A stretch of 64,000 nt of DNA from an uncultured Bacteriovoracaceae bacterium (lineage in GTDB: Bacteria > Bdellovibrionota > UBA2428). This document shows, in pieces, positions 1-64,000 of this stretch. The stretch lies in assembly GCA_964609695.1 (NCBI GenBank), contig CAZSSP010000007.1, forward strand, positions 8,926 to 72,925. The letters run 5' to 3'. The position numbers and the translations under genes were made by a program. Positions within the stretch are counted from its first letter, which is position 1. Each line of letters opens with the position of its first letter. The notes under the pieces are model-generated. The model worked only from the letters and a program-made list of their open reading frames with translations, had not been told where the DNA came from and searched no databases.

Positions 1-1
1 T

Positions 2-1777
2 AAAAGGGCGGCGTATGACTTACGCTGGCTAAGCCTCTATCAATACAAAATTAAAGGCAGTTACATACGTAGTGATATAAAAAATGAACTCTACTTTTTC
101 TCTCCCATAGGTTATAAAAATCCAGAGGCAGAACTTCAAGCCGCCCTAGAGGCGTTCCATCACCCTGAACAAAAAAACTTTGGACTCCAAAAGCTCAGTG
201 CTGGATGCGCCTTCCCCGCAAGAAAAAAACGCCTAGAAGAGATTTTATCCATCAACTTTCCACATGTTGAATGTCCAGACTTTGATGAATGGGCAAAGAC
301 AGTGTCCGCCCAAAAGGTGTCCCTAATTTTTGCGGGGGCCTATATGAATAATCCAGCATCCATACTGGGACACACTTTTTTGAGATTAGGGCGAATGCAG
401 GAAAGTCGAGAGGGATCCGATCTCTTGTCTTATAGCGTTGGATTCTTAGCCCAGGCCGAAGCTCAAGATTCAGGACTCATGTATGCCATTAAAGGATTAA
501 GTGGTTCTTATCCAGGTTATTACGACATCAAAGCTCACTACATGAATGTGGCCCTTTATAACAATTCGGAAAGTCGCGACTTATGGGAATATTATTTAAA
601 TCTATCCACAGAAGAAACAGATTTTCTAGTGAAGTATTTATGGGAACTCCTCTTCAATGCGCAATTCAGATATTATTTTGTCGACGAGAATTGCTCCTAT
701 AGGCTCTTAACTTTACTCGAAGCTGTCCGGCCTCAAAGTCAATTAAGTCACCACGCTCATGGAATCGTGCTTCCAGTAAATACATTGAGAATTCTCCAAA
801 AAGAAAATTTTATAGATCAAAGGGCGCCCAAATTTAGAAGTTCCATTAAAAGAAAAATAAGCCATTCCCTTGATCACCTTAATCCAATGGACAGAGATCA
901 ATATTATTCTTTAATCCAACAACAAATCTCTCCCAACGAAATACAAAATTCCCAAATCAGCGACATCGCCTTAGATCAAATGAAATTTCAAAGCTATCAA
1001 TACAAAGGAAATCCTCCACAAAAATATCTAGAATTTGAGAGAGCACTCCTTGAAAGTAGAAGCCGAATGATCTCAAAAAACCAAAGTCCTGTTGAAATCC
1101 CTGAGCCCGCCCACCCCCTCCAAGGACATCCCACGAGTTACTTGATGCTCAAAGGCGCTTCACTGAATCAACAGGCCATAATGCAAGTAGAAAGCTTTAT
1201 GGGAGCTCATGATATCAAACAAAATGAGACTTCATTTGAAGATATAGGATCGATGAATTTTTTAGGAGCGAAAGTGCCTTATAATCTTCAAAGTAAAAAA
1301 TTTATAGGCACTGAATTCACATTGGTCGATGTTTATTCGCTCCCCACTTTTGATAGAAATTTTAAAAATATTGCTTGGAATTTTAATTTCCAAATCAGAC
1401 AGCTCTGTGAATTATGCTCTAATGACCTATGGAATTTTAAAGGAGAGGCTGGTGCAGGACTCAGTCACGACTTTAAATGGGGCTTAAGAATATTTTCAAT
1501 GCCCAGCTTCAGAGCTTACGCTGCCCACAAAAATGGAGCACAAGGCAGTATTCTCATAGGTCTCAATAGTGGCCTCAAAGTTAATCAAAAAAATTACAAT
1601 TTATTTTTTCAAAACAAAATTTTTGCTAAATCAAAATATTTTTTAGCTTCCTTTTCATTTGAAAATAGAATTTATCTTAAACAAGATAAATCCTTAGTTT
1701 TTGGAGTCGAAAGGACCCAATCTAGTCAAAAGAAATCCCAAACACTTTATTTTTCAGGCTTAGAAATATTCTTTTAA
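2..1777 (+). CDS. DUF4105 / Lnb-like periplasmic domain protein (5' end cut by window edge)
   Basis: Frame 2 is open from base 2 straight into the listed 302..1777 ORF (upstream part reads ...LYFFSPIGYKNPEAELQAALEAFHHP...CAFPARKKRLEE). Motifs ILGHTFLRLG and YYFVDENCSYRLLTLLE are typical of the DUF4105/Lnb N-terminal domain family. Confidence 0.75.
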   Translation, partial: KRAAYDLRWLSLYQYKIKGSYIRSDIKNELYFFSPIGYKNPEAELQAALEAFHHPEQKNFGLQKLSAGCAFPARKKRLEEILSINFPHVECPDFDEWAKTVSAQKVSLIFAGAYMNNPASILGHTFLRLGRMQESREGSDLLSYSVGFLAQAEAQDSGLMYAIKGLSGSYPGYYDIKAHYMNVALYNNSESRDLWEYYLNLSTEETDFLVKYLWELLFNAQFRYYFVDENCSYRLLTLLEAVRPQSQLSHHAHGIVLPVNTLRILQKENFIDQRAPKFRSSIKRKISHSLDHLNPMDRDQYYSLIQQQISPNEIQNSQISDIALDQMKFQSYQYKGNPPQKYLEFERALLESRSRMISKNQSPVEIPEPAHPLQGHPTSYLMLKGASLNQQAIMQVESFMGAHDIKQNETSFEDIGSMNFLGAKVPYNLQSKKFIGTEFTLVDVYSLPTFDRNFKNIAWNFNFQIRQLCELCSNDLWNFKGEAGAGLSHDFKWGLRIFSMPSFRAYAAHKNGAQGSILIGLNSGLKVNQKNYNLFFQNKIFAKSKYFLASFSFENRIYLKQDKSLVFGVERTQSSQKKSQTLYFSGLEIFF

Positions 1778-1789
1778 AAAAAACGACAC

Positions 1790-2428
1790 TTAAAAAACTT
1801 TTAAAAATTGGAATCTAAGGGCCGCTACCAATAGAAATCCCAAAAGCCAAAGAACACTCATTCTCTCTTCTTTTAGAGCTCTATTAAAACTATATCGAGC
1901 ATCTGACTTATTGACTTCTGGCAACCAAGAGGGAATCCAACGCCTGACTCTCTTCTTATAATGTAAGAAACTTGAGCCCATTCTCAAATATAGAGCTCTT
2001 TCATAATTAGTGGCGTTTACGGAGAGCCAAAGAAAAGCCACAAAGAGTCCAATCAAGGCATACCACCATGGCACCCTGAGAAATAAAAAGCCCGAAAGAA
2101 AGCATATAAGACTACTCATTTCCACGGGGTTTCGAACATAGCGATAAGGTCCGTCCAAAACAAAAACGTCATTCTTAAAATAGCCCTGTGACATTAAGCG
2201 TATAAGCAGACCCAAAATAAGCAACAAAAAGGATCCCCCAAAATATAGGACCTTCCAAAGAGTCGCCATTTTTGTAAAGGGTTCAGTTTCGGGACTCATA
2301 AAATAAATAACCAATATTGGCCAAGCAAAATTCCTCGAAACTCGAGTGGTCACCTGCGAAAGCTTCATTAACCAAATCGACTGTTGGTGGGGTACCGCCG
2401 ACCCCATACGCGTCAAGATCTCACTCAT
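1790..2428 (-). CDS. membrane methyltransferase-family protein (isoprenylcysteine carboxyl / phospholipid methyltransferase-like)
   Basis: GPYRYVRNPVEMSS motif resembles the RHPxY core of ICMT/PEMT-type enzymes, and there are several hydrophobic helices. Start uncertain: in-frame ATGs at 2299 and 2269 would avoid overlap with the divergent pepA. Confidence 0.55.
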   Translation of the reverse strand: MSEILTRMGSAVPHQQSIWLMKLSQVTTRVSRNFAWPILVIYFMSPETEPFTKMATLWKVLYFGGSFLLLILGLLIRLMSQGYFKNDVFVLDGPYRYVRNPVEMSSLICFLSGFLFLRVPWWYALIGLFVAFLWLSVNATNYERALYLRMGSSFLHYKKRVRRWIPSWLPEVNKSDARYSFNRALKEERMSVLWLLGFLLVAALRFQFLKVF

Positions 2429-2468
2429 GACTCTTGATTTGCCCCCTCAACAAATTATAAGGGTAAGG

Positions 2469-4091
2469 ATGAACAAGTTAAAAGTCGATATTGAATTTAA
2501 ATCTCTTAAAAATTTTTCTGCCTGCGCTAAGCAGACTAGCCAATCTCTTGTTATTGGAGTCATCAAGAAGGAAAAGAAACTAGCCTTTTGTGATAAAGTT
2601 CGAGCTCTTCCCGAACTGAACTCAATTCTTGATAAAATTTCGGAGACTCAATTCGACGCCAAATTTCTGTCGCACATACCTTTATTGTGCCAAAGCAAAA
2701 GCAAAGAACTCCCCTACGATAATATTCTTGTAGTGGGCTTGGGTGAGAAAAAGCACTTCACCCCCCAAAATGCCTTAAAAATAGGCGGCAGCATTTCTGA
2801 ACTCTGCCGTAAGTACAAACTTCAAAATATAGATGTTTTTATCGACAGCTTTAATCATGCGCCCACCTCCATAAAATCTCCCGATTCACCCAAAGATTTC
2901 GCGGGGCGTCCTCCACTTTCTGGCCTTATGAGCTCTGAAGAACACTGCGAAAAATTAGCCTTAGGTATTCTTTTAGGGTCCTATACTTTTGATAACTATA
3001 AGAGCAAAGAAAAGGATGACGATAAAATCCTCAAATACTCCTTAATTTCTAAAATATTAGAAACTAAAACAGGAGTAGCCACTATCGAAAGAGCCCTCAC
3101 TCTAAATCATGGTGTTAGTATCACCCGAGATCTTCAAACGCTTCCTAGCAACGATCTCTATCCAAGTCTTTTGGCTCAAGAAGCTCAAAAAGTGGCGAAG
3201 ACCTGTGGTCTTAACGTAGTTGTTTTCGATGAAAAGAAATTAAAAAGTGAAAACATGAACGGAATTCTTGCCGTAGGTCAAGGAAGTTCAAATCCACCTA
3301 GATTTGTTCAGATGGAATACAATTTATCCAAAAAGAACTTACCTCTTGTTATTTTTGTAGGTAAAGGAATCACTTTCGACACAGGTGGTACGTCTTTAAA
3401 ACCTGCGCCTGGTATGGAAGAAATGAAAATGGACATGAGCGGTGCGGCTTCGGTCATCGGAGCCATGTATTGCATCGCTAAACTCAAAGCCCCTATTCGA
3501 GCCATGGGTTTTATTGCTTCTGCAGAAAATCGTGTCAGCCATACTTCTATTAATCCTGGAGATATTTATAAAGCTCATAACGGAAAAACAGTAGAAGTCA
3601 TTAATACAGACGCCGAAGGAAGATTGGTTTTAGGAGATGCGCTTAGCTTTGCCAAACAATACAATCCATCTTGCGTAGTCGACATTGCCACACTGACTGG
3701 CGCCGTTGGAATTGCTCTTGGATCTCCTGCTTCAGGAATCATGGGCAACAATCACACCTACACACGAGCCTACCAAACGGCCTCAGACAAAGCCGGCGAA
3801 AAAACTTGGGAACTTCCTCTCTATGAAGAGTATGCCGAAGACATGAAATCCACTATCGCCGATTATCGAAACATTGGCTCTGGTCGAGAAGCAGGCGCGA
3901 GTAAGGGTGGTATCTTTTTAAACTTCTTCGTAGAAGATGCTTATCCCTGGATTCACCTTGATGTGGCGAGCACAGCCGACACTCCAAAGGGCCAAGGACC
4001 TCATTGCCCTGCTCATGTAGGAACTGGAGTTCCCGTGCGCGGTTTAGTTGAATTTGCAATGAACTATTCTAATTACGTAAAGAGCAAATAA
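2469..4091 (+). CDS. pepA: leucyl aminopeptidase (peptidase M17)
   Basis: NTDAEGRLVLGDAL M17 signature and VGKGITFDTGG. ATG at 2469 is preceded by TAAGG. The listed 2346 start is an upstream extension overlapping the divergent gene. Confidence 0.9.
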   Translation: MNKLKVDIEFKSLKNFSACAKQTSQSLVIGVIKKEKKLAFCDKVRALPELNSILDKISETQFDAKFLSHIPLLCQSKSKELPYDNILVVGLGEKKHFTPQNALKIGGSISELCRKYKLQNIDVFIDSFNHAPTSIKSPDSPKDFAGRPPLSGLMSSEEHCEKLALGILLGSYTFDNYKSKEKDDDKILKYSLISKILETKTGVATIERALTLNHGVSITRDLQTLPSNDLYPSLLAQEAQKVAKTCGLNVVVFDEKKLKSENMNGILAVGQGSSNPPRFVQMEYNLSKKNLPLVIFVGKGITFDTGGTSLKPAPGMEEMKMDMSGAASVIGAMYCIAKLKAPIRAMGFIASAENRVSHTSINPGDIYKAHNGKTVEVINTDAEGRLVLGDALSFAKQYNPSCVVDIATLTGAVGIALGSPASGIMGNNHTYTRAYQTASDKAGEKTWELPLYEEYAEDMKSTIADYRNIGSGREAGASKGGIFLNFFVEDAYPWIHLDVASTADTPKGQGPHCPAHVGTGVPVRGLVEFAMNYSNYVKSK

Positions 4092-4095
4092 AGTA

Positions 4096-5220
4096 TTAGT
4101 GCTTAGTTTTAGAATTTGCTGAAGGAGCTTTTCCTTTAACGTATTTGGATTTTTCTTCAGGAAAATATTCAGCAGGTTTTTTTGTATACTGTGGGTCTAT
4201 AGCTCCCAAATACTGGTAAGTCCCAGATTCATCTGGATCTAGTGATTTTCCATTATTTTTAGGAGCATCTTTTCTCTTTAATGTTAAAATTGTTAAATTT
4301 CCGTTGACCCGTTCCCGTATTCGCTGATCTGGCTCTGCCACAGAAAAAAAGCCCCTAGTCTGATGAGAGGGATCTACTGGAATTTCTTTACATAGCAACA
4401 TGGCATCTAAAGCTCTTTGAAAAAATGGAGGTCTTTGCCCTTCAATAGCCTGACCCAGGCTAGCCACTTTATCGGCAATATAGGGATAAAGAAGTTTTTT
4501 TATTTCTTCGACAGGATAAGCCTCAGAGGAAAGATGAGACTCCGAAGAATTAGATGCATTTAAATTGAAATCTTTATAACTAAAAGATCCTTCACCAGAA
4601 TGATAATCTTGATCCCCTTTAGTTAGCTTTTCATTTAGGTCATAATAATGAGTCACTTCGTGTTGAATAAAAATATCTGGAATGACATCAGAAGAACTAC
4701 TCAATCTAGATTGGTATCTATCTTTAATGTTTGAAAATTTTTTCTGACCCTTTTCTAGCTGACTTTGAAATGGAATTTCTGATTGTTTATGAAAAACGGC
4801 TCCATTAGGACTAATCACCAAATAACCTCGACTATTGTCTTTGAAATGTTTTGTATAAACAATTTCAATGGCCTTTCCGACTGAGTCCTTATCAGCCTTT
4901 AAAAATAAATCTTCTCTTTTTGAAGGCTCATACACAACTCGCAATCGACTCTCCGAAATCCCCGGCGCTCTAAAGCTAGATTCCGAATTTTCAGAACTTG
5001 ATTTGTAAGGATAATCGGCCTCCAATTGATTGAGCGCTCCCAGACAAGCAAACTCATGAATAAGAGGAGCATCAAATTCGAAGGGCTCCACTATGACAGC
5101 CCTAGGTGGTGGAGTAGATGCTTTTGTTTCCTTTGTTGATTTTTTGGGCAAGGCAAAAGACGAAAATGCAAAGAGCGAAAATCCAATAAAAAGATAAAAC
5201 TTAAAAACTTGCCTCACCAA
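4096..5220 (-). CDS. secreted hypothetical protein with HEXXH motif (possible zinc metallopeptidase)
   Basis: N-terminal signal-like segment FYLFIGFSLFAFSSFALP and the motif IFIQHEVTHYYD (HExxH). No other family recognised. TTG/GTG start only. Confidence 0.5.
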   Translation of the reverse strand: MVRQVFKFYLFIGFSLFAFSSFALPKKSTKETKASTPPPRAVIVEPFEFDAPLIHEFACLGALNQLEADYPYKSSSENSESSFRAPGISESRLRVVYEPSKREDLFLKADKDSVGKAIEIVYTKHFKDNSRGYLVISPNGAVFHKQSEIPFQSQLEKGQKKFSNIKDRYQSRLSSSSDVIPDIFIQHEVTHYYDLNEKLTKGDQDYHSGEGSFSYKDFNLNASNSSESHLSSEAYPVEEIKKLLYPYIADKVASLGQAIEGQRPPFFQRALDAMLLCKEIPVDPSHQTRGFFSVAEPDQRIRERVNGNLTILTLKRKDAPKNNGKSLDPDESGTYQYLGAIDPQYTKKPAEYFPEEKSKYVKGKAPSANSKTKH

Positions 5221-5280
5221 GTATAAGTTTAACCCTTTTTACAGAATTAAATTGTTAAGATTACGTTAAGAAAAACTGTA

Positions 5281-5535
5281 TTAGCCGTCTCTTTGATCTG
5301 GTGGAAGATCTTCAGAAGCTGGGCGATCTACATCGATAATAGACCAACCTTGTTGAAGACGAACTTTTCTCTCAGCAATTTCACGAAGAGCAATAACGGC
5401 AGGCTTGTTATTGGGAGCATCAACTAAAGAGCGAGCTCCTTTCATCAATTGTTTGGTTCTTTTTGCAGCCAAATGAACTAGCGCAAAACGATTAGGAACT
5501 TGGTTCAAACAGTCTTCAACGGTAACTCGTGCCAT
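5281..5535 (-). CDS. rpoZ: DNA-directed RNA polymerase subunit omega
   Basis: [30 protein letters not shown]... is the canonical RpoZ N-terminus; 84 aa. Confidence 0.9.
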
Positions 5536-5580
5536 AGGCTACTAACTATACGGATTTAGAGGTGTCTGGCAAGGAATTTC

Positions 5581-6219
5581 TCAAGAAAGCTCGGAGGGCT
5601 TCGGCTGGTCTTGAGGGTCGACCCAATCACCTTCGGGCTCTTTATCAACAATTCGTCCAATATTTAAGGGGAAAAACTTGAGCTGCTCAGGGGTTAAAAC
5701 CTTAAAACTCAAAGAATTATAAGGCTTTGGAAGATCCTTGGTCGTAATTTCGATAAAACCAAAAGGAGTATGAGGGGCGCGATCTTTAGCAAAAACTTTA
5801 AGTTTTTGAATCAAAGTAAATGGAATTCTTCCTTGTCTTGGTTGTTGAAAAAATAAAGGCCGAATATGGAAATATTCAAGCGCTTGCGCCGATCGATCAA
5901 AAGAAATTTCCAATTTCTCCATTCGAAACATAAATACCAAAGCATAAAAAAATATAGAAACAGCCGCCACAAACCACATGACTTTATCTTGCATCTGAGA
6001 AGCCTCGAGCGAAGAAGCCGCCCATCCGCTTTCCATAAAAAACTTAGAAGGGGCCCTGTTAATTCCCAACATAAAGGCAAAACCCAGGCCCGCAAAAGCA
6101 ATTAGACGGGCTTTAATAGGCCCCAACTTAAGATACCAAGCTAGAATTTTAGCAGGTGATTTTTCTAAACGTAGTTCTAAGACACCTTTTTCAAATTGTG
6201 ATCCAGAAAGTTCAAACAT
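5581..6219 (-). CDS. hypothetical membrane protein
   Basis: 212-aa ORF with two clear hydrophobic helices (LIAFAGLGFAFMLGI, VMWFVAAVSIFFYALVFMF). No recognisable family. Confidence 0.5.
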   Translation of the reverse strand: MFELSGSQFEKGVLELRLEKSPAKILAWYLKLGPIKARLIAFAGLGFAFMLGINRAPSKFFMESGWAASSLEASQMQDKVMWFVAAVSIFFYALVFMFRMEKLEISFDRSAQALEYFHIRPLFFQQPRQGRIPFTLIQKLKVFAKDRAPHTPFGFIEITTKDLPKPYNSLSFKVLTPEQLKFFPLNIGRIVDKEPEGDWVDPQDQPKPSELS

Positions 6220-6234
6220 ACTTTTGAAGTTAAT

Positions 6235-8058
6235 CTAGGGATCTAAAAGTTTCAAATTTTCTAATCGCTTCAAATCAAAATCAGCTTTAAGTTGAAGCAG
6301 CTCTTTTTGCACTACCGCAAAAGCTTCCTCTTTAATTTTAAGTTCAGCTTCTAAACTAGCTCTTTTTTGATTGAGCTCTTCTTTGTGCTCACGCACCTTA
6401 ACATCTTCACTTGCAGCTGTATTTTCACCCATTTCGATTTCTTTCTGAGTCAAGGGGGCTCCAGCCGACCAATCCTCTTTATTCATAAAATAAGAGGTCA
6501 TTAAATGAGAGTGCTCTACATGAGCGAAGCTAGTCGCAAATTTCATTTCCACTAAATCCATAAAGTGATTTCTGTCTTCGGGATAAAGCTTCGTATAACG
6601 ACATAAAGATCTCAGCCAAAGAATCCACTGTCTCGAACTTTCATTAGAAGGAACTAATGAGCTGTCATAATTAGAATGCTTCACTTTGGAGGCTTCAACT
6701 TTTTCTAAAATAGCGAGGAGGGATCGAATCAAATCTTTAGAATGTGATTTTTCGGCATGTTCAACAAACACATTTTTCGCATCTGCCAACAAATCAGGAC
6801 TGTCTATTTTTCCATGAAAGCGAATTTGCCTCTCTAATATTCTTTCAATTCTTCGAGTCAGAGGATACTTCAAATCGAAATCTAAAATCACCTTTCCTTT
6901 ATCGAGCTCAGAAAGCTCGTCATCGATACTTTGAATTTTAGAATGAATCATGTCCAGTTCGGCTTGAGCACTGGCAACAAGATTTTGTTTTTCAATGTAT
7001 GGAGTTTGAATGTCCTGAATATTCTTAGCCACCGTATTAAGCCTAGACAATTCACCTTGAAGAAAATCTATAAATGTTGAATGCGCTTTAGAATTCCAAT
7101 GCTTAAAAATGTTTTCAATTTCACTTCGAGTAAACGATTTGATGTTATGAACAATCGCATATTGATCAAAATAACTGAATTTTTCTGGGTCAAACTCCCA
7201 ATTTTTAAACTTTAAATATTCATTATTCTGTAAGTAAAACCTAAAAAACCACATTCTTTTGTTTTCAGAATCCTTTGAACGTTTTTTTGGAACAAACACA
7301 TCATGATACAGCCTAGCTTCTGATGTCATTTCATCGAGATTATCAAAAGAAAAATTATGAATGTTAAAAAGACTCTTTGTATAACCGCTTCTCCATTTAT
7401 TAAAAAAAGCCCAATCCTCTTGGATACGTTTTGAATCTTCAAACACGACAAATATCAACGCCAAACGCATTTTATAGAGTGCGGGATCGGAATTGGCGTA
7501 ACTTCTCCAGAAAGTTAACATGGCTAAATATTTTTCCAAATCCATATCAAAACTTTTAGCCATTTTATCTGTTCTAAAATATTCACTGGCCAAATCCATT
7601 TCACGCATCATCCAAACAAATGAATTCATCGTAAAATTAATAACTTTTTTCTTAGATTCTTCACTTTGATAATTAAAATTACTTAAATGTGCTGCAGATT
7701 CTTTTAGATCTTTAAGTTTCAAAACAGACTTCATGGCTTCATATAAAATATGAGACATAAATCGACTTTTAAAAATGGGGCCCTTTTCAATAAGAACCTC
7801 AAGTTCTTGAGCAAGCTTTTCTACATTTCCTGTTTCAATTCCCAAATTCGATACAAAAATTTCAAGCCTATCTATTAAGGGTTTTGAGGCGTTTGAAGTG
7901 ACCTGGCCATTTCGAGCCAATAATAATGCCGATTCACATGATGGAGAAAGTTTTACTAAACTCAAGGAATTTGGTGCTTCAGACTCCTGAGAATGTACCC
8001 CATTTAAAAAACATCCTAAGAATAAAGAAAGACTTAAAGCTAGCCTCTTTATAGACAT
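6235..8058 (-). CDS. hypothetical secreted/lipoprotein, coiled-coil rich
   Basis: Signal peptide MSIKRLALSLSLFLGCFLNGVHS. C-terminal heptad-like charged stretches (ELNQKRASLEAELKIKEEAFAVVQKELLQLK). 607 aa, no family recognised. Confidence 0.55.
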   Translation of the reverse strand: MSIKRLALSLSLFLGCFLNGVHSQESEAPNSLSLVKLSPSCESALLLARNGQVTSNASKPLIDRLEIFVSNLGIETGNVEKLAQELEVLIEKGPIFKSRFMSHILYEAMKSVLKLKDLKESAAHLSNFNYQSEESKKKVINFTMNSFVWMMREMDLASEYFRTDKMAKSFDMDLEKYLAMLTFWRSYANSDPALYKMRLALIFVVFEDSKRIQEDWAFFNKWRSGYTKSLFNIHNFSFDNLDEMTSEARLYHDVFVPKKRSKDSENKRMWFFRFYLQNNEYLKFKNWEFDPEKFSYFDQYAIVHNIKSFTRSEIENIFKHWNSKAHSTFIDFLQGELSRLNTVAKNIQDIQTPYIEKQNLVASAQAELDMIHSKIQSIDDELSELDKGKVILDFDLKYPLTRRIERILERQIRFHGKIDSPDLLADAKNVFVEHAEKSHSKDLIRSLLAILEKVEASKVKHSNYDSSLVPSNESSRQWILWLRSLCRYTKLYPEDRNHFMDLVEMKFATSFAHVEHSHLMTSYFMNKEDWSAGAPLTQKEIEMGENTAASEDVKVREHKEELNQKRASLEAELKIKEEAFAVVQKELLQLKADFDLKRLENLKLLDP

Positions 8059-8195
8059 TGAAAATTCAAATAGGACACCTTAACGCATTAGGTCAAGGGG
8101 ATTCAAAAGAGCTACAAAGAGGACTCGAATTAAGCTCTATTTAAGCCAGCAAATATTGGCTGACTTCAAGTTCTTAGACTGTTAGCTTCCGCAAC

Positions 8196-9101
8196 GTGTT
8201 TAAAACTGAGAATGAAATTCAGAGCAGTGAAGTTCACCTAATACCCCAAATTCGATGGGGATTGGGCTATCAATTAGCCGCTGCATTGCTACGCCTGGGA
8301 CGCAAGGTCTCCAGTTTAAAACAAGCGTCTGAGGACCTTGGTAAAATTCACCACCTAAAAATTTCATTTTATCCGCAAAGTGAAATCGATTTAGAAAATG
8401 AAAAATTTAAATCTCAAGACAATGAAATTTTTGCAGTCTTTCTTTGTCCAGAAATAGAAGTTTCATTAAACAATCCTCCCTCAGCATCAACAATACAAAA
8501 GCTGTTGAACATGGCCGAAAAATTTTTGGAAAAAAATCCAGAATTACACCTCATCACGCTCTTGCCCCAATCTGTTTCCAAAGAAGATGTTATGAGTTTT
8601 CAACTTCTCAGCCATAAAAGCACAGTCTTTCTAAGTCCAGCTACATACGGATTTCGCGATCGAGGCTTATTAGACTTTGCCTTAAAAAATCCTTTTCATC
8701 TGAAAAAATTTACAAGTAAAAACGACAAGCTCTCAATTGCGTTCTCTAGAGACGTTGTAGCCTATATTTTAAGCGCTTTTAACAAAAGTGATTGTTTTGG
8801 AAAAACTTATATTTTGCCTGAACAAATATCCTCTTTAAAAGAATGGCAAAGTTATTTCGAAAAGACCTTTAAGAAAAAATCGATGCTATCCAAAGAGGGT
8901 CTCAAAAGTCTTTTCTCCAAAAAGGAATTTCCACCTCTATCAAACTCTCAAGGAAGCTCATTTGAGCTTGCGCCACTAAAAGCCGAAGATTTTTTTCCCA
9001 ACGCTCCCTCTAAAACAGAGAGAAGCCTCAATTTAATATTTGAGCAAAATCAAAAATACCCTGAACTCGAAACTCACTTTCCACCTCCTCGAGCTTTATA
9101 A
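8196..9101 (+). CDS. hypothetical protein
   Basis: 301-aa ORF with GTG start, 9 nt upstream of trmB. WGLGYQLAAALLRLGRKV could be a degenerate Rossmann N-terminus (weak). Confidence 0.45.
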   Translation: MFKTENEIQSSEVHLIPQIRWGLGYQLAAALLRLGRKVSSLKQASEDLGKIHHLKISFYPQSEIDLENEKFKSQDNEIFAVFLCPEIEVSLNNPPSASTIQKLLNMAEKFLEKNPELHLITLLPQSVSKEDVMSFQLLSHKSTVFLSPATYGFRDRGLLDFALKNPFHLKKFTSKNDKLSIAFSRDVVAYILSAFNKSDCFGKTYILPEQISSLKEWQSYFEKTFKKKSMLSKEGLKSLFSKKEFPPLSNSQGSSFELAPLKAEDFFPNAPSKTERSLNLIFEQNQKYPELETHFPPPRAL

Positions 9102-9110
9102 ATTAAATTT

Positions 9111-9746
9111 ATGAAAAAAATTCGACCCACTCAACATTGCATCACTCTAAAAGACGGTCATCGATTGCCTTTTCACAATCCCATCAAAGAACGTAGAGAA
9201 CTTTCTTTATCTGATTATGTTCCTGAAAATTTTCAAAGCCTTGAAGTTGAAATCGGTTGCGGTAAAGGTGAATTCATATCTCGTCGTGCACTTAAATATC
9301 CCGAGCGATTTTTTATTGGTATAGATCGCCGAAAAGATCGACACACACTCACTTATAAGAAATTATTGAGATCGGATCAAAAAAATTGGTTGATACTTCA
9401 CGAAGATGCTCGCTGTTTCTTAGAAAGCTCACTTCCTCAAATCCAAATACTCCACATCTATCATCCCGACCCTTGGCCCAAGGAAAAGCACCATAAGCAT
9501 AGGTTTTTCAGAAGCCCAGACGCCCTCAAGTGGGCACAAGCAATTCGTCCGGGTGGAGAACTAAGATTATCGACCGACCATAGAGAGTATTTTGAAGAGA
9601 TTTTAAAAATTCTCGAGACTTGGGACTTCCTAGAACAGCAATACGTTTATACAAAACGCAGCGGCGAACCCATGACTCATTTTGAAGGCATTTTTCTCAA
9701 GAAAAACGAGCCCGTATACAAAGCCATTTATTATAGAAAAAAGTAA
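9111..9746 (+). CDS. trmB: tRNA (guanine-N7)-methyltransferase
   Basis: EIGCGKGEF SAM-binding motif and HPDPWPKEKHHKHRF motif, both characteristic of TrmB. Confidence 0.9.
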   Translation: MKKIRPTQHCITLKDGHRLPFHNPIKERRELSLSDYVPENFQSLEVEIGCGKGEFISRRALKYPERFFIGIDRRKDRHTLTYKKLLRSDQKNWLILHEDARCFLESSLPQIQILHIYHPDPWPKEKHHKHRFFRSPDALKWAQAIRPGGELRLSTDHREYFEEILKILETWDFLEQQYVYTKRSGEPMTHFEGIFLKKNEPVYKAIYYRKK

Positions 9747-9760
9747 ATGATGATACTTAA

Positions 9761-9791
9761 AAGTCTTAGTAATTGTTGACTACTAAGACTT
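9761..9791. terminator. putative bidirectional hairpin terminator between convergent genes
   Basis: AAGTCTTAGTA-(9 nt loop)-TACTAAGACTT, an 11-bp perfect stem flanked by T-rich sequence on both strands. Lies between the trmB stop and the stop of the minus-strand gene. Confidence 0.45.
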
Positions 9792-9808
9792 TATTAATTG
9801 AGTAAATT

Positions 9809-10522
9809 TTAGTCTCTAATTTTCTTAAAAAAGTAACAATAATTCACAGGGCCAATATCGTGTTTAATAACTTTTCCTAAAGCTTCTGAATAAAGTGAGT
9901 TATTTTTAATTAAATTGGTTCCTTGAATCACAATATATTCGCCATTTTTTTTAACTTTATACAAAACATCAAGGCGCCCATTTTTTTCAACATCCAGGCT
10001 CCATTGTATTGGTTCCTGAATATCTACGCTTTTGACGGATGAAGTATTGCCACTACTTATCGCAGTATTAATTATAGAGTTAAAATTTTCGGAATCTGCA
10101 TTACCATCATAATGATCAAAATAGTGAGCCGGTAAAGCTTTATACTCAGAATCAAAATGAACCCCAACGATTATATAATTTAATTCTGGACTGGGAAAAG
10201 CCGGCCCTTCATCGTTTCCAGTTTTGACTACTGTTTTCGCCATTAATGCATTGGTAGCTTTATTTTGAGCTTCGACACTAAAACATCGTCCCGAATGCCA
10301 ACCTTGGATTTCATCAATCGAAACAAGTTCACCTTGCTCATACATCTGAGCAAGACTCGCAAATCTGGATTCTGGATCTAATTTAGGTGCTTGATTATTC
10401 TCACTACTCGGTGAGTACTGTTTATTGACTTTTGTTGATTGTAAAACACTTAATTCGGAATGAGCCGGATTAATAATGGCTAAAGCTATCAAAAAAATAA
10501 CTACTGATTTTAAAATTTGCAC
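9809..10522 (-). CDS. hypothetical secreted protein
   Basis: GTG at 10522 is preceded by GGGAGGA with a 6-nt spacer and yields signal peptide (M)QILKSVVIFLIALAIINPAHS. The listed TTG at 10537 lies inside that RBS. Confidence 0.55.
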   Translation of the reverse strand: MQILKSVVIFLIALAIINPAHSELSVLQSTKVNKQYSPSSENNQAPKLDPESRFASLAQMYEQGELVSIDEIQGWHSGRCFSVEAQNKATNALMAKTVVKTGNDEGPAFPSPELNYIIVGVHFDSEYKALPAHYFDHYDGNADSENFNSIINTAISSGNTSSVKSVDIQEPIQWSLDVEKNGRLDVLYKVKKNGEYIVIQGTNLIKNNSLYSEALGKVIKHDIGPVNYCYFFKKIRD

Positions 10523-10659
10523 TGAAATTCCTCCCAAATCGGCATAATGCCAAGTTCAAAAAGAAATTATCAATCTAGTATTGAAGTGTACAGTAACAAT
10601 ACAAAATTTAGCGCAATATTTTACCTATCCATGCCGCACATAAGAATTATGGGTCAAAC

Positions 10660-11463
10660 TTAAAGTAAAAAGTAAGCCAGAACTATTCCAACTAAAATTC
10701 GATACCAACCAAATATTTCGAGTGAATTGCGTTTCACAAAACCTAAGAACCAATGAATCACCAAGAGAGCAAATACAAATGAAACCAGCGAACCCAAAGC
10801 TATAAGTTTCATTTTTTCAGAGTCACTAAATAATTCCGGACCCATTTTGCGTAAATCCCAAAGGGTGGCGGCCAACAAAGTGGGAATAGCAAGCATGAAC
10901 GAAAACTCTGCCGAAGCTTCGGTATTGAGTCCACGCAAACGAGCCCCCAACAATGTTGTCATAGCACGAGAAGTTCCCGGCCAAAGACTCAAACACTGAT
11001 AAAGCCCCACACAAAGTGCATCAGAAAAACTCATCGACTCAAGATTTTTGGAGGATTTTTTATTCTTTAAATATTTTTCAAAAAGAATAATCGCAAGACC
11101 ACCCACGATTAGAGCACCGACAACAGGCAGAGGACCGAATAAAAATTCTTTTATCTTTTTATGAAAGAGCAGGCCCACAAAAGCTGAAGGTAAAAAAGCG
11201 ACTAATACATTTATAAAAAATTGTTTAGAATTCTGATTTCCTTTAAAAAACTTCTGAAGTTTTTCAATTAAACTTTTGCGATAATAGAAAATGACAGCCA
11301 AAACTGTTCCGCCCTGAATAACAACTTCGAAGGCTTTATTAAAATCGGAGTTTTCTAATCCCAAAAAATGTGAGGCTAATATTAAGTGGCCTGTTGAAGA
11401 AACAGGCAAAAACTCTGTAAGTGCTTCAACGATTCCTAAAATAATAGAATGAAAATACGTCAT
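10660..11463 (-). CDS. uppP: undecaprenyl-diphosphate phosphatase
   Basis: EFLPVSSTGHL motif near the N-terminus, PGTSRAMTT motif, polytopic membrane protein of 267 aa. Confidence 0.9.
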   Translation of the reverse strand: MTYFHSIILGIVEALTEFLPVSSTGHLILASHFLGLENSDFNKAFEVVIQGGTVLAVIFYYRKSLIEKLQKFFKGNQNSKQFFINVLVAFLPSAFVGLLFHKKIKEFLFGPLPVVGALIVGGLAIILFEKYLKNKKSSKNLESMSFSDALCVGLYQCLSLWPGTSRAMTTLLGARLRGLNTEASAEFSFMLAIPTLLAATLWDLRKMGPELFSDSEKMKLIALGSLVSFVFALLVIHWFLGFVKRNSLEIFGWYRILVGIVLAYFLL

Positions 11464-11563
11464 AGAATGATTCTAACCGCGCCAGCAAAGATTTCAAAAT
11501 TTCAGGGAATCAAACGACGTTTTTAAAAAGAAGAAGGTTTAGCGATAATCTTAAATAATTTTA

Positions 11564-11740
11564 TTAAGATTTAATTTTATCTGCACTGATAGCGCGACCA
11601 TACTTCATCGCAGGAATGGGTCCGCTAAGAGGAACAGCAATTGTAGTTCCTTTGTTTTCGCGAACGCGCTTAGAAGAAGCGCCAAGAGTTTTGAGCTTAC
11701 GTGCTCTTTTGATTGAAGTGCGATGCCATGGAAAAGCCAT
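11564..11740 (-). CDS. rpmF: small basic protein, probable 50S ribosomal protein bL32
   Basis: 58-aa ORF, below the ORF-track cutoff, translated by hand: MAFPWHRTSIKRARKLKTLGASSKRVRENKGTTIAVPLSGPIPAMKYGRAISADKIKS. The MA-x-P-x-x-RTS-x-x-R-x-R N-terminus and the size match bL32. No obvious SD. Confidence 0.45.
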   Translation of the reverse strand: MAFPWHRTSIKRARKLKTLGASSKRVRENKGTTIAVPLSGPIPAMKYGRAISADKIKS

Positions 11741-11744
11741 GGGG

Positions 11745-11782
11745 AATAACTAAAACAGGGCGCGACAAGAGTCAACGCCCTG
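11745..11782 (-). terminator. rho-independent terminator-like hairpin
   Basis: Minus strand reads CAGGGCG-(13 nt)-CGCCCTG followed by TTTTAGTTATT, 29 nt downstream of the stop at 11811. Confidence 0.55.
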
Positions 11783-11810
11783 TAAATGCTTAAATGAAAG
11801 CTTTTTAGTT

Positions 11811-12422
11811 TTAATGACCGCCAGAGGGATCCACCAAACGAGCCTTTAAAAATCCCACAACGACTGAATCGGCTTCTACGTCTCTCTGAACAAAAACTCT
11901 AATTTCTTGGCCGTCCCAGATCGTAAGTGATTGATTACTTTGAACATTATAGAAGTTTGGCTTAATATAAACGCGCCCATGATCGTCGCGAAGCTCTTCG
12001 CCCCCCGGCAGCACAGAACGAAGAGAGAAGATCATATTCACATCAATCGTATAGCCATCTGCTCCTATAATAGGCTCAGCTTCGAAGACATTTCCTACTT
12101 CTATAGACTGATAAACCGCCTCACCTCTCTCGATACTATCAACATATCGAAAATCTTCAGTAGACTTAACAGACACTCTCACTCCACTTTTACCTAAACT
12201 CTCGGTTACAACTTTGAGCTCAGCAAAGCCTCTTCTGACGAGATCCATCAGGGTCTCTTTTAGCTTTCCCTCGTTTTGATTGATGATATCAACGTAAGTC
12301 GCCTTTTTAACTTTAATGAGATCTAAATGTAATTGAACTTGTATTGGTGAACTCCCAGCATTAGCCGACGCCATTCCACCCAATAAAAACAAGGAACCTA
12401 ATATACGTGTGAATTTTTTCAT
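11811..12422 (-). CDS. hypothetical secreted protein (weak secretin-domain-like motif)
   Basis: ATG at 12422 is preceded by GGAGG with a 5-nt spacer. Signal peptide MKKFTRILGSLFLLGGMASANA. IEVGNVFEAEPIIGADGYTIDVNM resembles the start of the secretin domain (weak). Lies 56 nt downstream of cpaF. Confidence 0.55.
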   Translation of the reverse strand: MKKFTRILGSLFLLGGMASANAGSSPIQVQLHLDLIKVKKATYVDIINQNEGKLKETLMDLVRRGFAELKVVTESLGKSGVRVSVKSTEDFRYVDSIERGEAVYQSIEVGNVFEAEPIIGADGYTIDVNMIFSLRSVLPGGEELRDDHGRVYIKPNFYNVQSNQSLTIWDGQEIRVFVQRDVEADSVVVGFLKARLVDPSGGH

Positions 12423-12484
12423 CCCCACCTCCAGAAATAACTTTTAACAGGAGAGGCAGGACAACTTCAAGAGGGCCTAGAGAG

Positions 12485-13609
12485 CTATTTTTTTCGAATG
12501 GCTGCTTTTATGGAATATTGGTTGTTAAAGAAATCCATCGGGAAATCTACACCATGTCGACTAAAGTCATGCACAAATCTTGGCACGAAACCCAGAGAGT
12601 AAAAGCCTTTTGAAGGATCCCAAGCAAAAATTCCCTGTGTAAGAATCACATCTGACTCCATATTGCCGACCTCGATAATTTCCGTAACTCGACGACGACC
12701 ATCGGGTGTTCGCTGCACGTTGACGATCACATCAAGGGCACCCGACATGTGCTCACGAATAACTCTCATTGGAAAATCAGTGCCAGTCATGAGCACCATG
12801 GTTTCAAGTCGCCTTAAAGCTTCTCGACTGGAGTTAGCATGAAGAGTGGTCATACTTCCTTCATGACCCGTGTTCATAGCTTGAAGCATATCGAAGGCTT
12901 CGGAACCACGACACTCTCCCACTATGATGCGATCTGGTCGCATACGGAGAGCATTAATCACTAAGGTTCGAATAGAAACACCAGGATCGGTTGGAGTTTG
13001 CGGGCGCGCTTCTAAGCGAACTAAATTATCATTACGAATTTTTAATTCCGCCGCATCTTCAATACTCACAACTCGCTCGTGGGGTGGAATGAATCCACTC
13101 AAAACGTTGAGCAAAGTTGTTTTACCGGAGCCCGTTCCACCGCAAATCATAATGTTCAAACGCGCGTTCACACAGCAACTCAGAAAATAGGCAATTTTTT
13201 CATCAAACATACCGCTTGCGATCAGCTGCTCATGATTGATGGAATAGGGTGAAAATTTTCGAATAGTCACCGAGGGACCATCAACGGCTACGGGCGGAAT
13301 CACTATATTCACACGCGAGCCATCGGGAAGTCGCGCATCTAAACAAGGTGATTTTGGAGACAGTTCACGCCCCACATAGTCTGCAATACTCTTGAGCACT
13401 TGATAGAGCTCGGCTTCACTTTCAAAACTTAAAGGCGTTTTTTTAATGAGCCCCTTTTGTTCAATGAAAACTTTATTGGCCCCATTCACCATGATCTCAG
13501 TAACACTGGGGTCGTCAAGCAATGGAATTAATGGGCCAAAATGACTTTGCCACTGTGAATCTTTTACTTTACTGACGGCCCATTGAGACATGTTCATCTT
13601 TTCGGCCAT
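12485..13609 (-). CDS. cpaF: CpaF/TadA-family type II/IV secretion ATPase
   Basis: Walker A GGTGSGKTTLLN, VSIEDAAEL, RMRPDRIIVGECRGSEAFDMLQAMNTGHEGSMTTLHANS and RLPDGSRVNIVIPPVAVDGPSVTIRKF are all CpaF/TadA hallmarks. Confidence 0.9.
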   Translation of the reverse strand: MAEKMNMSQWAVSKVKDSQWQSHFGPLIPLLDDPSVTEIMVNGANKVFIEQKGLIKKTPLSFESEAELYQVLKSIADYVGRELSPKSPCLDARLPDGSRVNIVIPPVAVDGPSVTIRKFSPYSINHEQLIASGMFDEKIAYFLSCCVNARLNIMICGGTGSGKTTLLNVLSGFIPPHERVVSIEDAAELKIRNDNLVRLEARPQTPTDPGVSIRTLVINALRMRPDRIIVGECRGSEAFDMLQAMNTGHEGSMTTLHANSSREALRRLETMVLMTGTDFPMRVIREHMSGALDVIVNVQRTPDGRRRVTEIIEVGNMESDVILTQGIFAWDPSKGFYSLGFVPRFVHDFSRHGVDFPMDFFNNQYSIKAAIRKK

Positions 13610-13643
13610 GCAAGGACTGGGCTAAAGCTTTTCGCAATTTTTT

Positions 13644-13833
13644 TATTGTGCGCTAATAAACGGGCCTGCAATATTATAAATAAAAGTTATTAAGATCTTT
13701 AAATTCAATAACTAGAGCATCTTGGGGTGAGCGATGGGGCAAAGCCCCGAGCTTCAGGGGTCGCCCAAGCCGCTCTAGTTATTGAGTTTAAAGATCTAAA
13801 TAGATTTGCAGGCCCGTTTCTTAGCGCACAATA
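13644..13833. repeat. 190-bp nested-palindrome element, copy 1
   Basis: Outer arms 13644-13669 / 13808-13833, inner arms 13694-13718 / 13772-13796, central GGGGC-AAA-GCCCC tip. About 90% identical to 38517-38706 in the same orientation. Confidence 0.9.
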
Positions 13834-13837
13834 GAAT

Positions 13838-14263
13838 TTAGCGGGTGGAGGGGATTGGAAGCCAGGCGGGTTGAAGTTCTTTGAGCTCTTCTTTTTCTTC
13901 CTTGCGTTTACGTTTGCGAGGATAGTTTTTTGTAGGATCATCTGATGATCCACGAGTAAAAATTAAAAGCTCAGGTATAAACTTTCCATGATATGCTTCA
14001 GGATCAGATTCGGTGGCTTCTCTAAAATGAAGCATTATATCGACACCCATCCACACAAAAGAAACGTGTCGTCCGTGTTCGTCGAGCAAAGGGACATATA
14101 AATTATCTGAATAATAAGACCAATGTGAATTAGCTTTTTCAATATCATGAGTTTTAAGCTCTCTTAAAATTAAATCTCTAAACATTGAAAAACTAGGGAT
14201 GAGCGAATGCATTAACAAATGAGAAACAGCGGCCCATATATTGGCGGCAAAAGCTAAACACAT
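13838..14263 (-). CDS. hypothetical protein (possibly the C-terminal part of a gene interrupted by TGA)
   Basis: 141-aa ORF, hydrophobic N-terminus, basic/acidic tail KNYPRKRKRKEEKEELKEL. Same frame as the upstream ORF 14309..14884, with a single TGA and 15 sense codons between them. Confidence 0.4.
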   Translation of the reverse strand: MCLAFAANIWAAVSHLLMHSLIPSFSMFRDLILRELKTHDIEKANSHWSYYSDNLYVPLLDEHGRHVSFVWMGVDIMLHFREATESDPEAYHGKFIPELLIFTRGSSDDPTKNYPRKRKRKEEKEELKELQPAWLPIPSTR

Positions 14264-14308
14264 ACCCGCTCCAAAACCACTAAAACTTTGAGAGGCTAAA
14301 CCGGCAAA

Positions 14309-14884
14309 TCACCCCAAAAAAAGTCCCGTCTTCACTCCTGAACGAGTTGCAGAAATCATTGTAAGAGGTAGCTGAATTTTTCTAAAATAAGTCCAAGGAG
14401 AAATAGGATCATTGTTAAGCGCTTTTATAGCCTCTAAAATATTTTCATTCCCAACAATTCTAATTCCAAAACTAACATTCTTTCCTTCTTCGTCAGTACC
14501 GCCAGCACTATCGCCCAAGTTGAGCTCTAAGCCGCGAATTCGAGCCGCCAAAGCGGCCATGTGTTTTTTATTTTTTTCATGTGCCGAATGAGAATGCACC
14601 ACGTGAATACTTGGAATGATGGAATTATCAAAACCCAATCTACTTTGTCGAAAATTCCTGAGTTCAGTCAAAGCCTCTAAAGTAACCTTACGTCGTTCGG
14701 TTTCAATAGCTCCCGAACCTTCAACAGTTAAGGTGAGTGCGGCCTCGCAAATTGGATAACCAAACTGTCGCCATCGCTCAGGCTTGTATTGTTTTTCTGT
14801 TTCATCTGCAAAAACTCTTAGGGGATTGAAAAGAGACAAAGACAAAAGTGAGTATCGAAAGAAACTCGAAAAACGCATGGCCAA
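14309..14884 (-). CDS. hypothetical secreted protein (possibly the N-terminal part of a gene interrupted by TGA)
   Basis: Signal-like N-terminus MAMRFSSFFRYSLLSLSLFNPLRVFA. Ends ...GVKTGLFLG-TGA in the middle of a hydrophobic stretch. Confidence 0.5.
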   Translation of the reverse strand: MAMRFSSFFRYSLLSLSLFNPLRVFADETEKQYKPERWRQFGYPICEAALTLTVEGSGAIETERRKVTLEALTELRNFRQSRLGFDNSIIPSIHVVHSHSAHEKNKKHMAALAARIRGLELNLGDSAGGTDEEGKNVSFGIRIVGNENILEAIKALNNDPISPWTYFRKIQLPLTMISATRSGVKTGLFLG

Positions 14885-14902
14885 GCTATAGACTTAATTA
14901 TG

Positions 14903-16186
14903 CTAAGCGTCAATTAACTTCAGGGCTAAGGTTAAGGATTTTTGGGAGAAATAGAGCTTATTTTGCAATCGCTCAAAAGTTACAGGTGTTTGAACTTTAT
15001 GAGTCTCCACAATCACTGAAGATTGCTTTCTTCCAAAGGCTAATCCTACATGGCACAAACCCACAGGTTTCTCAGAAGTCCCCCCATTAGGTCCAGCTAT
15101 TCCCGTTGTTGATATCACTAAAATACTAGATTCAGGAAATTGAACTTTAAGTTTTTCATAACCCTTTAAAGCCATTTCTCTTGCACATTCTTCAGAAACA
15201 GCCCCATGAGATTTCAAAATCTCAGCGCTCACACCTAAACTCAATTTCATAGCATTATCGTAAGTGACCCACGAACCCATAAGAACTTCTGAAGCCCCGG
15301 AGATATCACTGATTCGACTAGAATTGAGTCCCCCTGTACAAGACTCAACAAAAGCTAAAATAATATTTTTGCTTTTTAATTTTTCAAAAAAAAGTTCTGG
15401 GAGCTCAGAGGGATTTTCTCCGTGAGTGTAGGTTGAGGGGGCTAAAATTTCAGTGATCTCTTTTTTTAAACTTTCAAAACTTTGAATTTTTTCTGGAGAA
15501 TCTAAATTTCCAAAAAGTGAAATGTAATTTTCAGGAAATTTTGTTCGAAACGCTAATTCAAAATCTTTAGGCAACTTTGAAATTAACTCTTTGAGATCCA
15601 TTTGAAGCGCGCTTTCGGCCGTAAATTGAGTCACCCAATGATAATGTCGATAGTCATCATTTCTAGGTATCTGAGACTGAATTTTTTCTTCATAAATTCC
15701 CTGAAGTTCTCTAGGAACACCTGGGAGAAAAAACCATTGGCGAGTGCGCTCTTTAAAGGTAAATGCGGGTGCTGTTCCAAAGTTATTGGCGATAACCTCA
15801 ACTCCTTGAGGCAAAATAGCTTGCTTTAACTGGGCTTCATTAACTGGGCGCTTTCTCTTTTCAAGCCAAGCTCTCACCATAATTTCGGCTTCAGCATTGA
15901 GCACGGGCTCAGAGTGCTGAAATTTGGCAAAGGCCTCAGACGTTAAATCATCGGACGTAGGCCCCAAACCACCACTGACAAAAATAATATCTGATCTTCG
16001 CGAAGCAATTTCAAAAGCCTCAATAATTCTGGAAATCTCATCATCAACTTTTTGGGCATGTCTTAAAACCAATCCTAAATTTTTTAATTTTTGAGCCAAC
16101 CAAACGGAATTGGTGTCAATCACTCTACCGTCGAGTATCTCGCGACCTATAGCAATGAACTCTACAATTTTTTGCGCTGAACTCAT
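14903..16186 (-). CDS. cinA: CinA-family protein (MoCF-binding domain plus nicotinamide-nucleotide amidase PncC domain)
   Basis: GGLGPTSDDLT in the N-terminal domain and ESCTGG in the C-terminal domain; 427 aa. Confidence 0.85.
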   Translation of the reverse strand: MSSAQKIVEFIAIGREILDGRVIDTNSVWLAQKLKNLGLVLRHAQKVDDEISRIIEAFEIASRRSDIIFVSGGLGPTSDDLTSEAFAKFQHSEPVLNAEAEIMVRAWLEKRKRPVNEAQLKQAILPQGVEVIANNFGTAPAFTFKERTRQWFFLPGVPRELQGIYEEKIQSQIPRNDDYRHYHWVTQFTAESALQMDLKELISKLPKDFELAFRTKFPENYISLFGNLDSPEKIQSFESLKKEITEILAPSTYTHGENPSELPELFFEKLKSKNIILAFVESCTGGLNSSRISDISGASEVLMGSWVTYDNAMKLSLGVSAEILKSHGAVSEECAREMALKGYEKLKVQFPESSILVISTTGIAGPNGGTSEKPVGLCHVGLAFGRKQSSVIVETHKVQTPVTFERLQNKLYFSQKSLTLALKLIDA

Positions 16187-16764
16187 AAACGTGAATCTCC
16201 CGACTGAAGATGGGCTTCCAACAAAGCTAATGCACCCGCCACTAAACCATGATCAACTTTTTTATTAAGCAACATTTGAAAACGATCTTTAAAGGGATGC
16301 CATTGAACATCTAAAACTTCACTACCATCACCCAGGACAACTGAAGGGTCTAATTCGCATCCAAAAGCTAAAAAGGCATGAACTCGATTTCTGAAAAGTG
16401 CGGGATTAGATGAAAAGTTCCCTAAGTAAAGCCAGCGCCCCGCTCGAGCTCCAGTTTCCTCTAGCAACTCTCTTTTAGCAGCCAAGAGTGGGTCGACGTC
16501 CTCTTCTTCAAGCGCACCCCCCGGAATTTCAAGCGTGGTGCACTCTGGCCCAACCCTGAATTGCTCTACCCAAAGCAAGCGAGCTTCTGGGCGCCTTAAT
16601 GAATCGGTATCAACAGCAATAACCTGCACCCAATCTCTTGTTTCTAAAACCACAAAAGGGTGTTCTATTTGGGCCACGTCATGGCTATGCGGCTCTCGAA
16701 ATATTTTGAAATGACGAGTTTGATAGAGAAGCTGTCGACCTAACTTTCTCCACATCAAATTCAT
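16183..16764 (-). CDS. NUDIX hydrolase
   Basis: NUDIX box GGALEEEDVDPLLAAKRELLEETG. 4-nt overlap with the cinA start. Confidence 0.85.
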   Translation of the reverse strand: MNLMWRKLGRQLLYQTRHFKIFREPHSHDVAQIEHPFVVLETRDWVQVIAVDTDSLRRPEARLLWVEQFRVGPECTTLEIPGGALEEEDVDPLLAAKRELLEETGARAGRWLYLGNFSSNPALFRNRVHAFLAFGCELDPSVVLGDGSEVLDVQWHPFKDRFQMLLNKKVDHGLVAGALALLEAHLQSGDSRL

Positions 16765-16813
16765 AAGTAAAAAACAATCTAATCGAATTGCGCAAAGGAG
16801 AAAAGACTTTCAA

Positions 16814-17938
16814 TCACCACTCGAATGATGCACGAACATAGTAACGGCGATCCACACCAATACCTGGCCCGCGCCCCAAATTGACCGCTTCAGTCACAAA
16901 AGCAATGTAACCTGGACCAATATGGCCATAAGCTCCGCCACCTAGGTTTCCCTTATAAAAGTGACCCGCCAAAGCACCATGAAGCCAACGTGTGACTCGC
17001 ATGTAAAATTCCATTCCAATGCCAAGATGCTCAATTTTTTTATCGGTTTTTACTAAATAATCACGATAGTCCACACTAATTGTAGGACGCATTCTGCCAA
17101 TTTTATGAAGCGACACTGCGGCTCCAGCATTTACTCTTTTCTGAGTTGGTGGAACTGTTCCTGATAAACTATTTTTCTGAAGTCGATTATCAAAATCATT
17201 TTCAAGAACGTTTTGATATACAGCGCCCAATGAAGGGACGAAACCAAAACGCCCCCAAGGACCCCCGTGCCACTGAGTTCCGATATCTAAATCACTTCCC
17301 CATCCCATTCCAAAAAAAGATCGCGGATTATCAAAACTTAACAATTGTTGGTTTTCCAGATAACTACTGTTGCTCATCCCTCGATCCATACCAGAGCGAA
17401 TATGCACAGGCCTAAAAGCGACACCGAACCTTAAATGATTATCAAAAAAGGGTTGTGCAAAACCCAAGGAAAAAGCTGTGTCTTGTGTCACGCGCGCGGC
17501 AGCCTTCAAAAATAAAAGAGATGGAGTTCGAATTCTAAATGAAGATCTTAATGCCAAAAAATTTAAAGCCATGGCAAAACGCTTTCCGTAATAACCAAAA
17601 CCTGGCACCTCAATACTAAAAGATGCAGCCGTGCCATCGAAAGAATAAAAATCCACAGGCCTTAAAGTGGATCCATTTTTTTTGAGATTTTTAATTTTTT
17701 TATAAAGCTTTGAAATACTTGGAGACACTCCGGCTTGAATCAAATCGGGAAGTCTCCATTTGGACTCCTCCTGAAGAGCTAGACCCGCTGGATTGGTATA
17801 CAAAGATTCCCAATCATCAATGTAAGCCGTAACAGCTCGACCCATGGCTATAGATCGAGGGGTTGGAAACAAATCATAATATTCACGCGAAAAGGCCGAA
17901 GTTGCCAATAAAAAAAAGAATAGCCACCCTCTACGCAT
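16814..17938 (-). CDS. outer-membrane beta-barrel protein (hypothetical)
   Basis: Signal peptide, YTNPAGLAL motif near the N-terminus, alternating beta-strand pattern, C-terminal ...ASFEW aromatic terminus. Confidence 0.55.
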   Translation of the reverse strand: MRRGWLFFFLLATSAFSREYYDLFPTPRSIAMGRAVTAYIDDWESLYTNPAGLALQEESKWRLPDLIQAGVSPSISKLYKKIKNLKKNGSTLRPVDFYSFDGTAASFSIEVPGFGYYGKRFAMALNFLALRSSFRIRTPSLLFLKAAARVTQDTAFSLGFAQPFFDNHLRFGVAFRPVHIRSGMDRGMSNSSYLENQQLLSFDNPRSFFGMGWGSDLDIGTQWHGGPWGRFGFVPSLGAVYQNVLENDFDNRLQKNSLSGTVPPTQKRVNAGAAVSLHKIGRMRPTISVDYRDYLVKTDKKIEHLGIGMEFYMRVTRWLHGALAGHFYKGNLGGGAYGHIGPGYIAFVTEAVNLGRGPGIGVDRRYYVRASFEW

Positions 17939-18039
17939 AGTTTATATCAAAGCTCTAACTTAAAGATAACGCGATCATGAAAGGAACGCAGCCTTCGATG
18001 GCTTTTTAAGACGAGAAAGATTCCTCTATGACACAGGGT

Positions 18040-18660
18040 TTAACGGGCTTTAGAGTTCGCCAAAGTCCGTTCTTCAAGAAATCTATCCAATTTCTTATTG
18101 AGTTCGTCTTTGCTCCCATTATTTTTTAATTCAAATTTTGCTTCACTCAACATGACGTTTTGATCTTGCAAAGAAATCATCATTTGAACTTCTTCTTTTC
18201 CCATGGAATCACGCTTAACGACTCTTGGAATAATTTTCTTCTCATCAGAAGTGATTACAATCAATCCATTGAGGTTTTTATGAAATTTTGATTCCACCAA
18301 ACGAGAGCCTTCAACAAAGGCAAACTTGGCATTCATTTCACGTTGTTTACGAGCCCATTTTTCGATGTAATCCAAAATGAGAGGATGCAAAATTTCTTCC
18401 AATTTTTTTCGATCATCAGGATTATTCATCATCTTCATTCTCAAAGCCCTGCGATCGAGATTGCCCAAATTATCTAAAACTGAAGAACCGAAAGTTTTAT
18501 AAATGAGTTGAAAACCTAACTTCCCTTGTTCTGTGTTTTTATCAACAACTAACCTAGACACCTGATCAGCATCCACGCAGGGATAGCCTTTCGAAGAGAG
18601 ATAAGAAATAGCCGTTGATTTACCCGATCCAATGATTCCTGTAATGCCCCAAAGTTCCAT
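18040..18660 (-). CDS. coaE: dephospho-CoA kinase
   Basis: GITGIIGSGKST P-loop at the extreme N-terminus; size and layout typical of CoaE. Confidence 0.85.
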   Translation of the reverse strand: MELWGITGIIGSGKSTAISYLSSKGYPCVDADQVSRLVVDKNTEQGKLGFQLIYKTFGSSVLDNLGNLDRRALRMKMMNNPDDRKKLEEILHPLILDYIEKWARKQREMNAKFAFVEGSRLVESKFHKNLNGLIVITSDEKKIIPRVVKRDSMGKEEVQMMISLQDQNVMLSEAKFELKNNGSKDELNKKLDRFLEERTLANSKAR

Positions 18661-18767
18661 CAGAACTCAGGTATCATAAATTTTCAGGCATCTTGCAAAC
18701 AACATAATAAATATTTCTAGAACGACTTCTAATTGTGGACCATTAGAAGATAAGTTAAATTTTAAAT

Positions 18768-19619
18768 ATGGGAGCCAAGAAAAGGCAAAATGTCCGTAGG
18801 CACCTTGGTCTCGAACTATCCGGCCCTCGCGGCGATCACACTTTCCTCTGTGCGCTCGACGTCTTCCCTCATTCACACCGCTGCGTCCTCACTGATGTAT
18901 TGCAGCCCAAGGAAGACTTCGACCCTGATCAACCCCTCATAGAAGCCATAAAAAATCTATCCTCCATTCAAGGCGGTCAATGTGCGGGCATAGGCGTTAA
19001 CGCCCCCTTAAGCTTCCCTCCACTCTTTCGCAGTCTCCTTAAAGGAAAAGCCACGAGCTCAGAAAACAAAGAGCTTAAATGGATGCAAGAAACCCACAAA
19101 GAATTATTGGAAAAAATGAAAATAAAAGCTTTTTTACCTTATCTCCAAAGAGCCGGTGAAATCTATTTAAGACATTTTACAAAAGAGCGATTTCCTATAG
19201 CGGATTCATTCAGCAGCTCTGGAGCCACTTTAGCGATTCGATTACTCTATTGCCAAAAATTTATAAAAAAAACTTCCTTTAGTGAAGTCTATGCTCGTGG
19301 AGCCGTACAAAGAATTTGCCAATCCTTAAGAATGCCGAAGTTTGTTGAAAATAATTATTCGCACCTCACCAGTGGAGTTGAAGCCAGATATGAATTTTTT
19401 CAAAATCTTCAGAGTAAAGTGCCTGGCTTTTTCTTTTACGACGAACATTTAGAAACACTGACCATGCACATACACGCCTTCAATAGTTTTGTTTGTGCCC
19501 TGACAGATGTACTGAGTTTTGCCCAAGCCACCGAAAGAAAACCGGGTCATTTTCCCAGCGAAACATCTTGGATATTACTTCCCAAGCAAGTCATCGCCTG
19601 GGACCGTGTTTTTAAATAG
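18768..19619 (+). CDS. hypothetical protein
   Basis: 283-aa ORF with ATG start. LGLELSGPRG near the N-terminus could indicate an RNase H-like/ASKHA fold (weak). Confidence 0.45.
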   Translation: MGAKKRQNVRRHLGLELSGPRGDHTFLCALDVFPHSHRCVLTDVLQPKEDFDPDQPLIEAIKNLSSIQGGQCAGIGVNAPLSFPPLFRSLLKGKATSSENKELKWMQETHKELLEKMKIKAFLPYLQRAGEIYLRHFTKERFPIADSFSSSGATLAIRLLYCQKFIKKTSFSEVYARGAVQRICQSLRMPKFVENNYSHLTSGVEARYEFFQNLQSKVPGFFFYDEHLETLTMHIHAFNSFVCALTDVLSFAQATERKPGHFPSETSWILLPKQVIAWDRVFK

Positions 19620-20301
19620 GCCAAAGTAAGGAGTAATTGTTTGAGGCTGGCTTTGATAAACCAGCTTTAAAATCCCTGCGCCACGAAGAAAAATTTTCAT
19701 TCTCAAAAGTATTCACTTCTACGTTGTAAACAAGTTCCACTCCCAGAGACTTCCATCGATCTTCAACATATTTCCAAACATGAAAAAATCTTTGATCTGG
19801 ATTTAATAAATCCCTTTCAAAATACTTAGTATTGTCTGAAATATTTTTTGGAAACTGACTCCACATATCTTCTTTTACGGCAAAACTTTTACCCGACAAT
19901 GAAGGTCCCACCCATATCCAAGTGCTCTTAGGATCACACCATTTTTCTTTAAAAGGTAAAAACGGAAGCTCTTTTTGCACACCACGCCAACCCGCGTGCA
20001 TGGCCACCAAACTTCGATTTTGATGATCAATAAAAAAAATTGGCAAACAATCCGCTGTTTTAATGAGCAAAGGTTTCTTTTGATTTCGAAAATCTTGAGA
20101 ATCTACCCAAATAGCATCGGCCTCTGGTGGTGGATTCGTAGGCCAAGCCTCGACCCATTTAAAACACCGATCGCCATGAACCTGTTTTAAATGAAAAGTG
20201 TCTTCTAAAGAATAATTCTGACTTTCTTGCTTATCACAAAACTCTATTCGCAATCCTTTGGCCCAAGATTGTTCTAAGGGGAATTCAAGAGCAGACATCA
20301 A
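19612..20301 (-). CDS. pgeF: peptidoglycan editing factor PgeF (YfiH / laccase-domain family)
   Basis: QVHGDR, TADCLPIFF and HAGWRG motifs. Sits immediately downstream of rluD, as in the conserved rluD-yfiH pair. Confidence 0.85.
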   Translation of the reverse strand: MMSALEFPLEQSWAKGLRIEFCDKQESQNYSLEDTFHLKQVHGDRCFKWVEAWPTNPPPEADAIWVDSQDFRNQKKPLLIKTADCLPIFFIDHQNRSLVAMHAGWRGVQKELPFLPFKEKWCDPKSTWIWVGPSLSGKSFAVKEDMWSQFPKNISDNTKYFERDLLNPDQRFFHVWKYVEDRWKSLGVELVYNVEVNTFENENFSSWRRDFKAGLSKPASNNYSLLWPI

Positions 20302-21356
20302 TCTTCGCTGGGCCTTTCAAACTTCGACGACAAACTCAATCGCTTAATTTTACAGTAAGCTTCAAAACTTTGAGAACGCGCCTTGAAAGACATCTCTTCG
20401 CCAGTCCAAGGATGTTTAAAACGCAATGAATGCGCATGTAAATAAATTCTATCAGCGTCCATCCCCCCATAGAGAGTGTCGCCCAATATAGGCATACCTA
20501 AAGACGACAAATGGACTCGAATTTGATGAGTTCTTCCCGTTTCTAATTTCAACTCAAGCAATGCTTCATCAGTACCCTGACATAGCAAATGCATATGGCT
20601 GATAGCTTTTTTACCTTCTCCGGAAACTCTGAATCGCAAAACTTGTTTGGGATCTCGAGATAAAAAAGTCACCAAGGAGACCATCCCTTCTTCATTTTGC
20701 TTAATGGCTGCCAAGCTTCCTCGAAATAATTCTTCAAGGGACTTCGATCTTTTTTGAATGGCTTGATTAAAATCACCTCGGACCAAGGCCCAATAACAAC
20801 GATTCACATCGCGAGTGAGAAACAACTTACTCAATTTTTCATGAGTTTGAGGGTCTTTAGCCACAAGCAATGCACCTGAAGTTCCTCTATCGAGTCGATG
20901 AACTATTCCAGGCCGCTCCTCATCCCATAAATCCTTTTGCCAATCTTCGATGAGAGGAGAAACTTTTTTTTCTTTCAACAACCAAGCCGCTAAAGTTTGA
21001 TCAAATGGAACACCTTTTCCAGAGTGCACCGTGAGACCTTCTGGTTTATTAATCACAAGCAAACGATCGTCTTCAAAAATTATTTCAGGAGCTCGCCCAT
21101 GAAAAGAAATTTCTCCTTTTAAAAAAGCTTCAATCGGCTTGACCTCATGCTCGCCAAACCAAGACACTTTGTCTCCGAGCTTTAAACGATAGGAAGGTTT
21201 GACATCTTTTTGATTAACTCGAACCCAGCCCTTTTCAATAAGAGCGGTCCATTTTGATCGAGAGTAATCATGAATGATTTTAGACAACAAGGCATCCAAG
21301 CGCTCAGACACGTTGCTTTCATTAATTTCAATAGGAAAATATTCTTCTATCTTCAC
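20298..21356 (-). CDS. rluD: RluA/RluD-family 23S rRNA pseudouridine synthase
   Basis: S4-like N-terminus, HRLDRGTSGALLVAK catalytic motif, GRTHQIRVHL. Confidence 0.85.
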   Translation of the reverse strand: MKIEEYFPIEINESNVSERLDALLSKIIHDYSRSKWTALIEKGWVRVNQKDVKPSYRLKLGDKVSWFGEHEVKPIEAFLKGEISFHGRAPEIIFEDDRLLVINKPEGLTVHSGKGVPFDQTLAAWLLKEKKVSPLIEDWQKDLWDEERPGIVHRLDRGTSGALLVAKDPQTHEKLSKLFLTRDVNRCYWALVRGDFNQAIQKRSKSLEELFRGSLAAIKQNEEGMVSLVTFLSRDPKQVLRFRVSGEGKKAISHMHLLCQGTDEALLELKLETGRTHQIRVHLSSLGMPILGDTLYGGMDADRIYLHAHSLRFKHPWTGEEMSFKARSQSFEAYCKIKRLSLSSKFERPSED

Positions 21357-22075
21357 GTGAGAGTAGAAGGTTTACCGAGCTTATTCTCCCTCTTGAGTCG
21401 CTCAATATAGGTTTTTGCAAGAACTTGTTCATTGGGAATTGAAAGAGCCTGGCAAATAAGGACCAAGTGTCCTCGCAAATAAACTGGATGATGCAAGTGT
21501 TCGCCTAATTCATTTTCAATAGTCGTGATATGCGCCGGAGAAAGACGAATTTTTTGGCTCAGTTCTTCTTCGCTATACTGACGATAAAGTCGAACGGCTT
21601 TTAAAAATTCGCCGGTTAAATCTATACAGGAAGCAATCTTAGATTCAAATTCAGGATTGGGAACAAAATTAGATTTAACACTCGCCACAACACTAATGTT
21701 GGGATGTGTTTTTCTTGGACTGGGATTGAACTCAGATGAAGGTGATGAATAATTTTTATTGAGATTGGCCAAAACAGAGGGTGCTGAACGAGGACGATCC
21801 ATGGATTCATCCTTCCAAGAATCAAAGCCCATTTTCACATCATACTCTCGTCTTTTGGCAGGATTCCCCAAAACGGAAAAAGCATATTCAATTTCGCTCA
21901 AAATACTATCTTTAGATTCTTCATCAAAAACGGCATAGGACGCCACAGAATCTTCGGAATAAGTATTTTTAGCTCGGTTATATGCATGTAGAATATCGTT
22001 CTGACTCACGCCAGGAGTTAAATCCAAAATTAAATAAAGATTTTGCTTAGGCTTTACTGTAGTACTTTCGTTCAT
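21353..22075 (-). CDS. helix-turn-helix (RodZ-like) protein with degenerate J-like N-terminal region
   Basis: ATG at 22075 forms an ATGA overlap with the stop of the upstream ATPase gene. NLYLILDLTPGVSQNDILHAYNRAK resembles J-domain helix I-II but there is no HPD. The C-terminal SEEELSQKIRLSPAHITTIENE is an HTH. Confidence 0.6.
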   Translation of the reverse strand: MNESTTVKPKQNLYLILDLTPGVSQNDILHAYNRAKNTYSEDSVASYAVFDEESKDSILSEIEYAFSVLGNPAKRREYDVKMGFDSWKDESMDRPRSAPSVLANLNKNYSSPSSEFNPSPRKTHPNISVVASVKSNFVPNPEFESKIASCIDLTGEFLKAVRLYRQYSEEELSQKIRLSPAHITTIENELGEHLHHPVYLRGHLVLICQALSIPNEQVLAKTYIERLKRENKLGKPSTLT

Positions 22076-23094
22076 GGTGAATTCTTGATCTCTTCCTTCA
22101 TCAAGGCCTCTGTGAGTTTTTCTAATCGAGTCGAAAGCGGAGAGCGAGGAAATTCTGCAACCGCCGGTCTTTTTGAGCGAATGGCTTTCCACACCGAGTT
22201 ATCGTAATCAATGTATCCTGCGTATTTTAGATCAATCCCAAAAAATCTTCGACTCACGCTACAAATTGCCTTACCCACATCAATATCCACCTGAGTTCGC
22301 ACTTGATTAATAACAATATGAGGTGAAAGCGTTGAAGCCTGTTTGCGTAAAATTTCGCAAGCTTCTGGATCCAGTCGCTCTACTACAGCAAAGAGATCCA
22401 CTGGTGCGCGAAGACCTAAAATGTTTTTAGTATCTATCGCAGCTTCAATCACATCACGCACACCCTTTGGAACATCAGCCTGCATGAGACGCTCATAAAA
22501 GAGCGCACGAATAAACCGATAGGCGTTTTCAACGCTCGTCGGTTCAGGAAGTATAGAAAGCAATCCATTATCTGCAGCATTAAAAAATTTAATTGTTAGA
22601 TCATGTGTGCCCGCGCCTAGATCGATAAAAACTTCATCAAAATCCATTTCACGAATTTGATCTAAGAAGGCGTCCACACGCTTTTCCATCAAACTTAAAA
22701 TTTTCAAAGGATCATTGTAACCAGAAATATGAAGCAATCCGACTTGAGCTGTAGGAACCATGAGTTGTCTTAAGTGATCGACACGACCCTCTACCCAATC
22801 ACCGATTCCTACTTTAGGTGGAGTCACACCTAAACATGTGTGCAAATTTGCGCCACCAAGATCTAAATCTATAGCCAAAACACGACGCCCTTTACGAGCC
22901 ATAACCCAACAAACGTTGGCACAAATTAAACTTTTACCAACTCCACCCTTGCCACCACCGACAGCCCAAATGCGAGCTCTTTTTTGTGTTTGAATGCGCG
23001 GAGATATATTGGATGAAAAAGGATTTTCCTGAGGCTTCTGAGCCGAGCCAGAGAGAACGAGGCTTCCCTCGACACTTTCCCACTCTTTATCCAA
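22072..23094 (-). CDS. MinD/ParA-family P-loop ATPase (FlhG/FleN-like)
   Basis: Deviant Walker A GGGKGGVGKS. TTG start preceded by AGGGAGGGA. Located directly after flgL. Confidence 0.8.
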   Translation of the reverse strand: MDKEWESVEGSLVLSGSAQKPQENPFSSNISPRIQTQKRARIWAVGGGKGGVGKSLICANVCWVMARKGRRVLAIDLDLGGANLHTCLGVTPPKVGIGDWVEGRVDHLRQLMVPTAQVGLLHISGYNDPLKILSLMEKRVDAFLDQIREMDFDEVFIDLGAGTHDLTIKFFNAADNGLLSILPEPTSVENAYRFIRALFYERLMQADVPKGVRDVIEAAIDTKNILGLRAPVDLFAVVERLDPEACEILRKQASTLSPHIVINQVRTQVDIDVGKAICSVSRRFFGIDLKYAGYIDYDNSVWKAIRSKRPAVAEFPRSPLSTRLEKLTEALMKEEIKNSP

Positions 23095-23164
23095 GAAATT
23101 CCCTCCCTAATATAATAATCCCACGGCCTCGCCAATCCCGCAAGCGAGTCCCAAGAAGGAGACC

Positions 23165-24274
23165 TTACTTTAAAAAGTCCAGCAATGAAGGGGTTATCAA
23201 TCGTTTGCTCGTTTCAAGGCTGGCATTAAGAGCATGCTCATCTTTAGCCAAATCAGAAAAGACTTTAAGCGCATCAGCATCTTCTACTCTAGAGTTGAGA
23301 TCTATCTTGGTCACTTCATCATGCTCCAAGGAACTTTGAACCATTTCTAGAGTTTTTTGTTGTGAACCTATCATCGATCGTGAAGTCACAACCTGCTGAA
23401 AAGCTTCTTCTAAAGAATCAAGAGCATTATTGATTCCTTTGACGTTGCCGCTCTTCAAGGAATCGTTGAAATCCTTCAATGATTTCAACACATTAACGCC
23501 GCCACCCGCTTGTCCAACACCCACTTTTTCTGCAAGCTTTTCGCCCCCTTTTTCAGCAGCTTTTAGAGCTTCTTTGGCAGCCTGAGCCTCGGTCCCCGAA
23601 GTGGCCGCTTTGGCAACAGCAGAGGCTGGTCCGCGCAATTCTGACTCAAGCGGTAGCCCTAAAGTTGGAATTCCTGCCGATCCATTTTCACGTATTTTAG
23701 AGGCTTCTGGGGCAATCTTATCGACCCCATAAAAAACGAAACTACCAGGAATATTCATGTTAACTTTATGCCCAGAATCCACTTCAACTTGAATGATCCC
23801 GTCATCACCAAAATAATTTCCGTCATGATCAAAAGGAGCGTTGAGCGTTTGATAACCGCCAAAAATATAACGGTCACCCACTCTAGTGTTACCAATTTGC
23901 AAAGCTCTAGAAAAAAGCTGTTCAACTTCTGCAGAGGCTGACTGCAATACACTTTTCTCTTGGTTAGTGGTGTTGCTCATACTCACCGCCAATTCTTTGG
24001 CGCGAGCCAAGACATCACTTAAATCGCCCAAAGCATTTTCGGAAATTTTCATGATGGCATTGGTAGACACGACGTTAGTTTGAAGCTGTTTATTTTGAGC
24101 TAACTGTTGTTTTAAATCTAGAGATCGCACCAAACCCGCAGGATCATCAGAGGGGCGACTAATACGTTTACCAGAAGTTCCTTGCTCTTGGTTTTTAACT
24201 AAATTTCCTCGAGTTCTATTGATGGCATTCCCCGCCTGAGAATAAACCATTTTATCAGTCACACGAGTTGTCAT
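23165..24274 (-). CDS. flgL: flagellar hook-associated protein 3
   Basis: Flagellin-like N-terminus RVTDKMVYSQ...GKRISRPSDDPAG and conserved C-terminal helix. Follows flgK. Confidence 0.85.
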   Translation of the reverse strand: MTTRVTDKMVYSQAGNAINRTRGNLVKNQEQGTSGKRISRPSDDPAGLVRSLDLKQQLAQNKQLQTNVVSTNAIMKISENALGDLSDVLARAKELAVSMSNTTNQEKSVLQSASAEVEQLFSRALQIGNTRVGDRYIFGGYQTLNAPFDHDGNYFGDDGIIQVEVDSGHKVNMNIPGSFVFYGVDKIAPEASKIRENGSAGIPTLGLPLESELRGPASAVAKAATSGTEAQAAKEALKAAEKGGEKLAEKVGVGQAGGGVNVLKSLKDFNDSLKSGNVKGINNALDSLEEAFQQVVTSRSMIGSQQKTLEMVQSSLEHDEVTKIDLNSRVEDADALKVFSDLAKDEHALNASLETSKRLITPSLLDFLK

Positions 24275-24276
24275 CT

Positions 24277-25698
24277 TTAAAACCTCTTAAGATTTAAAAC
24301 GGTTTCTAACATGGAGTCGGCCACTTGAATGACCTTGGCACTAGCATCAAAGGCTTTTTGAAATCTCACCATATTCAAAGCTTCTTCATCGAGAGAAACG
24401 CCTGACTCTTGCTCTCTTAAATTTTCAATTTGAGTCAGAATGCCTTTTTGATTTTGGAGAGTTTCCTCAGCACCACGAGATTCAATACCAATTTTTGCAA
24501 TCATCTGGCCTGCAAAATCAGCAAAGGAACTTTCGCCATTAATCACTTTACTATTTTCCAAATCAGCTAACTTTAACAATGCCCTGTTATCGCCGGGAGC
24601 ATTTCGAGTCATTCCAGCCGCGAGCATCCCAGGACTTCTCATCAATTCATCTGTAACTGCAATTTTGGAAGCAGCTTTTTTTTCAGCACCACCCACATCA
24701 AAAATATTTCCACCTGCTTGTCCATTAAGAGTAAAACCACTTTGATGAAGGTCATTAACTTCTTTTGAAAAGTTAAAAGCTAAAGCATCTAAATTCTTTG
24801 CAACACCTGCTAAAGTTTCATCGCGAGCCTTTAAATAGGCACCCAATTCTCCACCCTTAACGAAATCAGAAACCACAGTGACCGATTCCCCGGTCGAACT
24901 CTTGAGCGCCACTTGCATAGCCCCTTCGAAATAACCTCCAGGAGTCGTGTTTCTTACGGCACTCACTTTATAAGCATCTACTCCAGACACCAAATCACCC
25001 ATACGGCCAGAACTCACGGTGATACTTCCGTTATCGTTTTCCATGACATTGATGTCGACTAATGAGCTGAGTTCTTTAAGATTCAAATCGCGCATATCTT
25101 TTTCATCGTTGGCAATGCCCTGAGTCCCTTCAATCGTTTGAATCTGACGATTGAGATCGGCAATGCGTTGAGAGAGCGAATTAATTTTATCAACAGTCAC
25201 AGCGATACGACCATCTATGTCGTTTCTAATTCCCTCAAGAGACCCTTGTATTGAGCGAAACTTTGTAGATAGCGTTTTCGCACTTTCCACAACTCCAGCT
25301 CGCATGGCCGTTGAATTAGGTTGCGAAGAAAGATTTCTAACATCATTAAAAAAATCACTGAAAGATTTATTCAAACCTTTTTCTGCATCATCCACAAAAA
25401 TATCTTCTATCTGATGCAAAACACCACTGTAGTTTTCTGATTTACCAACCTGAGAATTAAGAGCTTCTAGTCTTCGAGCTACAAAAGTAGAGCTGGCTCT
25501 AGTCACAGCATTAACGTTAACGCCATTCCCCACTCTAACTTTACCCAGTCCATAAGGAGCTCGCGCCTCCATCTCAACTCGCTGACGAGAATATCCCTCT
25601 GTGTTCGCATTAGAAATATTATGTGAAGTGACGGCAAGAGCTTTTTGATTGGCTCCCAAAGAGGCTTTACTTTGATCGAATATTTGATTGATTGACAT
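24277..25698 (-). CDS. flgK: flagellar hook-associated protein 1
   Basis: N-terminus MSINQIFDQSKASLGANQKALAVTSHNISNANTEGYSRQRVE and C-terminus ...ETVLNLKRF, typical of FlgK. Confidence 0.9.
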   Translation of the reverse strand: MSINQIFDQSKASLGANQKALAVTSHNISNANTEGYSRQRVEMEARAPYGLGKVRVGNGVNVNAVTRASSTFVARRLEALNSQVGKSENYSGVLHQIEDIFVDDAEKGLNKSFSDFFNDVRNLSSQPNSTAMRAGVVESAKTLSTKFRSIQGSLEGIRNDIDGRIAVTVDKINSLSQRIADLNRQIQTIEGTQGIANDEKDMRDLNLKELSSLVDINVMENDNGSITVSSGRMGDLVSGVDAYKVSAVRNTTPGGYFEGAMQVALKSSTGESVTVVSDFVKGGELGAYLKARDETLAGVAKNLDALAFNFSKEVNDLHQSGFTLNGQAGGNIFDVGGAEKKAASKIAVTDELMRSPGMLAAGMTRNAPGDNRALLKLADLENSKVINGESSFADFAGQMIAKIGIESRGAEETLQNQKGILTQIENLREQESGVSLDEEALNMVRFQKAFDASAKVIQVADSMLETVLNLKRF

Positions 25699-26241
25699 CT
25701 ATAGTCTCTTTTCCATAAGAGAACCGCCTGCGGACTTAGAATCTTTAACTTTACCTTTACCCGTATAAACTTGGGACTGCTCACGAACTCTGACAGGCTC
25801 ACGGACTCCACGAATAGCTTCACTCAAATGAGAGGCAATCTGCCTAAGGTTGTCGACACTCGCCTCTATGAACTCTTTGTTAGACTCCACTTTTCGAGTC
25901 ACTAAAGAAATCACTAAAGCCAAATCATTTCTCAACTGAGAAAGTCTTTTAGCCTCTAAGGGAATTTGTTCTTTAAGCTCATCAATTAAAACGCGAAGGC
26001 TGATATCATCGGCTTTGCGATTCATGATAATGGCGAACTGATCTTGAATTCGAAGTCGATCTTGATCGAGTGCTTTTATTACAGATAAAATTTCATCTTT
26101 TTCTCGGAGCAAAGTTAAAATTAAATTAAAATCAAAAGAGATGAGAGCTTCGCGCTCACGATCTAACAATTCAATCACACGACCATACAAAACCTGCATT
26201 CTTTCCAAAAGCAGAATCAGATTTTGTATTTTTTGTAACAT
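25699..26241 (-). CDS. flgN: FlgN-family flagellar chaperone
   Basis: 180-aa helical protein between flgM and flgK, with an N-terminal LLDREREALISFDF-type FlgN pattern. Confidence 0.65.
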   Translation of the reverse strand: MLQKIQNLILLLERMQVLYGRVIELLDREREALISFDFNLILTLLREKDEILSVIKALDQDRLRIQDQFAIIMNRKADDISLRVLIDELKEQIPLEAKRLSQLRNDLALVISLVTRKVESNKEFIEASVDNLRQIASHLSEAIRGVREPVRVREQSQVYTGKGKVKDSKSAGGSLMEKRL

Positions 26242-26262
26242 GGTCCCCCACCATTCACATTA

Positions 26263-26589
26263 TTATTTGCGACTGAGTACTTCGTTCTCCAATGAATCTT
26301 GAATCATTCTGTCGGCCACTTTATCTGCATCCACTTTGTATTCACCTTTTTGAATTTGTGCTTTGAGTGCCGCCACTTTATCCTTGCGAACATCAGGCGA
26401 ATTTTTTACAGAGCGCACGCCTTCAGATAAAAGACTTGCGTTGTCGGACCATTTTACTCTTTGAGCTACTGACTGTTTGGCTTCAGAAAGGTTTTCTAAA
26501 TTTTCCTTTTTCTTTGCGGAATCCGCACTGTCGGTGCCTTTGATTGTGCTTTCACGAATTTTATCGGCTGACACTTTAGAGATATCCAT
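26263..26589 (-). CDS. flgM: anti-sigma-28 factor FlgM
   Basis: 108 aa. C-terminal KVAALKAQIQKGEYKVDADKVADRMI matches the FlgM sigma-28-binding region. Confidence 0.8.
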   Translation of the reverse strand: MDISKVSADKIRESTIKGTDSADSAKKKENLENLSEAKQSVAQRVKWSDNASLLSEGVRSVKNSPDVRKDKVAALKAQIQKGEYKVDADKVADRMIQDSLENEVLSRK

Positions 26590-26609
26590 AAACCCTCCTG
26601 GTTATGTTC

Positions 26610-26981
26610 TTATTGTAACAAAGCTCCCTTGGGAACTCCACCTTTTCCTTCGAGCTGACGGACCACTAAATCCTTTATTCCGATTGGATTTTGACGGGCG
26701 ATTTGCTCTAAAAAGGCTTGATCCCTCATAGATTCAAATATTTTCTCAGCATTAGATTTCCTAAAAAGATTTGAAGCACTCTCATTCATAGAGTCCCCAG
26801 ACATTTTCATTTGACTATAAAGTTGTTGAAGAAAAATAGATTCGAAAGCCGAACCGATTTTTTCATATTGCTGCTGACGAGTGAGTGATTGCGGACTCTC
26901 CTGAGCTCTAAGGTTTCCCACTAGAGTCAGGATGAAAATTAAAGATTGGATCGAGGAGTTCCCGGCTATACGACACATCAT
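26610..26981 (-). CDS. flagellar rod-binding protein (FlgJ N-terminal-domain-like, no muramidase domain)
   Basis: FESIFLQQLYSQMKMS matches the rod-binding domain motif. I prefer the ATG at 26981, which gives signal-like MMCRIAGNSSIQSLIFILTLVGNLRA. The longest ORF starts with GTG at 27161, overlapping the flgI stop. Confidence 0.6.
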   Translation of the reverse strand: MMCRIAGNSSIQSLIFILTLVGNLRAQESPQSLTRQQQYEKIGSAFESIFLQQLYSQMKMSGDSMNESASNLFRKSNAEKIFESMRDQAFLEQIARQNPIGIKDLVVRQLEGKGGVPKGALLQ

Positions 26982-27160
26982 GTGTCTAAAGAGCCCAAAT
27001 CTTTCAAAGACCTTACGTTTTCTCGTCCCCTGGGAGGAATTCAACAAACGCGATTCAAGAAATTCCATCCTAGAATTTCCGCATCGAAGAACCCCTCGAT
27101 CCTGCCACGACACACTCGAAGTGTGCTTAAGCCAATGTCCCAATAGAAGAACACCATTCA

Positions 27161-28282
27161 CTATAAAATCTCCAACTCGGCCTGCAGAGCGCCTTGTGCT
27201 TTTAGCGCTTGCAAAATTCCGATGAGATCTCTCGGTGTCACTCCTAGAGTGTTCAACCCACGTACAACATCCCCGAGGCTTGCTCCCTCAGGTACAGTTA
27301 AAAGTTTATCACCAGGCTCATTTATTTTAATAGTAGTTTCGTTGACAGTTGTTTTTTCTGTTGCCAACAAAGATTTGTCGGGCACAGGACCTGACTCAGG
27401 AGCAACAGCTACTGGTTTTTCTTCAACTTTTTCCTGGCTCTTAATTTCAAGTGTCAAATTTCCGTGCGCAATGGCCACTGTCGATATTCTTACAGTGTCA
27501 CCCACAACAATAGTTCCAGTTCTTTCATTGATAACAATTCTTGCAGCATTATCTTTTTCGATATCAATTCGCTCTATTCTTGCCATGAGATCGACCACCG
27601 AGCCTTCAAAATCATAGGGAACTAGAACATCAACAGTAGCCGCATCACGTGAACGAGCATAAATTCCACCGAGTTCTTTATTAATAGAACGGCTCACTCG
27701 AGCAGCTGTTGTAAAATCTGGATTGTGCAAACTTAAGCGAATGGCACTTCGATCTGAAAAATCTTGATTCACTTCTTTTTCAATTAAAGCCCCATCTGGG
27801 ACACGTCCGATAGTGGGATGATTTTTTGAAGTTGAAGATCCACCCCCACTTCCCTCAAAACCTCCAACGGACATTGGGCCCTGAGCTACGGCATAAACTT
27901 TTTTATCAGTAGCTCTTAAAGGAGTGACCAAAAGAGTTCCACCTTGAAGAGATTTAGCATCGCCAATACTCGAAACAATCACATCTATGCGCCCACCCAC
28001 TCTAGAGAAGGGAGGCAAATCAGCCGTCACCACAACCGCGGCTACGTTTTTGGAATAAGTAAGATCCTGCTTAACGTCGACTCCCATTTGCCTCAACATT
28101 TGAGACATAGACATACCTGTGTATTCAACTTTGGAATCGCCCGTGCCCTTCAAACCCACAACAAGTCCATATCCAACGAGCTGGTTTTCTCTCATGCCCT
28201 TAACGCTCACAACATCCTTAAGTCTTAGACACCAGGCCTGTGAAATTAAGGTTAATGATAAAAGAATTCCTATTCGCCTCAT
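27161..28282 (-). CDS. flgI: flagellar P-ring protein
   Basis: Signal peptide plus GYGLVVGLKGTGD and C-terminal LQALKAQGALQAELEIL. Confidence 0.92.
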   Translation of the reverse strand: MRRIGILLSLTLISQAWCLRLKDVVSVKGMRENQLVGYGLVVGLKGTGDSKVEYTGMSMSQMLRQMGVDVKQDLTYSKNVAAVVVTADLPPFSRVGGRIDVIVSSIGDAKSLQGGTLLVTPLRATDKKVYAVAQGPMSVGGFEGSGGGSSTSKNHPTIGRVPDGALIEKEVNQDFSDRSAIRLSLHNPDFTTAARVSRSINKELGGIYARSRDAATVDVLVPYDFEGSVVDLMARIERIDIEKDNAARIVINERTGTIVVGDTVRISTVAIAHGNLTLEIKSQEKVEEKPVAVAPESGPVPDKSLLATEKTTVNETTIKINEPGDKLLTVPEGASLGDVVRGLNTLGVTPRDLIGILQALKAQGALQAELEIL

Positions 28283-29085
28283 TTCACAATCTCCAGCTTC
28301 GATTCAAACACCATATTGGATGACACAATACTCGTTGGACCAATATCTTCATCTCTTACAATTCCTTCAAGCTTCAGTTTGTAAGGAGAATTTCGTATAT
28401 ATATTTTTCGAGCACCCTGAACAAAAAACGTGTTTCTTGGTCCATATGCGGTGATTCTAACGGCAACATTCTCGACATCGATGGCTTTTGCTTTTCCATC
28501 AATCGAACTCACTGTACGATTTTTAACTTCTTCAGATACAGCATCGCCCACAGCAGCATTGCCCAAAGCTTTAGTGACCTTTTCTTTAACTTTATTTTTA
28601 GCTGATTTTCCTGCTTCATCAGCTAGAACTTGGTTCAAAGTTGTTCGTCCTAAAACTTCGTCCACCTTTTCATTCATTGTGGTGCTCACGTCAGACTCAA
28701 GTTTTACAATGATAATATCGCCTAACTTATGAAGAAGATTTTTTGAAAATAGAAAGCCATCTTGACTATCGGGATTCCACAATGAACCTTCGTTATCAGC
28801 TTGAGTTCCATACCAAGGGTTAGCGTTTCTTCTAAAACCATAAGAAGATTTTTGATTATAATGTTGTTGACCAGACATGAGTTCATTTTGAGTTAAATCC
28901 GGACCCGCAGACTCTGTGTCGGGATTGACATTAGCACCACTTCTATTTTCTATTGACAATTCTTGTGTTGAAGCAGGGCTCCGACTACCGCCTTGAGATT
29001 CGTTACCCATCATCGCATCTCTCCAACTTTTCACAGTTGAAGCACAACTGGCCAGTAAAAATAAAAAGACTAAGCGCGATTTCAC
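28279..29085 (-). CDS. flgH: flagellar L-ring lipoprotein
   Basis: Lipobox LLASC. The GDIIIVKLESD and NMVFESKLE regions are typical of FlgH. 4-nt overlaps on both sides. Confidence 0.85.
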   Translation of the reverse strand: MKSRLVFLFLLASCASTVKSWRDAMMGNESQGGSRSPASTQELSIENRSGANVNPDTESAGPDLTQNELMSGQQHYNQKSSYGFRRNANPWYGTQADNEGSLWNPDSQDGFLFSKNLLHKLGDIIIVKLESDVSTTMNEKVDEVLGRTTLNQVLADEAGKSAKNKVKEKVTKALGNAAVGDAVSEEVKNRTVSSIDGKAKAIDVENVAVRITAYGPRNTFFVQGARKIYIRNSPYKLKLEGIVRDEDIGPTSIVSSNMVFESKLEIVK

Positions 29086-29834
29086 AATCTCACCTCAACC
29101 ATTCTCTGCCCAGTAATGGTGGCTCTAATTTTTTTCTTAGTCTCTGGCTGAACCAAAGAAATTATTTCGCCCACTCTTCCGGATTCTTGAGCTTGTACGC
29201 GAGAACGAATCATCACACCAGGACCCGAATGAATAGTTAAATCGACAAACTCACCAGGACGAACATCAAATGGATTTTCTAACAACAAAGCAAAAACGGG
29301 CTGACCGGCATTGATCATTTGACGAGTGCGCTTACCAATAAGATCTTCCAAAGCTTGTGCCATCGTTCCTGCACTCATCTGCTTCCACGCCATACGCGAG
29401 AGCGTTAAGTCACTTTCTTTAATAGTGGAATCTGATGACAAGCCACTTTTGGCTACATAAGTCGGACCAATCACACTTAAAAGCATCTGAACTTTAGAAT
29501 CAAAAGAACCTTTTTCAGAATTAATTAAAATAGGCAGCGTACAAAGCCCCGAAAACCTACGAGCCGTAGCCTGTTCGAGATCGAGGACTTCAACATTTTT
29601 AATTTTTCCCATCTTGCCCATATCAACGCCCATTCCCAACAAATTAAAATTGGAAATTTCAATTTCAAACAAATCGGGACTCAGATGCATTTTCTTTGCT
29701 AAAATTTTTTGAATAGAATCTTTAACCATAGATTCCATAGATGAAGTTTCTGTTTTTTTAACGGCAGCTTCAATATAAAAACCGACAACAAGATTCAAAA
29801 TCAATAGCAGTCTAAACATCTTCAATATCCTCAT
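29082..29834 (-). CDS. flgA: flagellar basal-body P-ring formation chaperone
   Basis: Signal peptide and C-terminal SAF-like GEIISLVQPETKKKIRATITGQRMVEV. Positioned between flgG and flgH. Confidence 0.75.
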   Translation of the reverse strand: MRILKMFRLLLILNLVVGFYIEAAVKKTETSSMESMVKDSIQKILAKKMHLSPDLFEIEISNFNLLGMGVDMGKMGKIKNVEVLDLEQATARRFSGLCTLPILINSEKGSFDSKVQMLLSVIGPTYVAKSGLSSDSTIKESDLTLSRMAWKQMSAGTMAQALEDLIGKRTRQMINAGQPVFALLLENPFDVRPGEFVDLTIHSGPGVMIRSRVQAQESGRVGEIISLVQPETKKKIRATITGQRMVEVRL

Positions 29835-30613
29835 TTTATCTGACTCAACGTGCTCAACATTTGATCGGTAGTTTGAATAACTTTAGAGTTCATTTCAAAA
29901 AGTCTTTGCGAACGTATCAAATCCGTCATTTCAGCAACTGAATTCACATTCGATGCTTCAAGAAATTTTTGTTCAAGCCGTCCAAAACCTTGATCGCCCG
30001 GATTTCCTGTGACGGCTTCACCACTGGCTGGAGTTTGTAAAAACAAACTCCCACCATCGGCTTGTAAACCAGCTGGATTTATAAAATTAGTCAGCTGAAT
30101 TTGACCCAATTGTTGACTTTCATTGCTATTAAGAGAAACCGTCACAGTGCCATCGCCCGCAATTTGAATGGCCCGAACTCCAGGAGGAATTGTAATTTCA
30201 GGAACTAAAGGCAAACCTTGTCCATTAACAAGCTTTCCTTCGGCATCTAATTTAAAACTTCCATCGCGAGTGTAGGCAATTTCTCCACTTGGTTTTTGAA
30301 TTGTAAAAAATCCTTCACCACCCACTAAGACATCAAGCTCACGACCGGTAGGTCGAGCCGCCCCCATAGAATGTTCACGAGAACTACCCACAGCCTTCAC
30401 TCCCAAACCCACTTGAACACCTGTTGGATTAATCGTTGTGCTTGAAGTCGCAGAACCTGGATCTTTTTCATTTTGATAGAGAAGATCCTGAAATTCCGCT
30501 CGACTTCTCTTGAACGCAGTTGTGTCTGAGTTTGCAATATTGTTGGCAATCACTTCAGACTGTAAGGCCTGAGCGGTCATGCCTGTTGCTGCTGTATTGA
30601 GAGCCTTAAACAT
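29831..30613 (-). CDS. flgG: flagellar distal rod protein
   Basis: MFKALNTAATGMTAQ...NNIANSDTTAFK N-terminus and C-terminal LEASNVNSVAEMTDLIRSQRLFEMNSKVIQTTDQM. Confidence 0.9.
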   Translation of the reverse strand: MFKALNTAATGMTAQALQSEVIANNIANSDTTAFKRSRAEFQDLLYQNEKDPGSATSSTTINPTGVQVGLGVKAVGSSREHSMGAARPTGRELDVLVGGEGFFTIQKPSGEIAYTRDGSFKLDAEGKLVNGQGLPLVPEITIPPGVRAIQIAGDGTVTVSLNSNESQQLGQIQLTNFINPAGLQADGGSLFLQTPASGEAVTGNPGDQGFGRLEQKFLEASNVNSVAEMTDLIRSQRLFEMNSKVIQTTDQMLSTLSQIK

Positions 30614-30624
30614 AAATTAGTCCC

Positions 30625-31539
30625 CTAAAACTTTCCAATCTCCGAAGCACTCATCTGGAGATTTCCAAAGGTCTGCATTAATTTTGCGTTTTGTTCATAA
30701 AGTCTTTGAGCCTCAACCATTTTGCTCATTTCCTTAACTGGATTTACATTCGAAGCTTCAAGCATTCCCTGAATCACTCGAGGAGGAATTTGAGTTGGGC
30801 CCAAAGGATTTTTATTGGTAGCTGTTCCCCCAGCAGAATTTTGATTGGCATTTCCAGTAGCCGCAGGAGCTGCAGCCGCTGTCCTTGCAGCCCCAGCTCT
30901 TAGAAGTGCAGATTCTGGCGCTTCAAATAAACCCTGCCCTTTTTTAACGAGCATTTTAGGATCTTGAACTTGCACAAGTGAAATTGAACCCAATTGAGCA
31001 CCACCTAATTCAGCGGAGCCATAAATGTTTCCTTGCTGATCAATATTCACTCTAGAAGTTCCAATTGAAATAGCTCGAGATTTAGGATCAGCACTCGCCT
31101 GTCCTGGACCCAAAACTAAAAAGCCATCGCGAGTGACTAAGCGCCCTTGCGCGTCAATAGCCATGTTTCCCGATCGTGTTAAACGCAAACCATCAGGAGC
31201 TGCGACTTCAAAAAATCCATTTCCATCTATCGCCAAATCTAGAGGATTGCCCGTTGTCTTCAAACTTCCAGGGCGCAAATCAGTATAATCTGAACCATAA
31301 AGCGCCACTTTGTTTTCGTTTCCAGCCTTCGAGAGCAATTCACTTGAAGTGGGAATTCGATCGGGGATATCCGGCAAAGAAAGGTCACGATGATGCTTGC
31401 CCTGTAATTCGGCTTCGAAAATGAGCTCATCGGATTTGAAACCGGCAGTATCAGCGTTGGCCAAATTATTAGCAATACGCTCTACCTGTTTACTCTGCGC
31501 AAGTGCGCCCGACAAAGCTGTGACGAGTCCGGCATCCAT
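30625..31539 (-). CDS. flgF: flagellar proximal rod protein (FlgF-like)
   Basis: ATG at 31539 is preceded by AGGGGG with a 4-5 nt spacer; the listed TTG at 31590 is less likely. NNLANADTAGFK N-terminal and LEASNVNPVKEMSKMVEAQRLYE C-terminal rod motifs. Confidence 0.8.
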   Translation of the reverse strand: MDAGLVTALSGALAQSKQVERIANNLANADTAGFKSDELIFEAELQGKHHRDLSLPDIPDRIPTSSELLSKAGNENKVALYGSDYTDLRPGSLKTTGNPLDLAIDGNGFFEVAAPDGLRLTRSGNMAIDAQGRLVTRDGFLVLGPGQASADPKSRAISIGTSRVNIDQQGNIYGSAELGGAQLGSISLVQVQDPKMLVKKGQGLFEAPESALLRAGAARTAAAAPAATGNANQNSAGGTATNKNPLGPTQIPPRVIQGMLEASNVNPVKEMSKMVEAQRLYEQNAKLMQTFGNLQMSASEIGKF

Positions 31540-31691
31540 TTGACCCCCTAACAAGTATTGTGCAACGGATATGCCATTTCTTTGTGTCAAAAATACCTAA
31601 ACTAAAATGACGTCAAAATGAATCCTTAGCGAAATGAGCTCTGCGCCATCAAAGAAGTGACGTTAGATTGTCGTCATGTTAAAAAGTTTAC

Positions 31692-32582
31692 ATGATGTCA
31701 CCACAAGTTTTAGACGGAAAATTGGCGTCACAAAATCTTCTCAACAGATTAGCGAACGCTACAAAAACTTGGCCTAGCAAGGCTCATTTAAAAATCATTC
31801 AGGTGGGAGAAAACAAAGCCTCTACCAGTTATATTCGACAAAAAGAAAAAGCTGCCGGACAAAGTGAATTGCGATTCACTCACGAAAAACTTCCTCGCCA
31901 TACAAGTCTAAAAGAAATCCAACGAGTCATCGAAAAAAACAATCTCGACGATGACGTCAGCGCCTTTATGCTTCAACTTCCGCTAGATTCCGATCAGAAT
32001 CCACAGCCCACTGACATTCAAAAACTTTTAGAAAGTATTTCACCCGACAAAGATGCCGATGGTTTGCATACAAACAACTTAGGAAAACTTTTCGCCGGTG
32101 AAAGCACACACACGAATTGGCAAGCTCCACTCCCCGCGACAGCCCTAGGCATTATGAGACTTCTAGAACATTACCATTTAGACCCACAAGCCAAAGACGC
32201 AGTCGTTATCGGTCGCTCTCGACTTGTAGGCGCACCTACAGCCACATTACTCACTCACGCAGGTGCCACAGTAACGCTATGTCATCGGGCCACTAAATTT
32301 CTCAATGAAAAAACCAAAACAGCTGAAATACTAATAGTTGCAGCCGGCATTAAACACATTGTGGGTGTTGAGCACATTCGGCCAGGCGCCATTATTGTCG
32401 ACGTAGGCATTCATGTCGGACCCGATGGAAAACTCAGTGGCGACGTAAAACCAGAAGCTCAAAGCTACTCATCTTTTTATTCGCCAGTACCCGGTGGAGT
32501 TGGCCCCATGACCGTGGCCTGTCTTATTGAAAATACTGTGCGCTTGTTTGCTAAAAAAAATAATTTCGAACTGAAAATATGA
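31692..32582 (+). CDS. folD: bifunctional methylenetetrahydrofolate dehydrogenase/cyclohydrolase
   Basis: YIRQKEKAA, VIGRSRLVGAPTATLL and PGGVGPMTVACL motifs. Confidence 0.9.
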   Translation: MMSPQVLDGKLASQNLLNRLANATKTWPSKAHLKIIQVGENKASTSYIRQKEKAAGQSELRFTHEKLPRHTSLKEIQRVIEKNNLDDDVSAFMLQLPLDSDQNPQPTDIQKLLESISPDKDADGLHTNNLGKLFAGESTHTNWQAPLPATALGIMRLLEHYHLDPQAKDAVVIGRSRLVGAPTATLLTHAGATVTLCHRATKFLNEKTKTAEILIVAAGIKHIVGVEHIRPGAIIVDVGIHVGPDGKLSGDVKPEAQSYSSFYSPVPGGVGPMTVACLIENTVRLFAKKNNFELKI

Positions 32583-33592
32583 ACTACGTTATTGAAACCG
32601 AAAATCTCTCAAGAGTTTATCAAAGCTACAAAAAGCCAGAAGGCCTTAAAGCTTCTATTAAAGGTTTTTTCAATCGCGAATACGAAGTGAGAACTGCGCT
32701 CAAAGCCACCAACATTAAACTCGAACGGGGACAAATTGTAGGTTTAGTCGGATCCAATGGCGCAGGAAAAACCACTCTTCTCAAACTTTTGTCCGGACTG
32801 ATTTACCCATCAAGCGGTACAGCTCGAGTTTTGGGTTTTGAACCCTGGAAAAGACAATCTCAATATTTAAAAAAAATCAGTTTACTTTTAGGACAAAAAA
32901 ATCAACTTTGGTGGGATCTCCCAGCAGCCGACAGCTATGATCTACTCTCTACAATATATGAACTCGACAAAGGAGCTGCAAAAAAAAGAGTTAAAATGTT
33001 ATCGGAAATGCTCGATTGCGCCCACCTTCTCCACGTTCAACTCCGAAGATTATCCCTTGGCGAGAGAATGAAAATGGAAATAATAGGCTCACTACTTCAT
33101 GAGCCCGAAATCCTTTTCTTAGATGAACCCACCATTGGACTCGACATTGTTGCACAAACTAAAATTAGAGAATTTTTAGCTGATTACGTTAGAGATCGTG
33201 CTCCCACAATTATTCTAACCTCACACTACATGGATGACATCTCTAGACTCGCCAAAAGACTCTTGCTCATTAGTCGTGGCGAAATTGTTTATGATGGTGG
33301 TGTTCAACAATTTGTTAAACAAGTAGAAACTCGACAAAAAATTATTATCAGCACCGAAAAGGCACTCCAACATCCGATTCAATTAGACAATGGCCATGAG
33401 CTCGCCGCTGGACAAACTTATTTTAGCACCGACGTAGCCCCTCACGAAGTTGGAAAACTACTTCCCAAAATTTTAGAACAAAGTTCCATACGTGAAATTA
33501 AAACGGAGGACATGGATTTTGAAGACGTCATTCGTCGCTTTCTTGAAAAAGATCAGCGCCGCATCCAAACTAGCCATACTGAGTCAGTTTGA
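32579..33592 (+). CDS. ABC transporter ATP-binding protein (ABC-2 exporter type)
   Basis: Walker A GSNGAGKTTLLK, signature LSLGERMKME, Walker B ILFLDEPT. Confidence 0.88.
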   Translation: MNYVIETENLSRVYQSYKKPEGLKASIKGFFNREYEVRTALKATNIKLERGQIVGLVGSNGAGKTTLLKLLSGLIYPSSGTARVLGFEPWKRQSQYLKKISLLLGQKNQLWWDLPAADSYDLLSTIYELDKGAAKKRVKMLSEMLDCAHLLHVQLRRLSLGERMKMEIIGSLLHEPEILFLDEPTIGLDIVAQTKIREFLADYVRDRAPTIILTSHYMDDISRLAKRLLLISRGEIVYDGGVQQFVKQVETRQKIIISTEKALQHPIQLDNGHELAAGQTYFSTDVAPHEVGKLLPKILEQSSIREIKTEDMDFEDVIRRFLEKDQRRIQTSHTESV

Positions 33593-34337
33593 ATATAGAA
33601 TGAATCTTTTCTTTGATGCCGTGGTGCAACCCGCGATCACAGCCTGCGTGGAAATGCTCCTATGGATAGCCATATTCAAAAGCACAGGAGCCTCTCAGTT
33701 TGGTGGCTTCAATTTATACAGCTATCTACAATACGTACTCTGGGCGGCTTTTTTTGCACGCATATCGATCTCCTGGATGTATGAATACAAAATGGTGAGC
33801 GACGTCGACACCGGTGCCATCAACGCCATTCTTCTTCGTCCCTTTTCATTTTTTTCATTCTACTGGGGACAACTCGTTGGATACAAAGCTCTTACGGGAT
33901 TTGTATCCTTACTCATTCCATTCAGCATCGGTTTTTTTTATCCAGAAGCTTTTCACTACAATCGGTTACCACAAATATTTTTTATGATTTTTATGTTTCT
34001 ATTTTTTGTTCACACCACAGGATTCATTCTCTCTTCTATGGCCTTTTATTGGAATCGAGTCTTTTCTTTTTGTGTAGCAAAAAATCTTATAATGGTTTTC
34101 TTTTCGGGAGAACTCTATCCCCTTGACCTCTTGCCCTACCCCTACAAAGAACTCGCCTTGTGGCTTCCTTTTCCATGCGGTGTATACGTTCCTGTAGCTT
34201 ACCTCACCGGAAGATTGGGACATCAAGAATTTCTCGAATGTCTCATTCGCCTAGCTATCATTAATGTTTTTGTTTACTTTGGGGCTCAGGCGCTTTGGCG
34301 CAAAGGTTTAAGAAGTTACTCAGGTACTGGCGCATGA
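33519..34337 (+). CDS. ABC-2 family transporter permease
   Basis: TTG at 33519 is preceded by GGAGGA with an 8-nt spacer, giving (M)KTSFVAFLKKI...FEYRMNLFFD. Multi-pass membrane protein. The listed GTG at 33492 is an alternative start. Confidence 0.75.
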   Translation: MKTSFVAFLKKISAASKLAILSQFEYRMNLFFDAVVQPAITACVEMLLWIAIFKSTGASQFGGFNLYSYLQYVLWAAFFARISISWMYEYKMVSDVDTGAINAILLRPFSFFSFYWGQLVGYKALTGFVSLLIPFSIGFFYPEAFHYNRLPQIFFMIFMFLFFVHTTGFILSSMAFYWNRVFSFCVAKNLIMVFFSGELYPLDLLPYPYKELALWLPFPCGVYVPVAYLTGRLGHQEFLECLIRLAIINVFVYFGAQALWRKGLRSYSGTGA

Positions 34338-35137
34338 AAATTTCTAGAATTTTTCTATATTCAAAACTTTTCAACACTTTATTCCGCTTAAGTTTTATTG
34401 CCGATATTCAATACCGCGCCAATGTGATTATTAAAATATTTGCCGACATGTGTTGGTATTCGGGGCAAATTGCTATATTTGAAGTTCTTTATCTGCACAC
34501 CAATCAAATTGCTGGCTGGAGCATTTATGATGCTAGGCTTTTGCTCGGATCACTCTTTTTGTCTGACGCCATATTCATGGTTATTTTTTCTGAATCCATG
34601 GAGAGATTTTCGGAAAAAGTCATACGCGGAGAATTGGATTTGCTCTTAGTCAAACCCGTTAATTCTCAGTTCCTCATGAGTTGCCAGAGAATGAGCACGG
34701 CTTACATGGCCAATATTTTCATTTCTCTTATTTTTCTTGTGTTAGTTAATATTTATTCAAGTTTAGGTTTCTCTATTTGGAGATTTTTAGGCGGACTCAC
34801 TTTGGTTTTCTTTTCCGTTTTAATCACTTATTCATTTAGAATATTTTTTGCAATGATGGCTATTGTCTTCAGCCGAGTCGATGCTCTCAACTATGTTTGG
34901 TATCAATTTTATCGATTTGGAACTCGTCCTGATCAAATATATCCAAATGCTTTACGATACGTTTTTTTAAGTGTGCTTCCTATCGCTTTTATGGCTTCTG
35001 TGCCTGCGAGAATTTTTTCGGGCAAAGGCAGCATTGAATATTTTATAGCAGGAATTTGTGTCCCCTTAATTTTGTTATTTCTAGTCTCTCAATGTTGGAA
35101 CAAAGTGATTAAGCGTTACTCATCAGCGAGTAGTTAA
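34334..35137 (+). CDS. ABC-2 family transporter permease
   Basis: ATG at 34334 forms an ATGA overlap with the preceding stop. Start MKISRIFLYSKLF...IQYRANVIIK. Multi-pass membrane protein. Confidence 0.75.
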   Translation: MKISRIFLYSKLFNTLFRLSFIADIQYRANVIIKIFADMCWYSGQIAIFEVLYLHTNQIAGWSIYDARLLLGSLFLSDAIFMVIFSESMERFSEKVIRGELDLLLVKPVNSQFLMSCQRMSTAYMANIFISLIFLVLVNIYSSLGFSIWRFLGGLTLVFFSVLITYSFRIFFAMMAIVFSRVDALNYVWYQFYRFGTRPDQIYPNALRYVFLSVLPIAFMASVPARIFSGKGSIEYFIAGICVPLILLFLVSQCWNKVIKRYSSASS

Positions 35138-37002
35138 ATTCCGACTTTTTCCATACACTCAATGGCTTTATGAGCTGTAAGCATTTGAAGGTCGGGGAGT
35201 TCTAAATCTTCATCAACAATGACTTTATATTGATCTTGAATTTCTTTTTCAGAATCTTTTGTACATTGAATGGCAGTTTCTAATTTAGAATCCACTTTTC
35301 GCTTAAAGTCAGCCTTACCTTTAATTGGCAACAAGGCACCAGGAAGATCGTTCATAAATAGACCACCCATTCCAGGCGCCACTTTTTCAGTAGTAGGTCT
35401 TTTAACTGTCAAATCTGGGACAATTCCCTCAAATTGAGGAGAACGATGTGAGCCCAAGAAATAATAAGAAGTTGTCACTTTAAGCATTGGTAAATTTGCA
35501 ATTGGAGAAGCCACAACACCTTGCGCAGTCCCCTTTCCAAAGCTGCGATCGCCAATGACAATGGCTCTATTATAATCCTGTAGAGACCCTGCTAATATTT
35601 CACTGGCAGAAGCACTATTGTTATCTATTAATACAACCACGTTTTGACGAGTGGGTTCAAGTTCAGGTAAGGGAAGCACAACGGCATCTCGAAGATCACT
35701 AAAACCAAAACGTTCTTTTCCGTAAATCAAAGACACTCCACTTTCTTTCACAAATGTTTGCACAGTCTTAAGTGCAGTTCCAAGAAAGCCACCGGGATTT
35801 CCGCGCAAATCAAGAATAATTGACTTAGATTTTTGACTATCAATTTTTTTACGAAGTTTCTCTGCTGTTTCTTCCTGAAACTGCGTCATGCTTATCGCAA
35901 AATGATCGTGAGCTACTTTAGCGGAAAGCTCATCCAAAGTATAAGGCGCTCTTTTCACTAAAACTTTTATAGTTCCAACTTTTTTTCTTTCGACCAACAA
36001 TTCAACATCAGTACCCTCTGTTCCCTTTAAGGACTCACGCCATTTATCAACATTTTTGAGCTCTAAATTAACATTCTCGCCATTGATAGCGGTGATCACG
36101 TCACCATATTGAAGTTTTGCAGCTTCAGCTCCTGTATTAGGAAACACCGTAACTACTTTCATTTTTTTATCAGACTCAAATATTAAAGCACCAATACCCA
36201 CAACAGTGGTTTCTGATTTCTTCATAGCTTCATATTCTTTTTCAGGCATCAATTCGGTCATAGGGTCTAAACCGCCGAGGTAACCTTGCACGAGCAAAAT
36301 AGTTTTGTATTCCTTGGGAGGCATTTCGATTTTTTCGACTTCTGATAAATGCTTTTCAACTAATTTTCTAAAAGCTGAAAATTCTGACAAGCGACGAATT
36401 CTGCAAAGATCAACCATTTTTCTTTCGGATAAATAAGCTTCTTTTGTGATTTTTATTCGAAGCTCCTTTGAAAGATCTCGTCCTCTGATTAAGACCAAGG
36501 GAAGAATTTCTTGTCCACTCTCATTCTTTATCGAAATATAATTTGGAATAGCTAAACGCTCTGCTTCTGCTCGAAGCATAATTTGAAAAGAGGGTTTTGA
36601 ATTCACTAAAATAGTATTCAAAGAATTCAAATAAGGGTAAATGCCGTTTTGTTCGGGACTAACATGTTCTTGTCTGGCAAGCGTAATCAACGTCGACAAA
36701 GCTTCAAAATTAGTTTTTTCAGGATTATAATCGCTCAAAGATTCTTTTAGTTTTTTAAATTTATCTTCAGAGCTTTGAAGTCCGGCAGGAGCTTCATTTT
36801 TGATTTTTTCTTCGACTAAAGTGCCTTGATAATGAAAAGCATCCTTGCTTTGATTCTCCCATTTTGAATCATGAATCGATAAAAGCATTTCATCAAAAGT
36901 TTCTTGGGCACTTAAAGAATGATTTTTTCGCTGCCCGCATCCCGACAAAAAACTTAAAGCAACTAACAACAAGAAGGATTGACTTTTATTTAAGGCTCCC
37001 AT
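35134..37002 (-). CDS. S41-family C-terminal processing peptidase (lipoprotein)
   Basis: Lipobox FLSGC, PDZ-like GDVITAINGENV, S41 core DLRGNPGG and SASASEILAGSLQD. Confidence 0.85.
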   Translation of the reverse strand: MGALNKSQSFLLLVALSFLSGCGQRKNHSLSAQETFDEMLLSIHDSKWENQSKDAFHYQGTLVEEKIKNEAPAGLQSSEDKFKKLKESLSDYNPEKTNFEALSTLITLARQEHVSPEQNGIYPYLNSLNTILVNSKPSFQIMLRAEAERLAIPNYISIKNESGQEILPLVLIRGRDLSKELRIKITKEAYLSERKMVDLCRIRRLSEFSAFRKLVEKHLSEVEKIEMPPKEYKTILLVQGYLGGLDPMTELMPEKEYEAMKKSETTVVGIGALIFESDKKMKVVTVFPNTGAEAAKLQYGDVITAINGENVNLELKNVDKWRESLKGTEGTDVELLVERKKVGTIKVLVKRAPYTLDELSAKVAHDHFAISMTQFQEETAEKLRKKIDSQKSKSIILDLRGNPGGFLGTALKTVQTFVKESGVSLIYGKERFGFSDLRDAVVLPLPELEPTRQNVVVLIDNNSASASEILAGSLQDYNRAIVIGDRSFGKGTAQGVVASPIANLPMLKVTTSYYFLGSHRSPQFEGIVPDLTVKRPTTEKVAPGMGGLFMNDLPGALLPIKGKADFKRKVDSKLETAIQCTKDSEKEIQDQYKVIVDEDLELPDLQMLTAHKAIECMEKVGI

Positions 37003-37091
37003 TTTAGCTCCAATTTAGGTGAAGTCTTTTTTGGCAGAATGGGCACCGGATGGTCAAAGATAAAAACCTTAATTTTAATTAATTTTAAATT

Positions 37092-38426
37092 TTAGAATTT
37101 GGACTGAAACTCAAGAAGTGCCGCATAATCGGCATTGAGAACGGCTATGTCTTCATGAAACAAATCAACATCAGCCAAGACGTTAATTAAGTTTTTAGTG
37201 ATTTCCACTTCCTCTCCCACTTTAAAATGCCAGCTAGAATCGCGATAAGATTTTAAAGAACGCACAAATGCCATATCTTCAGCACTTAGGATTCTACCCC
37301 CCTTTTTGGACACCAACGACACCTGAAAGGCGAGTTTATTTTTGAGCCAAGGCTTTTGAATTTCTTCGTGAAATCTTTGAGGATCGGCGTAACTCAACAA
37401 GCTTAAACGAGCCTCATCTAAGCCCGTCACTTCTTTTATAAGAGCGGGAAGCAAAGCACCCGCCATTCGAGGATTAGGCTCAACCAAAACTGGATCGGGG
37501 TGTGTCCAGTCTGCAACCTTAATCTCCAAATGCGCCGGTCCGTATCGGAAACCCAAGGCGTCGAGCACTTTTTTCCCATAGGCTTCAAGCGCCTCTCGCT
37601 CGGGCGCAAATTGAGATAAAAGCCGTGTATTTTGCTTCACAAAACTACCATTAGCTAAGCGGAGATTTTCGTATTCCATTATGTAAGCCAAATGATGTTT
37701 TCCAGCACTGCTTATAAACTCAACGATATATTCCGTACCCTCAAGAAACTCTTGCACCACAACTTCGCGATTGGGCAAAAGGAGGCTATTGAAAGGTTTA
37801 TTTCTTATGGCCCAAAAAGCTTCCTCTAGAGCTTGCATATTATCCACGGCCGCCACATTTTCACTTCCAGCTCCATGCGTGGGCTTAACAACAACTGGCC
37901 ATTCGGGATGAATATTCTTTTTCCAATCGAGAACATCACTCCACTCGATAGATCTCATTTGCTTAGCAGAGCGAATTCCCTCGTGAGATTTTAAAACCAT
38001 ATTCGAAAGAAATTTATCTTTTCGAGCTTCACTCAATTCAAAATCATTTCGTCTTGATAAGTTTAAGCGTTCCGACAAATAGTCCGCCATCACCACACCG
38101 GTATCAGTTCCCGGTACTATAAAATCAGGTGCCAATTCCTTAATTTGAGGCAGCAATTCATCCCAAGATTGCGCTTGATTGAAGATCTCTCTCGATCCCT
38201 CAAAATCTTGAGCTTGATAAGAGGCCGTAAAGACTGGTGGTACCTCACTCTTAGAATGCAATGCTATGATTTCATAACCTAATTCTTTAGCAGCAGCGGC
38301 ATACAAAGATCCCGAGGAATAGGGATCGACAACGATGACCCTTCGAAGATTTGTAATAAAGTCCTGACACGACCATAGTGGTCCAGAAAAGCTTAAGGAT
38401 AAAGCTACAACCAAGGCTAAAATCAT
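37092..38426 (-). CDS. ATP-grasp domain protein with N-terminal hydrophobic anchor
   Basis: VVKPTHGAGSENV and EFLEGTEYIVEF are ATP-grasp features. ATG at 38426 gives MILALVVALSLSFSGPLWSC followed by NLRRV. The listed TTG at 38465 is an alternative start. Confidence 0.7.
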   Translation of the reverse strand: MILALVVALSLSFSGPLWSCQDFITNLRRVIVVDPYSSGSLYAAAAKELGYEIIALHSKSEVPPVFTASYQAQDFEGSREIFNQAQSWDELLPQIKELAPDFIVPGTDTGVVMADYLSERLNLSRRNDFELSEARKDKFLSNMVLKSHEGIRSAKQMRSIEWSDVLDWKKNIHPEWPVVVKPTHGAGSENVAAVDNMQALEEAFWAIRNKPFNSLLLPNREVVVQEFLEGTEYIVEFISSAGKHHLAYIMEYENLRLANGSFVKQNTRLLSQFAPEREALEAYGKKVLDALGFRYGPAHLEIKVADWTHPDPVLVEPNPRMAGALLPALIKEVTGLDEARLSLLSYADPQRFHEEIQKPWLKNKLAFQVSLVSKKGGRILSAEDMAFVRSLKSYRDSSWHFKVGEEVEITKNLINVLADVDLFHEDIAVLNADYAALLEFQSKF

Positions 38427-38516
38427 CGAGGGCTCTTGGTTAGCATGAGCACAAAAATCATTCAAAACTCGAAACCTTACAAAGTCTTACACACCAAAAC
38501 TTAAAGTATGAAATTC

Positions 38517-38706
38517 TATTGTGCGCTAAGAAACGGGCCTGGAATATTAAAGCTAAAATTTATTAATATCTTTAAATTCAAAGACTAGAGCATCTTGGGG
38601 TGAGCGATGAGGCAACGCCTCGAGCTTCAGGGGTCGCCCAAGCCGCTCTAGTCTTTGAATTTAAAGATATAGATAGATTTCCAGGCCCGTTTCTTAGCGC
38701 ACAATA
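38517..38706. repeat. 190-bp nested-palindrome element, copy 2
   Basis: Same length and orientation as 13644-13833. Outer arms 38517-38542 / 38681-38706 pair perfectly, inner arms 38566-38591 / 38645-38670 pair perfectly, tip GAGGC-AAC-GCCTC. Confidence 0.9.
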
Positions 38707-38725
38707 GATTCTTTGAGCGGGGGGT

Positions 38726-39841
38726 TTAGCGGAAAATTAGATTAAATTCGCAAGAATTATCAGCAGTTCTGAGTTCTTTATGCGCTTTTTTTGAAGCTCG
38801 AGTGGCCTGCCAAAGACTATAGAATCCAGCAGCCCCCATCACACCAAAAGCCCACTCCGCGTGCGGATAATTGATCATTCTCAGCACCGTTAGAATTCCC
38901 GTTGAAATCATAGAAGCGCCCAGCAAACCAAAAGTCGATTTTAATAAAATACTAGCCCGATCCTCTCCCAACAGATGCCTATTTTCTGCACGAGTTGTGA
39001 AAGAAAGATCCCATGAACCCTGCGCAAAAGTGGCCATAGCTGCCGTTGATAGTACATTCAAAGCCGCTGGCCCAAAGTCTTGAGAATGCCCCATAAAAGT
39101 CCAACCTGTTTTTAAAACAGCCATAAAAAGGACTTCAAAAGCATACCAGCGACCAAACTGCTCCACCCAATCACAAATCGACTTCAACTGTTTTTCTTGA
39201 TCATCTTCGAGTTTCAACCCAAAAGTCGCTAAACTTCGAGTCAAAGCAGATCCCAAGCCACCGCGAGTGGTCATCCAACCGTAAAGTGTTTTGGCAAAAA
39301 ATTGAACATTGCCCGACAACAAACCCACCCAAGCTCCCATCGCCAAACTTATTGGCCAAGGAGTCGATCCATCCGATATCCTTAAACTCATAAATGCTAC
39401 ACTGGTCTGAAAGCTTCCTCTGACAAGAGCAAAGGTCCAGCGATAATTTTTCAACATGGACTTTTTTAGCTTGGCATAAAACTTTTGAAGATCCTTTTTA
39501 GGTCGAGGAACAAATTTAATAGAAAGCGTCGCCTCCCTCTCCAAAGAAGCCATCATTCTAGATAACGGAGATTGCGAATCCTCAAGCAGAGTTTTGAAAT
39601 TTTCATCAATCTCTATTTGAAGCTTCACCGTTTTATTGAGTTTTTTTTGTGAATGAATTTTGTGAATGAGTTCTGATTCAATTTGTGCCCAATCATCGTC
39701 TGTAGCTGTAGCCAATCCATCGATGAGAATTTCCTGTTTATGATGTTGAAGCTTTAACTGAACTGACTCAAGACGAGCCTCAACATTGATACAAATAAAA
39801 AGGAATAATAAGAATAAAGTCCTCAAAAACCCCAAATTCAC
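38726..39841 (-). CDS. hypothetical polytopic membrane protein
   Basis: Signal/anchor MNLGFLRTLFLLFLFICINVEA, a soluble helical region of about 130 aa, then several hydrophobic helices. No family recognised. Confidence 0.5.
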   Translation of the reverse strand: MNLGFLRTLFLLFLFICINVEARLESVQLKLQHHKQEILIDGLATATDDDWAQIESELIHKIHSQKKLNKTVKLQIEIDENFKTLLEDSQSPLSRMMASLEREATLSIKFVPRPKKDLQKFYAKLKKSMLKNYRWTFALVRGSFQTSVAFMSLRISDGSTPWPISLAMGAWVGLLSGNVQFFAKTLYGWMTTRGGLGSALTRSLATFGLKLEDDQEKQLKSICDWVEQFGRWYAFEVLFMAVLKTGWTFMGHSQDFGPAALNVLSTAAMATFAQGSWDLSFTTRAENRHLLGEDRASILLKSTFGLLGASMISTGILTVLRMINYPHAEWAFGVMGAAGFYSLWQATRASKKAHKELRTADNSCEFNLIFR

Positions 39842-39967
39842 CGGGAAGTAGTTTTAGTAACCCTTAAGTAGTTCAGCAAGTGTGTAAGATTTTTTAATAA
39901 AGGGCTTTATTATAAGTCTAAGCTCCTCTAAATCTAATAGGACAGTGGCGGAAGGAGTTTCACATCC

Positions 39968-40963
39968 ATGAAACGACATTTATTACTTCTTAGTTTCTTC
40001 TTATTAATGTCTTGTCAGAAAAAAGTTGGAGTCGAGAAAAAAACCATCTGGATTTACACAAGTCTTTACAAAGAAGTTCTTCCAAATTTCGATCCTTACT
40101 TTAGAAAACTTTTTCCTGATTTCAATATTCAGTGGTACCAAGCAGGATCCGAAGACATCTCAGCCAAAATCCAAGCCGAACTCAAGGGTGCCAAAACACA
40201 AGCATCAATTCTACTCACATCTGATGTCTTTTTTTATTTAGAAATGTCAGAAAAAGGAAAATTATTAAGCCTCGAGGGAGAAGCTCTTAAAAAACTAGAT
40301 CCACTCTTAGTGAATCCCGAGAAAAATATTGCTGTCGTTCGATATCCAGTTATGGTGATGGCTTTCAATCCAAAATTCGTAAAAGAAAAAGAAGCCCCAC
40401 TCAGTGTTGCTGGGATGCTGGATCCAAAATTTAAAGGCAAAATCACTATGCCCTCACCTCTTCAATCTGGAACGGCTTTAACCACACTTTTTTTTCTAGA
40501 AAGAAAATTCGGAAAAAGTCTCAATACAAAACTTAAAAATAACGACGTCCTTGCAGCCGGCGGAAACGGTGCCACTTTAGGTAGAATTCTCAGTGGAGAA
40601 AAGCCCCTAGGTCTTCTTCTCATGGAAAACGTTCTTCAGTCTCACGAAAAAGGACAAGAAGACATCGTCTATCAAATTCCACAAGAAGGAGCGATGCCCA
40701 TTCCCTCACCTATTGCAGTCTTTAAAGATAGCGACCACCCCAATGAGGCTAAAGCTTTGGCCGAATGGTTCATGGGAGAAGAAGCGCAAAACATCATTCG
40801 TAAAGCTTGGCTTTATTCACCTCTTCCTCAAATTGCAGCCCCCAATGGAGCGCCCGAATATTCAAAACTTAAAAAGATGGATTGGACTTGGGCTCAGCTG
40901 AAGGAATGGAAAGAGCAACGAGAAGATCTTAAAAATCGTTTTCAAAAAACTGTTCTAAGATAA
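39968..40963 (+). CDS. ABC transporter substrate-binding lipoprotein (Fe3+/thiamine-type family 1)
   Basis: Lipobox LLMSC. Size and position upstream of the fused two-domain permease and ATPase are typical of FbpA/AfuA-like binding proteins. Confidence 0.7.
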   Translation: MKRHLLLLSFFLLMSCQKKVGVEKKTIWIYTSLYKEVLPNFDPYFRKLFPDFNIQWYQAGSEDISAKIQAELKGAKTQASILLTSDVFFYLEMSEKGKLLSLEGEALKKLDPLLVNPEKNIAVVRYPVMVMAFNPKFVKEKEAPLSVAGMLDPKFKGKITMPSPLQSGTALTTLFFLERKFGKSLNTKLKNNDVLAAGGNGATLGRILSGEKPLGLLLMENVLQSHEKGQEDIVYQIPQEGAMPIPSPIAVFKDSDHPNEAKALAEWFMGEEAQNIIRKAWLYSPLPQIAAPNGAPEYSKLKKMDWTWAQLKEWKEQREDLKNRFQKTVLR

Positions 40964-40969
40964 TTTTAC

Positions 40970-42487
40970 ATGAACGAATTTTGGCTCAATGTCATTCAAA
41001 ACACTCTGCTCATGATTTTAGGAGTGTGCGCCTTATGCAGTGTCATTGCCCTCCCCCTCTCTTTTGCACTTGAAAGATATAAAATTCCTTATGGAGAAGG
41101 AATTTTCAGAGCTCTCACCATACCCTATGTTTTTCCTAGTTATATACTCGCTATTTCCTGGATCACTCTCGCCAACCCCACGGTAGGATGGCTTAATAAA
41201 ATTCTTCCCTTCACTCTCAACATCTATTCAATTTGGGGAATTATATTTGTGGAGTCCTCCGTTCTTATGTCGTTGCTATTTTTAAATCTCCGTTCAGCTC
41301 TTCAGAAAATCGACCCCACACTCGAAGAAGCCGCTAGACTCTCCGGAGCTTCGTCTTGGCAAAGTTTTTGGCACGTGACATTTCCCCTGATTAAAAAAAA
41401 CTTTGCAGGCGGACTCCTCTCTATTGCTTTAGCTTCTTTAGCTAGCTTTGGTGTTCCAGCCATGCTCGGACAAGCAGGGCGTATTTTTGTGATGACAACT
41501 TCAATTTACTCACTCATCAAAACAGGAAGTGAAAGTAGTTTTAATGAAGCCTTATTGATTTCAAGCCTCACACTCATTCCCACTCTTCTTTTAGTCATCT
41601 TAGTCAGGCGCTGGGACTCCTCAAAATCAAAAAATCTTGCCTCTGCCAAAGCCTCACGCAATGAAAAAAAAGAAGCCAGTTCTTTTACTTTAGTCACAAC
41701 TCTCAGCATTTCTTTTCTTGTCATTTTTCTAATGGTGATTTTACCGGTAGTAACTCTCATCCTCTCTAGTTTTCAAAAAAGTCTTTCAGAGATTTCTATA
41801 AACAATTTTTCTCTACGTGCTTGGGACTATGTTCTCACTACTCTTCCTCAATTTTGGAACAGCTTTCAAAACTCTATTATCTGCGCGCTTCTCAGCACCC
41901 TCATATTAGTTTTCTTGGCTTTTTCCTTAGGCTTATTGAATAAGCATTTTGAAAAAAAACAAAATCTGCTGGGCCGAAGAATCATTACAATCTTTGAAAC
42001 TCTTCTCTCATTTTTCTATTCCATTCCTGGAACAGTTCTAGCCCTAGGACTCACAGTTATCGTAAGTTTTTTAGGCTTAGATTATTTACAAGGAAGCTTA
42101 AACTTAATCATTTTGAGCTACTGCTTTAAATACAGCAATCTGGCTCTTAAAAACTTGTCTCCCAATTTTAACTTTATTCACCCCTCGTGGATTGAAGCTG
42201 CTGAAATATCCGGAGCAGGTCCCTGGAGTCGCATTAGATGGATTTATATTCCCTTACTTAAAACTGCACTTCTGGCAACTGCAACTTTAGTCTTCATGCC
42301 CACCCTAAGTGAGCTCAGCATGACTCTGCTTTTATCAGGCCCCATGAGCTCGACATTAGGCGTCCTGCTTTTCGAACTCCAAGAATATGCTGATCGATCT
42401 TCAGCCGCTGTTGTTGGCACTTTAATTTTAATCTTCGTTCTAGTTTTACAAAGATTTTCACGGAGAAACTATGAAATTGCTCGTTAA
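40970..42487 (+). CDS. iron-type ABC transporter permease (duplicated MetI-like domains)
   Basis: 505 aa with about 12 TM segments. Two EAA-like loops (LEEAARLSGAS.. and IEAAEISGAG..), as in FbpB/ThiP-type permeases. Confidence 0.8.
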   Translation: MNEFWLNVIQNTLLMILGVCALCSVIALPLSFALERYKIPYGEGIFRALTIPYVFPSYILAISWITLANPTVGWLNKILPFTLNIYSIWGIIFVESSVLMSLLFLNLRSALQKIDPTLEEAARLSGASSWQSFWHVTFPLIKKNFAGGLLSIALASLASFGVPAMLGQAGRIFVMTTSIYSLIKTGSESSFNEALLISSLTLIPTLLLVILVRRWDSSKSKNLASAKASRNEKKEASSFTLVTTLSISFLVIFLMVILPVVTLILSSFQKSLSEISINNFSLRAWDYVLTTLPQFWNSFQNSIICALLSTLILVFLAFSLGLLNKHFEKKQNLLGRRIITIFETLLSFFYSIPGTVLALGLTVIVSFLGLDYLQGSLNLIILSYCFKYSNLALKNLSPNFNFIHPSWIEAAEISGAGPWSRIRWIYIPLLKTALLATATLVFMPTLSELSMTLLLSGPMSSTLGVLLFELQEYADRSSAAVVGTLILIFVLVLQRFSRRNYEIAR

Positions 42488-43190
42488 TAATATTTCAAAA
42501 TACTTTGATCACAACAAAGCCGTCATCGAAGACATTTCGCTTGTTGTGCAAGAACGAGAATGCGTTGGACTCTTGGGACCCTCGGGCTGCGGCAAAAGCA
42601 CATTGCTCAGAATCATTGCGGGATTAGAAAGTGCCAGCAATGGCGAAATCCACTTTGATCATGAATGCTGGGTTGAAAAGGATTTTTCACTTTCACCTGA
42701 AAAAAGACTTCTCGGTATGCTCTTTCAAAATTATGCTCTTTGGCCCCACATGAGCGTATTACAAAACGTTTCTTTCCCATTAAAAATGCAAAAAAAATCT
42801 AAAACCGAACAGAATAAGCAAGCCTTAATCGCACTCGAAAAAGTACACTTGAGCGATATGGCAGAAAGAATGCCTGGCACCCTTTCTGGCGGACAACAGC
42901 AACGCGTAGCTTTAGCGCGTCTCTTAGCCCAAAATCCACGTTTAATGCTTTTAGATGAACCCCTCTGCAATTTAGACGCCAGCTTAAAAGGTGCTATGAG
43001 AAAAGAAATTCGAAGCATTCAACAAGAATCTAACCTCAGCGCCATATTAGTGACCCATGATTGGGCTGATGTAGAAATTCTTTGCGACAGAGTTTATGTT
43101 ATTCATCAAGGAAAAATTCTTCAGGAAGGCACGCCCAAAGACATAAAAAGTCGGCCGGCTAACCGATTTGTTGAAGATCTTCTCCTTTAA
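42471..43190 (+). CDS. ABC transporter ATP-binding protein
   Basis: Walker A GPSGCGKSTLLR, signature LSGGQQQRVALARLL, Walker B LMLLDEPL. Confidence 0.88.
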   Translation: MKLLVNNISKYFDHNKAVIEDISLVVQERECVGLLGPSGCGKSTLLRIIAGLESASNGEIHFDHECWVEKDFSLSPEKRLLGMLFQNYALWPHMSVLQNVSFPLKMQKKSKTEQNKQALIALEKVHLSDMAERMPGTLSGGQQQRVALARLLAQNPRLMLLDEPLCNLDASLKGAMRKEIRSIQQESNLSAILVTHDWADVEILCDRVYVIHQGKILQEGTPKDIKSRPANRFVEDLLL

Positions 43191-43197
43191 GGAATTT

Positions 43198-44046
43198 ATG
43201 AAAAAAATTAATTGGAGTTTTATTTTATTAGCCACAATGATTTCATGTTCTTCAAAGCCCAAAAGCTTAGCCGAAGAAAAAACTGAAACTTCTAATGCTT
43301 TAGACAAAGAAAAAACATACATTCTCGAATCCATCCACGAACGTGACATGACTCAAAACCCCGCTCTTAATCTTGACGTGATAACCTCAGAGGACGGAAA
43401 AGTGGTTTTTGCTGGAGGAGCTTTTTCTGTGGGGGGTCTTTTAAGAAGTGCTCTATTCAAATCAGAAGACGGCGGCATCACATGGAAGGAAATCGAAGCC
43501 TACGTCTATGGAAGCAGCGTGACCGACATCGATATTGTTAAAAATCAAATCAATGTTTTTTTAACTTATGGTATTGAGGGGGCCTTTTTTAATGGAACAC
43601 TTCGCTCTTTAGACGGAGGACTCCAATGGAATCGACTCGAAGGACTCAGAGACGAAAAGAATCAAGAGAAAATTAGAGCCCACATTGGATGCTGCTTTGA
43701 ACAAGCTCTCAAAGGACATTTTAAGAATGAGAACGAAGGCTATGTTCTGATTAGTGACTATAGATACCTTCTCTTAAAAACCTTAGACGGTGGTCAGAAT
43801 TATACCGTTGAGAAGCTCTTGGCTAAAGTTCAAAAAAATCCACCCAAACTCAAAGAGCTCAGCAAAAACCCATCCCCTTACGAATATAGAATTCGTCAAA
43901 GTAAAAAATTGAATTCTGATAAAGTCCCTCTAGCCTTCGAAATTGAAAGTCGAATTGCCGGAAAAACTTCTTGGAAAAAAATATCTGAATTACCCACCTT
44001 TTGGACTCTTGATAAAGTCACACTAAAAGCAACTCCAATGCCCTAA
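43198..44046 (+). CDS. BNR/Asp-box repeat lipoprotein (hypothetical)
   Basis: ATG at 43198 preceded by AAGGA. Signal MKKINWSFILLATMISC. Three Asp-box-like repeats: SEDGGITW, SLDGGLQW, TLDGGQNY. Confidence 0.6.
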   Translation: MKKINWSFILLATMISCSSKPKSLAEEKTETSNALDKEKTYILESIHERDMTQNPALNLDVITSEDGKVVFAGGAFSVGGLLRSALFKSEDGGITWKEIEAYVYGSSVTDIDIVKNQINVFLTYGIEGAFFNGTLRSLDGGLQWNRLEGLRDEKNQEKIRAHIGCCFEQALKGHFKNENEGYVLISDYRYLLLKTLDGGQNYTVEKLLAKVQKNPPKLKELSKNPSPYEYRIRQSKKLNSDKVPLAFEIESRIAGKTSWKKISELPTFWTLDKVTLKATPMP

Positions 44047-44121
44047 AATTCAGACTCGTCATTTCATTTTTCTAGGCTCATCTTTTTTGACTGAACGCTA
44101 TTAAAATGATTTTCTCTGCGA

Positions 44122-45216
44122 GTGGACACTTCCCTAAAAAAAAGCCCCCTTTGGAATGAACACCAAAAACTTGGGGCACGCTTTGTACCCTTCAGTGGTT
44201 ACGATATGCCTGTTCAATACCAAGGAGTTTTAGTTGAACACCAAGCCGTTAGAGAAAAGGCTGGTCTTTTCGACGTCTCGCACATGGGAGTGTCTATTTT
44301 CAGTGGACCCAATATCTTAGAAAAGATCAACTCCATAATCACTCGCGACGTTTCTCAATTAGCCGTCGGAAAAGGTGCTTATACACTCTTGTGTCGTGAC
44401 AATGGATATTGTGTAGACGATCTTATTCTTTATCGAATTGAAAATGAGAAAATCCTCTTTGTATTTAACGCCTCCAATAAAGAAAAAGATTTCGAATATA
44501 TTCAATCCAAACTCAAAGGAAATGATTTTAAAGCCACTGCACCCAGTGAAGATTGGGCGCTCATAGCTCTTCAAGGACCCGCTTCTGTTAAAATTTTGCA
44601 GGATTTGGGACTTAAAAGCTGGCCCGAAGCCTTTTCGGTAATTGAGCATAGTATTTCTGGAATTTCTTGCACCCTGCTCTTTACTGGATATACCGGCGAA
44701 TTGGGTTGTGAAATTTGCGTAAAATCTCAAGATGCAGCAAAACTTTGGAATGAACTTCTTAAGAGTGGAAAAAACGATGGTCTCATCGCCTGCGGTCTCG
44801 GCGCACGAGACACCCTAAGGCTCGAAATGGGCTATAGTCTTTACGGCCATGAAATTAGTGAAGAGATCAACCCCCTTGAAGCTGGACTTTCGTGGGCTGT
44901 AAATTTTTCCAAAGAAAACTTTATAGGCAAAGAAGCTCTCCTCACTTATAAGAACTCCCCCAAAAGAAAACTCATAGCTCTCAAAAACAATTCTAAGCAG
45001 GCACCCAGAGGAGAAATGCGAGTTTATGACGCCACTGGCCGAGACGTCGGCTTCATAACTTCTGGCTCATTAGCCCCTTCCTTGGGTCACGCCATCGGAT
45101 TAGCCCTAGTTTCGACCGATTCTAACGCTCCTTACTCGGTGGGCATAAGAGATAAAAAAATACCTTTTGATCTTACGAAAAGACCTTTTTATAAGAAATT
45201 AAACAAGGAGACTTAA
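44122..45216 (+). CDS. gcvT: glycine cleavage system aminomethyltransferase T
   Basis: FSGYDMPVQY, FDVSHMG and TGYTGELG motifs. GTG start. Confidence 0.9.
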   Translation: MDTSLKKSPLWNEHQKLGARFVPFSGYDMPVQYQGVLVEHQAVREKAGLFDVSHMGVSIFSGPNILEKINSIITRDVSQLAVGKGAYTLLCRDNGYCVDDLILYRIENEKILFVFNASNKEKDFEYIQSKLKGNDFKATAPSEDWALIALQGPASVKILQDLGLKSWPEAFSVIEHSISGISCTLLFTGYTGELGCEICVKSQDAAKLWNELLKSGKNDGLIACGLGARDTLRLEMGYSLYGHEISEEINPLEAGLSWAVNFSKENFIGKEALLTYKNSPKRKLIALKNNSKQAPRGEMRVYDATGRDVGFITSGSLAPSLGHAIGLALVSTDSNAPYSVGIRDKKIPFDLTKRPFYKKLNKET

Positions 45217-45219
45217 TCA

Positions 45220-45606
45220 ATGTCAGAGATCCCTTCCTCATTAAAATATACAAAAGATCACGAATGGGCTCAAAAACTTGAAGCCCCTAAAACATTAAGA
45301 ATTGGAATCACTGACTTTGCTCAAAATTCCCTAGGCGATGTCACCTACTTGGAACTTCCTGAAATTGGAAAAGCCTTTAAAAAAGGTGAAATCATTGGGA
45401 CCGTTGAAAGTGTTAAAGCCGTATCCGATATTTACGCTCCAGTGAGTGGAAAAATCACAGCCGCTAACAGTTCACTTTGCGACGAGCCTTCATTGCTTAA
45501 CACGGATCCATTTGGAAAAGCTTGGTTAGTTGAAATCGAAATGGAAAACGAAGCGGATTGGAATGCTCTTTTAAGTCCCGAAGCTTATTCACAACACGCA
45601 CACTAA
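45220..45606 (+). CDS. gcvH: glycine cleavage system H protein
   Basis: Lipoyl-lysine motif ESVKAVSDIYAPVSG; 128 aa. Confidence 0.92.
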   Translation: MSEIPSSLKYTKDHEWAQKLEAPKTLRIGITDFAQNSLGDVTYLELPEIGKAFKKGEIIGTVESVKAVSDIYAPVSGKITAANSSLCDEPSLLNTDPFGKAWLVEIEMENEADWNALLSPEAYSQHAH

Positions 45607-45626
45607 AAAAAAAACAGGAGACGCGA

Positions 45627-46997
45627 ATGCGCTATCTGCCACTGACCCCATCTGAAGAAAAAAAAATACTTAATGACTGTGGAGTGAAAAACTTTTCAGA
45701 TTTGCTAGACAGCGTTCCCCCTGATCTACGCTTAAAAGGAAACCTTAAAACAGGCGCCGCTCAGAGCGAAGAAGAGCTCGTAGAAACTTTTGAAAACTAC
45801 GCCTCAAACATCAAAGCTGCAAAAATGATTTCTTTCTTAGGACAAGGCGCCTACGATCACACTTGGCCCAAAGTGATCGATCAACTCATTAACCGCGGAG
45901 AATTTCTCACAGCCTACACTCCATACCAACCTGAAATTTCGCAGGGAACACTTCAAAGTATTTTTGAATTTCAATCTTTAATTGCTGAAATCACAGGAAT
46001 GGAAATCTCTAACGCCTCTCTTTACGACGGATCGACGGCTCTTCTTGAAGCTATTCTAATGAGCGCTCGCCTTCAAAAGAAAGAAAAGGGAGTGATCCTT
46101 GTTAGCGAAGGAACTTATCCATCAACCTTAGAACTTCTGAAAACTTATCTTGAACCTCTGAATATACAAATTCATATTTGGAAAGCCGACTCAAAAACTT
46201 ATCTTTCCACAGAAAACACCCTTGATTATAGCGACACACAAAATATTCTAGGAGTCGCACTTCAGTCTCCTAACAAATGGGGATTGATTGAGGATTGGGC
46301 TGAAGCTGTCAAAAGCGCTCAGAAATTAAAAACTAAATCCATTGCCTCAACTTTCCAGATACATTCACTTACAGAATTTGCTTCTCCAGGTGAGGCTGGA
46401 ATTGACATTGTCTCCGGAGAAGGCCAAGCCCTTGGCATTCCTGTTGGCTTCGGAGGCCCTTACTTAGGCCTCTTGTGTTGTAAAAAATCCGATGTTCGGC
46501 AACTTCCGGGCAGACTTGTTGGACTCACAGAGGATTCCAAAGGACAAAGAGCTTTTTGCATCACTCTATCGACTCGCGAACAACATATTCGAAGAGAAAA
46601 AGCCACTAGCAACATTTGCTCCAATCAAAACCTCATGGCCCTAAGAGCGGCCATGTACACAACACTCATGGGACCACAAGGACTCTTAGAACTTTCACAA
46701 ACCCTAAGAGCCAAACTCGAATATTTTCAAAAAACGCTCGAGTCTAAAATAAAAAAGGGCAAAATTATTCAGGGTAGCGCCCTCAACGAGATTAGCCTCA
46801 TCATTGGACCTTTAACTGAAGATCAAAAAAAGAATTTTGAAAAGAATTCATTCAATGAAGGCCTTATCTGTGGAGTCTTTAATAAAGAGCCCATAGCCCT
46901 CAATTCAAACAATCAAATTTTAACAATTGCGATCACTGAAAGACACTCAAAAAATAACTTAGACAAATTGGCAGATTTTTTAAGTCGCCATTTTTAA
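45627..46997 (+). CDS. gcvPA: glycine dehydrogenase (decarboxylating) subunit 1
   Basis: ATG at 45627 preceded by CAGGAG. MRYLPLTPSEEKKIL start and YTPYQPEISQGTLQ motif. Confidence 0.9.
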   Translation: MRYLPLTPSEEKKILNDCGVKNFSDLLDSVPPDLRLKGNLKTGAAQSEEELVETFENYASNIKAAKMISFLGQGAYDHTWPKVIDQLINRGEFLTAYTPYQPEISQGTLQSIFEFQSLIAEITGMEISNASLYDGSTALLEAILMSARLQKKEKGVILVSEGTYPSTLELLKTYLEPLNIQIHIWKADSKTYLSTENTLDYSDTQNILGVALQSPNKWGLIEDWAEAVKSAQKLKTKSIASTFQIHSLTEFASPGEAGIDIVSGEGQALGIPVGFGGPYLGLLCCKKSDVRQLPGRLVGLTEDSKGQRAFCITLSTREQHIRREKATSNICSNQNLMALRAAMYTTLMGPQGLLELSQTLRAKLEYFQKTLESKIKKGKIIQGSALNEISLIIGPLTEDQKKNFEKNSFNEGLICGVFNKEPIALNSNNQILTIAITERHSKNNLDKLADFLSRHF

Positions 46998-47016
46998 ATT
47001 GAAAGTGAAGGAATTC

Positions 47017-48486
47017 ATGAGCTGGCCATTACGTACATCACTCAGCATTGAAAACTCAAAAGATGGACACAAAGGATATAGTTTGAAACGTTGCGACGTT
47101 CCTTCTCCCTCTTCCATTCCTGATAAACTCAAACGAAAAAAAACCGTGCGTCTCCCTGAGCTCTCCGAACTTGGTGTCGTTCGACATTACACTCGACTTT
47201 CTCAACTCAACTACTCCATCGACGGAGGCATGTATCCACTTGGATCTTGCACAATGAAGTACAATCCTAGAATTAACGAATACACGAGTTCACATCCTAA
47301 TTTTTTAAGACTTCACCCCAGGACTCCTGACGAACTTGCTCAAGGTGCGCTTGAAGCCATTTTTACTTTAGAAAAACTTTTAAGTGAAATCAGTGGTTTC
47401 AAAAGAGTCAGCCTTCAGCCTGCCGCTGGAGCACAAGGTGAATATCTTGGCGTTCGAATGATTCGTGCCTATCACGAAGAACGGGGTCAGAATTTTAAAA
47501 AAATTCTCATTCCTGAATCCGCCCATGGAACCAACTGTGCCACTGCAACCCTTTGTGGCTACGAAGTCGTTCCTGTTCCTGCCACGGACAAAGGAATTCT
47601 CAGCATTCATGATATCGATGAACTCTCTAAAAATGGAGACATCGCCGCACTCATGGTGACCAATCCAAACACCGTTGGGATTTTTGAATCAGAAATAAAA
47701 GCTATAACAGATCTTCTTCATTCACGTGGAGCTCTCGTTTATTGTGATGGCGCCAATATGAACGCTCTTTTGGGTGTAGCTCGCCCTGGAGATCTTGGCA
47801 TCGACGTCATGCACTTTAATCAACACAAAACATTTACGACTCCTCATGGTGGTGGCGGCCCCGGATGCGGTGCTGTTGGTGTTGCAGCATCCTTAGAAGC
47901 TTATCTTCCCAATCCAACTATTGAAAAAGACAATAATGGAAAGTTTTTTACTGATTTTTCTAGAGCTAAAAGCGTCGGAAGAATTAAAGATTACAATGGT
48001 CATTTTTTAATGATGCTGAGATCACTCACTTACATTCTCGAACTTGGTTCTGAGGGACTTCATAAAGTTGGTAGAGACGCTATATTATTGGCGAACTACA
48101 TTCGAGTCCGACTCAAACCCTATTACGACATTGCTTATGATCGCGCTTGTATGCACGAAGTTATTTTTACAGATAAAAAGCAAAAAAAATTCGGCGTTAA
48201 AACCCTCGACATTGCAAAGCGTTTGATAGACTTAGGCTACCATCCCCCCACTGTTTACTTTCCTTTGATCGTAGATGGAGCCCTCATGATTGAACCCACA
48301 GAAACTGAGTCACTCGATAGTGTAGAAGATTTCTGCACAAAAATGATTCAGATTTCAAAAGAAGCCGAAGAAGACAACGCATTTGCCAAACACTTTGAGG
48401 GAGCTCCAAAGCAAATGCCTTACTCAAGGATCAATGAAACCAAGGCAGCACGAGACCTCGTGCTTACTTGGAGAGATATCCTTTGA
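47017..48486 (+). CDS. gcvPB: glycine dehydrogenase (decarboxylating) subunit 2
   Basis: ATG at 47017 preceded by GAAGGA. The PLP lysine region reads HFNQHKTFTTPHGGGGPG. Confidence 0.9.
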   Translation: MSWPLRTSLSIENSKDGHKGYSLKRCDVPSPSSIPDKLKRKKTVRLPELSELGVVRHYTRLSQLNYSIDGGMYPLGSCTMKYNPRINEYTSSHPNFLRLHPRTPDELAQGALEAIFTLEKLLSEISGFKRVSLQPAAGAQGEYLGVRMIRAYHEERGQNFKKILIPESAHGTNCATATLCGYEVVPVPATDKGILSIHDIDELSKNGDIAALMVTNPNTVGIFESEIKAITDLLHSRGALVYCDGANMNALLGVARPGDLGIDVMHFNQHKTFTTPHGGGGPGCGAVGVAASLEAYLPNPTIEKDNNGKFFTDFSRAKSVGRIKDYNGHFLMMLRSLTYILELGSEGLHKVGRDAILLANYIRVRLKPYYDIAYDRACMHEVIFTDKKQKKFGVKTLDIAKRLIDLGYHPPTVYFPLIVDGALMIEPTETESLDSVEDFCTKMIQISKEAEEDNAFAKHFEGAPKQMPYSRINETKAARDLVLTWRDIL

Positions 48487-49970
48487 GCATATACGTTCTT
48501 CTACTTTTAATTTGTTACGTCATTCGCTTATGGCTTTCGACTTTTAGCGGAATACATCCCGACGAAGCCTATTATTGGACCTGGGCTCAAAATTTACACA
48601 TGGGCTACTTCGATCATCCTCCGATGATTGCCTGGATTATAGCCTTAGGACAAAAAACCTTTTGTCTTTTTAGTGGGCAAAGCTTTCCAAAAGATGAATT
48701 TTGGCTACAAATTTCATTTCGCTGGCTTCCCTACTTTTTCAGCACAGTGCTGACTCCCTACTTCTTAGGATTAAGTATTCGCTTATACCAAAGGCGACTC
48801 GTGAGCTTTACTCAAGGGCTGGCCATACTCAGCACTCCAATTTTTTGCCTAGGACCGCACATCATCACTCCGGATAGTGTATTTTTCTTTGGATGGGTTC
48901 TTTGTTTATACGGAACCATGAAAGTTCGAAAGCTCAGACCCAAAGACGCTGCTCCAGATGAAATCACGCCCTTTTCATTGAAACATTGTTTATTTATGGG
49001 CTTCGCCTTAGCTTTTGCGGCCTATTCTAAATTCACGGCCATACTTCTGATCTTTCTCTATGCTCTCAGTGGCGCTGGCCTTTGGAACACACTCGGTTCT
49101 GGACTCACGGCTCTCATTTTATGTCTTCCCTATTTTTACTGGACAATTAGCACCGCCGCTAAAAAGGGAATTGGAATTTTCTTTCAATTTCAAAATGGAA
49201 TGAATCCATTCAATAGTCCCGTAGAATGGTCGAGAGTAGGCGACCTCATTCTTGCACAATTTGTATTATGGGGGCCTTTAGTTATTCTTTATTTAATCTA
49301 TTTTTCAATTGGGAAACTTCGCAGAAGAGCATGGCTCATCCTTTGGACTATAGCTCCACTCTTATTTTTTTCAATTAGCGCCCTAAGAAGACCCGCTGAA
49401 GCCAATTGGGCCCTTGTAGGAGCCATTCCCGCCTTAGTTATTGTTATTAGTGACTTAAGCAGAAAGGCCATTCAATTAAGTTATTTAAGTATTTCAAATT
49501 TTTTAACTATTTTTCTAGGTCTTATTATTTTAATAAACGGCGCTCTTTTTGCTCCTATCTTTGAAAAATCCTATCCGAGAATTTCTGAGAAACTTTCGAA
49601 ACCCTCACGGATTAATGAATTCCGAGGATGGAAGCGCTTTAGAGAATTTGTATTTGAGGCTTCCAGAGATGATCAAGCTCCAATTCTTGTCGATCGATAT
49701 CAAGTTTTATCCCCATTATTGTTTTTTGATTCCATTGCAGCAGCTGATGAAAGCCTCGGAGAACGTCTAAAAATTTGGAACGATGGTGGATCTCGCAAGT
49801 CTCAATTCACCTTTGAAGAACGCTATCAAATACCACAAGGAACAAAAAATTACTGGATTTTGCTCGACGATCTCAGCAAGAACCCTGCTCATTGTAGATT
49901 TTCACAATCGCTTTTTAGAGGCGTTGAAGATATTCACACTTATCATTTATTAAAATGTTCAATAGAATAA
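48468..49970 (+). CDS. glycosyltransferase family 39 (ArnT/PMT-like) membrane protein
   Basis: HPDEAYYWTWAQNLHMGYFDHPPMIAW motif and a polytopic membrane profile. TTG start; exact start uncertain (48468 or 48483). Confidence 0.8.
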   Translation: MERYPLSIYVLLLLICYVIRLWLSTFSGIHPDEAYYWTWAQNLHMGYFDHPPMIAWIIALGQKTFCLFSGQSFPKDEFWLQISFRWLPYFFSTVLTPYFLGLSIRLYQRRLVSFTQGLAILSTPIFCLGPHIITPDSVFFFGWVLCLYGTMKVRKLRPKDAAPDEITPFSLKHCLFMGFALAFAAYSKFTAILLIFLYALSGAGLWNTLGSGLTALILCLPYFYWTISTAAKKGIGIFFQFQNGMNPFNSPVEWSRVGDLILAQFVLWGPLVILYLIYFSIGKLRRRAWLILWTIAPLLFFSISALRRPAEANWALVGAIPALVIVISDLSRKAIQLSYLSISNFLTIFLGLIILINGALFAPIFEKSYPRISEKLSKPSRINEFRGWKRFREFVFEASRDDQAPILVDRYQVLSPLLFFDSIAAADESLGERLKIWNDGGSRKSQFTFEERYQIPQGTKNYWILLDDLSKNPAHCRFSQSLFRGVEDIHTYHLLKCSIE

Positions 49971-49989
49971 TGAGTCGAAGATTAAAATC

Positions 49990-51141
49990 TTAAGATTTTT
50001 GGATTTCGTGACTACGTTTCCAATTTTTTTCTGGACTAAATCTCCATAAGTAAAAATATCGCGCAGCAAAAGCTATCAAAATATTAGGTATCCAAACAAC
50101 TAACCAGCAAAATAATTCACTTCTTGCCATAGGGAGATGTGTTTTAATCGCCCATGTCACAATTGAAAAATAAAAGGTCCAATATAGAATGAGAATACTT
50201 ATTCCATAAGCCACAGTGCGATTCTTGGCTGTTCGTTGGTTATTCACACTTAAAGAGAATGTGAGCGGCACAAACAAGAAACAAACGAATGCAATCGCCA
50301 AACGTCGTGCCATTTCGACATAGATATTACGAGGATCACCTTCAGGATTATCTAACTCACTTCTACGATGCTTAATTAATCCAGCCAACGACAAGCTTGG
50401 AGGAGAATCACGACTTCGCCCCGCTTCTTGAGAAAAATCAGCATTGATAACATATTCATCGAACAAAATACGCCTGACACTTTGTTGATCCTCTTTTTTA
50501 GAAATAAGGACTCCATTTTTCAATCGCAATTGTGCCCATCCATCTTTGCCAGCAGGAATCCACTCTCCAGTTTTAGAAGAAATTGTAACTTCATTGGCAA
50601 AAGATTTCTCATCGTGCAAAAAAACTCTGTGCAAAAGCCCACTAGGGTCAACTTCGTCTACGAATAAAACCATATTTAAAAAGCCTTCGGCAAAAGTTCC
50701 GGCGCGAATAACGCTTGTAACCTTTTTATTAAAAGCTTCGTCAATAACAGCTTCGAAAGCACGATTTCCTAGTGGAGCTAAAAAAAATCCACAGAGAATT
50801 GTAAACAAACTCACAAGCGCACCAAACTGCATGCAGGGTCGAAGCAATCGCTTCGGAGAATGCCCCATGGCCTGCATCGCCACCATTTCACGATCAGAAG
50901 ACATTCGACCAAAAACTGTTAACAAAGAAAATAAAAATGAAATCGGGAAAATAAGCGGAGTGAAACTCAGCGACAAACCACCCAACATTTTAATAATTGA
51001 GAGTCCATCCAATCCCGACTTAATAATAAGATCTGAGAGTCTAAGAGCTTGTAAGCTTAGCAATAATACGAGAGAGAAAACTCCGCTAAAAATGGTCACA
51101 CGCGTGAGCGAAAGCAAAAAATAGCGATCCAAACGCGACAT
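49990..51141 (-). CDS. LptF/LptG-family (YjgP/YjgQ) permease
   Basis: MSRLDRYFLLSL... start, a 3+3 TM layout with a large periplasmic loop, 383 aa. Confidence 0.8.
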   Translation of the reverse strand: MSRLDRYFLLSLTRVTIFSGVFSLVLLLSLQALRLSDLIIKSGLDGLSIIKMLGGLSLSFTPLIFPISFLFSLLTVFGRMSSDREMVAMQAMGHSPKRLLRPCMQFGALVSLFTILCGFFLAPLGNRAFEAVIDEAFNKKVTSVIRAGTFAEGFLNMVLFVDEVDPSGLLHRVFLHDEKSFANEVTISSKTGEWIPAGKDGWAQLRLKNGVLISKKEDQQSVRRILFDEYVINADFSQEAGRSRDSPPSLSLAGLIKHRRSELDNPEGDPRNIYVEMARRLAIAFVCFLFVPLTFSLSVNNQRTAKNRTVAYGISILILYWTFYFSIVTWAIKTHLPMARSELFCWLVVWIPNILIAFAARYFYLWRFSPEKNWKRSHEIQKS

Positions 51142-51267
51142 TTTTTAATCTTAGAACCCATTTGCTAAATCCACAATAAACTTCGCAAAATCCATGCCTT
51201 ATAATTTCTTTTAAAGCGTCAGAGTTTTTACCCCCTGTCAAAAAATGACTTTGTTAGAATAGAGTTC

Positions 51268-51900
51268 ATGACTCGATCGTCGGTATTAAGAATAAGCGGT
51301 TTTATTATAGGCCTATATTTAAACACACTATCCTTTGCCGGATATTATGAAATGTCGGCCAATGGATCTTATTATAAATATAATAACGGAATTGTAGCAG
51401 GTGACTCGAACTATACGGTCATTCAACGTGTAGGCGGAGGACTGGCCTATAGATTTTTAACAAACACGGCCATCGAATTTGGTTACACAGAATCCAAAAC
51501 TAGAGAAACTATCACTCAGGCGACAGCCGACGGCTCTATTCGACTTCGCTCTACAAAAACATCAACATTTAGGATCCTCTCACTCGATTTAGTTTTATAT
51601 TTTACCGACAAACGTAGTCGCTGGAGACCCTATATAAGAGCCGGCGGTGGATATACCATTCGTCGGGTCAAACTAGAAGGAAAGCAAATTGATGTTCTTG
51701 CTGGCAATGTTGAAACTGGTCTTCAAGCTTCTTCTCCCACAATTTATTCAGTGTCTGCACAAGGGGGCGCTGGTGTGAACGTATTTGTATCCGAACAAAT
51801 CGCACTAGAAGCCAGCTACACTGCTTATGCCACCGAATTAGACAAACCTGAAATATTTATTCACTATTCAATTGCTGGCGGCCTTAGATACATTTTTTAA
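51268..51900 (+). CDS. outer-membrane beta-barrel protein (OmpA-beta-barrel/porin-like)
   Basis: Signal peptide, alternating beta-strand pattern, C-terminal GGLRYIF. Confidence 0.6.
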   Translation: MTRSSVLRISGFIIGLYLNTLSFAGYYEMSANGSYYKYNNGIVAGDSNYTVIQRVGGGLAYRFLTNTAIEFGYTESKTRETITQATADGSIRLRSTKTSTFRILSLDLVLYFTDKRSRWRPYIRAGGGYTIRRVKLEGKQIDVLAGNVETGLQASSPTIYSVSAQGGAGVNVFVSEQIALEASYTAYATELDKPEIFIHYSIAGGLRYIF

Positions 51901-51942
51901 TCAAGCACGTTTTAGTCAAGACTTCTAAGTTTTTAATGATCA

Positions 51943-53226
51943 CTAATTTATTCTTATAGTGAGGCTTGTTCTGCCAAAAGTTTCATTACTCAACTGCTCA
52001 CCTGTTTCATTACGTAGACCTTCCAACTTATTAAATAATTCTCCAGGATCAATGTCTGGCCCGTTAAAAGTGGAAGCATCATTGAGTGCTTCTTTATTCA
52101 CTGGGATATCAATAAAACTCAATTTATCGCCTGAAAAATCGAAGCTCGCAGGAACTCGCCCATCAGACTTACCATCATCTTTCATTCTCATAAGAGGCGC
52201 ATTTCTATAATCAGATTCTCCGCCTGTGTTTGCGTTAAAAGATCGTCCTCCAGCATCTCCACCACTATCTCCGCCAGCTGAATAATCTCCCGGATTATTT
52301 CCACCGCCATCACCACGACCGTCATCACCAGACCCTACCTCGTTCCTATCAGATCCACCATCATCAGCCGGCTGTCTATTTCCCCTATCCTCATTATTTC
52401 CAGCGTTCTCGCCTCTATCGCCCTCTTCATCGCGTCGTCCACCTTGGCCGCCGCGATTATCATTAAAAGAACCTTCTTCGGATTGGAAAGCCCCAGTTTG
52501 CTCATCAACTTGCAAACTTTGAACTTTCTTTTGAATCATAGGATTTTCTGAAATGGGTTGTGGAGCTTCAACCGAAGATTTTCCTCCACCGGCTTCCGTA
52601 AACATACCGGCTTCAACCACTGCACTTTTATTAGACTGATTTGAATCTGAAGATTGGTCAGCATTTGAACTTTTCTTTTCAGTCAACGCTACTACGACTT
52701 TTCCTTTTTCAACCGCAAACTGAGATCTTTTATCGACGGAATTATAAAAAACTGAAAATATAGTTCCTCGAACTCCTGCAACGGCATTCGGCGTGCGAAT
52801 CAAAAATTGCTCTCCACTTTTTCCGCTATAGGACTTTTTTACATTGCTTCTGACGTCTCCATCTTTAAGCATTAACTCAGTGCCAATTGAAGCTTGATCC
52901 ACAGTTGATGTTCGAGACACTACTAATGTGGTGTTTGGACCCAGCACACTTTCGTTTTTCCCTTTAGGTCCGCCCTCAACAAACTCAATTTTCACACGCG
53001 TGTCGGCCAGTGTTTTTAAAGTTTCCCCTATATAAAAGGGAGAGTTTTCTTTAATCTTTCGAGATCTCTTTCCCTCAGTATCGGCAATCACTTGAGACTT
53101 TGAATTTAGAATGAGCATTTTCCCGCGAATTTTTCGGATATAACCCGCTGGAGAATCTTCGGCTCGAAGATTTAAAACAAAGCACGCCCATAGAATAGTG
53201 AATTGAAAAAATCTAAAAATCTTCAC
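51943..53226 (-). CDS. secreted FecR-domain-like protein with G/D/R/N-rich low-complexity region
   Basis: Signal peptide, FecR-like GETLKTLADTRVKIEF...GPNTTLVV and GVRGTIFSV. Residues about 255-338 are a Gly/Asp/Arg/Asn-rich tract. Confidence 0.6.
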   Translation of the reverse strand: MKIFRFFQFTILWACFVLNLRAEDSPAGYIRKIRGKMLILNSKSQVIADTEGKRSRKIKENSPFYIGETLKTLADTRVKIEFVEGGPKGKNESVLGPNTTLVVSRTSTVDQASIGTELMLKDGDVRSNVKKSYSGKSGEQFLIRTPNAVAGVRGTIFSVFYNSVDKRSQFAVEKGKVVVALTEKKSSNADQSSDSNQSNKSAVVEAGMFTEAGGGKSSVEAPQPISENPMIQKKVQSLQVDEQTGAFQSEEGSFNDNRGGQGGRRDEEGDRGENAGNNEDRGNRQPADDGGSDRNEVGSGDDGRGDGGGNNPGDYSAGGDSGGDAGGRSFNANTGGESDYRNAPLMRMKDDGKSDGRVPASFDFSGDKLSFIDIPVNKEALNDASTFNGPDIDPGELFNKLEGLRNETGEQLSNETFGRTSLTIRIN

Positions 53227-53239
53227 AAGACCAATTTTA

Positions 53240-54340
53240 TCAGGAGAGTCTTAAGGAAGAGGCACCAAGAGTTTGACGCTTTTGCTGAGAAGCGAGCTGT
53301 CCGCAAGCCGCTGAAATATCACGGCCTCGGGATTTTCGCACAAAACTGAGTAGCCCTTTTGACATAAGAATTTTCTGAAACACATCCACCCTTTCAGCGC
53401 TGGGTCTCTTATAAGGTGTGTTGGGATTTTCGTTATAAAGTAACAAATTAATTTTACAGGGAACGCCTCGCACCAAACTAATAAGTTCGCGAGCACTTTC
53501 TGGAGAATCATTGAGCCCTTCCATAAGAATGTATTCAAAAGTGACAAGAAAATCTTTTCTTCGCAAACGAGGATAATCTCTAGACGCAATTTCCTTTAAG
53601 GCTCCCATAAGAACCTTTAATGGATAGGCCTTATTGATAGGCATGATTTCGCTACGAACAATATCATTGGAAGCATTTAACGAAACAGCCAAGCGGCATT
53701 TAGACTCTCGCACAAAACGATGAATGGCGGGAACCAATCCACTTGTAGAAACTGTTATTTTTCCGGCACCAATTCCCATGCCATTGGGACTTTGAATAAT
53801 CGTCAGCGCTTTTAATAGATTATCTAAATTATCAAAGGGCTCACCCATTCCCATAACAACAACATTCGTGATTTTATCACTATCAGGAAGCACAAAAAGC
53901 TGTCCGGCAATTTCTCCTGGACTCAAGTCTCGCTCTGTTTTCTGTTGCGCCGTAAGGCAAAATTTACAACCCATACGACAGCCCACTTGCGTGGATATAC
54001 ATACAGTAACTCGTCCCTGATCTTCTTTAGGAATCCAAACAGTCTCAACAGTTTTAGAATCAGAAAGCCTAATCAAAAATTTCTTAGTGCCATCTTCACT
54101 GTTTTCAGAAAATAAAAGTTTTGGAGGAACAATAACGAAATCGTTTTTGAGTTTTTCTCTTAAAGATTTGGCAAGATTTGTCATCTCATCAAAGGAAAAT
54201 TTTTTATGTTTCCAAATCCACTCAAACAACTGAGCCGCTCTAAATTTTGGCTCCTTTAATTGAACAAGCAAAGCTTCTAAGTCGGACAAGCTGTAATTGA
54301 AAAGATTGGGATCGACCCCCGAACTCTTGAGATCAGTCAA
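53240..54340 (-). CDS. rlmN: 23S rRNA/tRNA (adenine-C2)-methyltransferase, radical SAM
   Basis: Radical-SAM cluster motif GCRMGCKFC, MGMGEP, and C-terminal SRGRDISAACGQL. Confidence 0.9.
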   Translation of the reverse strand: MTDLKSSGVDPNLFNYSLSDLEALLVQLKEPKFRAAQLFEWIWKHKKFSFDEMTNLAKSLREKLKNDFVIVPPKLLFSENSEDGTKKFLIRLSDSKTVETVWIPKEDQGRVTVCISTQVGCRMGCKFCLTAQQKTERDLSPGEIAGQLFVLPDSDKITNVVVMGMGEPFDNLDNLLKALTIIQSPNGMGIGAGKITVSTSGLVPAIHRFVRESKCRLAVSLNASNDIVRSEIMPINKAYPLKVLMGALKEIASRDYPRLRRKDFLVTFEYILMEGLNDSPESARELISLVRGVPCKINLLLYNENPNTPYKRPSAERVDVFQKILMSKGLLSFVRKSRGRDISAACGQLASQQKRQTLGASSLRLS

Positions 54341-54409
54341 ATTATTGCGCCTTTCCGCGGACTATTTGTAGCCCTATTTTTAATCTTTTTGATAAACTTA
54401 AGTTTGCTT

Positions 54410-55378
54410 ATGGCGAAGAAAAATACCGCACCGCAGGAAAATACTCAAACAAAATCGATGAGTGGAGATGTAACCCGTATTGCCGACCTAGCTGCGGATA
54501 TCACCCAATTAAACGGTAAGTTAGTCCCAGTTCTTCAAATTAACTCAGGACCGGATCAAGGAAAAATCCTATCCCTGGGCAATAAAACAGAAATTTTCGT
54601 GGGCCGAGCCAATACCTGTGAAATTTCAGTTCAAGACCCCAGCTGCTCTCGCCGTCATGCCCGTATTTTTATAGCTCCTGACGGCCGCGTATTTGTTGAA
54701 GATCTAAACTCTACCAATGGAAGCAAAATCAATGGAAAGCGTGTGGAGGGGCAATACCTCCTTCAAGACGGTGATAACCTTCAATTTGGAGACAACACAC
54801 GGGTCAAATTTGCATTGAGCCTCGAACAAGACGCTCAAGTGCAAATGGATGTTTATCATCGTGCGACTCGCGACATGTTAACCAATGCCTACAATCGTCG
54901 ACGCTTTGAAGAAACACTAGAAAGAGAAATGGCATTTTTGAAAAGAGGTCAAGCTACGGGTCTTGGATTAATTATGTTTGATGTCGATTTTTTCAAAAAA
55001 GTAAACGACACCCATGGGCACCTCGCTGGAGATGCCTTATTGAAAGAAATCGGACTCAGAATTCCTGAACTTATCCGCAAAGAAGATATCTTTGCCCGTT
55101 ACGGCGGCGAAGAATTTGCCATTTTAACTCGCAACGAAACCCTCGATGGACTCAAAATTCTTGCCGAAAGAATTCGCCACGATTTCGAAAGTCGAAATCT
55201 TGTTTACGAAGATAAAACCATTGCTTTTACAGTTTCCATCGGCGTGACATACATTACAAAAGAACAAGATTGCCCCGAAAAAGATGTCTTCATTAAAGCA
55301 GCCGATGACGCTCTTTACGAAGCCAAACACAACGGTAGAAATCAGGTTAGAATAAAAACTTTTTTGAGTCCTACCTAA
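54410..55378 (+). CDS. FHA domain-containing diguanylate cyclase
   Basis: FHA core GRANTCEISVQDPSCSRRHARI...STNGSKINGKRV, then GGDEF domain RYGGEEFA. ATG at 54410. Confidence 0.85.
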   Translation: MAKKNTAPQENTQTKSMSGDVTRIADLAADITQLNGKLVPVLQINSGPDQGKILSLGNKTEIFVGRANTCEISVQDPSCSRRHARIFIAPDGRVFVEDLNSTNGSKINGKRVEGQYLLQDGDNLQFGDNTRVKFALSLEQDAQVQMDVYHRATRDMLTNAYNRRRFEETLEREMAFLKRGQATGLGLIMFDVDFFKKVNDTHGHLAGDALLKEIGLRIPELIRKEDIFARYGGEEFAILTRNETLDGLKILAERIRHDFESRNLVYEDKTIAFTVSIGVTYITKEQDCPEKDVFIKAADDALYEAKHNGRNQVRIKTFLSPT

Positions 55379-56375
55379 TTTGATACGATAGTAACTTCTG
55401 TAAAAACTCAGAGCGAGTAAAACCCATATGTCTTGCAGTTTTTTCTCGATCACCATCAAATTTAGCTAAGTTCTTCTGTATCAAGGATCTTTCATTGAGC
55501 TCTGAACTCACATCAGGCGCTCCGTGCTCAGAAAAAGAACTCTCCGATGGATCTTGAGTATAAAGAATTGGAAGATCTGAGAAATCCCACGAACGCATAT
55601 CACGTCTTTTAAGGAACATATTTCTCATCAACATTTTGAGTTCGTCTAAATTTCGATCCCACATGTGATGACTCACAAAATCCACAAACCATGTTGGAGG
55701 CTGATGAGTGCGACCACTAATTTCAAAACTAAAGGACTGAATAATATCGAGTATGTCTTCGCTTCTTTCTTGCAAAGTCGGCAAAAATACCGCAAATGAA
55801 GTGATCTCATTAAATAAATCTCGAAGAAAAGTACCCTGCATAACCATCAATGATAACGATTTTTCGGTCCCCAAAACTATTCTTGGAATATCCATTAGAG
55901 TTTTAGCTTTTTGCTTTCTAAATTTTAAAAACTTTAAAAGCTCATTTTGTCTTTCAAGACTTAAACGATCTACATTTTCGATATAAATAAGATCAGCATG
56001 TCCATTATGCTTTGGAGAGAAAAATTCTACCCAACCCTTTTGAAGAAATTCTGATTTGTAAACTCGGAGTTGGCCTTGTTTAAGATTATCTAATCGTCGG
56101 TAAAAGTTATGAAGTATAAAATATTCATCGACTAAACGTCGTTTTCCAGTACCACTTTCACCAAACAATAGAATTGGAACATGAGATTGATCGATTAAGT
56201 GAAGCAAATTAGCAAACGAGGCCTGTAGAGAGGGACGCTTGGTTCTTAGTGAACCTAAAAAACCTTCTCGAGCTAACTCTAAAGTTTTCTGTTTAAAGCG
56301 ATCTGCTAATGAAGTTTGAGAAACAGATGATTCTATTCGAGAATTGATCGCGGAAACTTCCGACTTATGTGACAT
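55371..56375 (-). CDS. sigma-54-activator-like AAA+ protein with Fis-type HTH (no receiver domain, no GAFTGA)
   Basis: Walker A FGESGTGKRRL and C-terminal HTH EKTARHMGFTRSEFLQKL. ATG at 56375 preceded by GGAGGA; alternative starts at 56387 and 56417. Confidence 0.7.
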   Translation of the reverse strand: MSHKSEVSAINSRIESSVSQTSLADRFKQKTLELAREGFLGSLRTKRPSLQASFANLLHLIDQSHVPILLFGESGTGKRRLVDEYFILHNFYRRLDNLKQGQLRVYKSEFLQKGWVEFFSPKHNGHADLIYIENVDRLSLERQNELLKFLKFRKQKAKTLMDIPRIVLGTEKSLSLMVMQGTFLRDLFNEITSFAVFLPTLQERSEDILDIIQSFSFEISGRTHQPPTWFVDFVSHHMWDRNLDELKMLMRNMFLKRRDMRSWDFSDLPILYTQDPSESSFSEHGAPDVSSELNERSLIQKNLAKFDGDREKTARHMGFTRSEFLQKLLSYQIR

Positions 56376-56606
56376 TTTATCCTCCATGACCAACTCACTC
56401 TCTATATTCGATCGCACAACTTGTGCTTTAGGCTTTTGCCTTTGACAATATTAAGCAATTTTTGTTCCAAACTTTTGGGCACATAAGTGTCTGAATTTTC
56501 AAGAAGGAAAAAATCTCAAGTGTCTAATGACTCAACACTTTTACTAAAAATGTTGAAAAGTTCGACACTCCCTAAGCTCTCCATTAAATTGATTTTTCGA
56601 GCAGGG

Positions 56607-57191
56607 ATGAGACATCTTAGATTTTTACAACAAAAAGGATGGGCCTTAGTCTTTTTGTGTTGTTGCATGCAAAAAAGCGACTTCGAAATTAAAAAAGAAC
56701 TTGGACTTTCACTCCCCAATAATTTTCTCCAAAATTTCAAACAACAACAGGACAATTGGTGTTGGGCTTCCGCCACTCAAATGGCTATTTTTTTTAATAA
56801 AAATCAATATTGGCCACAATGCCAAATCGTATCCCAAATTCACTCTCTAAATTGCTGCGAAGCCAATCCGGATCCCCGCTGTTCTGAAGCGTATTTTACG
56901 TCAAAATCATTAAAGCATTTTGGCGTGCCTTATCAGCAAAGTGTTCCCGGATTAAGACAAGCTATCCACTCGCTCAATCAAGGATATTGGGTTGTCAGCA
57001 AGTGGCAACACCGTTTTGAACGACGCGCTCACCTCTGGGTGCTTCTAAGCGTCGAAAAGTTCGACAATAATATTTATTTAAAAATATTCGACCCCGAAAC
57101 CGGACTTAGAAAAATCTCCTTAAAAACTGATTTTCTAAATTGGTCCCGCCGCTACCGCTGGAAGGAATCCTTCCTCATCAAAGGCGCTTGA
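56607..57191 (+). CDS. putative papain-fold cysteine peptidase lipoprotein (hypothetical)
   Basis: ATG at 56607 gives MRHLRFLQQKGWALVFLCCC (signal plus lipobox-like). QQQDNWCWASATQMAIFF resembles a Gln...Cys active-site helix of papain-like/C39-like peptidases. Confidence 0.45.
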   Translation: MRHLRFLQQKGWALVFLCCCMQKSDFEIKKELGLSLPNNFLQNFKQQQDNWCWASATQMAIFFNKNQYWPQCQIVSQIHSLNCCEANPDPRCSEAYFTSKSLKHFGVPYQQSVPGLRQAIHSLNQGYWVVSKWQHRFERRAHLWVLLSVEKFDNNIYLKIFDPETGLRKISLKTDFLNWSRRYRWKESFLIKGA

Positions 57192-57200
57192 GTTTCAACT

Positions 57201-57346
57201 GTGCGACTTTAAGAGTGGGTCTTTCATAGCAAGGAATACAAAGAAGTTACCTGATAGGCACAAATCATAACACCCCCCAACTAACCTATTAATAATATTA
57301 GAAAATTAAGGCTAACACCTGACGGCGCCCACTCTTAACGTCGCAC
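57201..57346. repeat. 19-bp inverted repeat pair enclosing about 108 nt in a convergent intergenic region
   Basis: GTGCGACTTTAAGAGTGGG (57201-57219) against CCCACTCTTAACGTCGCAC (57328-57346): 18/19 complementary. Confidence 0.8.
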
Positions 57347-57353
57347 TATGAAG

Positions 57354-57920
57354 CTATTCAAGATTATTTAAATCAACCCTTTTCAAGTCGTCTTTAATGC
57401 CCCAAAGTCGTTTTAATAACCAAGGAGCGCGAGCGCCTGCATAGGCCACGACTAAAAATTTAACAAGTCGACCGACAAAGGTAGCCAAGCAAAATGGTAT
57501 TAGGTGAATTTCAGAAAGACCTGCGATTAAAACAACAGGCTGTTGAGGAAAAGGTGTTGCAGAATAAGCTAATACAAAAAGCCAGCCCCAATGATCAATT
57601 AGATGATTAAATTCGATCCAGTTCTTTGAATGAATGAATTCTGAAAAATGGACATCAATCCAAGGCAAGCCATAATGTCTTGATAAAATAAACAATGCAA
57701 AAGCACCTAAACTAGACCCAAGAGCTCCACAGAATGCCAACCAAAACCATCTTTTTGGAGTGGCCATAGTGCTAGACACTAAAATCCCATCAGTAGGAAT
57801 AAATACTAAAAAAGCATCAGCAGCGGCCAAGACCCCCAATAAAGGAGGAAACCAAAACTTAGAAACATAGCCTTCTAGTGAAGCCAGCCATTTAATAAGT
57901 TTATTTTGAATTGCCGACAT
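57354..57920 (-). CDS. DedA/YqaA-family (VTT domain) membrane protein
   Basis: 188 aa. PPLLGVLAAADAFLVFIPTDGILV and a multi-TM layout typical of YqaA-like proteins. Confidence 0.65.
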   Translation of the reverse strand: MSAIQNKLIKWLASLEGYVSKFWFPPLLGVLAAADAFLVFIPTDGILVSSTMATPKRWFWLAFCGALGSSLGAFALFILSRHYGLPWIDVHFSEFIHSKNWIEFNHLIDHWGWLFVLAYSATPFPQQPVVLIAGLSEIHLIPFCLATFVGRLVKFLVVAYAGARAPWLLKRLWGIKDDLKRVDLNNLE

Positions 57921-57936
57921 CGATTCTCATTCTATC

Positions 57937-59910
57937 TTAATTTTTAGAGATAAACTCGTGATTCATTAAATCATCATGCGTCTTGGGCAATTTATACCCT
58001 CGAGGATGGCTACAATGATCTTCTTTTAGGTGACTTAAAATTACACCCATTGAGTAAAAAGATGTTAGCAAGTTTTGCTTTCGACTTTCATCGGGATCTG
58101 CTTCAATCACTTTATTAATGCGTTGCCAGGGTAAAATATCAACTTTTTCTTGGGCAACTTTTACATAACTTATCAGCTCTTCTTTGTTCCGATCGGAAAA
58201 TAAATTTTGAGTAGGTGCAAAAAAAGCAAATTTTCTTCGTTTAAGTAAAGACTTCGGAAGCTTTCCGACTGTTAAACGTTTTAATATGAACTTTTCATTC
58301 AAGCCTCTAATGAGAACAGAAGGTGCTAACTTTTGAGCCAAATCAGTCACTCGAGTGTCTAAAAATGGTGTTCTGCCTTCTAATGAGTGAGACATTTCTT
58401 GTCGATCTCCCACATTCGATAAAATATAATGCAATAAATCTGTTCTTAAACCCATCCATAAATCAACATCAAATTGACTTCTGTTTTCAGCACTAGCTCC
58501 AAAATCTTCTTCAAAATAACTAGAGAGATCACTTAAAGCCGTCTCAATTACAGATTCAGGTTGAGCGCTAACTAACAAACGCAAATGACGTTGCTCAATG
58601 ATTCTTCTCAACAAAGCAGGACGATGTTGAGGAAAATACTTATTGACCAATTCGCTAAAATTTTCAGCTGAAGAATCTAAATGTCCTTTTGCCGTAGATC
58701 CCTCACGCTTATAAAATAGAGACAAATCATTCAAAGCAAAACGTGGATGCCTTTTGTTAAATTCTAAAATTTTATTAATTCTTAAATATGGATAACCGGC
58801 AAACCATTCATCAGAACCTTCACCCGACAAAACAACTCTCACAGACTGAGAAGCCAAATGAGCTAAAAGATTTTTTGCAGCCCCATGCGTGTTATAAATT
58901 GGATTTTCAAATGCTAGAATAGACCGCTTTAGAGAAGGCATATAATTTTCTTGATTGAGAATTATCTTATTATGTTCAAGACCAAGAAATTTTGCGACTT
59001 CAGCCGCTTTTTCCGACTCATCAAATTCTTTTTGCTCAAAACCAACGGTAAATGTTTTTAATTTTGCTCCATTTTCACAAATGAGAGATGTGATGAGTGC
59101 ACTATCAATACCACCACTCAAATAAGCCCCTACTGGAACATCAGATCGCAACCTACGCTTTACAGCCGCATTGAGTTCCAATCCTACCTTCTCAATAGCT
59201 TCCGAACTTTTAATGCTTCTCTCATGACCATTTTTATTTTGAAAAAATTTCTTATAATTTTCAAAACTAAGTTTTTTTGTTTTCAAATTAAAACAATAAA
59301 CCCTAGCAGGAAGAACATGTTCTATTCCCTTAAGAAAAGTCCGAGGTGGAATCATCAGACCAGATAAAAACTGCTGCACATATTGGGAGTCATAAACAAG
59401 CTCGCCCTCATCATCTATGAGCGACTTCATCTCTGAACCGAGCATAATTTCATTATCGATTCTTCTAATAAAAAGAGGCTTGACTCCATACTGATCGCGT
59501 CCAAAAAAAACTAATTTCTCTTTCTTGTCATAAAAGATGAACGCAAATTCTCCAGACAATTTCGCAAGACATGAAGCACCCTGGCTAGCAAATAAATTCA
59601 AAAGCACTTCACTATCAGAACGACTTTTACAAAATATATTATCCTTCTCTAAATCATTGCGAATTTTTTCAAAATCATAAAGCTCACCGTTAACGATCCC
59701 TATATAGCGATTATCAAAACTCTCTAGAGGCTGCCCGCCTCCGCTCAAATCAATAATACTTAATCGAGTATGAACTAAAGAAATTTCAGGATCTTGAAAA
59801 AATCCGTAATTGTCAGGGCCGCGATGAGCCAACGCTCTTACGGCCCTGCTAATTCCAGATAATGCCAGCTCTCTTGTTTTATATTGACTGCTGGCCCAGA
59901 TTCCACACAT
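57937..59910 (-). CDS. asnB: asparagine synthase (glutamine-hydrolysing)
   Basis: N-terminal nucleophile MCGIW, HRGPD, and PP-loop YLSGGIDSALI; 657 aa. Confidence 0.85.
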   Translation of the reverse strand: MCGIWASSQYKTRELALSGISRAVRALAHRGPDNYGFFQDPEISLVHTRLSIIDLSGGGQPLESFDNRYIGIVNGELYDFEKIRNDLEKDNIFCKSRSDSEVLLNLFASQGASCLAKLSGEFAFIFYDKKEKLVFFGRDQYGVKPLFIRRIDNEIMLGSEMKSLIDDEGELVYDSQYVQQFLSGLMIPPRTFLKGIEHVLPARVYCFNLKTKKLSFENYKKFFQNKNGHERSIKSSEAIEKVGLELNAAVKRRLRSDVPVGAYLSGGIDSALITSLICENGAKLKTFTVGFEQKEFDESEKAAEVAKFLGLEHNKIILNQENYMPSLKRSILAFENPIYNTHGAAKNLLAHLASQSVRVVLSGEGSDEWFAGYPYLRINKILEFNKRHPRFALNDLSLFYKREGSTAKGHLDSSAENFSELVNKYFPQHRPALLRRIIEQRHLRLLVSAQPESVIETALSDLSSYFEEDFGASAENRSQFDVDLWMGLRTDLLHYILSNVGDRQEMSHSLEGRTPFLDTRVTDLAQKLAPSVLIRGLNEKFILKRLTVGKLPKSLLKRRKFAFFAPTQNLFSDRNKEELISYVKVAQEKVDILPWQRINKVIEADPDESRKQNLLTSFYSMGVILSHLKEDHCSHPRGYKLPKTHDDLMNHEFISKN

Positions 59911-59947
59911 TAGGGAACCCTAAATAACTCTTTACTATAATTCACGT

Positions 59948-60634
59948 TTACTTTTTAGCCGTAAGTTTCACCGCTACTTCAAACTTATCACCAATGGTTT
60001 TATCGCCTAAACCTTTGAAGAATTTTCCCGATCCATATTTAATTCCCCAACGAGTTCTATCGATAACAAGTAAAGCATCAGCAAGAACAGAATCTTTTTC
60101 AACTTTCAAAACGGCTGGAATATCTTGCTCAACAGCTTTTCCTTTAATAGTCAGCATCCCCGTAATAAGATGAGTGGGGTTTTCTACTTTAATAGTAGTT
60201 GATTTTCTTGCATTAGCTTCAGCTATAGCCTTTTCCCAATCTTTTTTGGCTTTTGCTTTCACTTGACTCCATGGAGTGATTTTTTTGATTTCTAAAAGAG
60301 CCGTTTTATTCACTTTGACATCAAAAAAATCTTCTGACTTCAAATGTCCTAGTAATTTTGCGTTGGTTTCTGCATCTTCAATATCTGTTGATTTAAACGA
60401 ATCCATATCAACTTCAAATTTTCCACCCACAACTTCATTACCCTTAACTTCGAGGCTTCCATCTTTAGCCACAATAGTTCCATAATGTTCGCCAGTGAGT
60501 TTAGTCGCATGCCAAGTTAAATTTGTTGCAGCAGTATCTAACTTCAATGTGCTAGTGCTAGTTTCATTTTTAGCGCTTAATCCAAAAGATGCCGCCACCA
60601 AAAATACAGTTGATAAAAAATTATTTATTTTCAT
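59948..60634 (-). CDS. YceI-family periplasmic protein
   Basis: ATG at 60634 preceded by GGGAGGT. Signal MKINNFLSTVFLVAASFGLSA. The YceI-like beta-barrel pattern includes WHATKLTGEHYGTI. Confidence 0.7.
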   Translation of the reverse strand: MKINNFLSTVFLVAASFGLSAKNETSTSTLKLDTAATNLTWHATKLTGEHYGTIVAKDGSLEVKGNEVVGGKFEVDMDSFKSTDIEDAETNAKLLGHLKSEDFFDVKVNKTALLEIKKITPWSQVKAKAKKDWEKAIAEANARKSTTIKVENPTHLITGMLTIKGKAVEQDIPAVLKVEKDSVLADALLVIDRTRWGIKYGSGKFFKGLGDKTIGDKFEVAVKLTAKK

Positions 60635-60705
60635 AATACCTCCCAAAAAACTGAAAATATCATGAGCTTTTGATCCGGTCACAAAACATTGATAAAAGAG
60701 ACAAC

Positions 60706-61635
60706 TCAACGCATCGTCTTCGATCTATTGCCTTTTTTTTGCACGGATTTTATTTGTTTTTGATTAGACTTTATTGAGCTTTTACCTCTGGACCCACTCT
60801 TCTTGAGTAGCTTGGCCAAAAACTCTCTAAAATCTTTGCTCAGCATGGGACTTTTAAGCTCCCTGTTTAATATTTTTCTTACGTCTTTAGAGTTTGAGTC
60901 ATCCAAAAAACCCGACAATACGAGAAGTGCCAATTGGAAGTTATCTCTCTGAACCCTATCCAGCTTTTGAACTTTTGAATCCAAAGCTCTTTTAGCAATT
61001 TCAAAACTTCGATGATCGCCCAACCACGCCCCCATCTCCAAATAGAATCCATGATCAAAGTATGGCCACTTCAAAGATACGGTCTGGCTGCTATAGGATA
61101 AATTCCAGTCCTCAAAAACTGAGGAAATTTTATCTTTCAATCGTGATATTGAATTTAAGAAATTAGGATCTTCTACACTTTTATTGAGTGAAACAACTAA
61201 CTTTCCAACACCTGAAGACATAAGGCTCTGCAAGGCAAAACATCGCTTCTTAGAATCAAGATTCGACAAAGTCATACTACAAGTTTCCATATTCTGATTA
61301 AAAAAATCGAGCCAAGCTCCAAAATTGTTTTCGGAAAATACAACAGACGGAACATTTGTGGCCAAAACACCATTCTCTAAATCAAGATGACTGGCCACAA
61401 ATTTCCACAATTCTTCTTGATGAGCAGATTGTGACCAATCCACTTCTTTTAATTTTTGCTGATTCTTTTTATAGGCTTCAATTTTATCAGGACTCGAGGG
61501 GCGATGAGAAATCTCATAGCTCTCTTTCAAGAGATCATTGAGATCACTTTGATTTTGTTGTTTATCATCCGAAAGCCTATTCGACGCACATCCAACAAAA
61601 AGCCCGAATAAAAATAATCCCTGAATAAATTTCAT
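60706..61635 (-). CDS. hypothetical lipoprotein
   Basis: Lipobox LFVGC and a basic C-terminal tail. No family recognised. Confidence 0.5.
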   Translation of the reverse strand: MKFIQGLFLFGLFVGCASNRLSDDKQQNQSDLNDLLKESYEISHRPSSPDKIEAYKKNQQKLKEVDWSQSAHQEELWKFVASHLDLENGVLATNVPSVVFSENNFGAWLDFFNQNMETCSMTLSNLDSKKRCFALQSLMSSGVGKLVVSLNKSVEDPNFLNSISRLKDKISSVFEDWNLSYSSQTVSLKWPYFDHGFYLEMGAWLGDHRSFEIAKRALDSKVQKLDRVQRDNFQLALLVLSGFLDDSNSKDVRKILNRELKSPMLSKDFREFLAKLLKKSGSRGKSSIKSNQKQIKSVQKKGNRSKTMR

Positions 61636-61685
61636 TGAGACAGTCTAGAGTTGAGCTAGCTAATCCGCAACTTTTTAAAAAACAT

Positions 61686-63701
<2,016 letters not shown>

Positions 63702-63727
63702 TCATCAATCTAGTTACAATAGAGTTC

Positions 63728-64000
63728 ATGGGGGGGCAAGTGAGCAAAAACACTCATCCTTTTGTTGTTGAATTAAAAGATGTCGACCGAGAGTTTGTCT
63801 TACAGAGTCAAACCGATAATGCCAATGGTCAAGTTAGCAAATTGCTTGCTTTGGCAAGAGTCTCTCTACGCCTTCAAAGTGGAGAATTTGTATTTTTAAC
63901 AGGTCCTTCAGGTGCAGGAAAAAGCACTCTCCTAAGACTTATCTTAGGTCTAGACAAAGCCTCTGCTGGAGAAATTTACACTCTTGGTCATGCGGTCCAT
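63728..64000 (+). CDS. ftsE: cell-division ABC ATP-binding protein FtsE-like (3' end cut by window edge)
   Basis: Hand translation: [23 protein letters not shown]...[35 protein letters not shown]. The frame is open to base 64000. GTG at 63740 is an alternative start. Confidence 0.65.

Follow-up and report, generated by a model that had tools for sequence, protein, structure and literature searches.

Is the long hairpin that lies directly upstream of a cpaF gene kept for the host that carries it or for its own mobility, and is template switching from one arm to the other what keeps it up? These questions are raised by a 190-bp palindromic sequence at positions 13644-13833 of a stretch of 64,000 nucleotides (64 kb), the whole of which was analysed and is referred to here as the window. 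Palindromic intergenic repeats are common, and their function and spread are rarely settled. The family to which this sequence belongs is an unusually clean case, having a low copy number, sharply delimited parts, and locus variants that are inverted, half-deleted or empty. The family is specific to the lineage of an uncultivated Bdellovibrionota-like bacterium and consists of non-coding palindromic interspersed repeats 188-190 bp long. The best account, which we hold with about as much doubt as confidence, is that the repeat is of mobile origin and would now act as a co-transcribed RNA hairpin, in the manner of ERIC, Correia and REPIN sequences.

Sequence, pairing and fold of the repeat

The repeat upstream of cpaF (copy 1, 190 bp) is placed on the plus strand by its asymmetric core, and with the family profile (nhmmer) it scores 212.8 bits on the plus strand and 101.7 bits on the minus strand. 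Its outer arms, 13641-13671 and 13806-13836, are 94% complementary over 31 nt and contain the 26-bp terminal inverted repeats, of which the left one is at 13644-13669 on the plus strand (TATTGTGCGCTAATAAACGGGCCTGC) and the right one at 13808-13833 on the minus strand, with T13657/C13820 as the sole mismatch. The left end is followed by an asymmetric AT-rich internal loop at 13672-13686 (plus strand), where 15 nt are unpaired against 2 nt on the opposite side, both in the MFE structure and in the alignment of 14 copies; the sequence of this loop differs among the copies, and the loop marks the orientation of the outer part. The inner arms are 86% complementary over 44 nt (13683-13726 and 13764-13807), and their AT-rich, copy-specific segment at 13687-13718 is complementary to the right inner arm at 13772-13803 (both listed on the plus strand). 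The centre is formed by a near-invariant, asymmetric GC-rich core at 13719-13771 (plus strand), comprising CTTGGG/CCCAAG, AGC/GCT and the tip hairpin GGGGC-AAA-GCCCC at 13736-13748, together with a conserved, unpaired 9-nt segment, CAGGGGTCG, at 13755-13763.

All the pairings that the first-pass annotation had described, as parts of one long imperfect hairpin, are present in this structure, with z-scores of about -15. As RNA, the plus strand folds with -111.7 kcal/mol (shuffle mean -46, z -14.7) and the minus strand with -101.6 kcal/mol (shuffle mean -42, z -15.3), and in each case none of 200 shuffles is as good; the ssDNA fold has -66.3 kcal/mol and a z-score of -15.6. Clearly, these fold energies are far beyond chance. 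The hairpin is about 85 bp long for each of the two copies in the window. It had also been stated that the element encodes no credible protein, in agreement with the finding that, of the 14 copies, 5 lack the ATG of the sole internal ATG ORF (MGQSPELQGSPKPL, 14 codons).

The second copy that had been reported at 38517-38706 is real (copy 2, plus strand, 190 bp, in the same orientation in the relatives L008, which is the MAG described below, and L027). It aligns with copy 1 without gaps at 91% column identity, flanks included, and several of the differences are changes of both arms, such as CTGCAA/TTGCAG in copy 1 against CTGGAA/TTCCAG in copy 2, and CAATAAC/GTTATTG against CAAAGAC/GTCTTTG; the tip likewise reads GGGGC/GCCCC in copy 1 and GAGGC/GCCTC in copy 2. 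The 25-nt end motif occurs exactly four times in the window, where 0.00 occurrences are expected.

Both copies lie between genes of the minus strand. Downstream of copy 1 is the gene of a CpaF/T2SSE-type ATPase (PF00437, 12485-13609), whose start is 34 nt from the repeat, as annotated before; the upstream gene (of unknown function, 13838-14884, 346 aa in relatives, interrupted in the window by an in-frame TGA at 14309-14311) has its stop codon at 13838-13840, which leaves a gap of 4 nt rather than the 5 nt given earlier. Copy 2 is preceded by a gene for a 371-aa protein with no Pfam match (38726-39841), the stop codon of which is 19 nt from the repeat, and is followed by a gene for an ATP-grasp protein (37092-38465; in a relative the start was called at the ATG at 38426). 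The G+C content of the window is 40%, and its genes are very closely packed, most intergenic gaps being shorter than 20 nt, and the two repeats occupy two of its four largest intergenic gaps.

Distribution of the family and its host lineage

The exact end motif was searched in 185,579 species-representative genomes, giving 15 loci, and 14 of these belong to a single MAG, 'Proteobacteria bacterium Gw_Eff_bin_446' (JAGNHS01), where they are spread over 12 contigs. Full copies of 188-190 bp number at least 12 in this MAG, which also has a solo arm (L010) and, at L015, a small ORF with an arm remnant on either side; the element is indeed repeated, as had been proposed, and well beyond the two copies of the window. 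The remaining locus, in a Rhodomicrobium MAG (L005), was rejected; it has no partner arm, and about one chance match is expected in that collection for 20 specified bases. A search of the window with the family profile gives nothing beyond copies 1 and 2.

The window and the MAG are 90-93% identical at the nucleotide level, and the window is a different genome; it is 98-99.9% identical to contigs of other samples. CpaF homologues named as Bdellovibrionales or Bdellovibrionota have about 60-64% identity, and the organism is accordingly placed near Bdellovibrionota. In relatives with 86% and 71% CpaF identity there is no copy at the cpaF locus or across the 5-21 kb that were examined.

Outside this lineage the searches returned no family. 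The Rfam scan of the window has no match at the gathering threshold, and at a permissive E-value it gives miRNA-hairpin noise only, with at most 19 bits against thresholds of 70-230, in line with the remark in the first-pass annotation that no Rfam family could be recognized. In plasmids, phages and E. coli genomes blastn found no match to the 190-mer, the exact end motif has no match in metagenome contig and viral collections, and the core motif has two chance matches within high-GC coding DNA and none in viral contigs. The class of element that had been guessed, resembling MITE and REP sequences, is the right one.

Genomic context of the copies

A stop codon is found within 20 nt of one end of the repeat at 8 of the 12 independent loci (gaps of -2 to 19 nt). 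Between co-directional genes the repeat is 3-19 nt from the upstream stop, and 34-386 nt separate it from the following start. Convergent genes flank it at three or four loci and divergent genes at two (L007 and L014). The orientation of the repeat relative to the upstream gene is mixed among the copies, and no functional theme is seen among the neighbouring genes, which are unrelated housekeeping genes and encode a glycosyltransferase, a subtilase, Dtd, a deaminase, a cytochrome c and proteins of unknown kind.

The position directly behind stop codons, together with the GC-rich tip hairpin, could suggest just two duplicated intrinsic terminators, which is how the element would have been read had no further copies existed. 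This reading is barely credible when considering that no T-run follows the hairpin on either strand, that the intrinsic terminator scan around both window copies shows nothing at the elements, and that the repeat is 190 bp long with invariant ends. It occurs, moreover, in at least 12 dispersed copies, two of them between divergent genes, and this abundance shows that it is not merely a duplicated terminator.

Three-part architecture and covariation

The 14 copies of alignment A3, oriented by the asymmetric core, are built of three kinds of parts. The 26-bp ends (A3 positions 2-25 and 166-189) are essentially invariant, with a few single substitutions; position 14 of the left end is a T in copy 1 and in L017 and a G in the other copies. 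The 53-bp core (positions 76-128) is near-invariant, including the unpaired CAGGGGYCG. The AT-rich arms and the 15-nt one-sided loop vary freely among the copies.

When the hairpin of copy 1 is laid across this alignment, standard pairs are found in 96.5% of 1,034 cells, and both sides are changed at 16 pairs (46 cells). In helix 2, formed by the inner arms, 11 of the 37 pairs have changed on both sides. The covariation score is 0.147, compared with 0.065 in shuffles; none of 500 shuffles matches the observed percentage paired, the double-change counts or the covariation score, and 30 of 500 match the count of further pair types, while sliding the partner reduces the pairing to 28-49%. The tip pair is G-C in 8 and A-U in 6 of the 14 copies, and the AGC/GCU stem of the core becomes GGC/GCC or AAC/GUU in some copies; covariation thus extends into the asymmetric core.

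It is possible that the repeat is a DNA-level site, where the double-stranded ends and core, or an extruded cruciform, bind a host protein such as a nucleoid-associated protein, a topoisomerase or a regulator, by analogy with the REP/BIME clusters of E. coli. That the 26-bp ends and the 53-bp core do not vary among paralogues with diverged arms would be in agreement with such a site, as would its independence of orientation and its strong ssDNA or cruciform potential, and BIMEs are known to bind IHF, DNA polymerase I and gyrase (PMC3184786). We consider it decidedly unlikely: no binding protein is known, binding to a duplex needs no covariation over about 70 base pairs, and a genome assembly has no more than about 15 copies. 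When inspected by eye, the ends have no internal dyad of the kind expected for a Xer/dif-like site, attC R/L boxes and parS were rejected, and the IHF consensus has only partial matches, which are in the arms.

The alignment also bears on the strand. On the plus strand, family-wide, G.T/T.G mismatches outnumber A.C/C.A by 48 to 4 (15 to 3 without three fixed loop-side sites), the bulge asymmetry is conserved, and a weak TTGTGC-18 nt-AATATT arrangement is found at the left end only. These properties would suit free-standing sRNA genes with their own promoter, on the plus strand as defined by the core, and a related suggestion, of an RNA antisense to the flanking genes, had been made from two such G-T positions. 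However, at the same loosely paired positions G.G and T.T mismatches together outnumber C.C and A.A by 17 to 4, so that the wobble excess is matched and reflects a G+T composition skew, not selection for wobble pairs. The -10-like hexamer varies among the copies, the sigma-70 promoter scan around both window copies shows nothing at the elements, no promoter-like or terminator-like site is seen by these copies, and Rfam has no match, all of which makes sRNA genes improbable. The antisense suggestion is not supported either, since the orientation varies among the copies and the interior of copy 1 is inverted in three related assemblies.

Dispersal and target sites

At unrelated loci, the paralogue L001 shares 98.4% identity with L013 and 95.8% with L012; other paralogue pairs have 72-93% identity. 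A filled and an empty site can be compared between a cytochrome c and a deaminase gene. In the MAG (L011) these genes are separated by a 279-nt gap that contains the repeat, and in the relatives L031 and L032, with genes that are 89% identical, the same two genes abut, with 2 nt between them. The extra DNA of the filled site consists of the repeat and 78-87 nt of unique sequence, bounded by a direct repeat of 10-13 bp, AAATTAGTAG(T/C)TG, which is present once at the empty site and is 78-87 nt from the left end of the repeat at the filled site. This geometry may reflect either a gain with duplication or a loss between direct repeats; both fit.

In 12 copies, with offsets of -2 to +8, no direct repeat of 3 bp or longer abuts the ends, and displaced direct repeats around these copies do not exceed chance. 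TA is found on both sides of 6 of the 12 copies (4.5 expected), the recently duplicated copies have GA...TC at their flanks and not TA, and the flanks in general have a weak symmetric AATTY preference. The repeat has several features of a MITE in the strict sense, namely a length of 188-190 bp, which is below the limit of about 400 bp, no transposase gene, 26-bp terminal inverted repeats and dispersed copies, but in the 12 copies it lacks an abutting target-site duplication, which is one of the defining features of that class.

A mobilizing enzyme was looked for in several ways. The Pfam scan of the 64-kb window found no transposase, integrase, invertase or RAYT among 62 ORFs, and in the genome collection no two end motifs enclose an insert the size of a gene. 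When the window and about 120 kb of MAG loci were compared all against all by blastn, only this repeat and a second, unrelated palindrome family emerged, with no candidate IS.

Constraint on the resident copies

Both window copies are kept in the MAG, which allows their divergence to be compared with that of their surroundings. The flanking genes are 91-94% identical between the window and the MAG, 20-39% of their four-fold degenerate sites differ, and the adjacent spacers are 68-88% identical, those touching copy 2 having 84% and 68%. Copy 2 itself is 97.9% identical (4 of 190 positions differ), and copy 1, once re-oriented, 95.8% (8 of 190). Compared with the four-fold sites, the Fisher p values for the two window copies are 8e-13 and 9e-14, and p = 4e-6 when copy 2 is compared with the spacers that adjoin it; conservation falls sharply at the edges of the element. 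The low divergence does not come from homogenization among copies, because copy-specific arms are shared by orthologues and not by paralogues. The resident copies are under purifying selection along their whole length.

These data bear directly on the possibility that the repeat is a purely selfish miniature mobile element, whose hairpin and ends are kept only for the mobilizing enzyme. The dispersed copies at unrelated genes, the near-identical paralogues and the filled/empty site are all in agreement with it, as are the decaying remnants and a degenerate copy (L003), and the architecture of conserved ends and a compensated spacer is the one reported for REPINs (PMC3116915). Yet copies older than the split of the two lineages have diverged 5-10 times less than silent sites, and also less than the adjoining genes and spacers; selection for transposability would not protect individual resident copies in this way, and from a very compact genome useless 190-bp inserts should be lost. 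A purely selfish element is therefore unlikely, though it deserves to be kept in mind.

Orientation alleles, inversion and decay

Seven contigs encode an identical CpaF, six of which are listed here. At this locus the repeat exists in three states. In state A, found in the window and in two 99.9%-identical Logan contigs (L020 and L021), the long loop is beside cpaF; in state B, found in the MAG and in two JGI contigs that are 98.4% identical to the window (together L016, L017 and L018), the whole interior is inverted. The third state is that of a contig of 94% identity (L019), in which the distal arm and the core are missing and the remaining proximal half is in orientation A. Two or more independent assemblies show each state, which makes an assembly artefact unlikely, the evidence being assembled contigs and not reads. 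The other contigs at the two window loci are Logan contigs that end at the repeat, or have the same state. The repeat breaks short-k assemblies at its ends and centre and can exist, or be assembled, in either orientation, which bears on MAG quality and on the automated calling of invertons.

Between the window and L017 there are 6 differences in 2,210 flanking positions and 7 in the 190 positions of the element, in addition to the inversion (p = 2e-5). Five of these seven differences are also present in the B allele of the MAG, including a compensatory change of a C-G to a T-A pair. Orientation is thus tied to five internal substitutions across lineages, which indicates that A and B are old haplotypes and not the products of a fast switch.

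It could be argued that the repeat is an inverton, in which a recombinase flips the segment between the 26-bp inverted repeats and thereby varies the expression of cpaF and of other neighbouring genes. Both orientations at the cpaF locus do occur in close relatives, a TATAAT faces cpaF in the window orientation only, and the size and the inverted repeats are like those of fimS and of the Mpi-controlled regions of Bacteroides, which are invertible promoters. However, the five linked substitutions go together with orientation across lineages with flanks of 99.7% and about 91% identity, as expected for old haplotypes; the TATAAT lies within the variable loop, is absent from the other copies and is no predicted promoter; and the 60 nt proximal to cpaF are the same in states A and B. 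In addition, the window has no recombinase gene and copy 2 has a single orientation in three assemblies (window, L008 and L027). In L003 the core is turned round with respect to the one-sided loop, which implies a second inversion with internal breakpoints. Taken together, this makes an inverton highly improbable.

Palindrome instability typically yields products such as the solo arms (L010 and L015) and the half-deletion (L019). Template switching at inverted repeats homogenizes arms and inverts spacers, as described in two studies (PMC8604942, PMC8794818).

Proposed origin and role

In the account that we favour, of a mobile repeat turned RNA hairpin, the family would have arisen and spread as a small non-autonomous mobile element, served by an enzyme encoded elsewhere and producing no obvious target duplication. 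At the level of DNA, its two arms would interact by recombination within the element or by template switching during replication, which would explain why arm changes are paired, why the cpaF locus has an inverted allele and why L003 has a flipped core, as well as the half-deleted remnants.

The copies are located within transcription units or at their ends, from which we infer that they are co-transcribed: the neighbouring mRNA would run into the repeat, and either strand would fold into the hairpin of about 85 bp. MITE-type repeats at the 3' ends of genes are co-transcribed, and some control mRNA stability (PMC3184786). The working form is proposed to be an RNA duplex, independent of orientation, that would shield the 3' end of the upstream message, or would be a processing site for a double-strand-specific nuclease of the RNase III type, or both. 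At copy 1 such processing would uncouple the upstream gene from cpaF. A role of this kind has been reported for ERIC and Correia repeats (PMC3184786). This role of the RNA hairpin is one that we infer entirely, and it has to be weighed against the lack of a U-tract after the hairpin and the location of L007 and L014 between divergent genes, where a function at 3' ends cannot apply.

Structure alone does not explain the invariance of the 26-bp ends and of the core with its unpaired segment, which points to a sequence-specific partner and suggests a mobilizing enzyme or a host protein; for this reason our confidence in the combined account is no more than even. A more novel reading is that the repeat is a domesticated module, read sequence-specifically by a dedicated partner at the 26-bp stem base and the core, either in a hairpin ssDNA mobilization system that produces no target duplication and is unrelated to RAYT/REP or by an RNA- or DNA-binding regulator. 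We regard this as rather unlikely. If true, the regulator version would join tens of tagged genes, including that of the Tad-pilus ATPase CpaF, into a single post-transcriptional regulon in relatives of predatory bacteria.

Comparison with known systems

The repeat shares with ERIC/IRU (127 bp) and RU-2 (168 bp) of the Enterobacteriaceae that the whole element is an imperfect palindrome, that it is non-coding and that it is present in tens of copies. Further similarities are the location in transcribed intergenic regions near the 3' ends of genes, in either orientation, and the terminal 5'-TA-3' of most copies. For ERIC sequences, co-transcription and an effect on mRNA stability are reported (PMC3184786), and RU-2 is described in PMC2759123. 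The repeat differs from these families in its phylum and in its sequence, with no similarity found by blastn (word size 11) against 5,426 complete E. coli genomes, in being longer, 190 bp, in having three kinds of parts (invariant ends, covarying arms and an asymmetric core), and in that the TA is not a duplication here.

The Correia elements of Neisseria, also known as NEMIS, reportedly undergo processing by RNase III (De Gregorio et al.). Like the repeat, they have 26-bp terminal inverted repeats and form long hairpins in read-through mRNAs, at a length of about 100-160 bp, and they have roles in mRNA processing and stability (PMC3184786). Unlike the repeat, which has no duplication, no predicted promoter and copies in the tens, Correia elements generate a TA duplication, contain promoters that point outward as well as an IHF site, and occur in hundreds of copies.

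With REPINs (PMC3116915) the repeat has in common the inverted conserved ends, the compensated spacer, the hairpin in ssDNA or mRNA, the absence of a target duplication and the presence of singlet remnants. Its 26-bp ends, however, are not REP palindromes of 20-40 bp, as they have neither an internal stem nor the GTAG or CGTC tag, which is defined in PMC3733652; there is no RAYT gene in the window, and the repeat is about twice as long, with a conserved asymmetric core. Template switching and hairpin-loop inversion, which are mutational processes, give rise to the same homogenization of arms, clustered substitutions and inversion as are seen in the cpaF-locus alleles and in L003 (PMC8604942, PMC8794818); they would explain the upkeep and the flipping of the palindrome, but not its dispersal or its conservation.

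The family is unusually well conserved for its class, and the features that make it worth attention are the strong constraint on its resident copies, its old inverted alleles and its spread without duplication. It is a new, lineage-restricted family, which works like ERIC/RU-2, Correia and REPIN sequences and is a member of none of these families.

Sequence divergence around cpaF

When positions 13610-16609 of the window are compared with L017, a JGI contig that is 98.4% identical to the window, the silent-site divergence is 0.6% in cpaF and rises to 5.2% in cinA, and this step spans the repeat and the 346-aa gene between these two genes. This jump suggests a recombination boundary which, judging from the sequence comparison, would be located between the 346-aa gene, having differences at 4 of its 1,051 positions, and cinA. 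This gene, upstream of copy 1 of the 190-bp repeat (13644-13833), is a single ORF in the relatives L016-L018 (the MAG JAGNHS01 and two JGI contigs); in the window, an in-frame TGA (14309-14311, minus strand) interrupts this ORF at the position where L017 has GGA (Gly). The TGA may reflect a nonsense mutation, which would make the gene a pseudogene, or else codon recoding or an error in sequencing.

Downstream of cpaF, a 58-aa ORF (11564-11740), which is annotated as a gene in all relatives, shares 96% identity between the window and the MAG, and the adjoining 205-aa gene (11811-12428), which is missing from L029 (a relative with 71% CpaF identity), shares only 83%. The apparent evolutionary rates of these two neighbors are very different.

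Repeat loci in related genomes

In the short-k assemblies (the Logan and JGI contigs L020-L024 and L027), the contigs stop precisely at the center of the palindrome or at the inner edge of a 26-bp repeat end. Assemblies are thus broken up at the repeat, and counts of its copies in MAGs are probably too low.

A second palindromic repeat family (87-145 bp), unrelated to the 190-bp repeat and having the arms GGCGCCTAGCGACTTTTTAC...CCCCCCACCTTT, is present in at least two loci of the MAG (L010, 949-1093; L002, 4349-4435), with no copy in the window.

At the MAG locus L015 (7045-7486), there are two inverted arm remnants of the 190-bp repeat, one exact and one with three mismatches. The 380 bp between them contain a small ORF that resembles a lipoprotein gene (lipobox LFSC) and has a terminator-like hairpin of its own. 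These remnants are either two independent, half-deleted copies or the borders of a cassette located between repeat ends.

At the MAG locus L011, the cytochrome c stop codon is separated from the repeat by 87 nt (6527-6613), which have no second copy among the sequences compared and include a T-run preceded by a GC-rich hairpin (AGCGCG...CGCGCT). In the relatives L031 and L032, the entire 277-bp segment made up of these 87 nt and the repeat is absent, and only 2 nt lie between the convergent cytochrome c and deaminase genes.

Follow-up and report, generated by a model that had tools for sequence, protein, structure and literature searches.

Introduction

Among the small repeats described in bacteria, the Correia elements (CREE), ERIC and bcr1 are the closest known counterparts of the element studied here, the likeness being architectural and judged by architecture rather than by family consensus sequences. 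The Correia elements of Neisseria (CREE/NEMIS) are intergenic, about 100–160 bp long and built of 26-bp terminal inverted repeats and a conserved core, and they exist as many dispersed, TA-flanked copies whose presence or absence differs between close strains; in this plan and mode of dispersal our element is like them. They also form long hairpins in read-through transcripts, which RNase III can bind or cleave. On the other hand, our element is nearly wholly a nested palindrome with prominent in-place inversions, it shows neither a TA duplication at its one empty site nor a promoter consensus, and its core is GC-rich instead of being an IHF-type AT-rich site. ERIC (IRU) sequences are imperfect palindromes of about 127 bp that are transcribed, intergenic, found in either orientation, TA-flanked and accompanied by shorter and longer variants, all of which recalls the present case, but ERIC is conserved across a whole bacterial family whereas our element is confined to one genus-level lineage. 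In the Bacillus cereus group, bcr1 is a MITE-like repeat of about 155 bp in which compensatory changes keep a long double-stranded structure, its stability being lost in some copies (PMC3184786). These compensatory base-pair changes are a precedent for those described below, although bcr1 has direct repeats of 5 bp on its flanks and its transcription is known, while no target duplication was seen here and the host belongs to a different phylum.

Two other systems bear on the comparison. REP/BIME sequences are extragenic palindromes at gene 3′ ends, for which roles in mRNA stabilisation, control of DNA topology and termination have been proposed. They are 20–40 bp long, have GTAG or CGTC as their head and are associated with RAYT transposases, whereas our element is 190 bp long, starts with TATTG and has no RAYT-like gene beside any copy, so this identity was rejected. 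In E. coli, quasi-palindrome mutagenesis copies a mutation from arm to arm, perfects or extends imperfect palindromes and inverts the segment between the arms. This template switching is a mutational process and not an element family, and it leaves invariant termini, an invariant apex and a G:U bias unexplained.

The window analysed here, i.e. the whole stretch of DNA of 64,000 nucleotides, contains two copies of a long palindrome that differ by compensatory base-pair swaps. The original prediction took this as a structure under selection, that is, a functional RNA or DNA hairpin and not a neutrally decaying repeat. We favour, with a probability of roughly 0.6, the reading that both copies belong to a lineage-restricted, non-coding, MITE-like family of nested palindromes, in which the fold-back is kept by selection on the element together with recombination between its arms, and that neither is a locus-specific riboregulator.

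Results

Anatomy of the two window copies

The two copies (13644–13833 and 38517–38706) are 190 nt each, lie in the same orientation and can be aligned without a gap. Where about 18 substitutions had been counted previously, our alignment gives exactly 18. All five two-sided swaps described in the original prediction were seen (from copy 1 to copy 2, in copy coordinates: 26:165, C:G to G:C; 51:153, G:C to T:A; 66:138, T:A to A:T; 67:137, A:T to G:C; 94:104, G:C to A:T). The T/C mismatch at 14:177 and the T-G wobble at 61:143 in copy 1 are both Watson-Crick pairs in copy 2, and the six other differences fall in a bulge, an internal loop and the tip loop, again as predicted. The position given for copy 2 was likewise right, since it lies 19 nt past the stop codon at 38726–38728 and 51 nt ahead of the start of the ATP-grasp ORF at 38465. 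The features of both loci are as follows, plus being the strand used to orient all copies, as set by the asymmetric core.

12485–13609, minus strand: gene downstream of copy 1, encoding a CpaF/T2SSE-family pilus ATPase
13644–13833, plus strand: copy 1, between the cpaF-like ATPase gene and its upstream gene
13834–13858, minus strand: C-rich motif beside copy 1, CCCCTCCACCCGC-TAA-ATTC, overlapping the coding end of the upstream gene and its stop codon 13838–13840
37092–38465, minus strand: gene downstream of copy 2, encoding an ATP-grasp protein
38517–38706, plus strand: copy 2, nested-palindrome repeat; orthologue at L006:76-265 in the sister-species MAG, with 4/190 differences
38517–38544, plus strand: left terminal inverted repeat, 28 nt; the first 25 nt are near-invariant across copies
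38545–38559, plus strand: AT-rich bulge on the 'long' arm, asymmetric and about 15 nt in size; variable between paralogues, marks shell orientation
38567–38591, plus strand: 5′ arm of the inner stem, pairing with 38645–38669; has most of the covarying pairs, including the hypervariable 66:138 and 67:137
38592–38644, plus strand: GC-rich asymmetric apex ('core'), 53 nt, conserved; tip hairpin GRGGC-AAN-GCCYC; sets the polarity of the element
38645–38669, plus strand: 3′ arm of the inner stem
38679–38706, plus strand: right terminal inverted repeat, complementary to 38517–38544; in helix 1, 98% of cells are paired
38707–38728, minus strand: C-rich extension at copy 2, reading TAA-ACCCCCCGCTCAAAGAATC on the minus strand; holds the stop codon of the 371-aa gene (38726–38728)
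38726–39841, minus strand: gene upstream of copy 2, encoding a lineage-specific orphan of 371 aa with no Pfam domain

Each window copy is predicted to fold into one long hairpin (z about −16). For copy 2, the RNA fold was calculated at −116.8 kcal/mol, compared with −46.1 ± 4.2 kcal/mol in dinucleotide shuffles (z = −16.7), and is a single long hairpin; the DNA fold gave z = −15.6. The terminal 23-mer has four occurrences in the window, where the expectation is 0.00. The palindrome of copy 2 extends weakly into the flanks, where arms of 30 nt (38515–38544 and 38679–38708) are 100% complementary, and a length of 190 bp with fully complementary terminal arms of 28–30 nt agrees with what is expected of a MITE, which is <500 bp long. 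The element termini begin with TATTGTGCGC, the element ends being TATTGTGCGCTAAGAAACGGGCC, and the inner stem comprises 25 bp, the middle stems of the element being rich in AT. A C-rich extension of about 20 nt at one element end was found at four independent sites with the pattern TAA-N-CCSCCC-N10, directly followed by the terminal TATTG; the upstream gene has its stop codon within this extension or directly beside it. In one copy of the MAG (L002), the bulge is located on the opposite arm.

On an informal look, no conserved ORF was noticed in the copies. The apex has a hammerhead-like appearance (GAUGAGGC...), but this identity was rejected, as the A is a paired and covarying base of the tip stem (94:104) and the Rfam scans gave no ribozyme.

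Distribution of the family

An exact scan with the terminal 23-mer, covering one genome per species, returned 11 loci, all of which belong to the MAG 'Proteobacteria bacterium Gw_Eff_bin_446' (JAGNHS01) and represent nine full-length copies and two solo ends. Apart from one 442-bp unit, which has no transposase, the scan brought up only short elements and solo ends, in a MAG so fragmented that an IS could be missed. Further copies are present on metagenome contigs of the window's own species, and additional alleles were fetched via flanking proteins from JGI, NCBI and Logan assemblies. JAGNHS01 represents a sister species: L006 is collinear with window positions 38442–45721 at 93% identity and L007/L033 with 10652–18719 at 90–91% identity, and therefore both window copies have positional orthologues in the MAG. 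The window pair turned out to be two of many family copies, and their dispersal (nine full copies plus remnants in the MAG, two in the window), along with differences in presence and absence, is as expected of a MITE. Contigs often terminate within the element, which is expected because it is a repeat.

In relatives with 86% and 71% CpaF identity, no copy was found at the syntenic position or within 5–21 kb. Plasmid and phage BLAST gave no match, a 17-mer scan of JGI metagenomes gave 21 loci that were all chance matches of 17–19 nt, and three viral-contig scans gave nothing or chance matches. The Rfam gathering scan of the whole window yielded 0 matches, the E-value scan of 38400–38850 yielded only spurious plant or animal miRNA-precursor hairpins far under thresholds, and the tRNA and tmRNA search found none. 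Homologues of the 371-aa neighbour, sought for older orthologous sites, formed one cluster only, the protein being an orphan. The element is restricted to one genus-level lineage, a small group of uncultured Bdellovibrionota-like bacteria. The host organism is probably a member of, or close to, Bdellovibrionota. For the CpaF ATPase, the best named matches are Bdellovibrionota or Bdellovibrionales MAGs at about 60% identity.

Position relative to host genes

At eight of nine independent sites, a stop codon lies no more than 19 nt from the element: the distance is 3–19 nt at seven of them, and at the L002 site the stop codon of the right-hand gene overlaps the last base of the element. The ninth site (L005) is known from its downstream side alone, where the gene start is 51 nt away. 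Four of the nine sites are spacers between tandem genes, in which the element always occupies the stop-proximal end, and three are spacers between convergent genes; one neighbour only is known at the remaining two, and no divergent-gene placement is known among the nine. With respect to the adjacent gene, the core may point either way.

Neither a sigma-70 promoter consensus nor an intrinsic-terminator consensus was found inside the element on either strand. The identity of an intrinsic terminator was rejected also on account of the flanks, which run in the order T-run, hairpin, A-run and so are in the wrong order for a terminator. No transposase, recombinase or RAYT-like gene adjoins any copy, the flanking genes being ordinary housekeeping genes.

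Covariation and strand asymmetry

The original prediction had proposed that covariation be tested statistically on a larger set of copies. With 11 copies, 13 of 74 pairs had two-sided changes (6.0 ± 1.3 in shuffles), corresponding to 34 cells (10.8 ± 2.6 in shuffles), and slid controls gave 0–4 pairs. With 15 copies, 17 of 74 pairs had two-sided changes (7.8 ± 1.7 in shuffles), corresponding to 51 cells (13.5 ± 3.1 in shuffles), and slid controls gave 3–6 pairs. In neither set were the observed values reached by any of 500 shuffles, and across the 15 copies 97.5% of cells were paired. The covarying pairs are 11:180, 14:177 and 26:165 in the terminal stem, ten pairs in the inner stem, and 87:110, 88:109 and 94:104 in the apex; in helix 3, which runs from the inner stem into the apex base, 10 of 32 pairs have two-sided changes. 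About half of the swaps are of the transversion type (U:A to A:U, G:C to C:G).

On the core-defined strand, G:U outnumbered A:C by 34 to 4 cells and by 13 to 4 pairs; our own count gave about 15 against 4 events, or 13 against 4 after subtraction of two ancestral wobbles, a difference that is marginally significant. The core strand also had a more stable fold than the opposite strand in 9 of 11 copies. Taken together, the G:U excess and the core-strand stability are suggestive, at this marginal significance, of one particular strand folding single-stranded. Of the properties of a structured RNA, covariation was observed, while a fixed strand or position, or a promoter and terminator of its own, was not.

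Sequence constraint

Among eight paralogues of the MAG, diversity was 1–2% in the termini, 9% in the apex or core, 16–17% in the inner stems and 29–41% in the bulge and adjacent positions. The two window–MAG orthologue pairs differ at 4/190 and 8/190 positions and the Dtd-site pair at 5/190 (together 2–4%), whereas third codon positions near the elements differ by 17–20% and the adjoining spacer by about 15% between window and MAG. The protease-site and subtilase-site copies diverge by about 11%. Since arm-to-arm conversion alone does not slow substitution, some copies must be either purifying-selected or homogenised, and since some copies are slow while others are about 11% diverged or deleted, the constraint is real but not universal.

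In-place inversion and recombination between arms

The element was found inverted in place at three of six comparable orthologous loci. At the cpaF site (copy 1), one orientation (A) occurs in the window, in L037 and L038 and in the half-element L036, and the other (B) in L033 of the MAG, in the JGI contigs L034 and L035 and in the Logan contig L039. Alleles of opposite orientation have 7–8 differences once un-flipped and 91 when compared directly, in strains whose 1125-nt cpaF genes differ by 0–1 nt and which are about 1% apart overall. At least three independent assemblies show each orientation, which goes together with a flank SNP (AAAAGC or AAAGGC) and with seven substitutions. This recurrence and the SNP linkage argue against an assembly artefact and against rapid switching; the Dtd-site orientation, identical in three JGI samples, likewise makes an artefact an unlikely source of the inversions. 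A SNP in the terminal arm at the cpaF site remained with the flank while the interior was flipped, indicating that the crossover was inside the terminal repeat.

The Dtd-site copy (L057, L060 and L061) is flipped relative to L004 of the MAG, with five differences including G:C to C:G at 66:138. A third flip is implied at the L010 site by the remnant, whose 'wrong' arm adjoins the gene. L002 has its core flipped within the shell, indicating that recombination took place between the inner-stem arms too. At the cpaF site, pair 14:177 reads G:C in the MAG and T:A in L034/35, with a G·A mismatch in the window, an allele series that directly shows a change in one arm being answered by a matching change in the other.

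Because the arms recombine, part of the 'compensation' can be DNA-level concerted evolution. The original prediction had itself named conversion of a palindrome template as the observation that would speak against it, and this was partly borne out by the inversions at three of six loci and by the 14:177 allele series. Its claim that the structure is under selection holds insofar as pairing is maintained (17 pairs, 51 cells; 0/500 shuffles), G:U exceeds A:C and orthologues are only 2–4% apart, but has to be qualified in that arm recombination may account for part of the compensatory changes.

Gain, loss and decay of copies

The L002 locus is empty in the window's species (L053–L056) and filled in the MAG. 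At the empty site, two convergent genes overlap by 9 nt (...ACTCAAAATAGCTTAGGGGCGG...), and at the filled site there are 215 extra nt, consisting of a 23-nt C-rich extension that gives the left gene a new TAA, followed by the palindrome. The extension including the TAA is by this comparison part of the inserted DNA, and it resembles the inverted right flank (p about 0.002–0.04). No target-site duplication of TA or longer, and at most AA, was seen at this sole empty/filled pair, whose copy is old and rearranged, and therefore classical cut-and-paste or copy-in transposition is not demonstrated. Nearly all copies are TA-flanked in a YTAR-like context, and position 1 is G at two unrelated sites. 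A TA target duplication as in MITEs of the IS630/mariner type was rejected on the basis of the empty-site junction without TA and of these two unrelated copies that start with G. Since the single site that allows the comparison has no target duplication and the search brought up no cognate transposase, we call the family 'MITE-like' and not a proven MITE.

Other sites show copies at various stages of rearrangement. At the Dtd site, the two flanks share an inverted duplication of 12–18 nt, which shows covariation of its own. The window's species has only a 57-bp hairpin at the TadA/cytochrome c site, made of two terminal repeats joined by AAATC, and the MAG has the full element there. L036 is a half-element, L008 is a solo end, a remnant that lies between two convergent genes, and L011, a unit of 442 bp, has related ends, a different interior and only a small lipoprotein-like ORF; for these reasons L008 and L011 were both rejected as an autonomous parent. 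At the protease site, the orthologue L074 carries 13 single-sided changes, and its apex is degenerating. The orthologue at the subtilase site has 21 differences, comprising five pairs with two-sided changes (four of which keep a standard pair), 0 single-sided stem changes and 11 unpaired changes; this copy resembles another subfamily, suggesting ectopic conversion or replacement.

In the ancestor shared by the two sister species, the family spread to the 3′ ends of many genes, and it is still in flux, one site being empty or filled depending on the species and other copies being internally deleted, halved or decaying. The claim of a functional hairpin as opposed to a decaying repeat did not stand: the copies are dispersed and MITE-like, have no fixed orientation and include one empty site, a 57-bp stub, a single arm and, in L074, a decaying copy.

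Discussion

In the MITE-like reading that we favour, two forces would act on the palindrome. One would be selection on the fold-back of the element's own core strand, such that lineages keeping the hairpin, the termini and the apex persist or propagate. The other would be recombination or template switching between the arms, which would generate the whole-element and core-only inversions, copy mutations from arm to arm and extend the palindrome into the flanks. Paralogues of healthy lineages would then differ by compensated changes, and a dead copy would collect single changes. When transcribed together with the 3′ region of the upstream gene, the hairpin would form in either orientation, and it could plausibly serve as a generic 3′ stem-loop or stabiliser, or as an RNase III substrate, in read-through transcripts.

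Several observations sit uneasily with this reading. Neither a transposase nor an autonomous element with these termini was found, and the sole empty/filled pair is without a duplication of TA or longer. Three resident copies evolve 4–8 times slower than third codon positions, where neutral selfish decay would predict otherwise, so that the reading needs in addition some constraint at the host level or ectopic homogenisation. Nor does it account for the strong conservation of the GC-rich apex, and the G:U over A:C asymmetry is only marginally significant.

We consider it unlikely that the element is in the first place a host-beneficial cis-acting RNA hairpin, i.e. a 3′-UTR or intercistronic mRNA stabiliser, an RNase III site or a non-canonical terminator, kept by purifying selection at the RNA level and mobile only in origin. 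Such a role would agree with the proximity to stop codons at eight of nine sites and the lack of known divergent placements, with the strong covariation and its G:U excess, and with the slow evolution of the three orthologous copies just mentioned. It would also suit a compact genome, in which spacers are mostly <100 nt and inserts of 190 bp are nonetheless kept, and Correia and ERIC elements are reported to act in this way. However, the element has no constant orientation with respect to the host transcript and is flipped between strains and between species, the G:U asymmetry following the polarity of the element, and an RNA stem has no need for its termini and apex to be invariant in sequence. 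At the TadA and L010 sites the interior can be dispensed with, the whole element is absent from the L002 site in one of the sister species, and one copy is decaying. Nor does a U-tract follow the hairpin, and it has no terminator consensus and no Rfam family.

A low probability is given to purely DNA-level concerted evolution, whereby the hairpin would be functionless and its arms complementary through recombination or template switching alone (quasi-palindrome correction). The inversions with crossovers in the terminal and inner stems, the G:C, G·A and T:A series among the alleles of one locus, the transversion swaps (G:C to C:G, T:A to A:T) between orthologues only 5–8 substitutions apart and the inverted flank duplications at the L002 and Dtd sites all point to such a process. 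Conversion alone, however, lowers no rate, and yet the termini are 20–40 times less diverse than the bulge, the core is at 9%, and resident copies are slower than third codon positions. It would also predict strand symmetry, against the excess of G:U over A:C, and erasure of the asymmetric bulge, internal loops and apex, which persist. Finally, L074 collected 13 single-sided changes that went uncorrected.

We attach an equally small likelihood to the view that the single-stranded fold-back of the core strand is itself the unit of selection, spreading to gene 3′ ends without transposase and without duplication, by hairpin-primed or template-switch synthesis that would copy the flank in inverted form and carry its own TAA, so that an interrupted gene would keep a stop codon. 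If true, this would mean transposase-independent palindrome mobility in bacteria, with frequent in-place inversion as a by-product. It is highly improbable that the terminal repeats are the sites of a site-specific invertase whose flipping alters the expression of neighbours such as the cpaF pilus ATPase: the segment does occur in both orientations at the cpaF and Dtd sites (at the former in strains whose cpaF is identical), its orientation differs between species at three of six loci and all copies share invariant 25-bp inverted repeats like those of multi-locus invertons, but orientation is stably tied to the flank SNP and seven substitutions and hence does not switch fast, crossovers lie at two or more depths (terminal stem and inner stem), neither strand has a promoter consensus, no recombinase gene adjoins any copy, and convergent genes flank one third of the sites, which would leave a promoter switch without a target there.

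Returning to the MITE-like family, we see its chief value as methodological, i.e. as a warning where RNAs are sought in palindromes on the basis of covariation. That a long palindrome shows compensatory substitutions does not suffice to call a functional RNA; since the arms visibly recombine, by flips and by arm-to-arm copying, covariation tests for RNA can be confounded by DNA-level concerted evolution. In practical terms, the element breaks short-read assemblies, many contigs ending within it. Our data, which include an empty site, mini-derivatives and orientation alleles, add a well-resolved small repeat family to a poorly known Bdellovibrionota-like lineage with very compact genomes. The system could serve for measuring natural rates of palindrome inversion, shrinkage and conversion, and it could show whether such hairpins become recruited as 3′-end modules.

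C-rich extension and flanking sequences of the element

Beside one end of several copies of the 190-bp element lies a C-rich extension of ~20 nt (G-rich on the other strand), which was located at the following positions.

Window 38707-38728, C-rich extension, at copy 2
Window 13834-13858, C-rich extension, at copy 1
Flank of L004, C-rich extension, at the Dtd-site copy of the sister-species MAG JAGNHS01
Flank of L002, C-rich extension, at another copy in this MAG
Flank of L057, C-rich extension, at the Dtd site in the window's species
L070:20326-20365, C-rich extension, on a contig of the window's species

Comparison of L002 with the corresponding empty site showed that the extension there came with the inserted element, and at both L002 and the Dtd site the two flanks of the element were partial inverted duplicates of one another. 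The TAA stop codon of the upstream gene was either carried or abutted by the extension.

A 442-bp unit in the MAG (L011:7045-7486) has the same left terminal repeat as the element and a degenerate right one (CCAGGCACGTTTTATCGCGCACAATA). Its interior, unlike that of the element, contains a small hairpin as well as an ORF of 85 aa that carries a lipobox-like signal (LLFSC). The unit may be related to the 190-bp element but longer, or it may be an element into which other DNA has been inserted.

Genes and variation around the copies

The gene upstream of copy 1 contains an in-frame TGA (window 14309-14311, minus strand; LFLG*FAGL) that divides it into a 191-aa and a 141-aa ORF, whereas the orthologues at the cpaF sites of the MAG (L033) and of a close strain (L034) have GGA instead and encode a single 346-aa protein; the TGA is explained either by an error in sequencing, by a nonsense mutation or by the gene being a pseudogene. 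L034, ~99% identical elsewhere, also differs from the window by an indel of ~1 kb (window ~18720-18750 versus L034:3860-4887).

The 371-aa protein encoded upstream of copy 2 (window 38726-39841) had no Pfam domain. Since no homologues beyond its own 90% cluster were found among 5.8 billion clusters, it is a lineage-specific orphan. In the window's species, a tyrosine recombinase gene (Phage_integrase domains; L057:1-835) lies ~9.7 kb from the Dtd-site copy, and no connection of this gene to the element was evident.

Possible exchange between copies

A 1.4-kb JGI contig combines two copies (L063:947-1135): its left part comes from the Dtd-site copy, whereas the right arm, with its flank, is that of another copy. 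Either the assembly is chimeric across the repeat here, or recombination between copies has truly rearranged the DNA.

At the subtilase site, the copy of the window's species (L070:11312-11499) and its positional orthologue in the MAG (L003:5922-6111) belonged to different subfamilies, and the former was similar to the MAG copies L010 and L001. The two orthologues differed at 21 positions, with no single-sided stem changes and with a standard pair kept in four of the five two-sided changes. The subfamily mismatch, the likeness to L010 and L001, and the 21 differences without a single-sided stem change suggest that a paralogue has converted this copy ectopically or replaced it.
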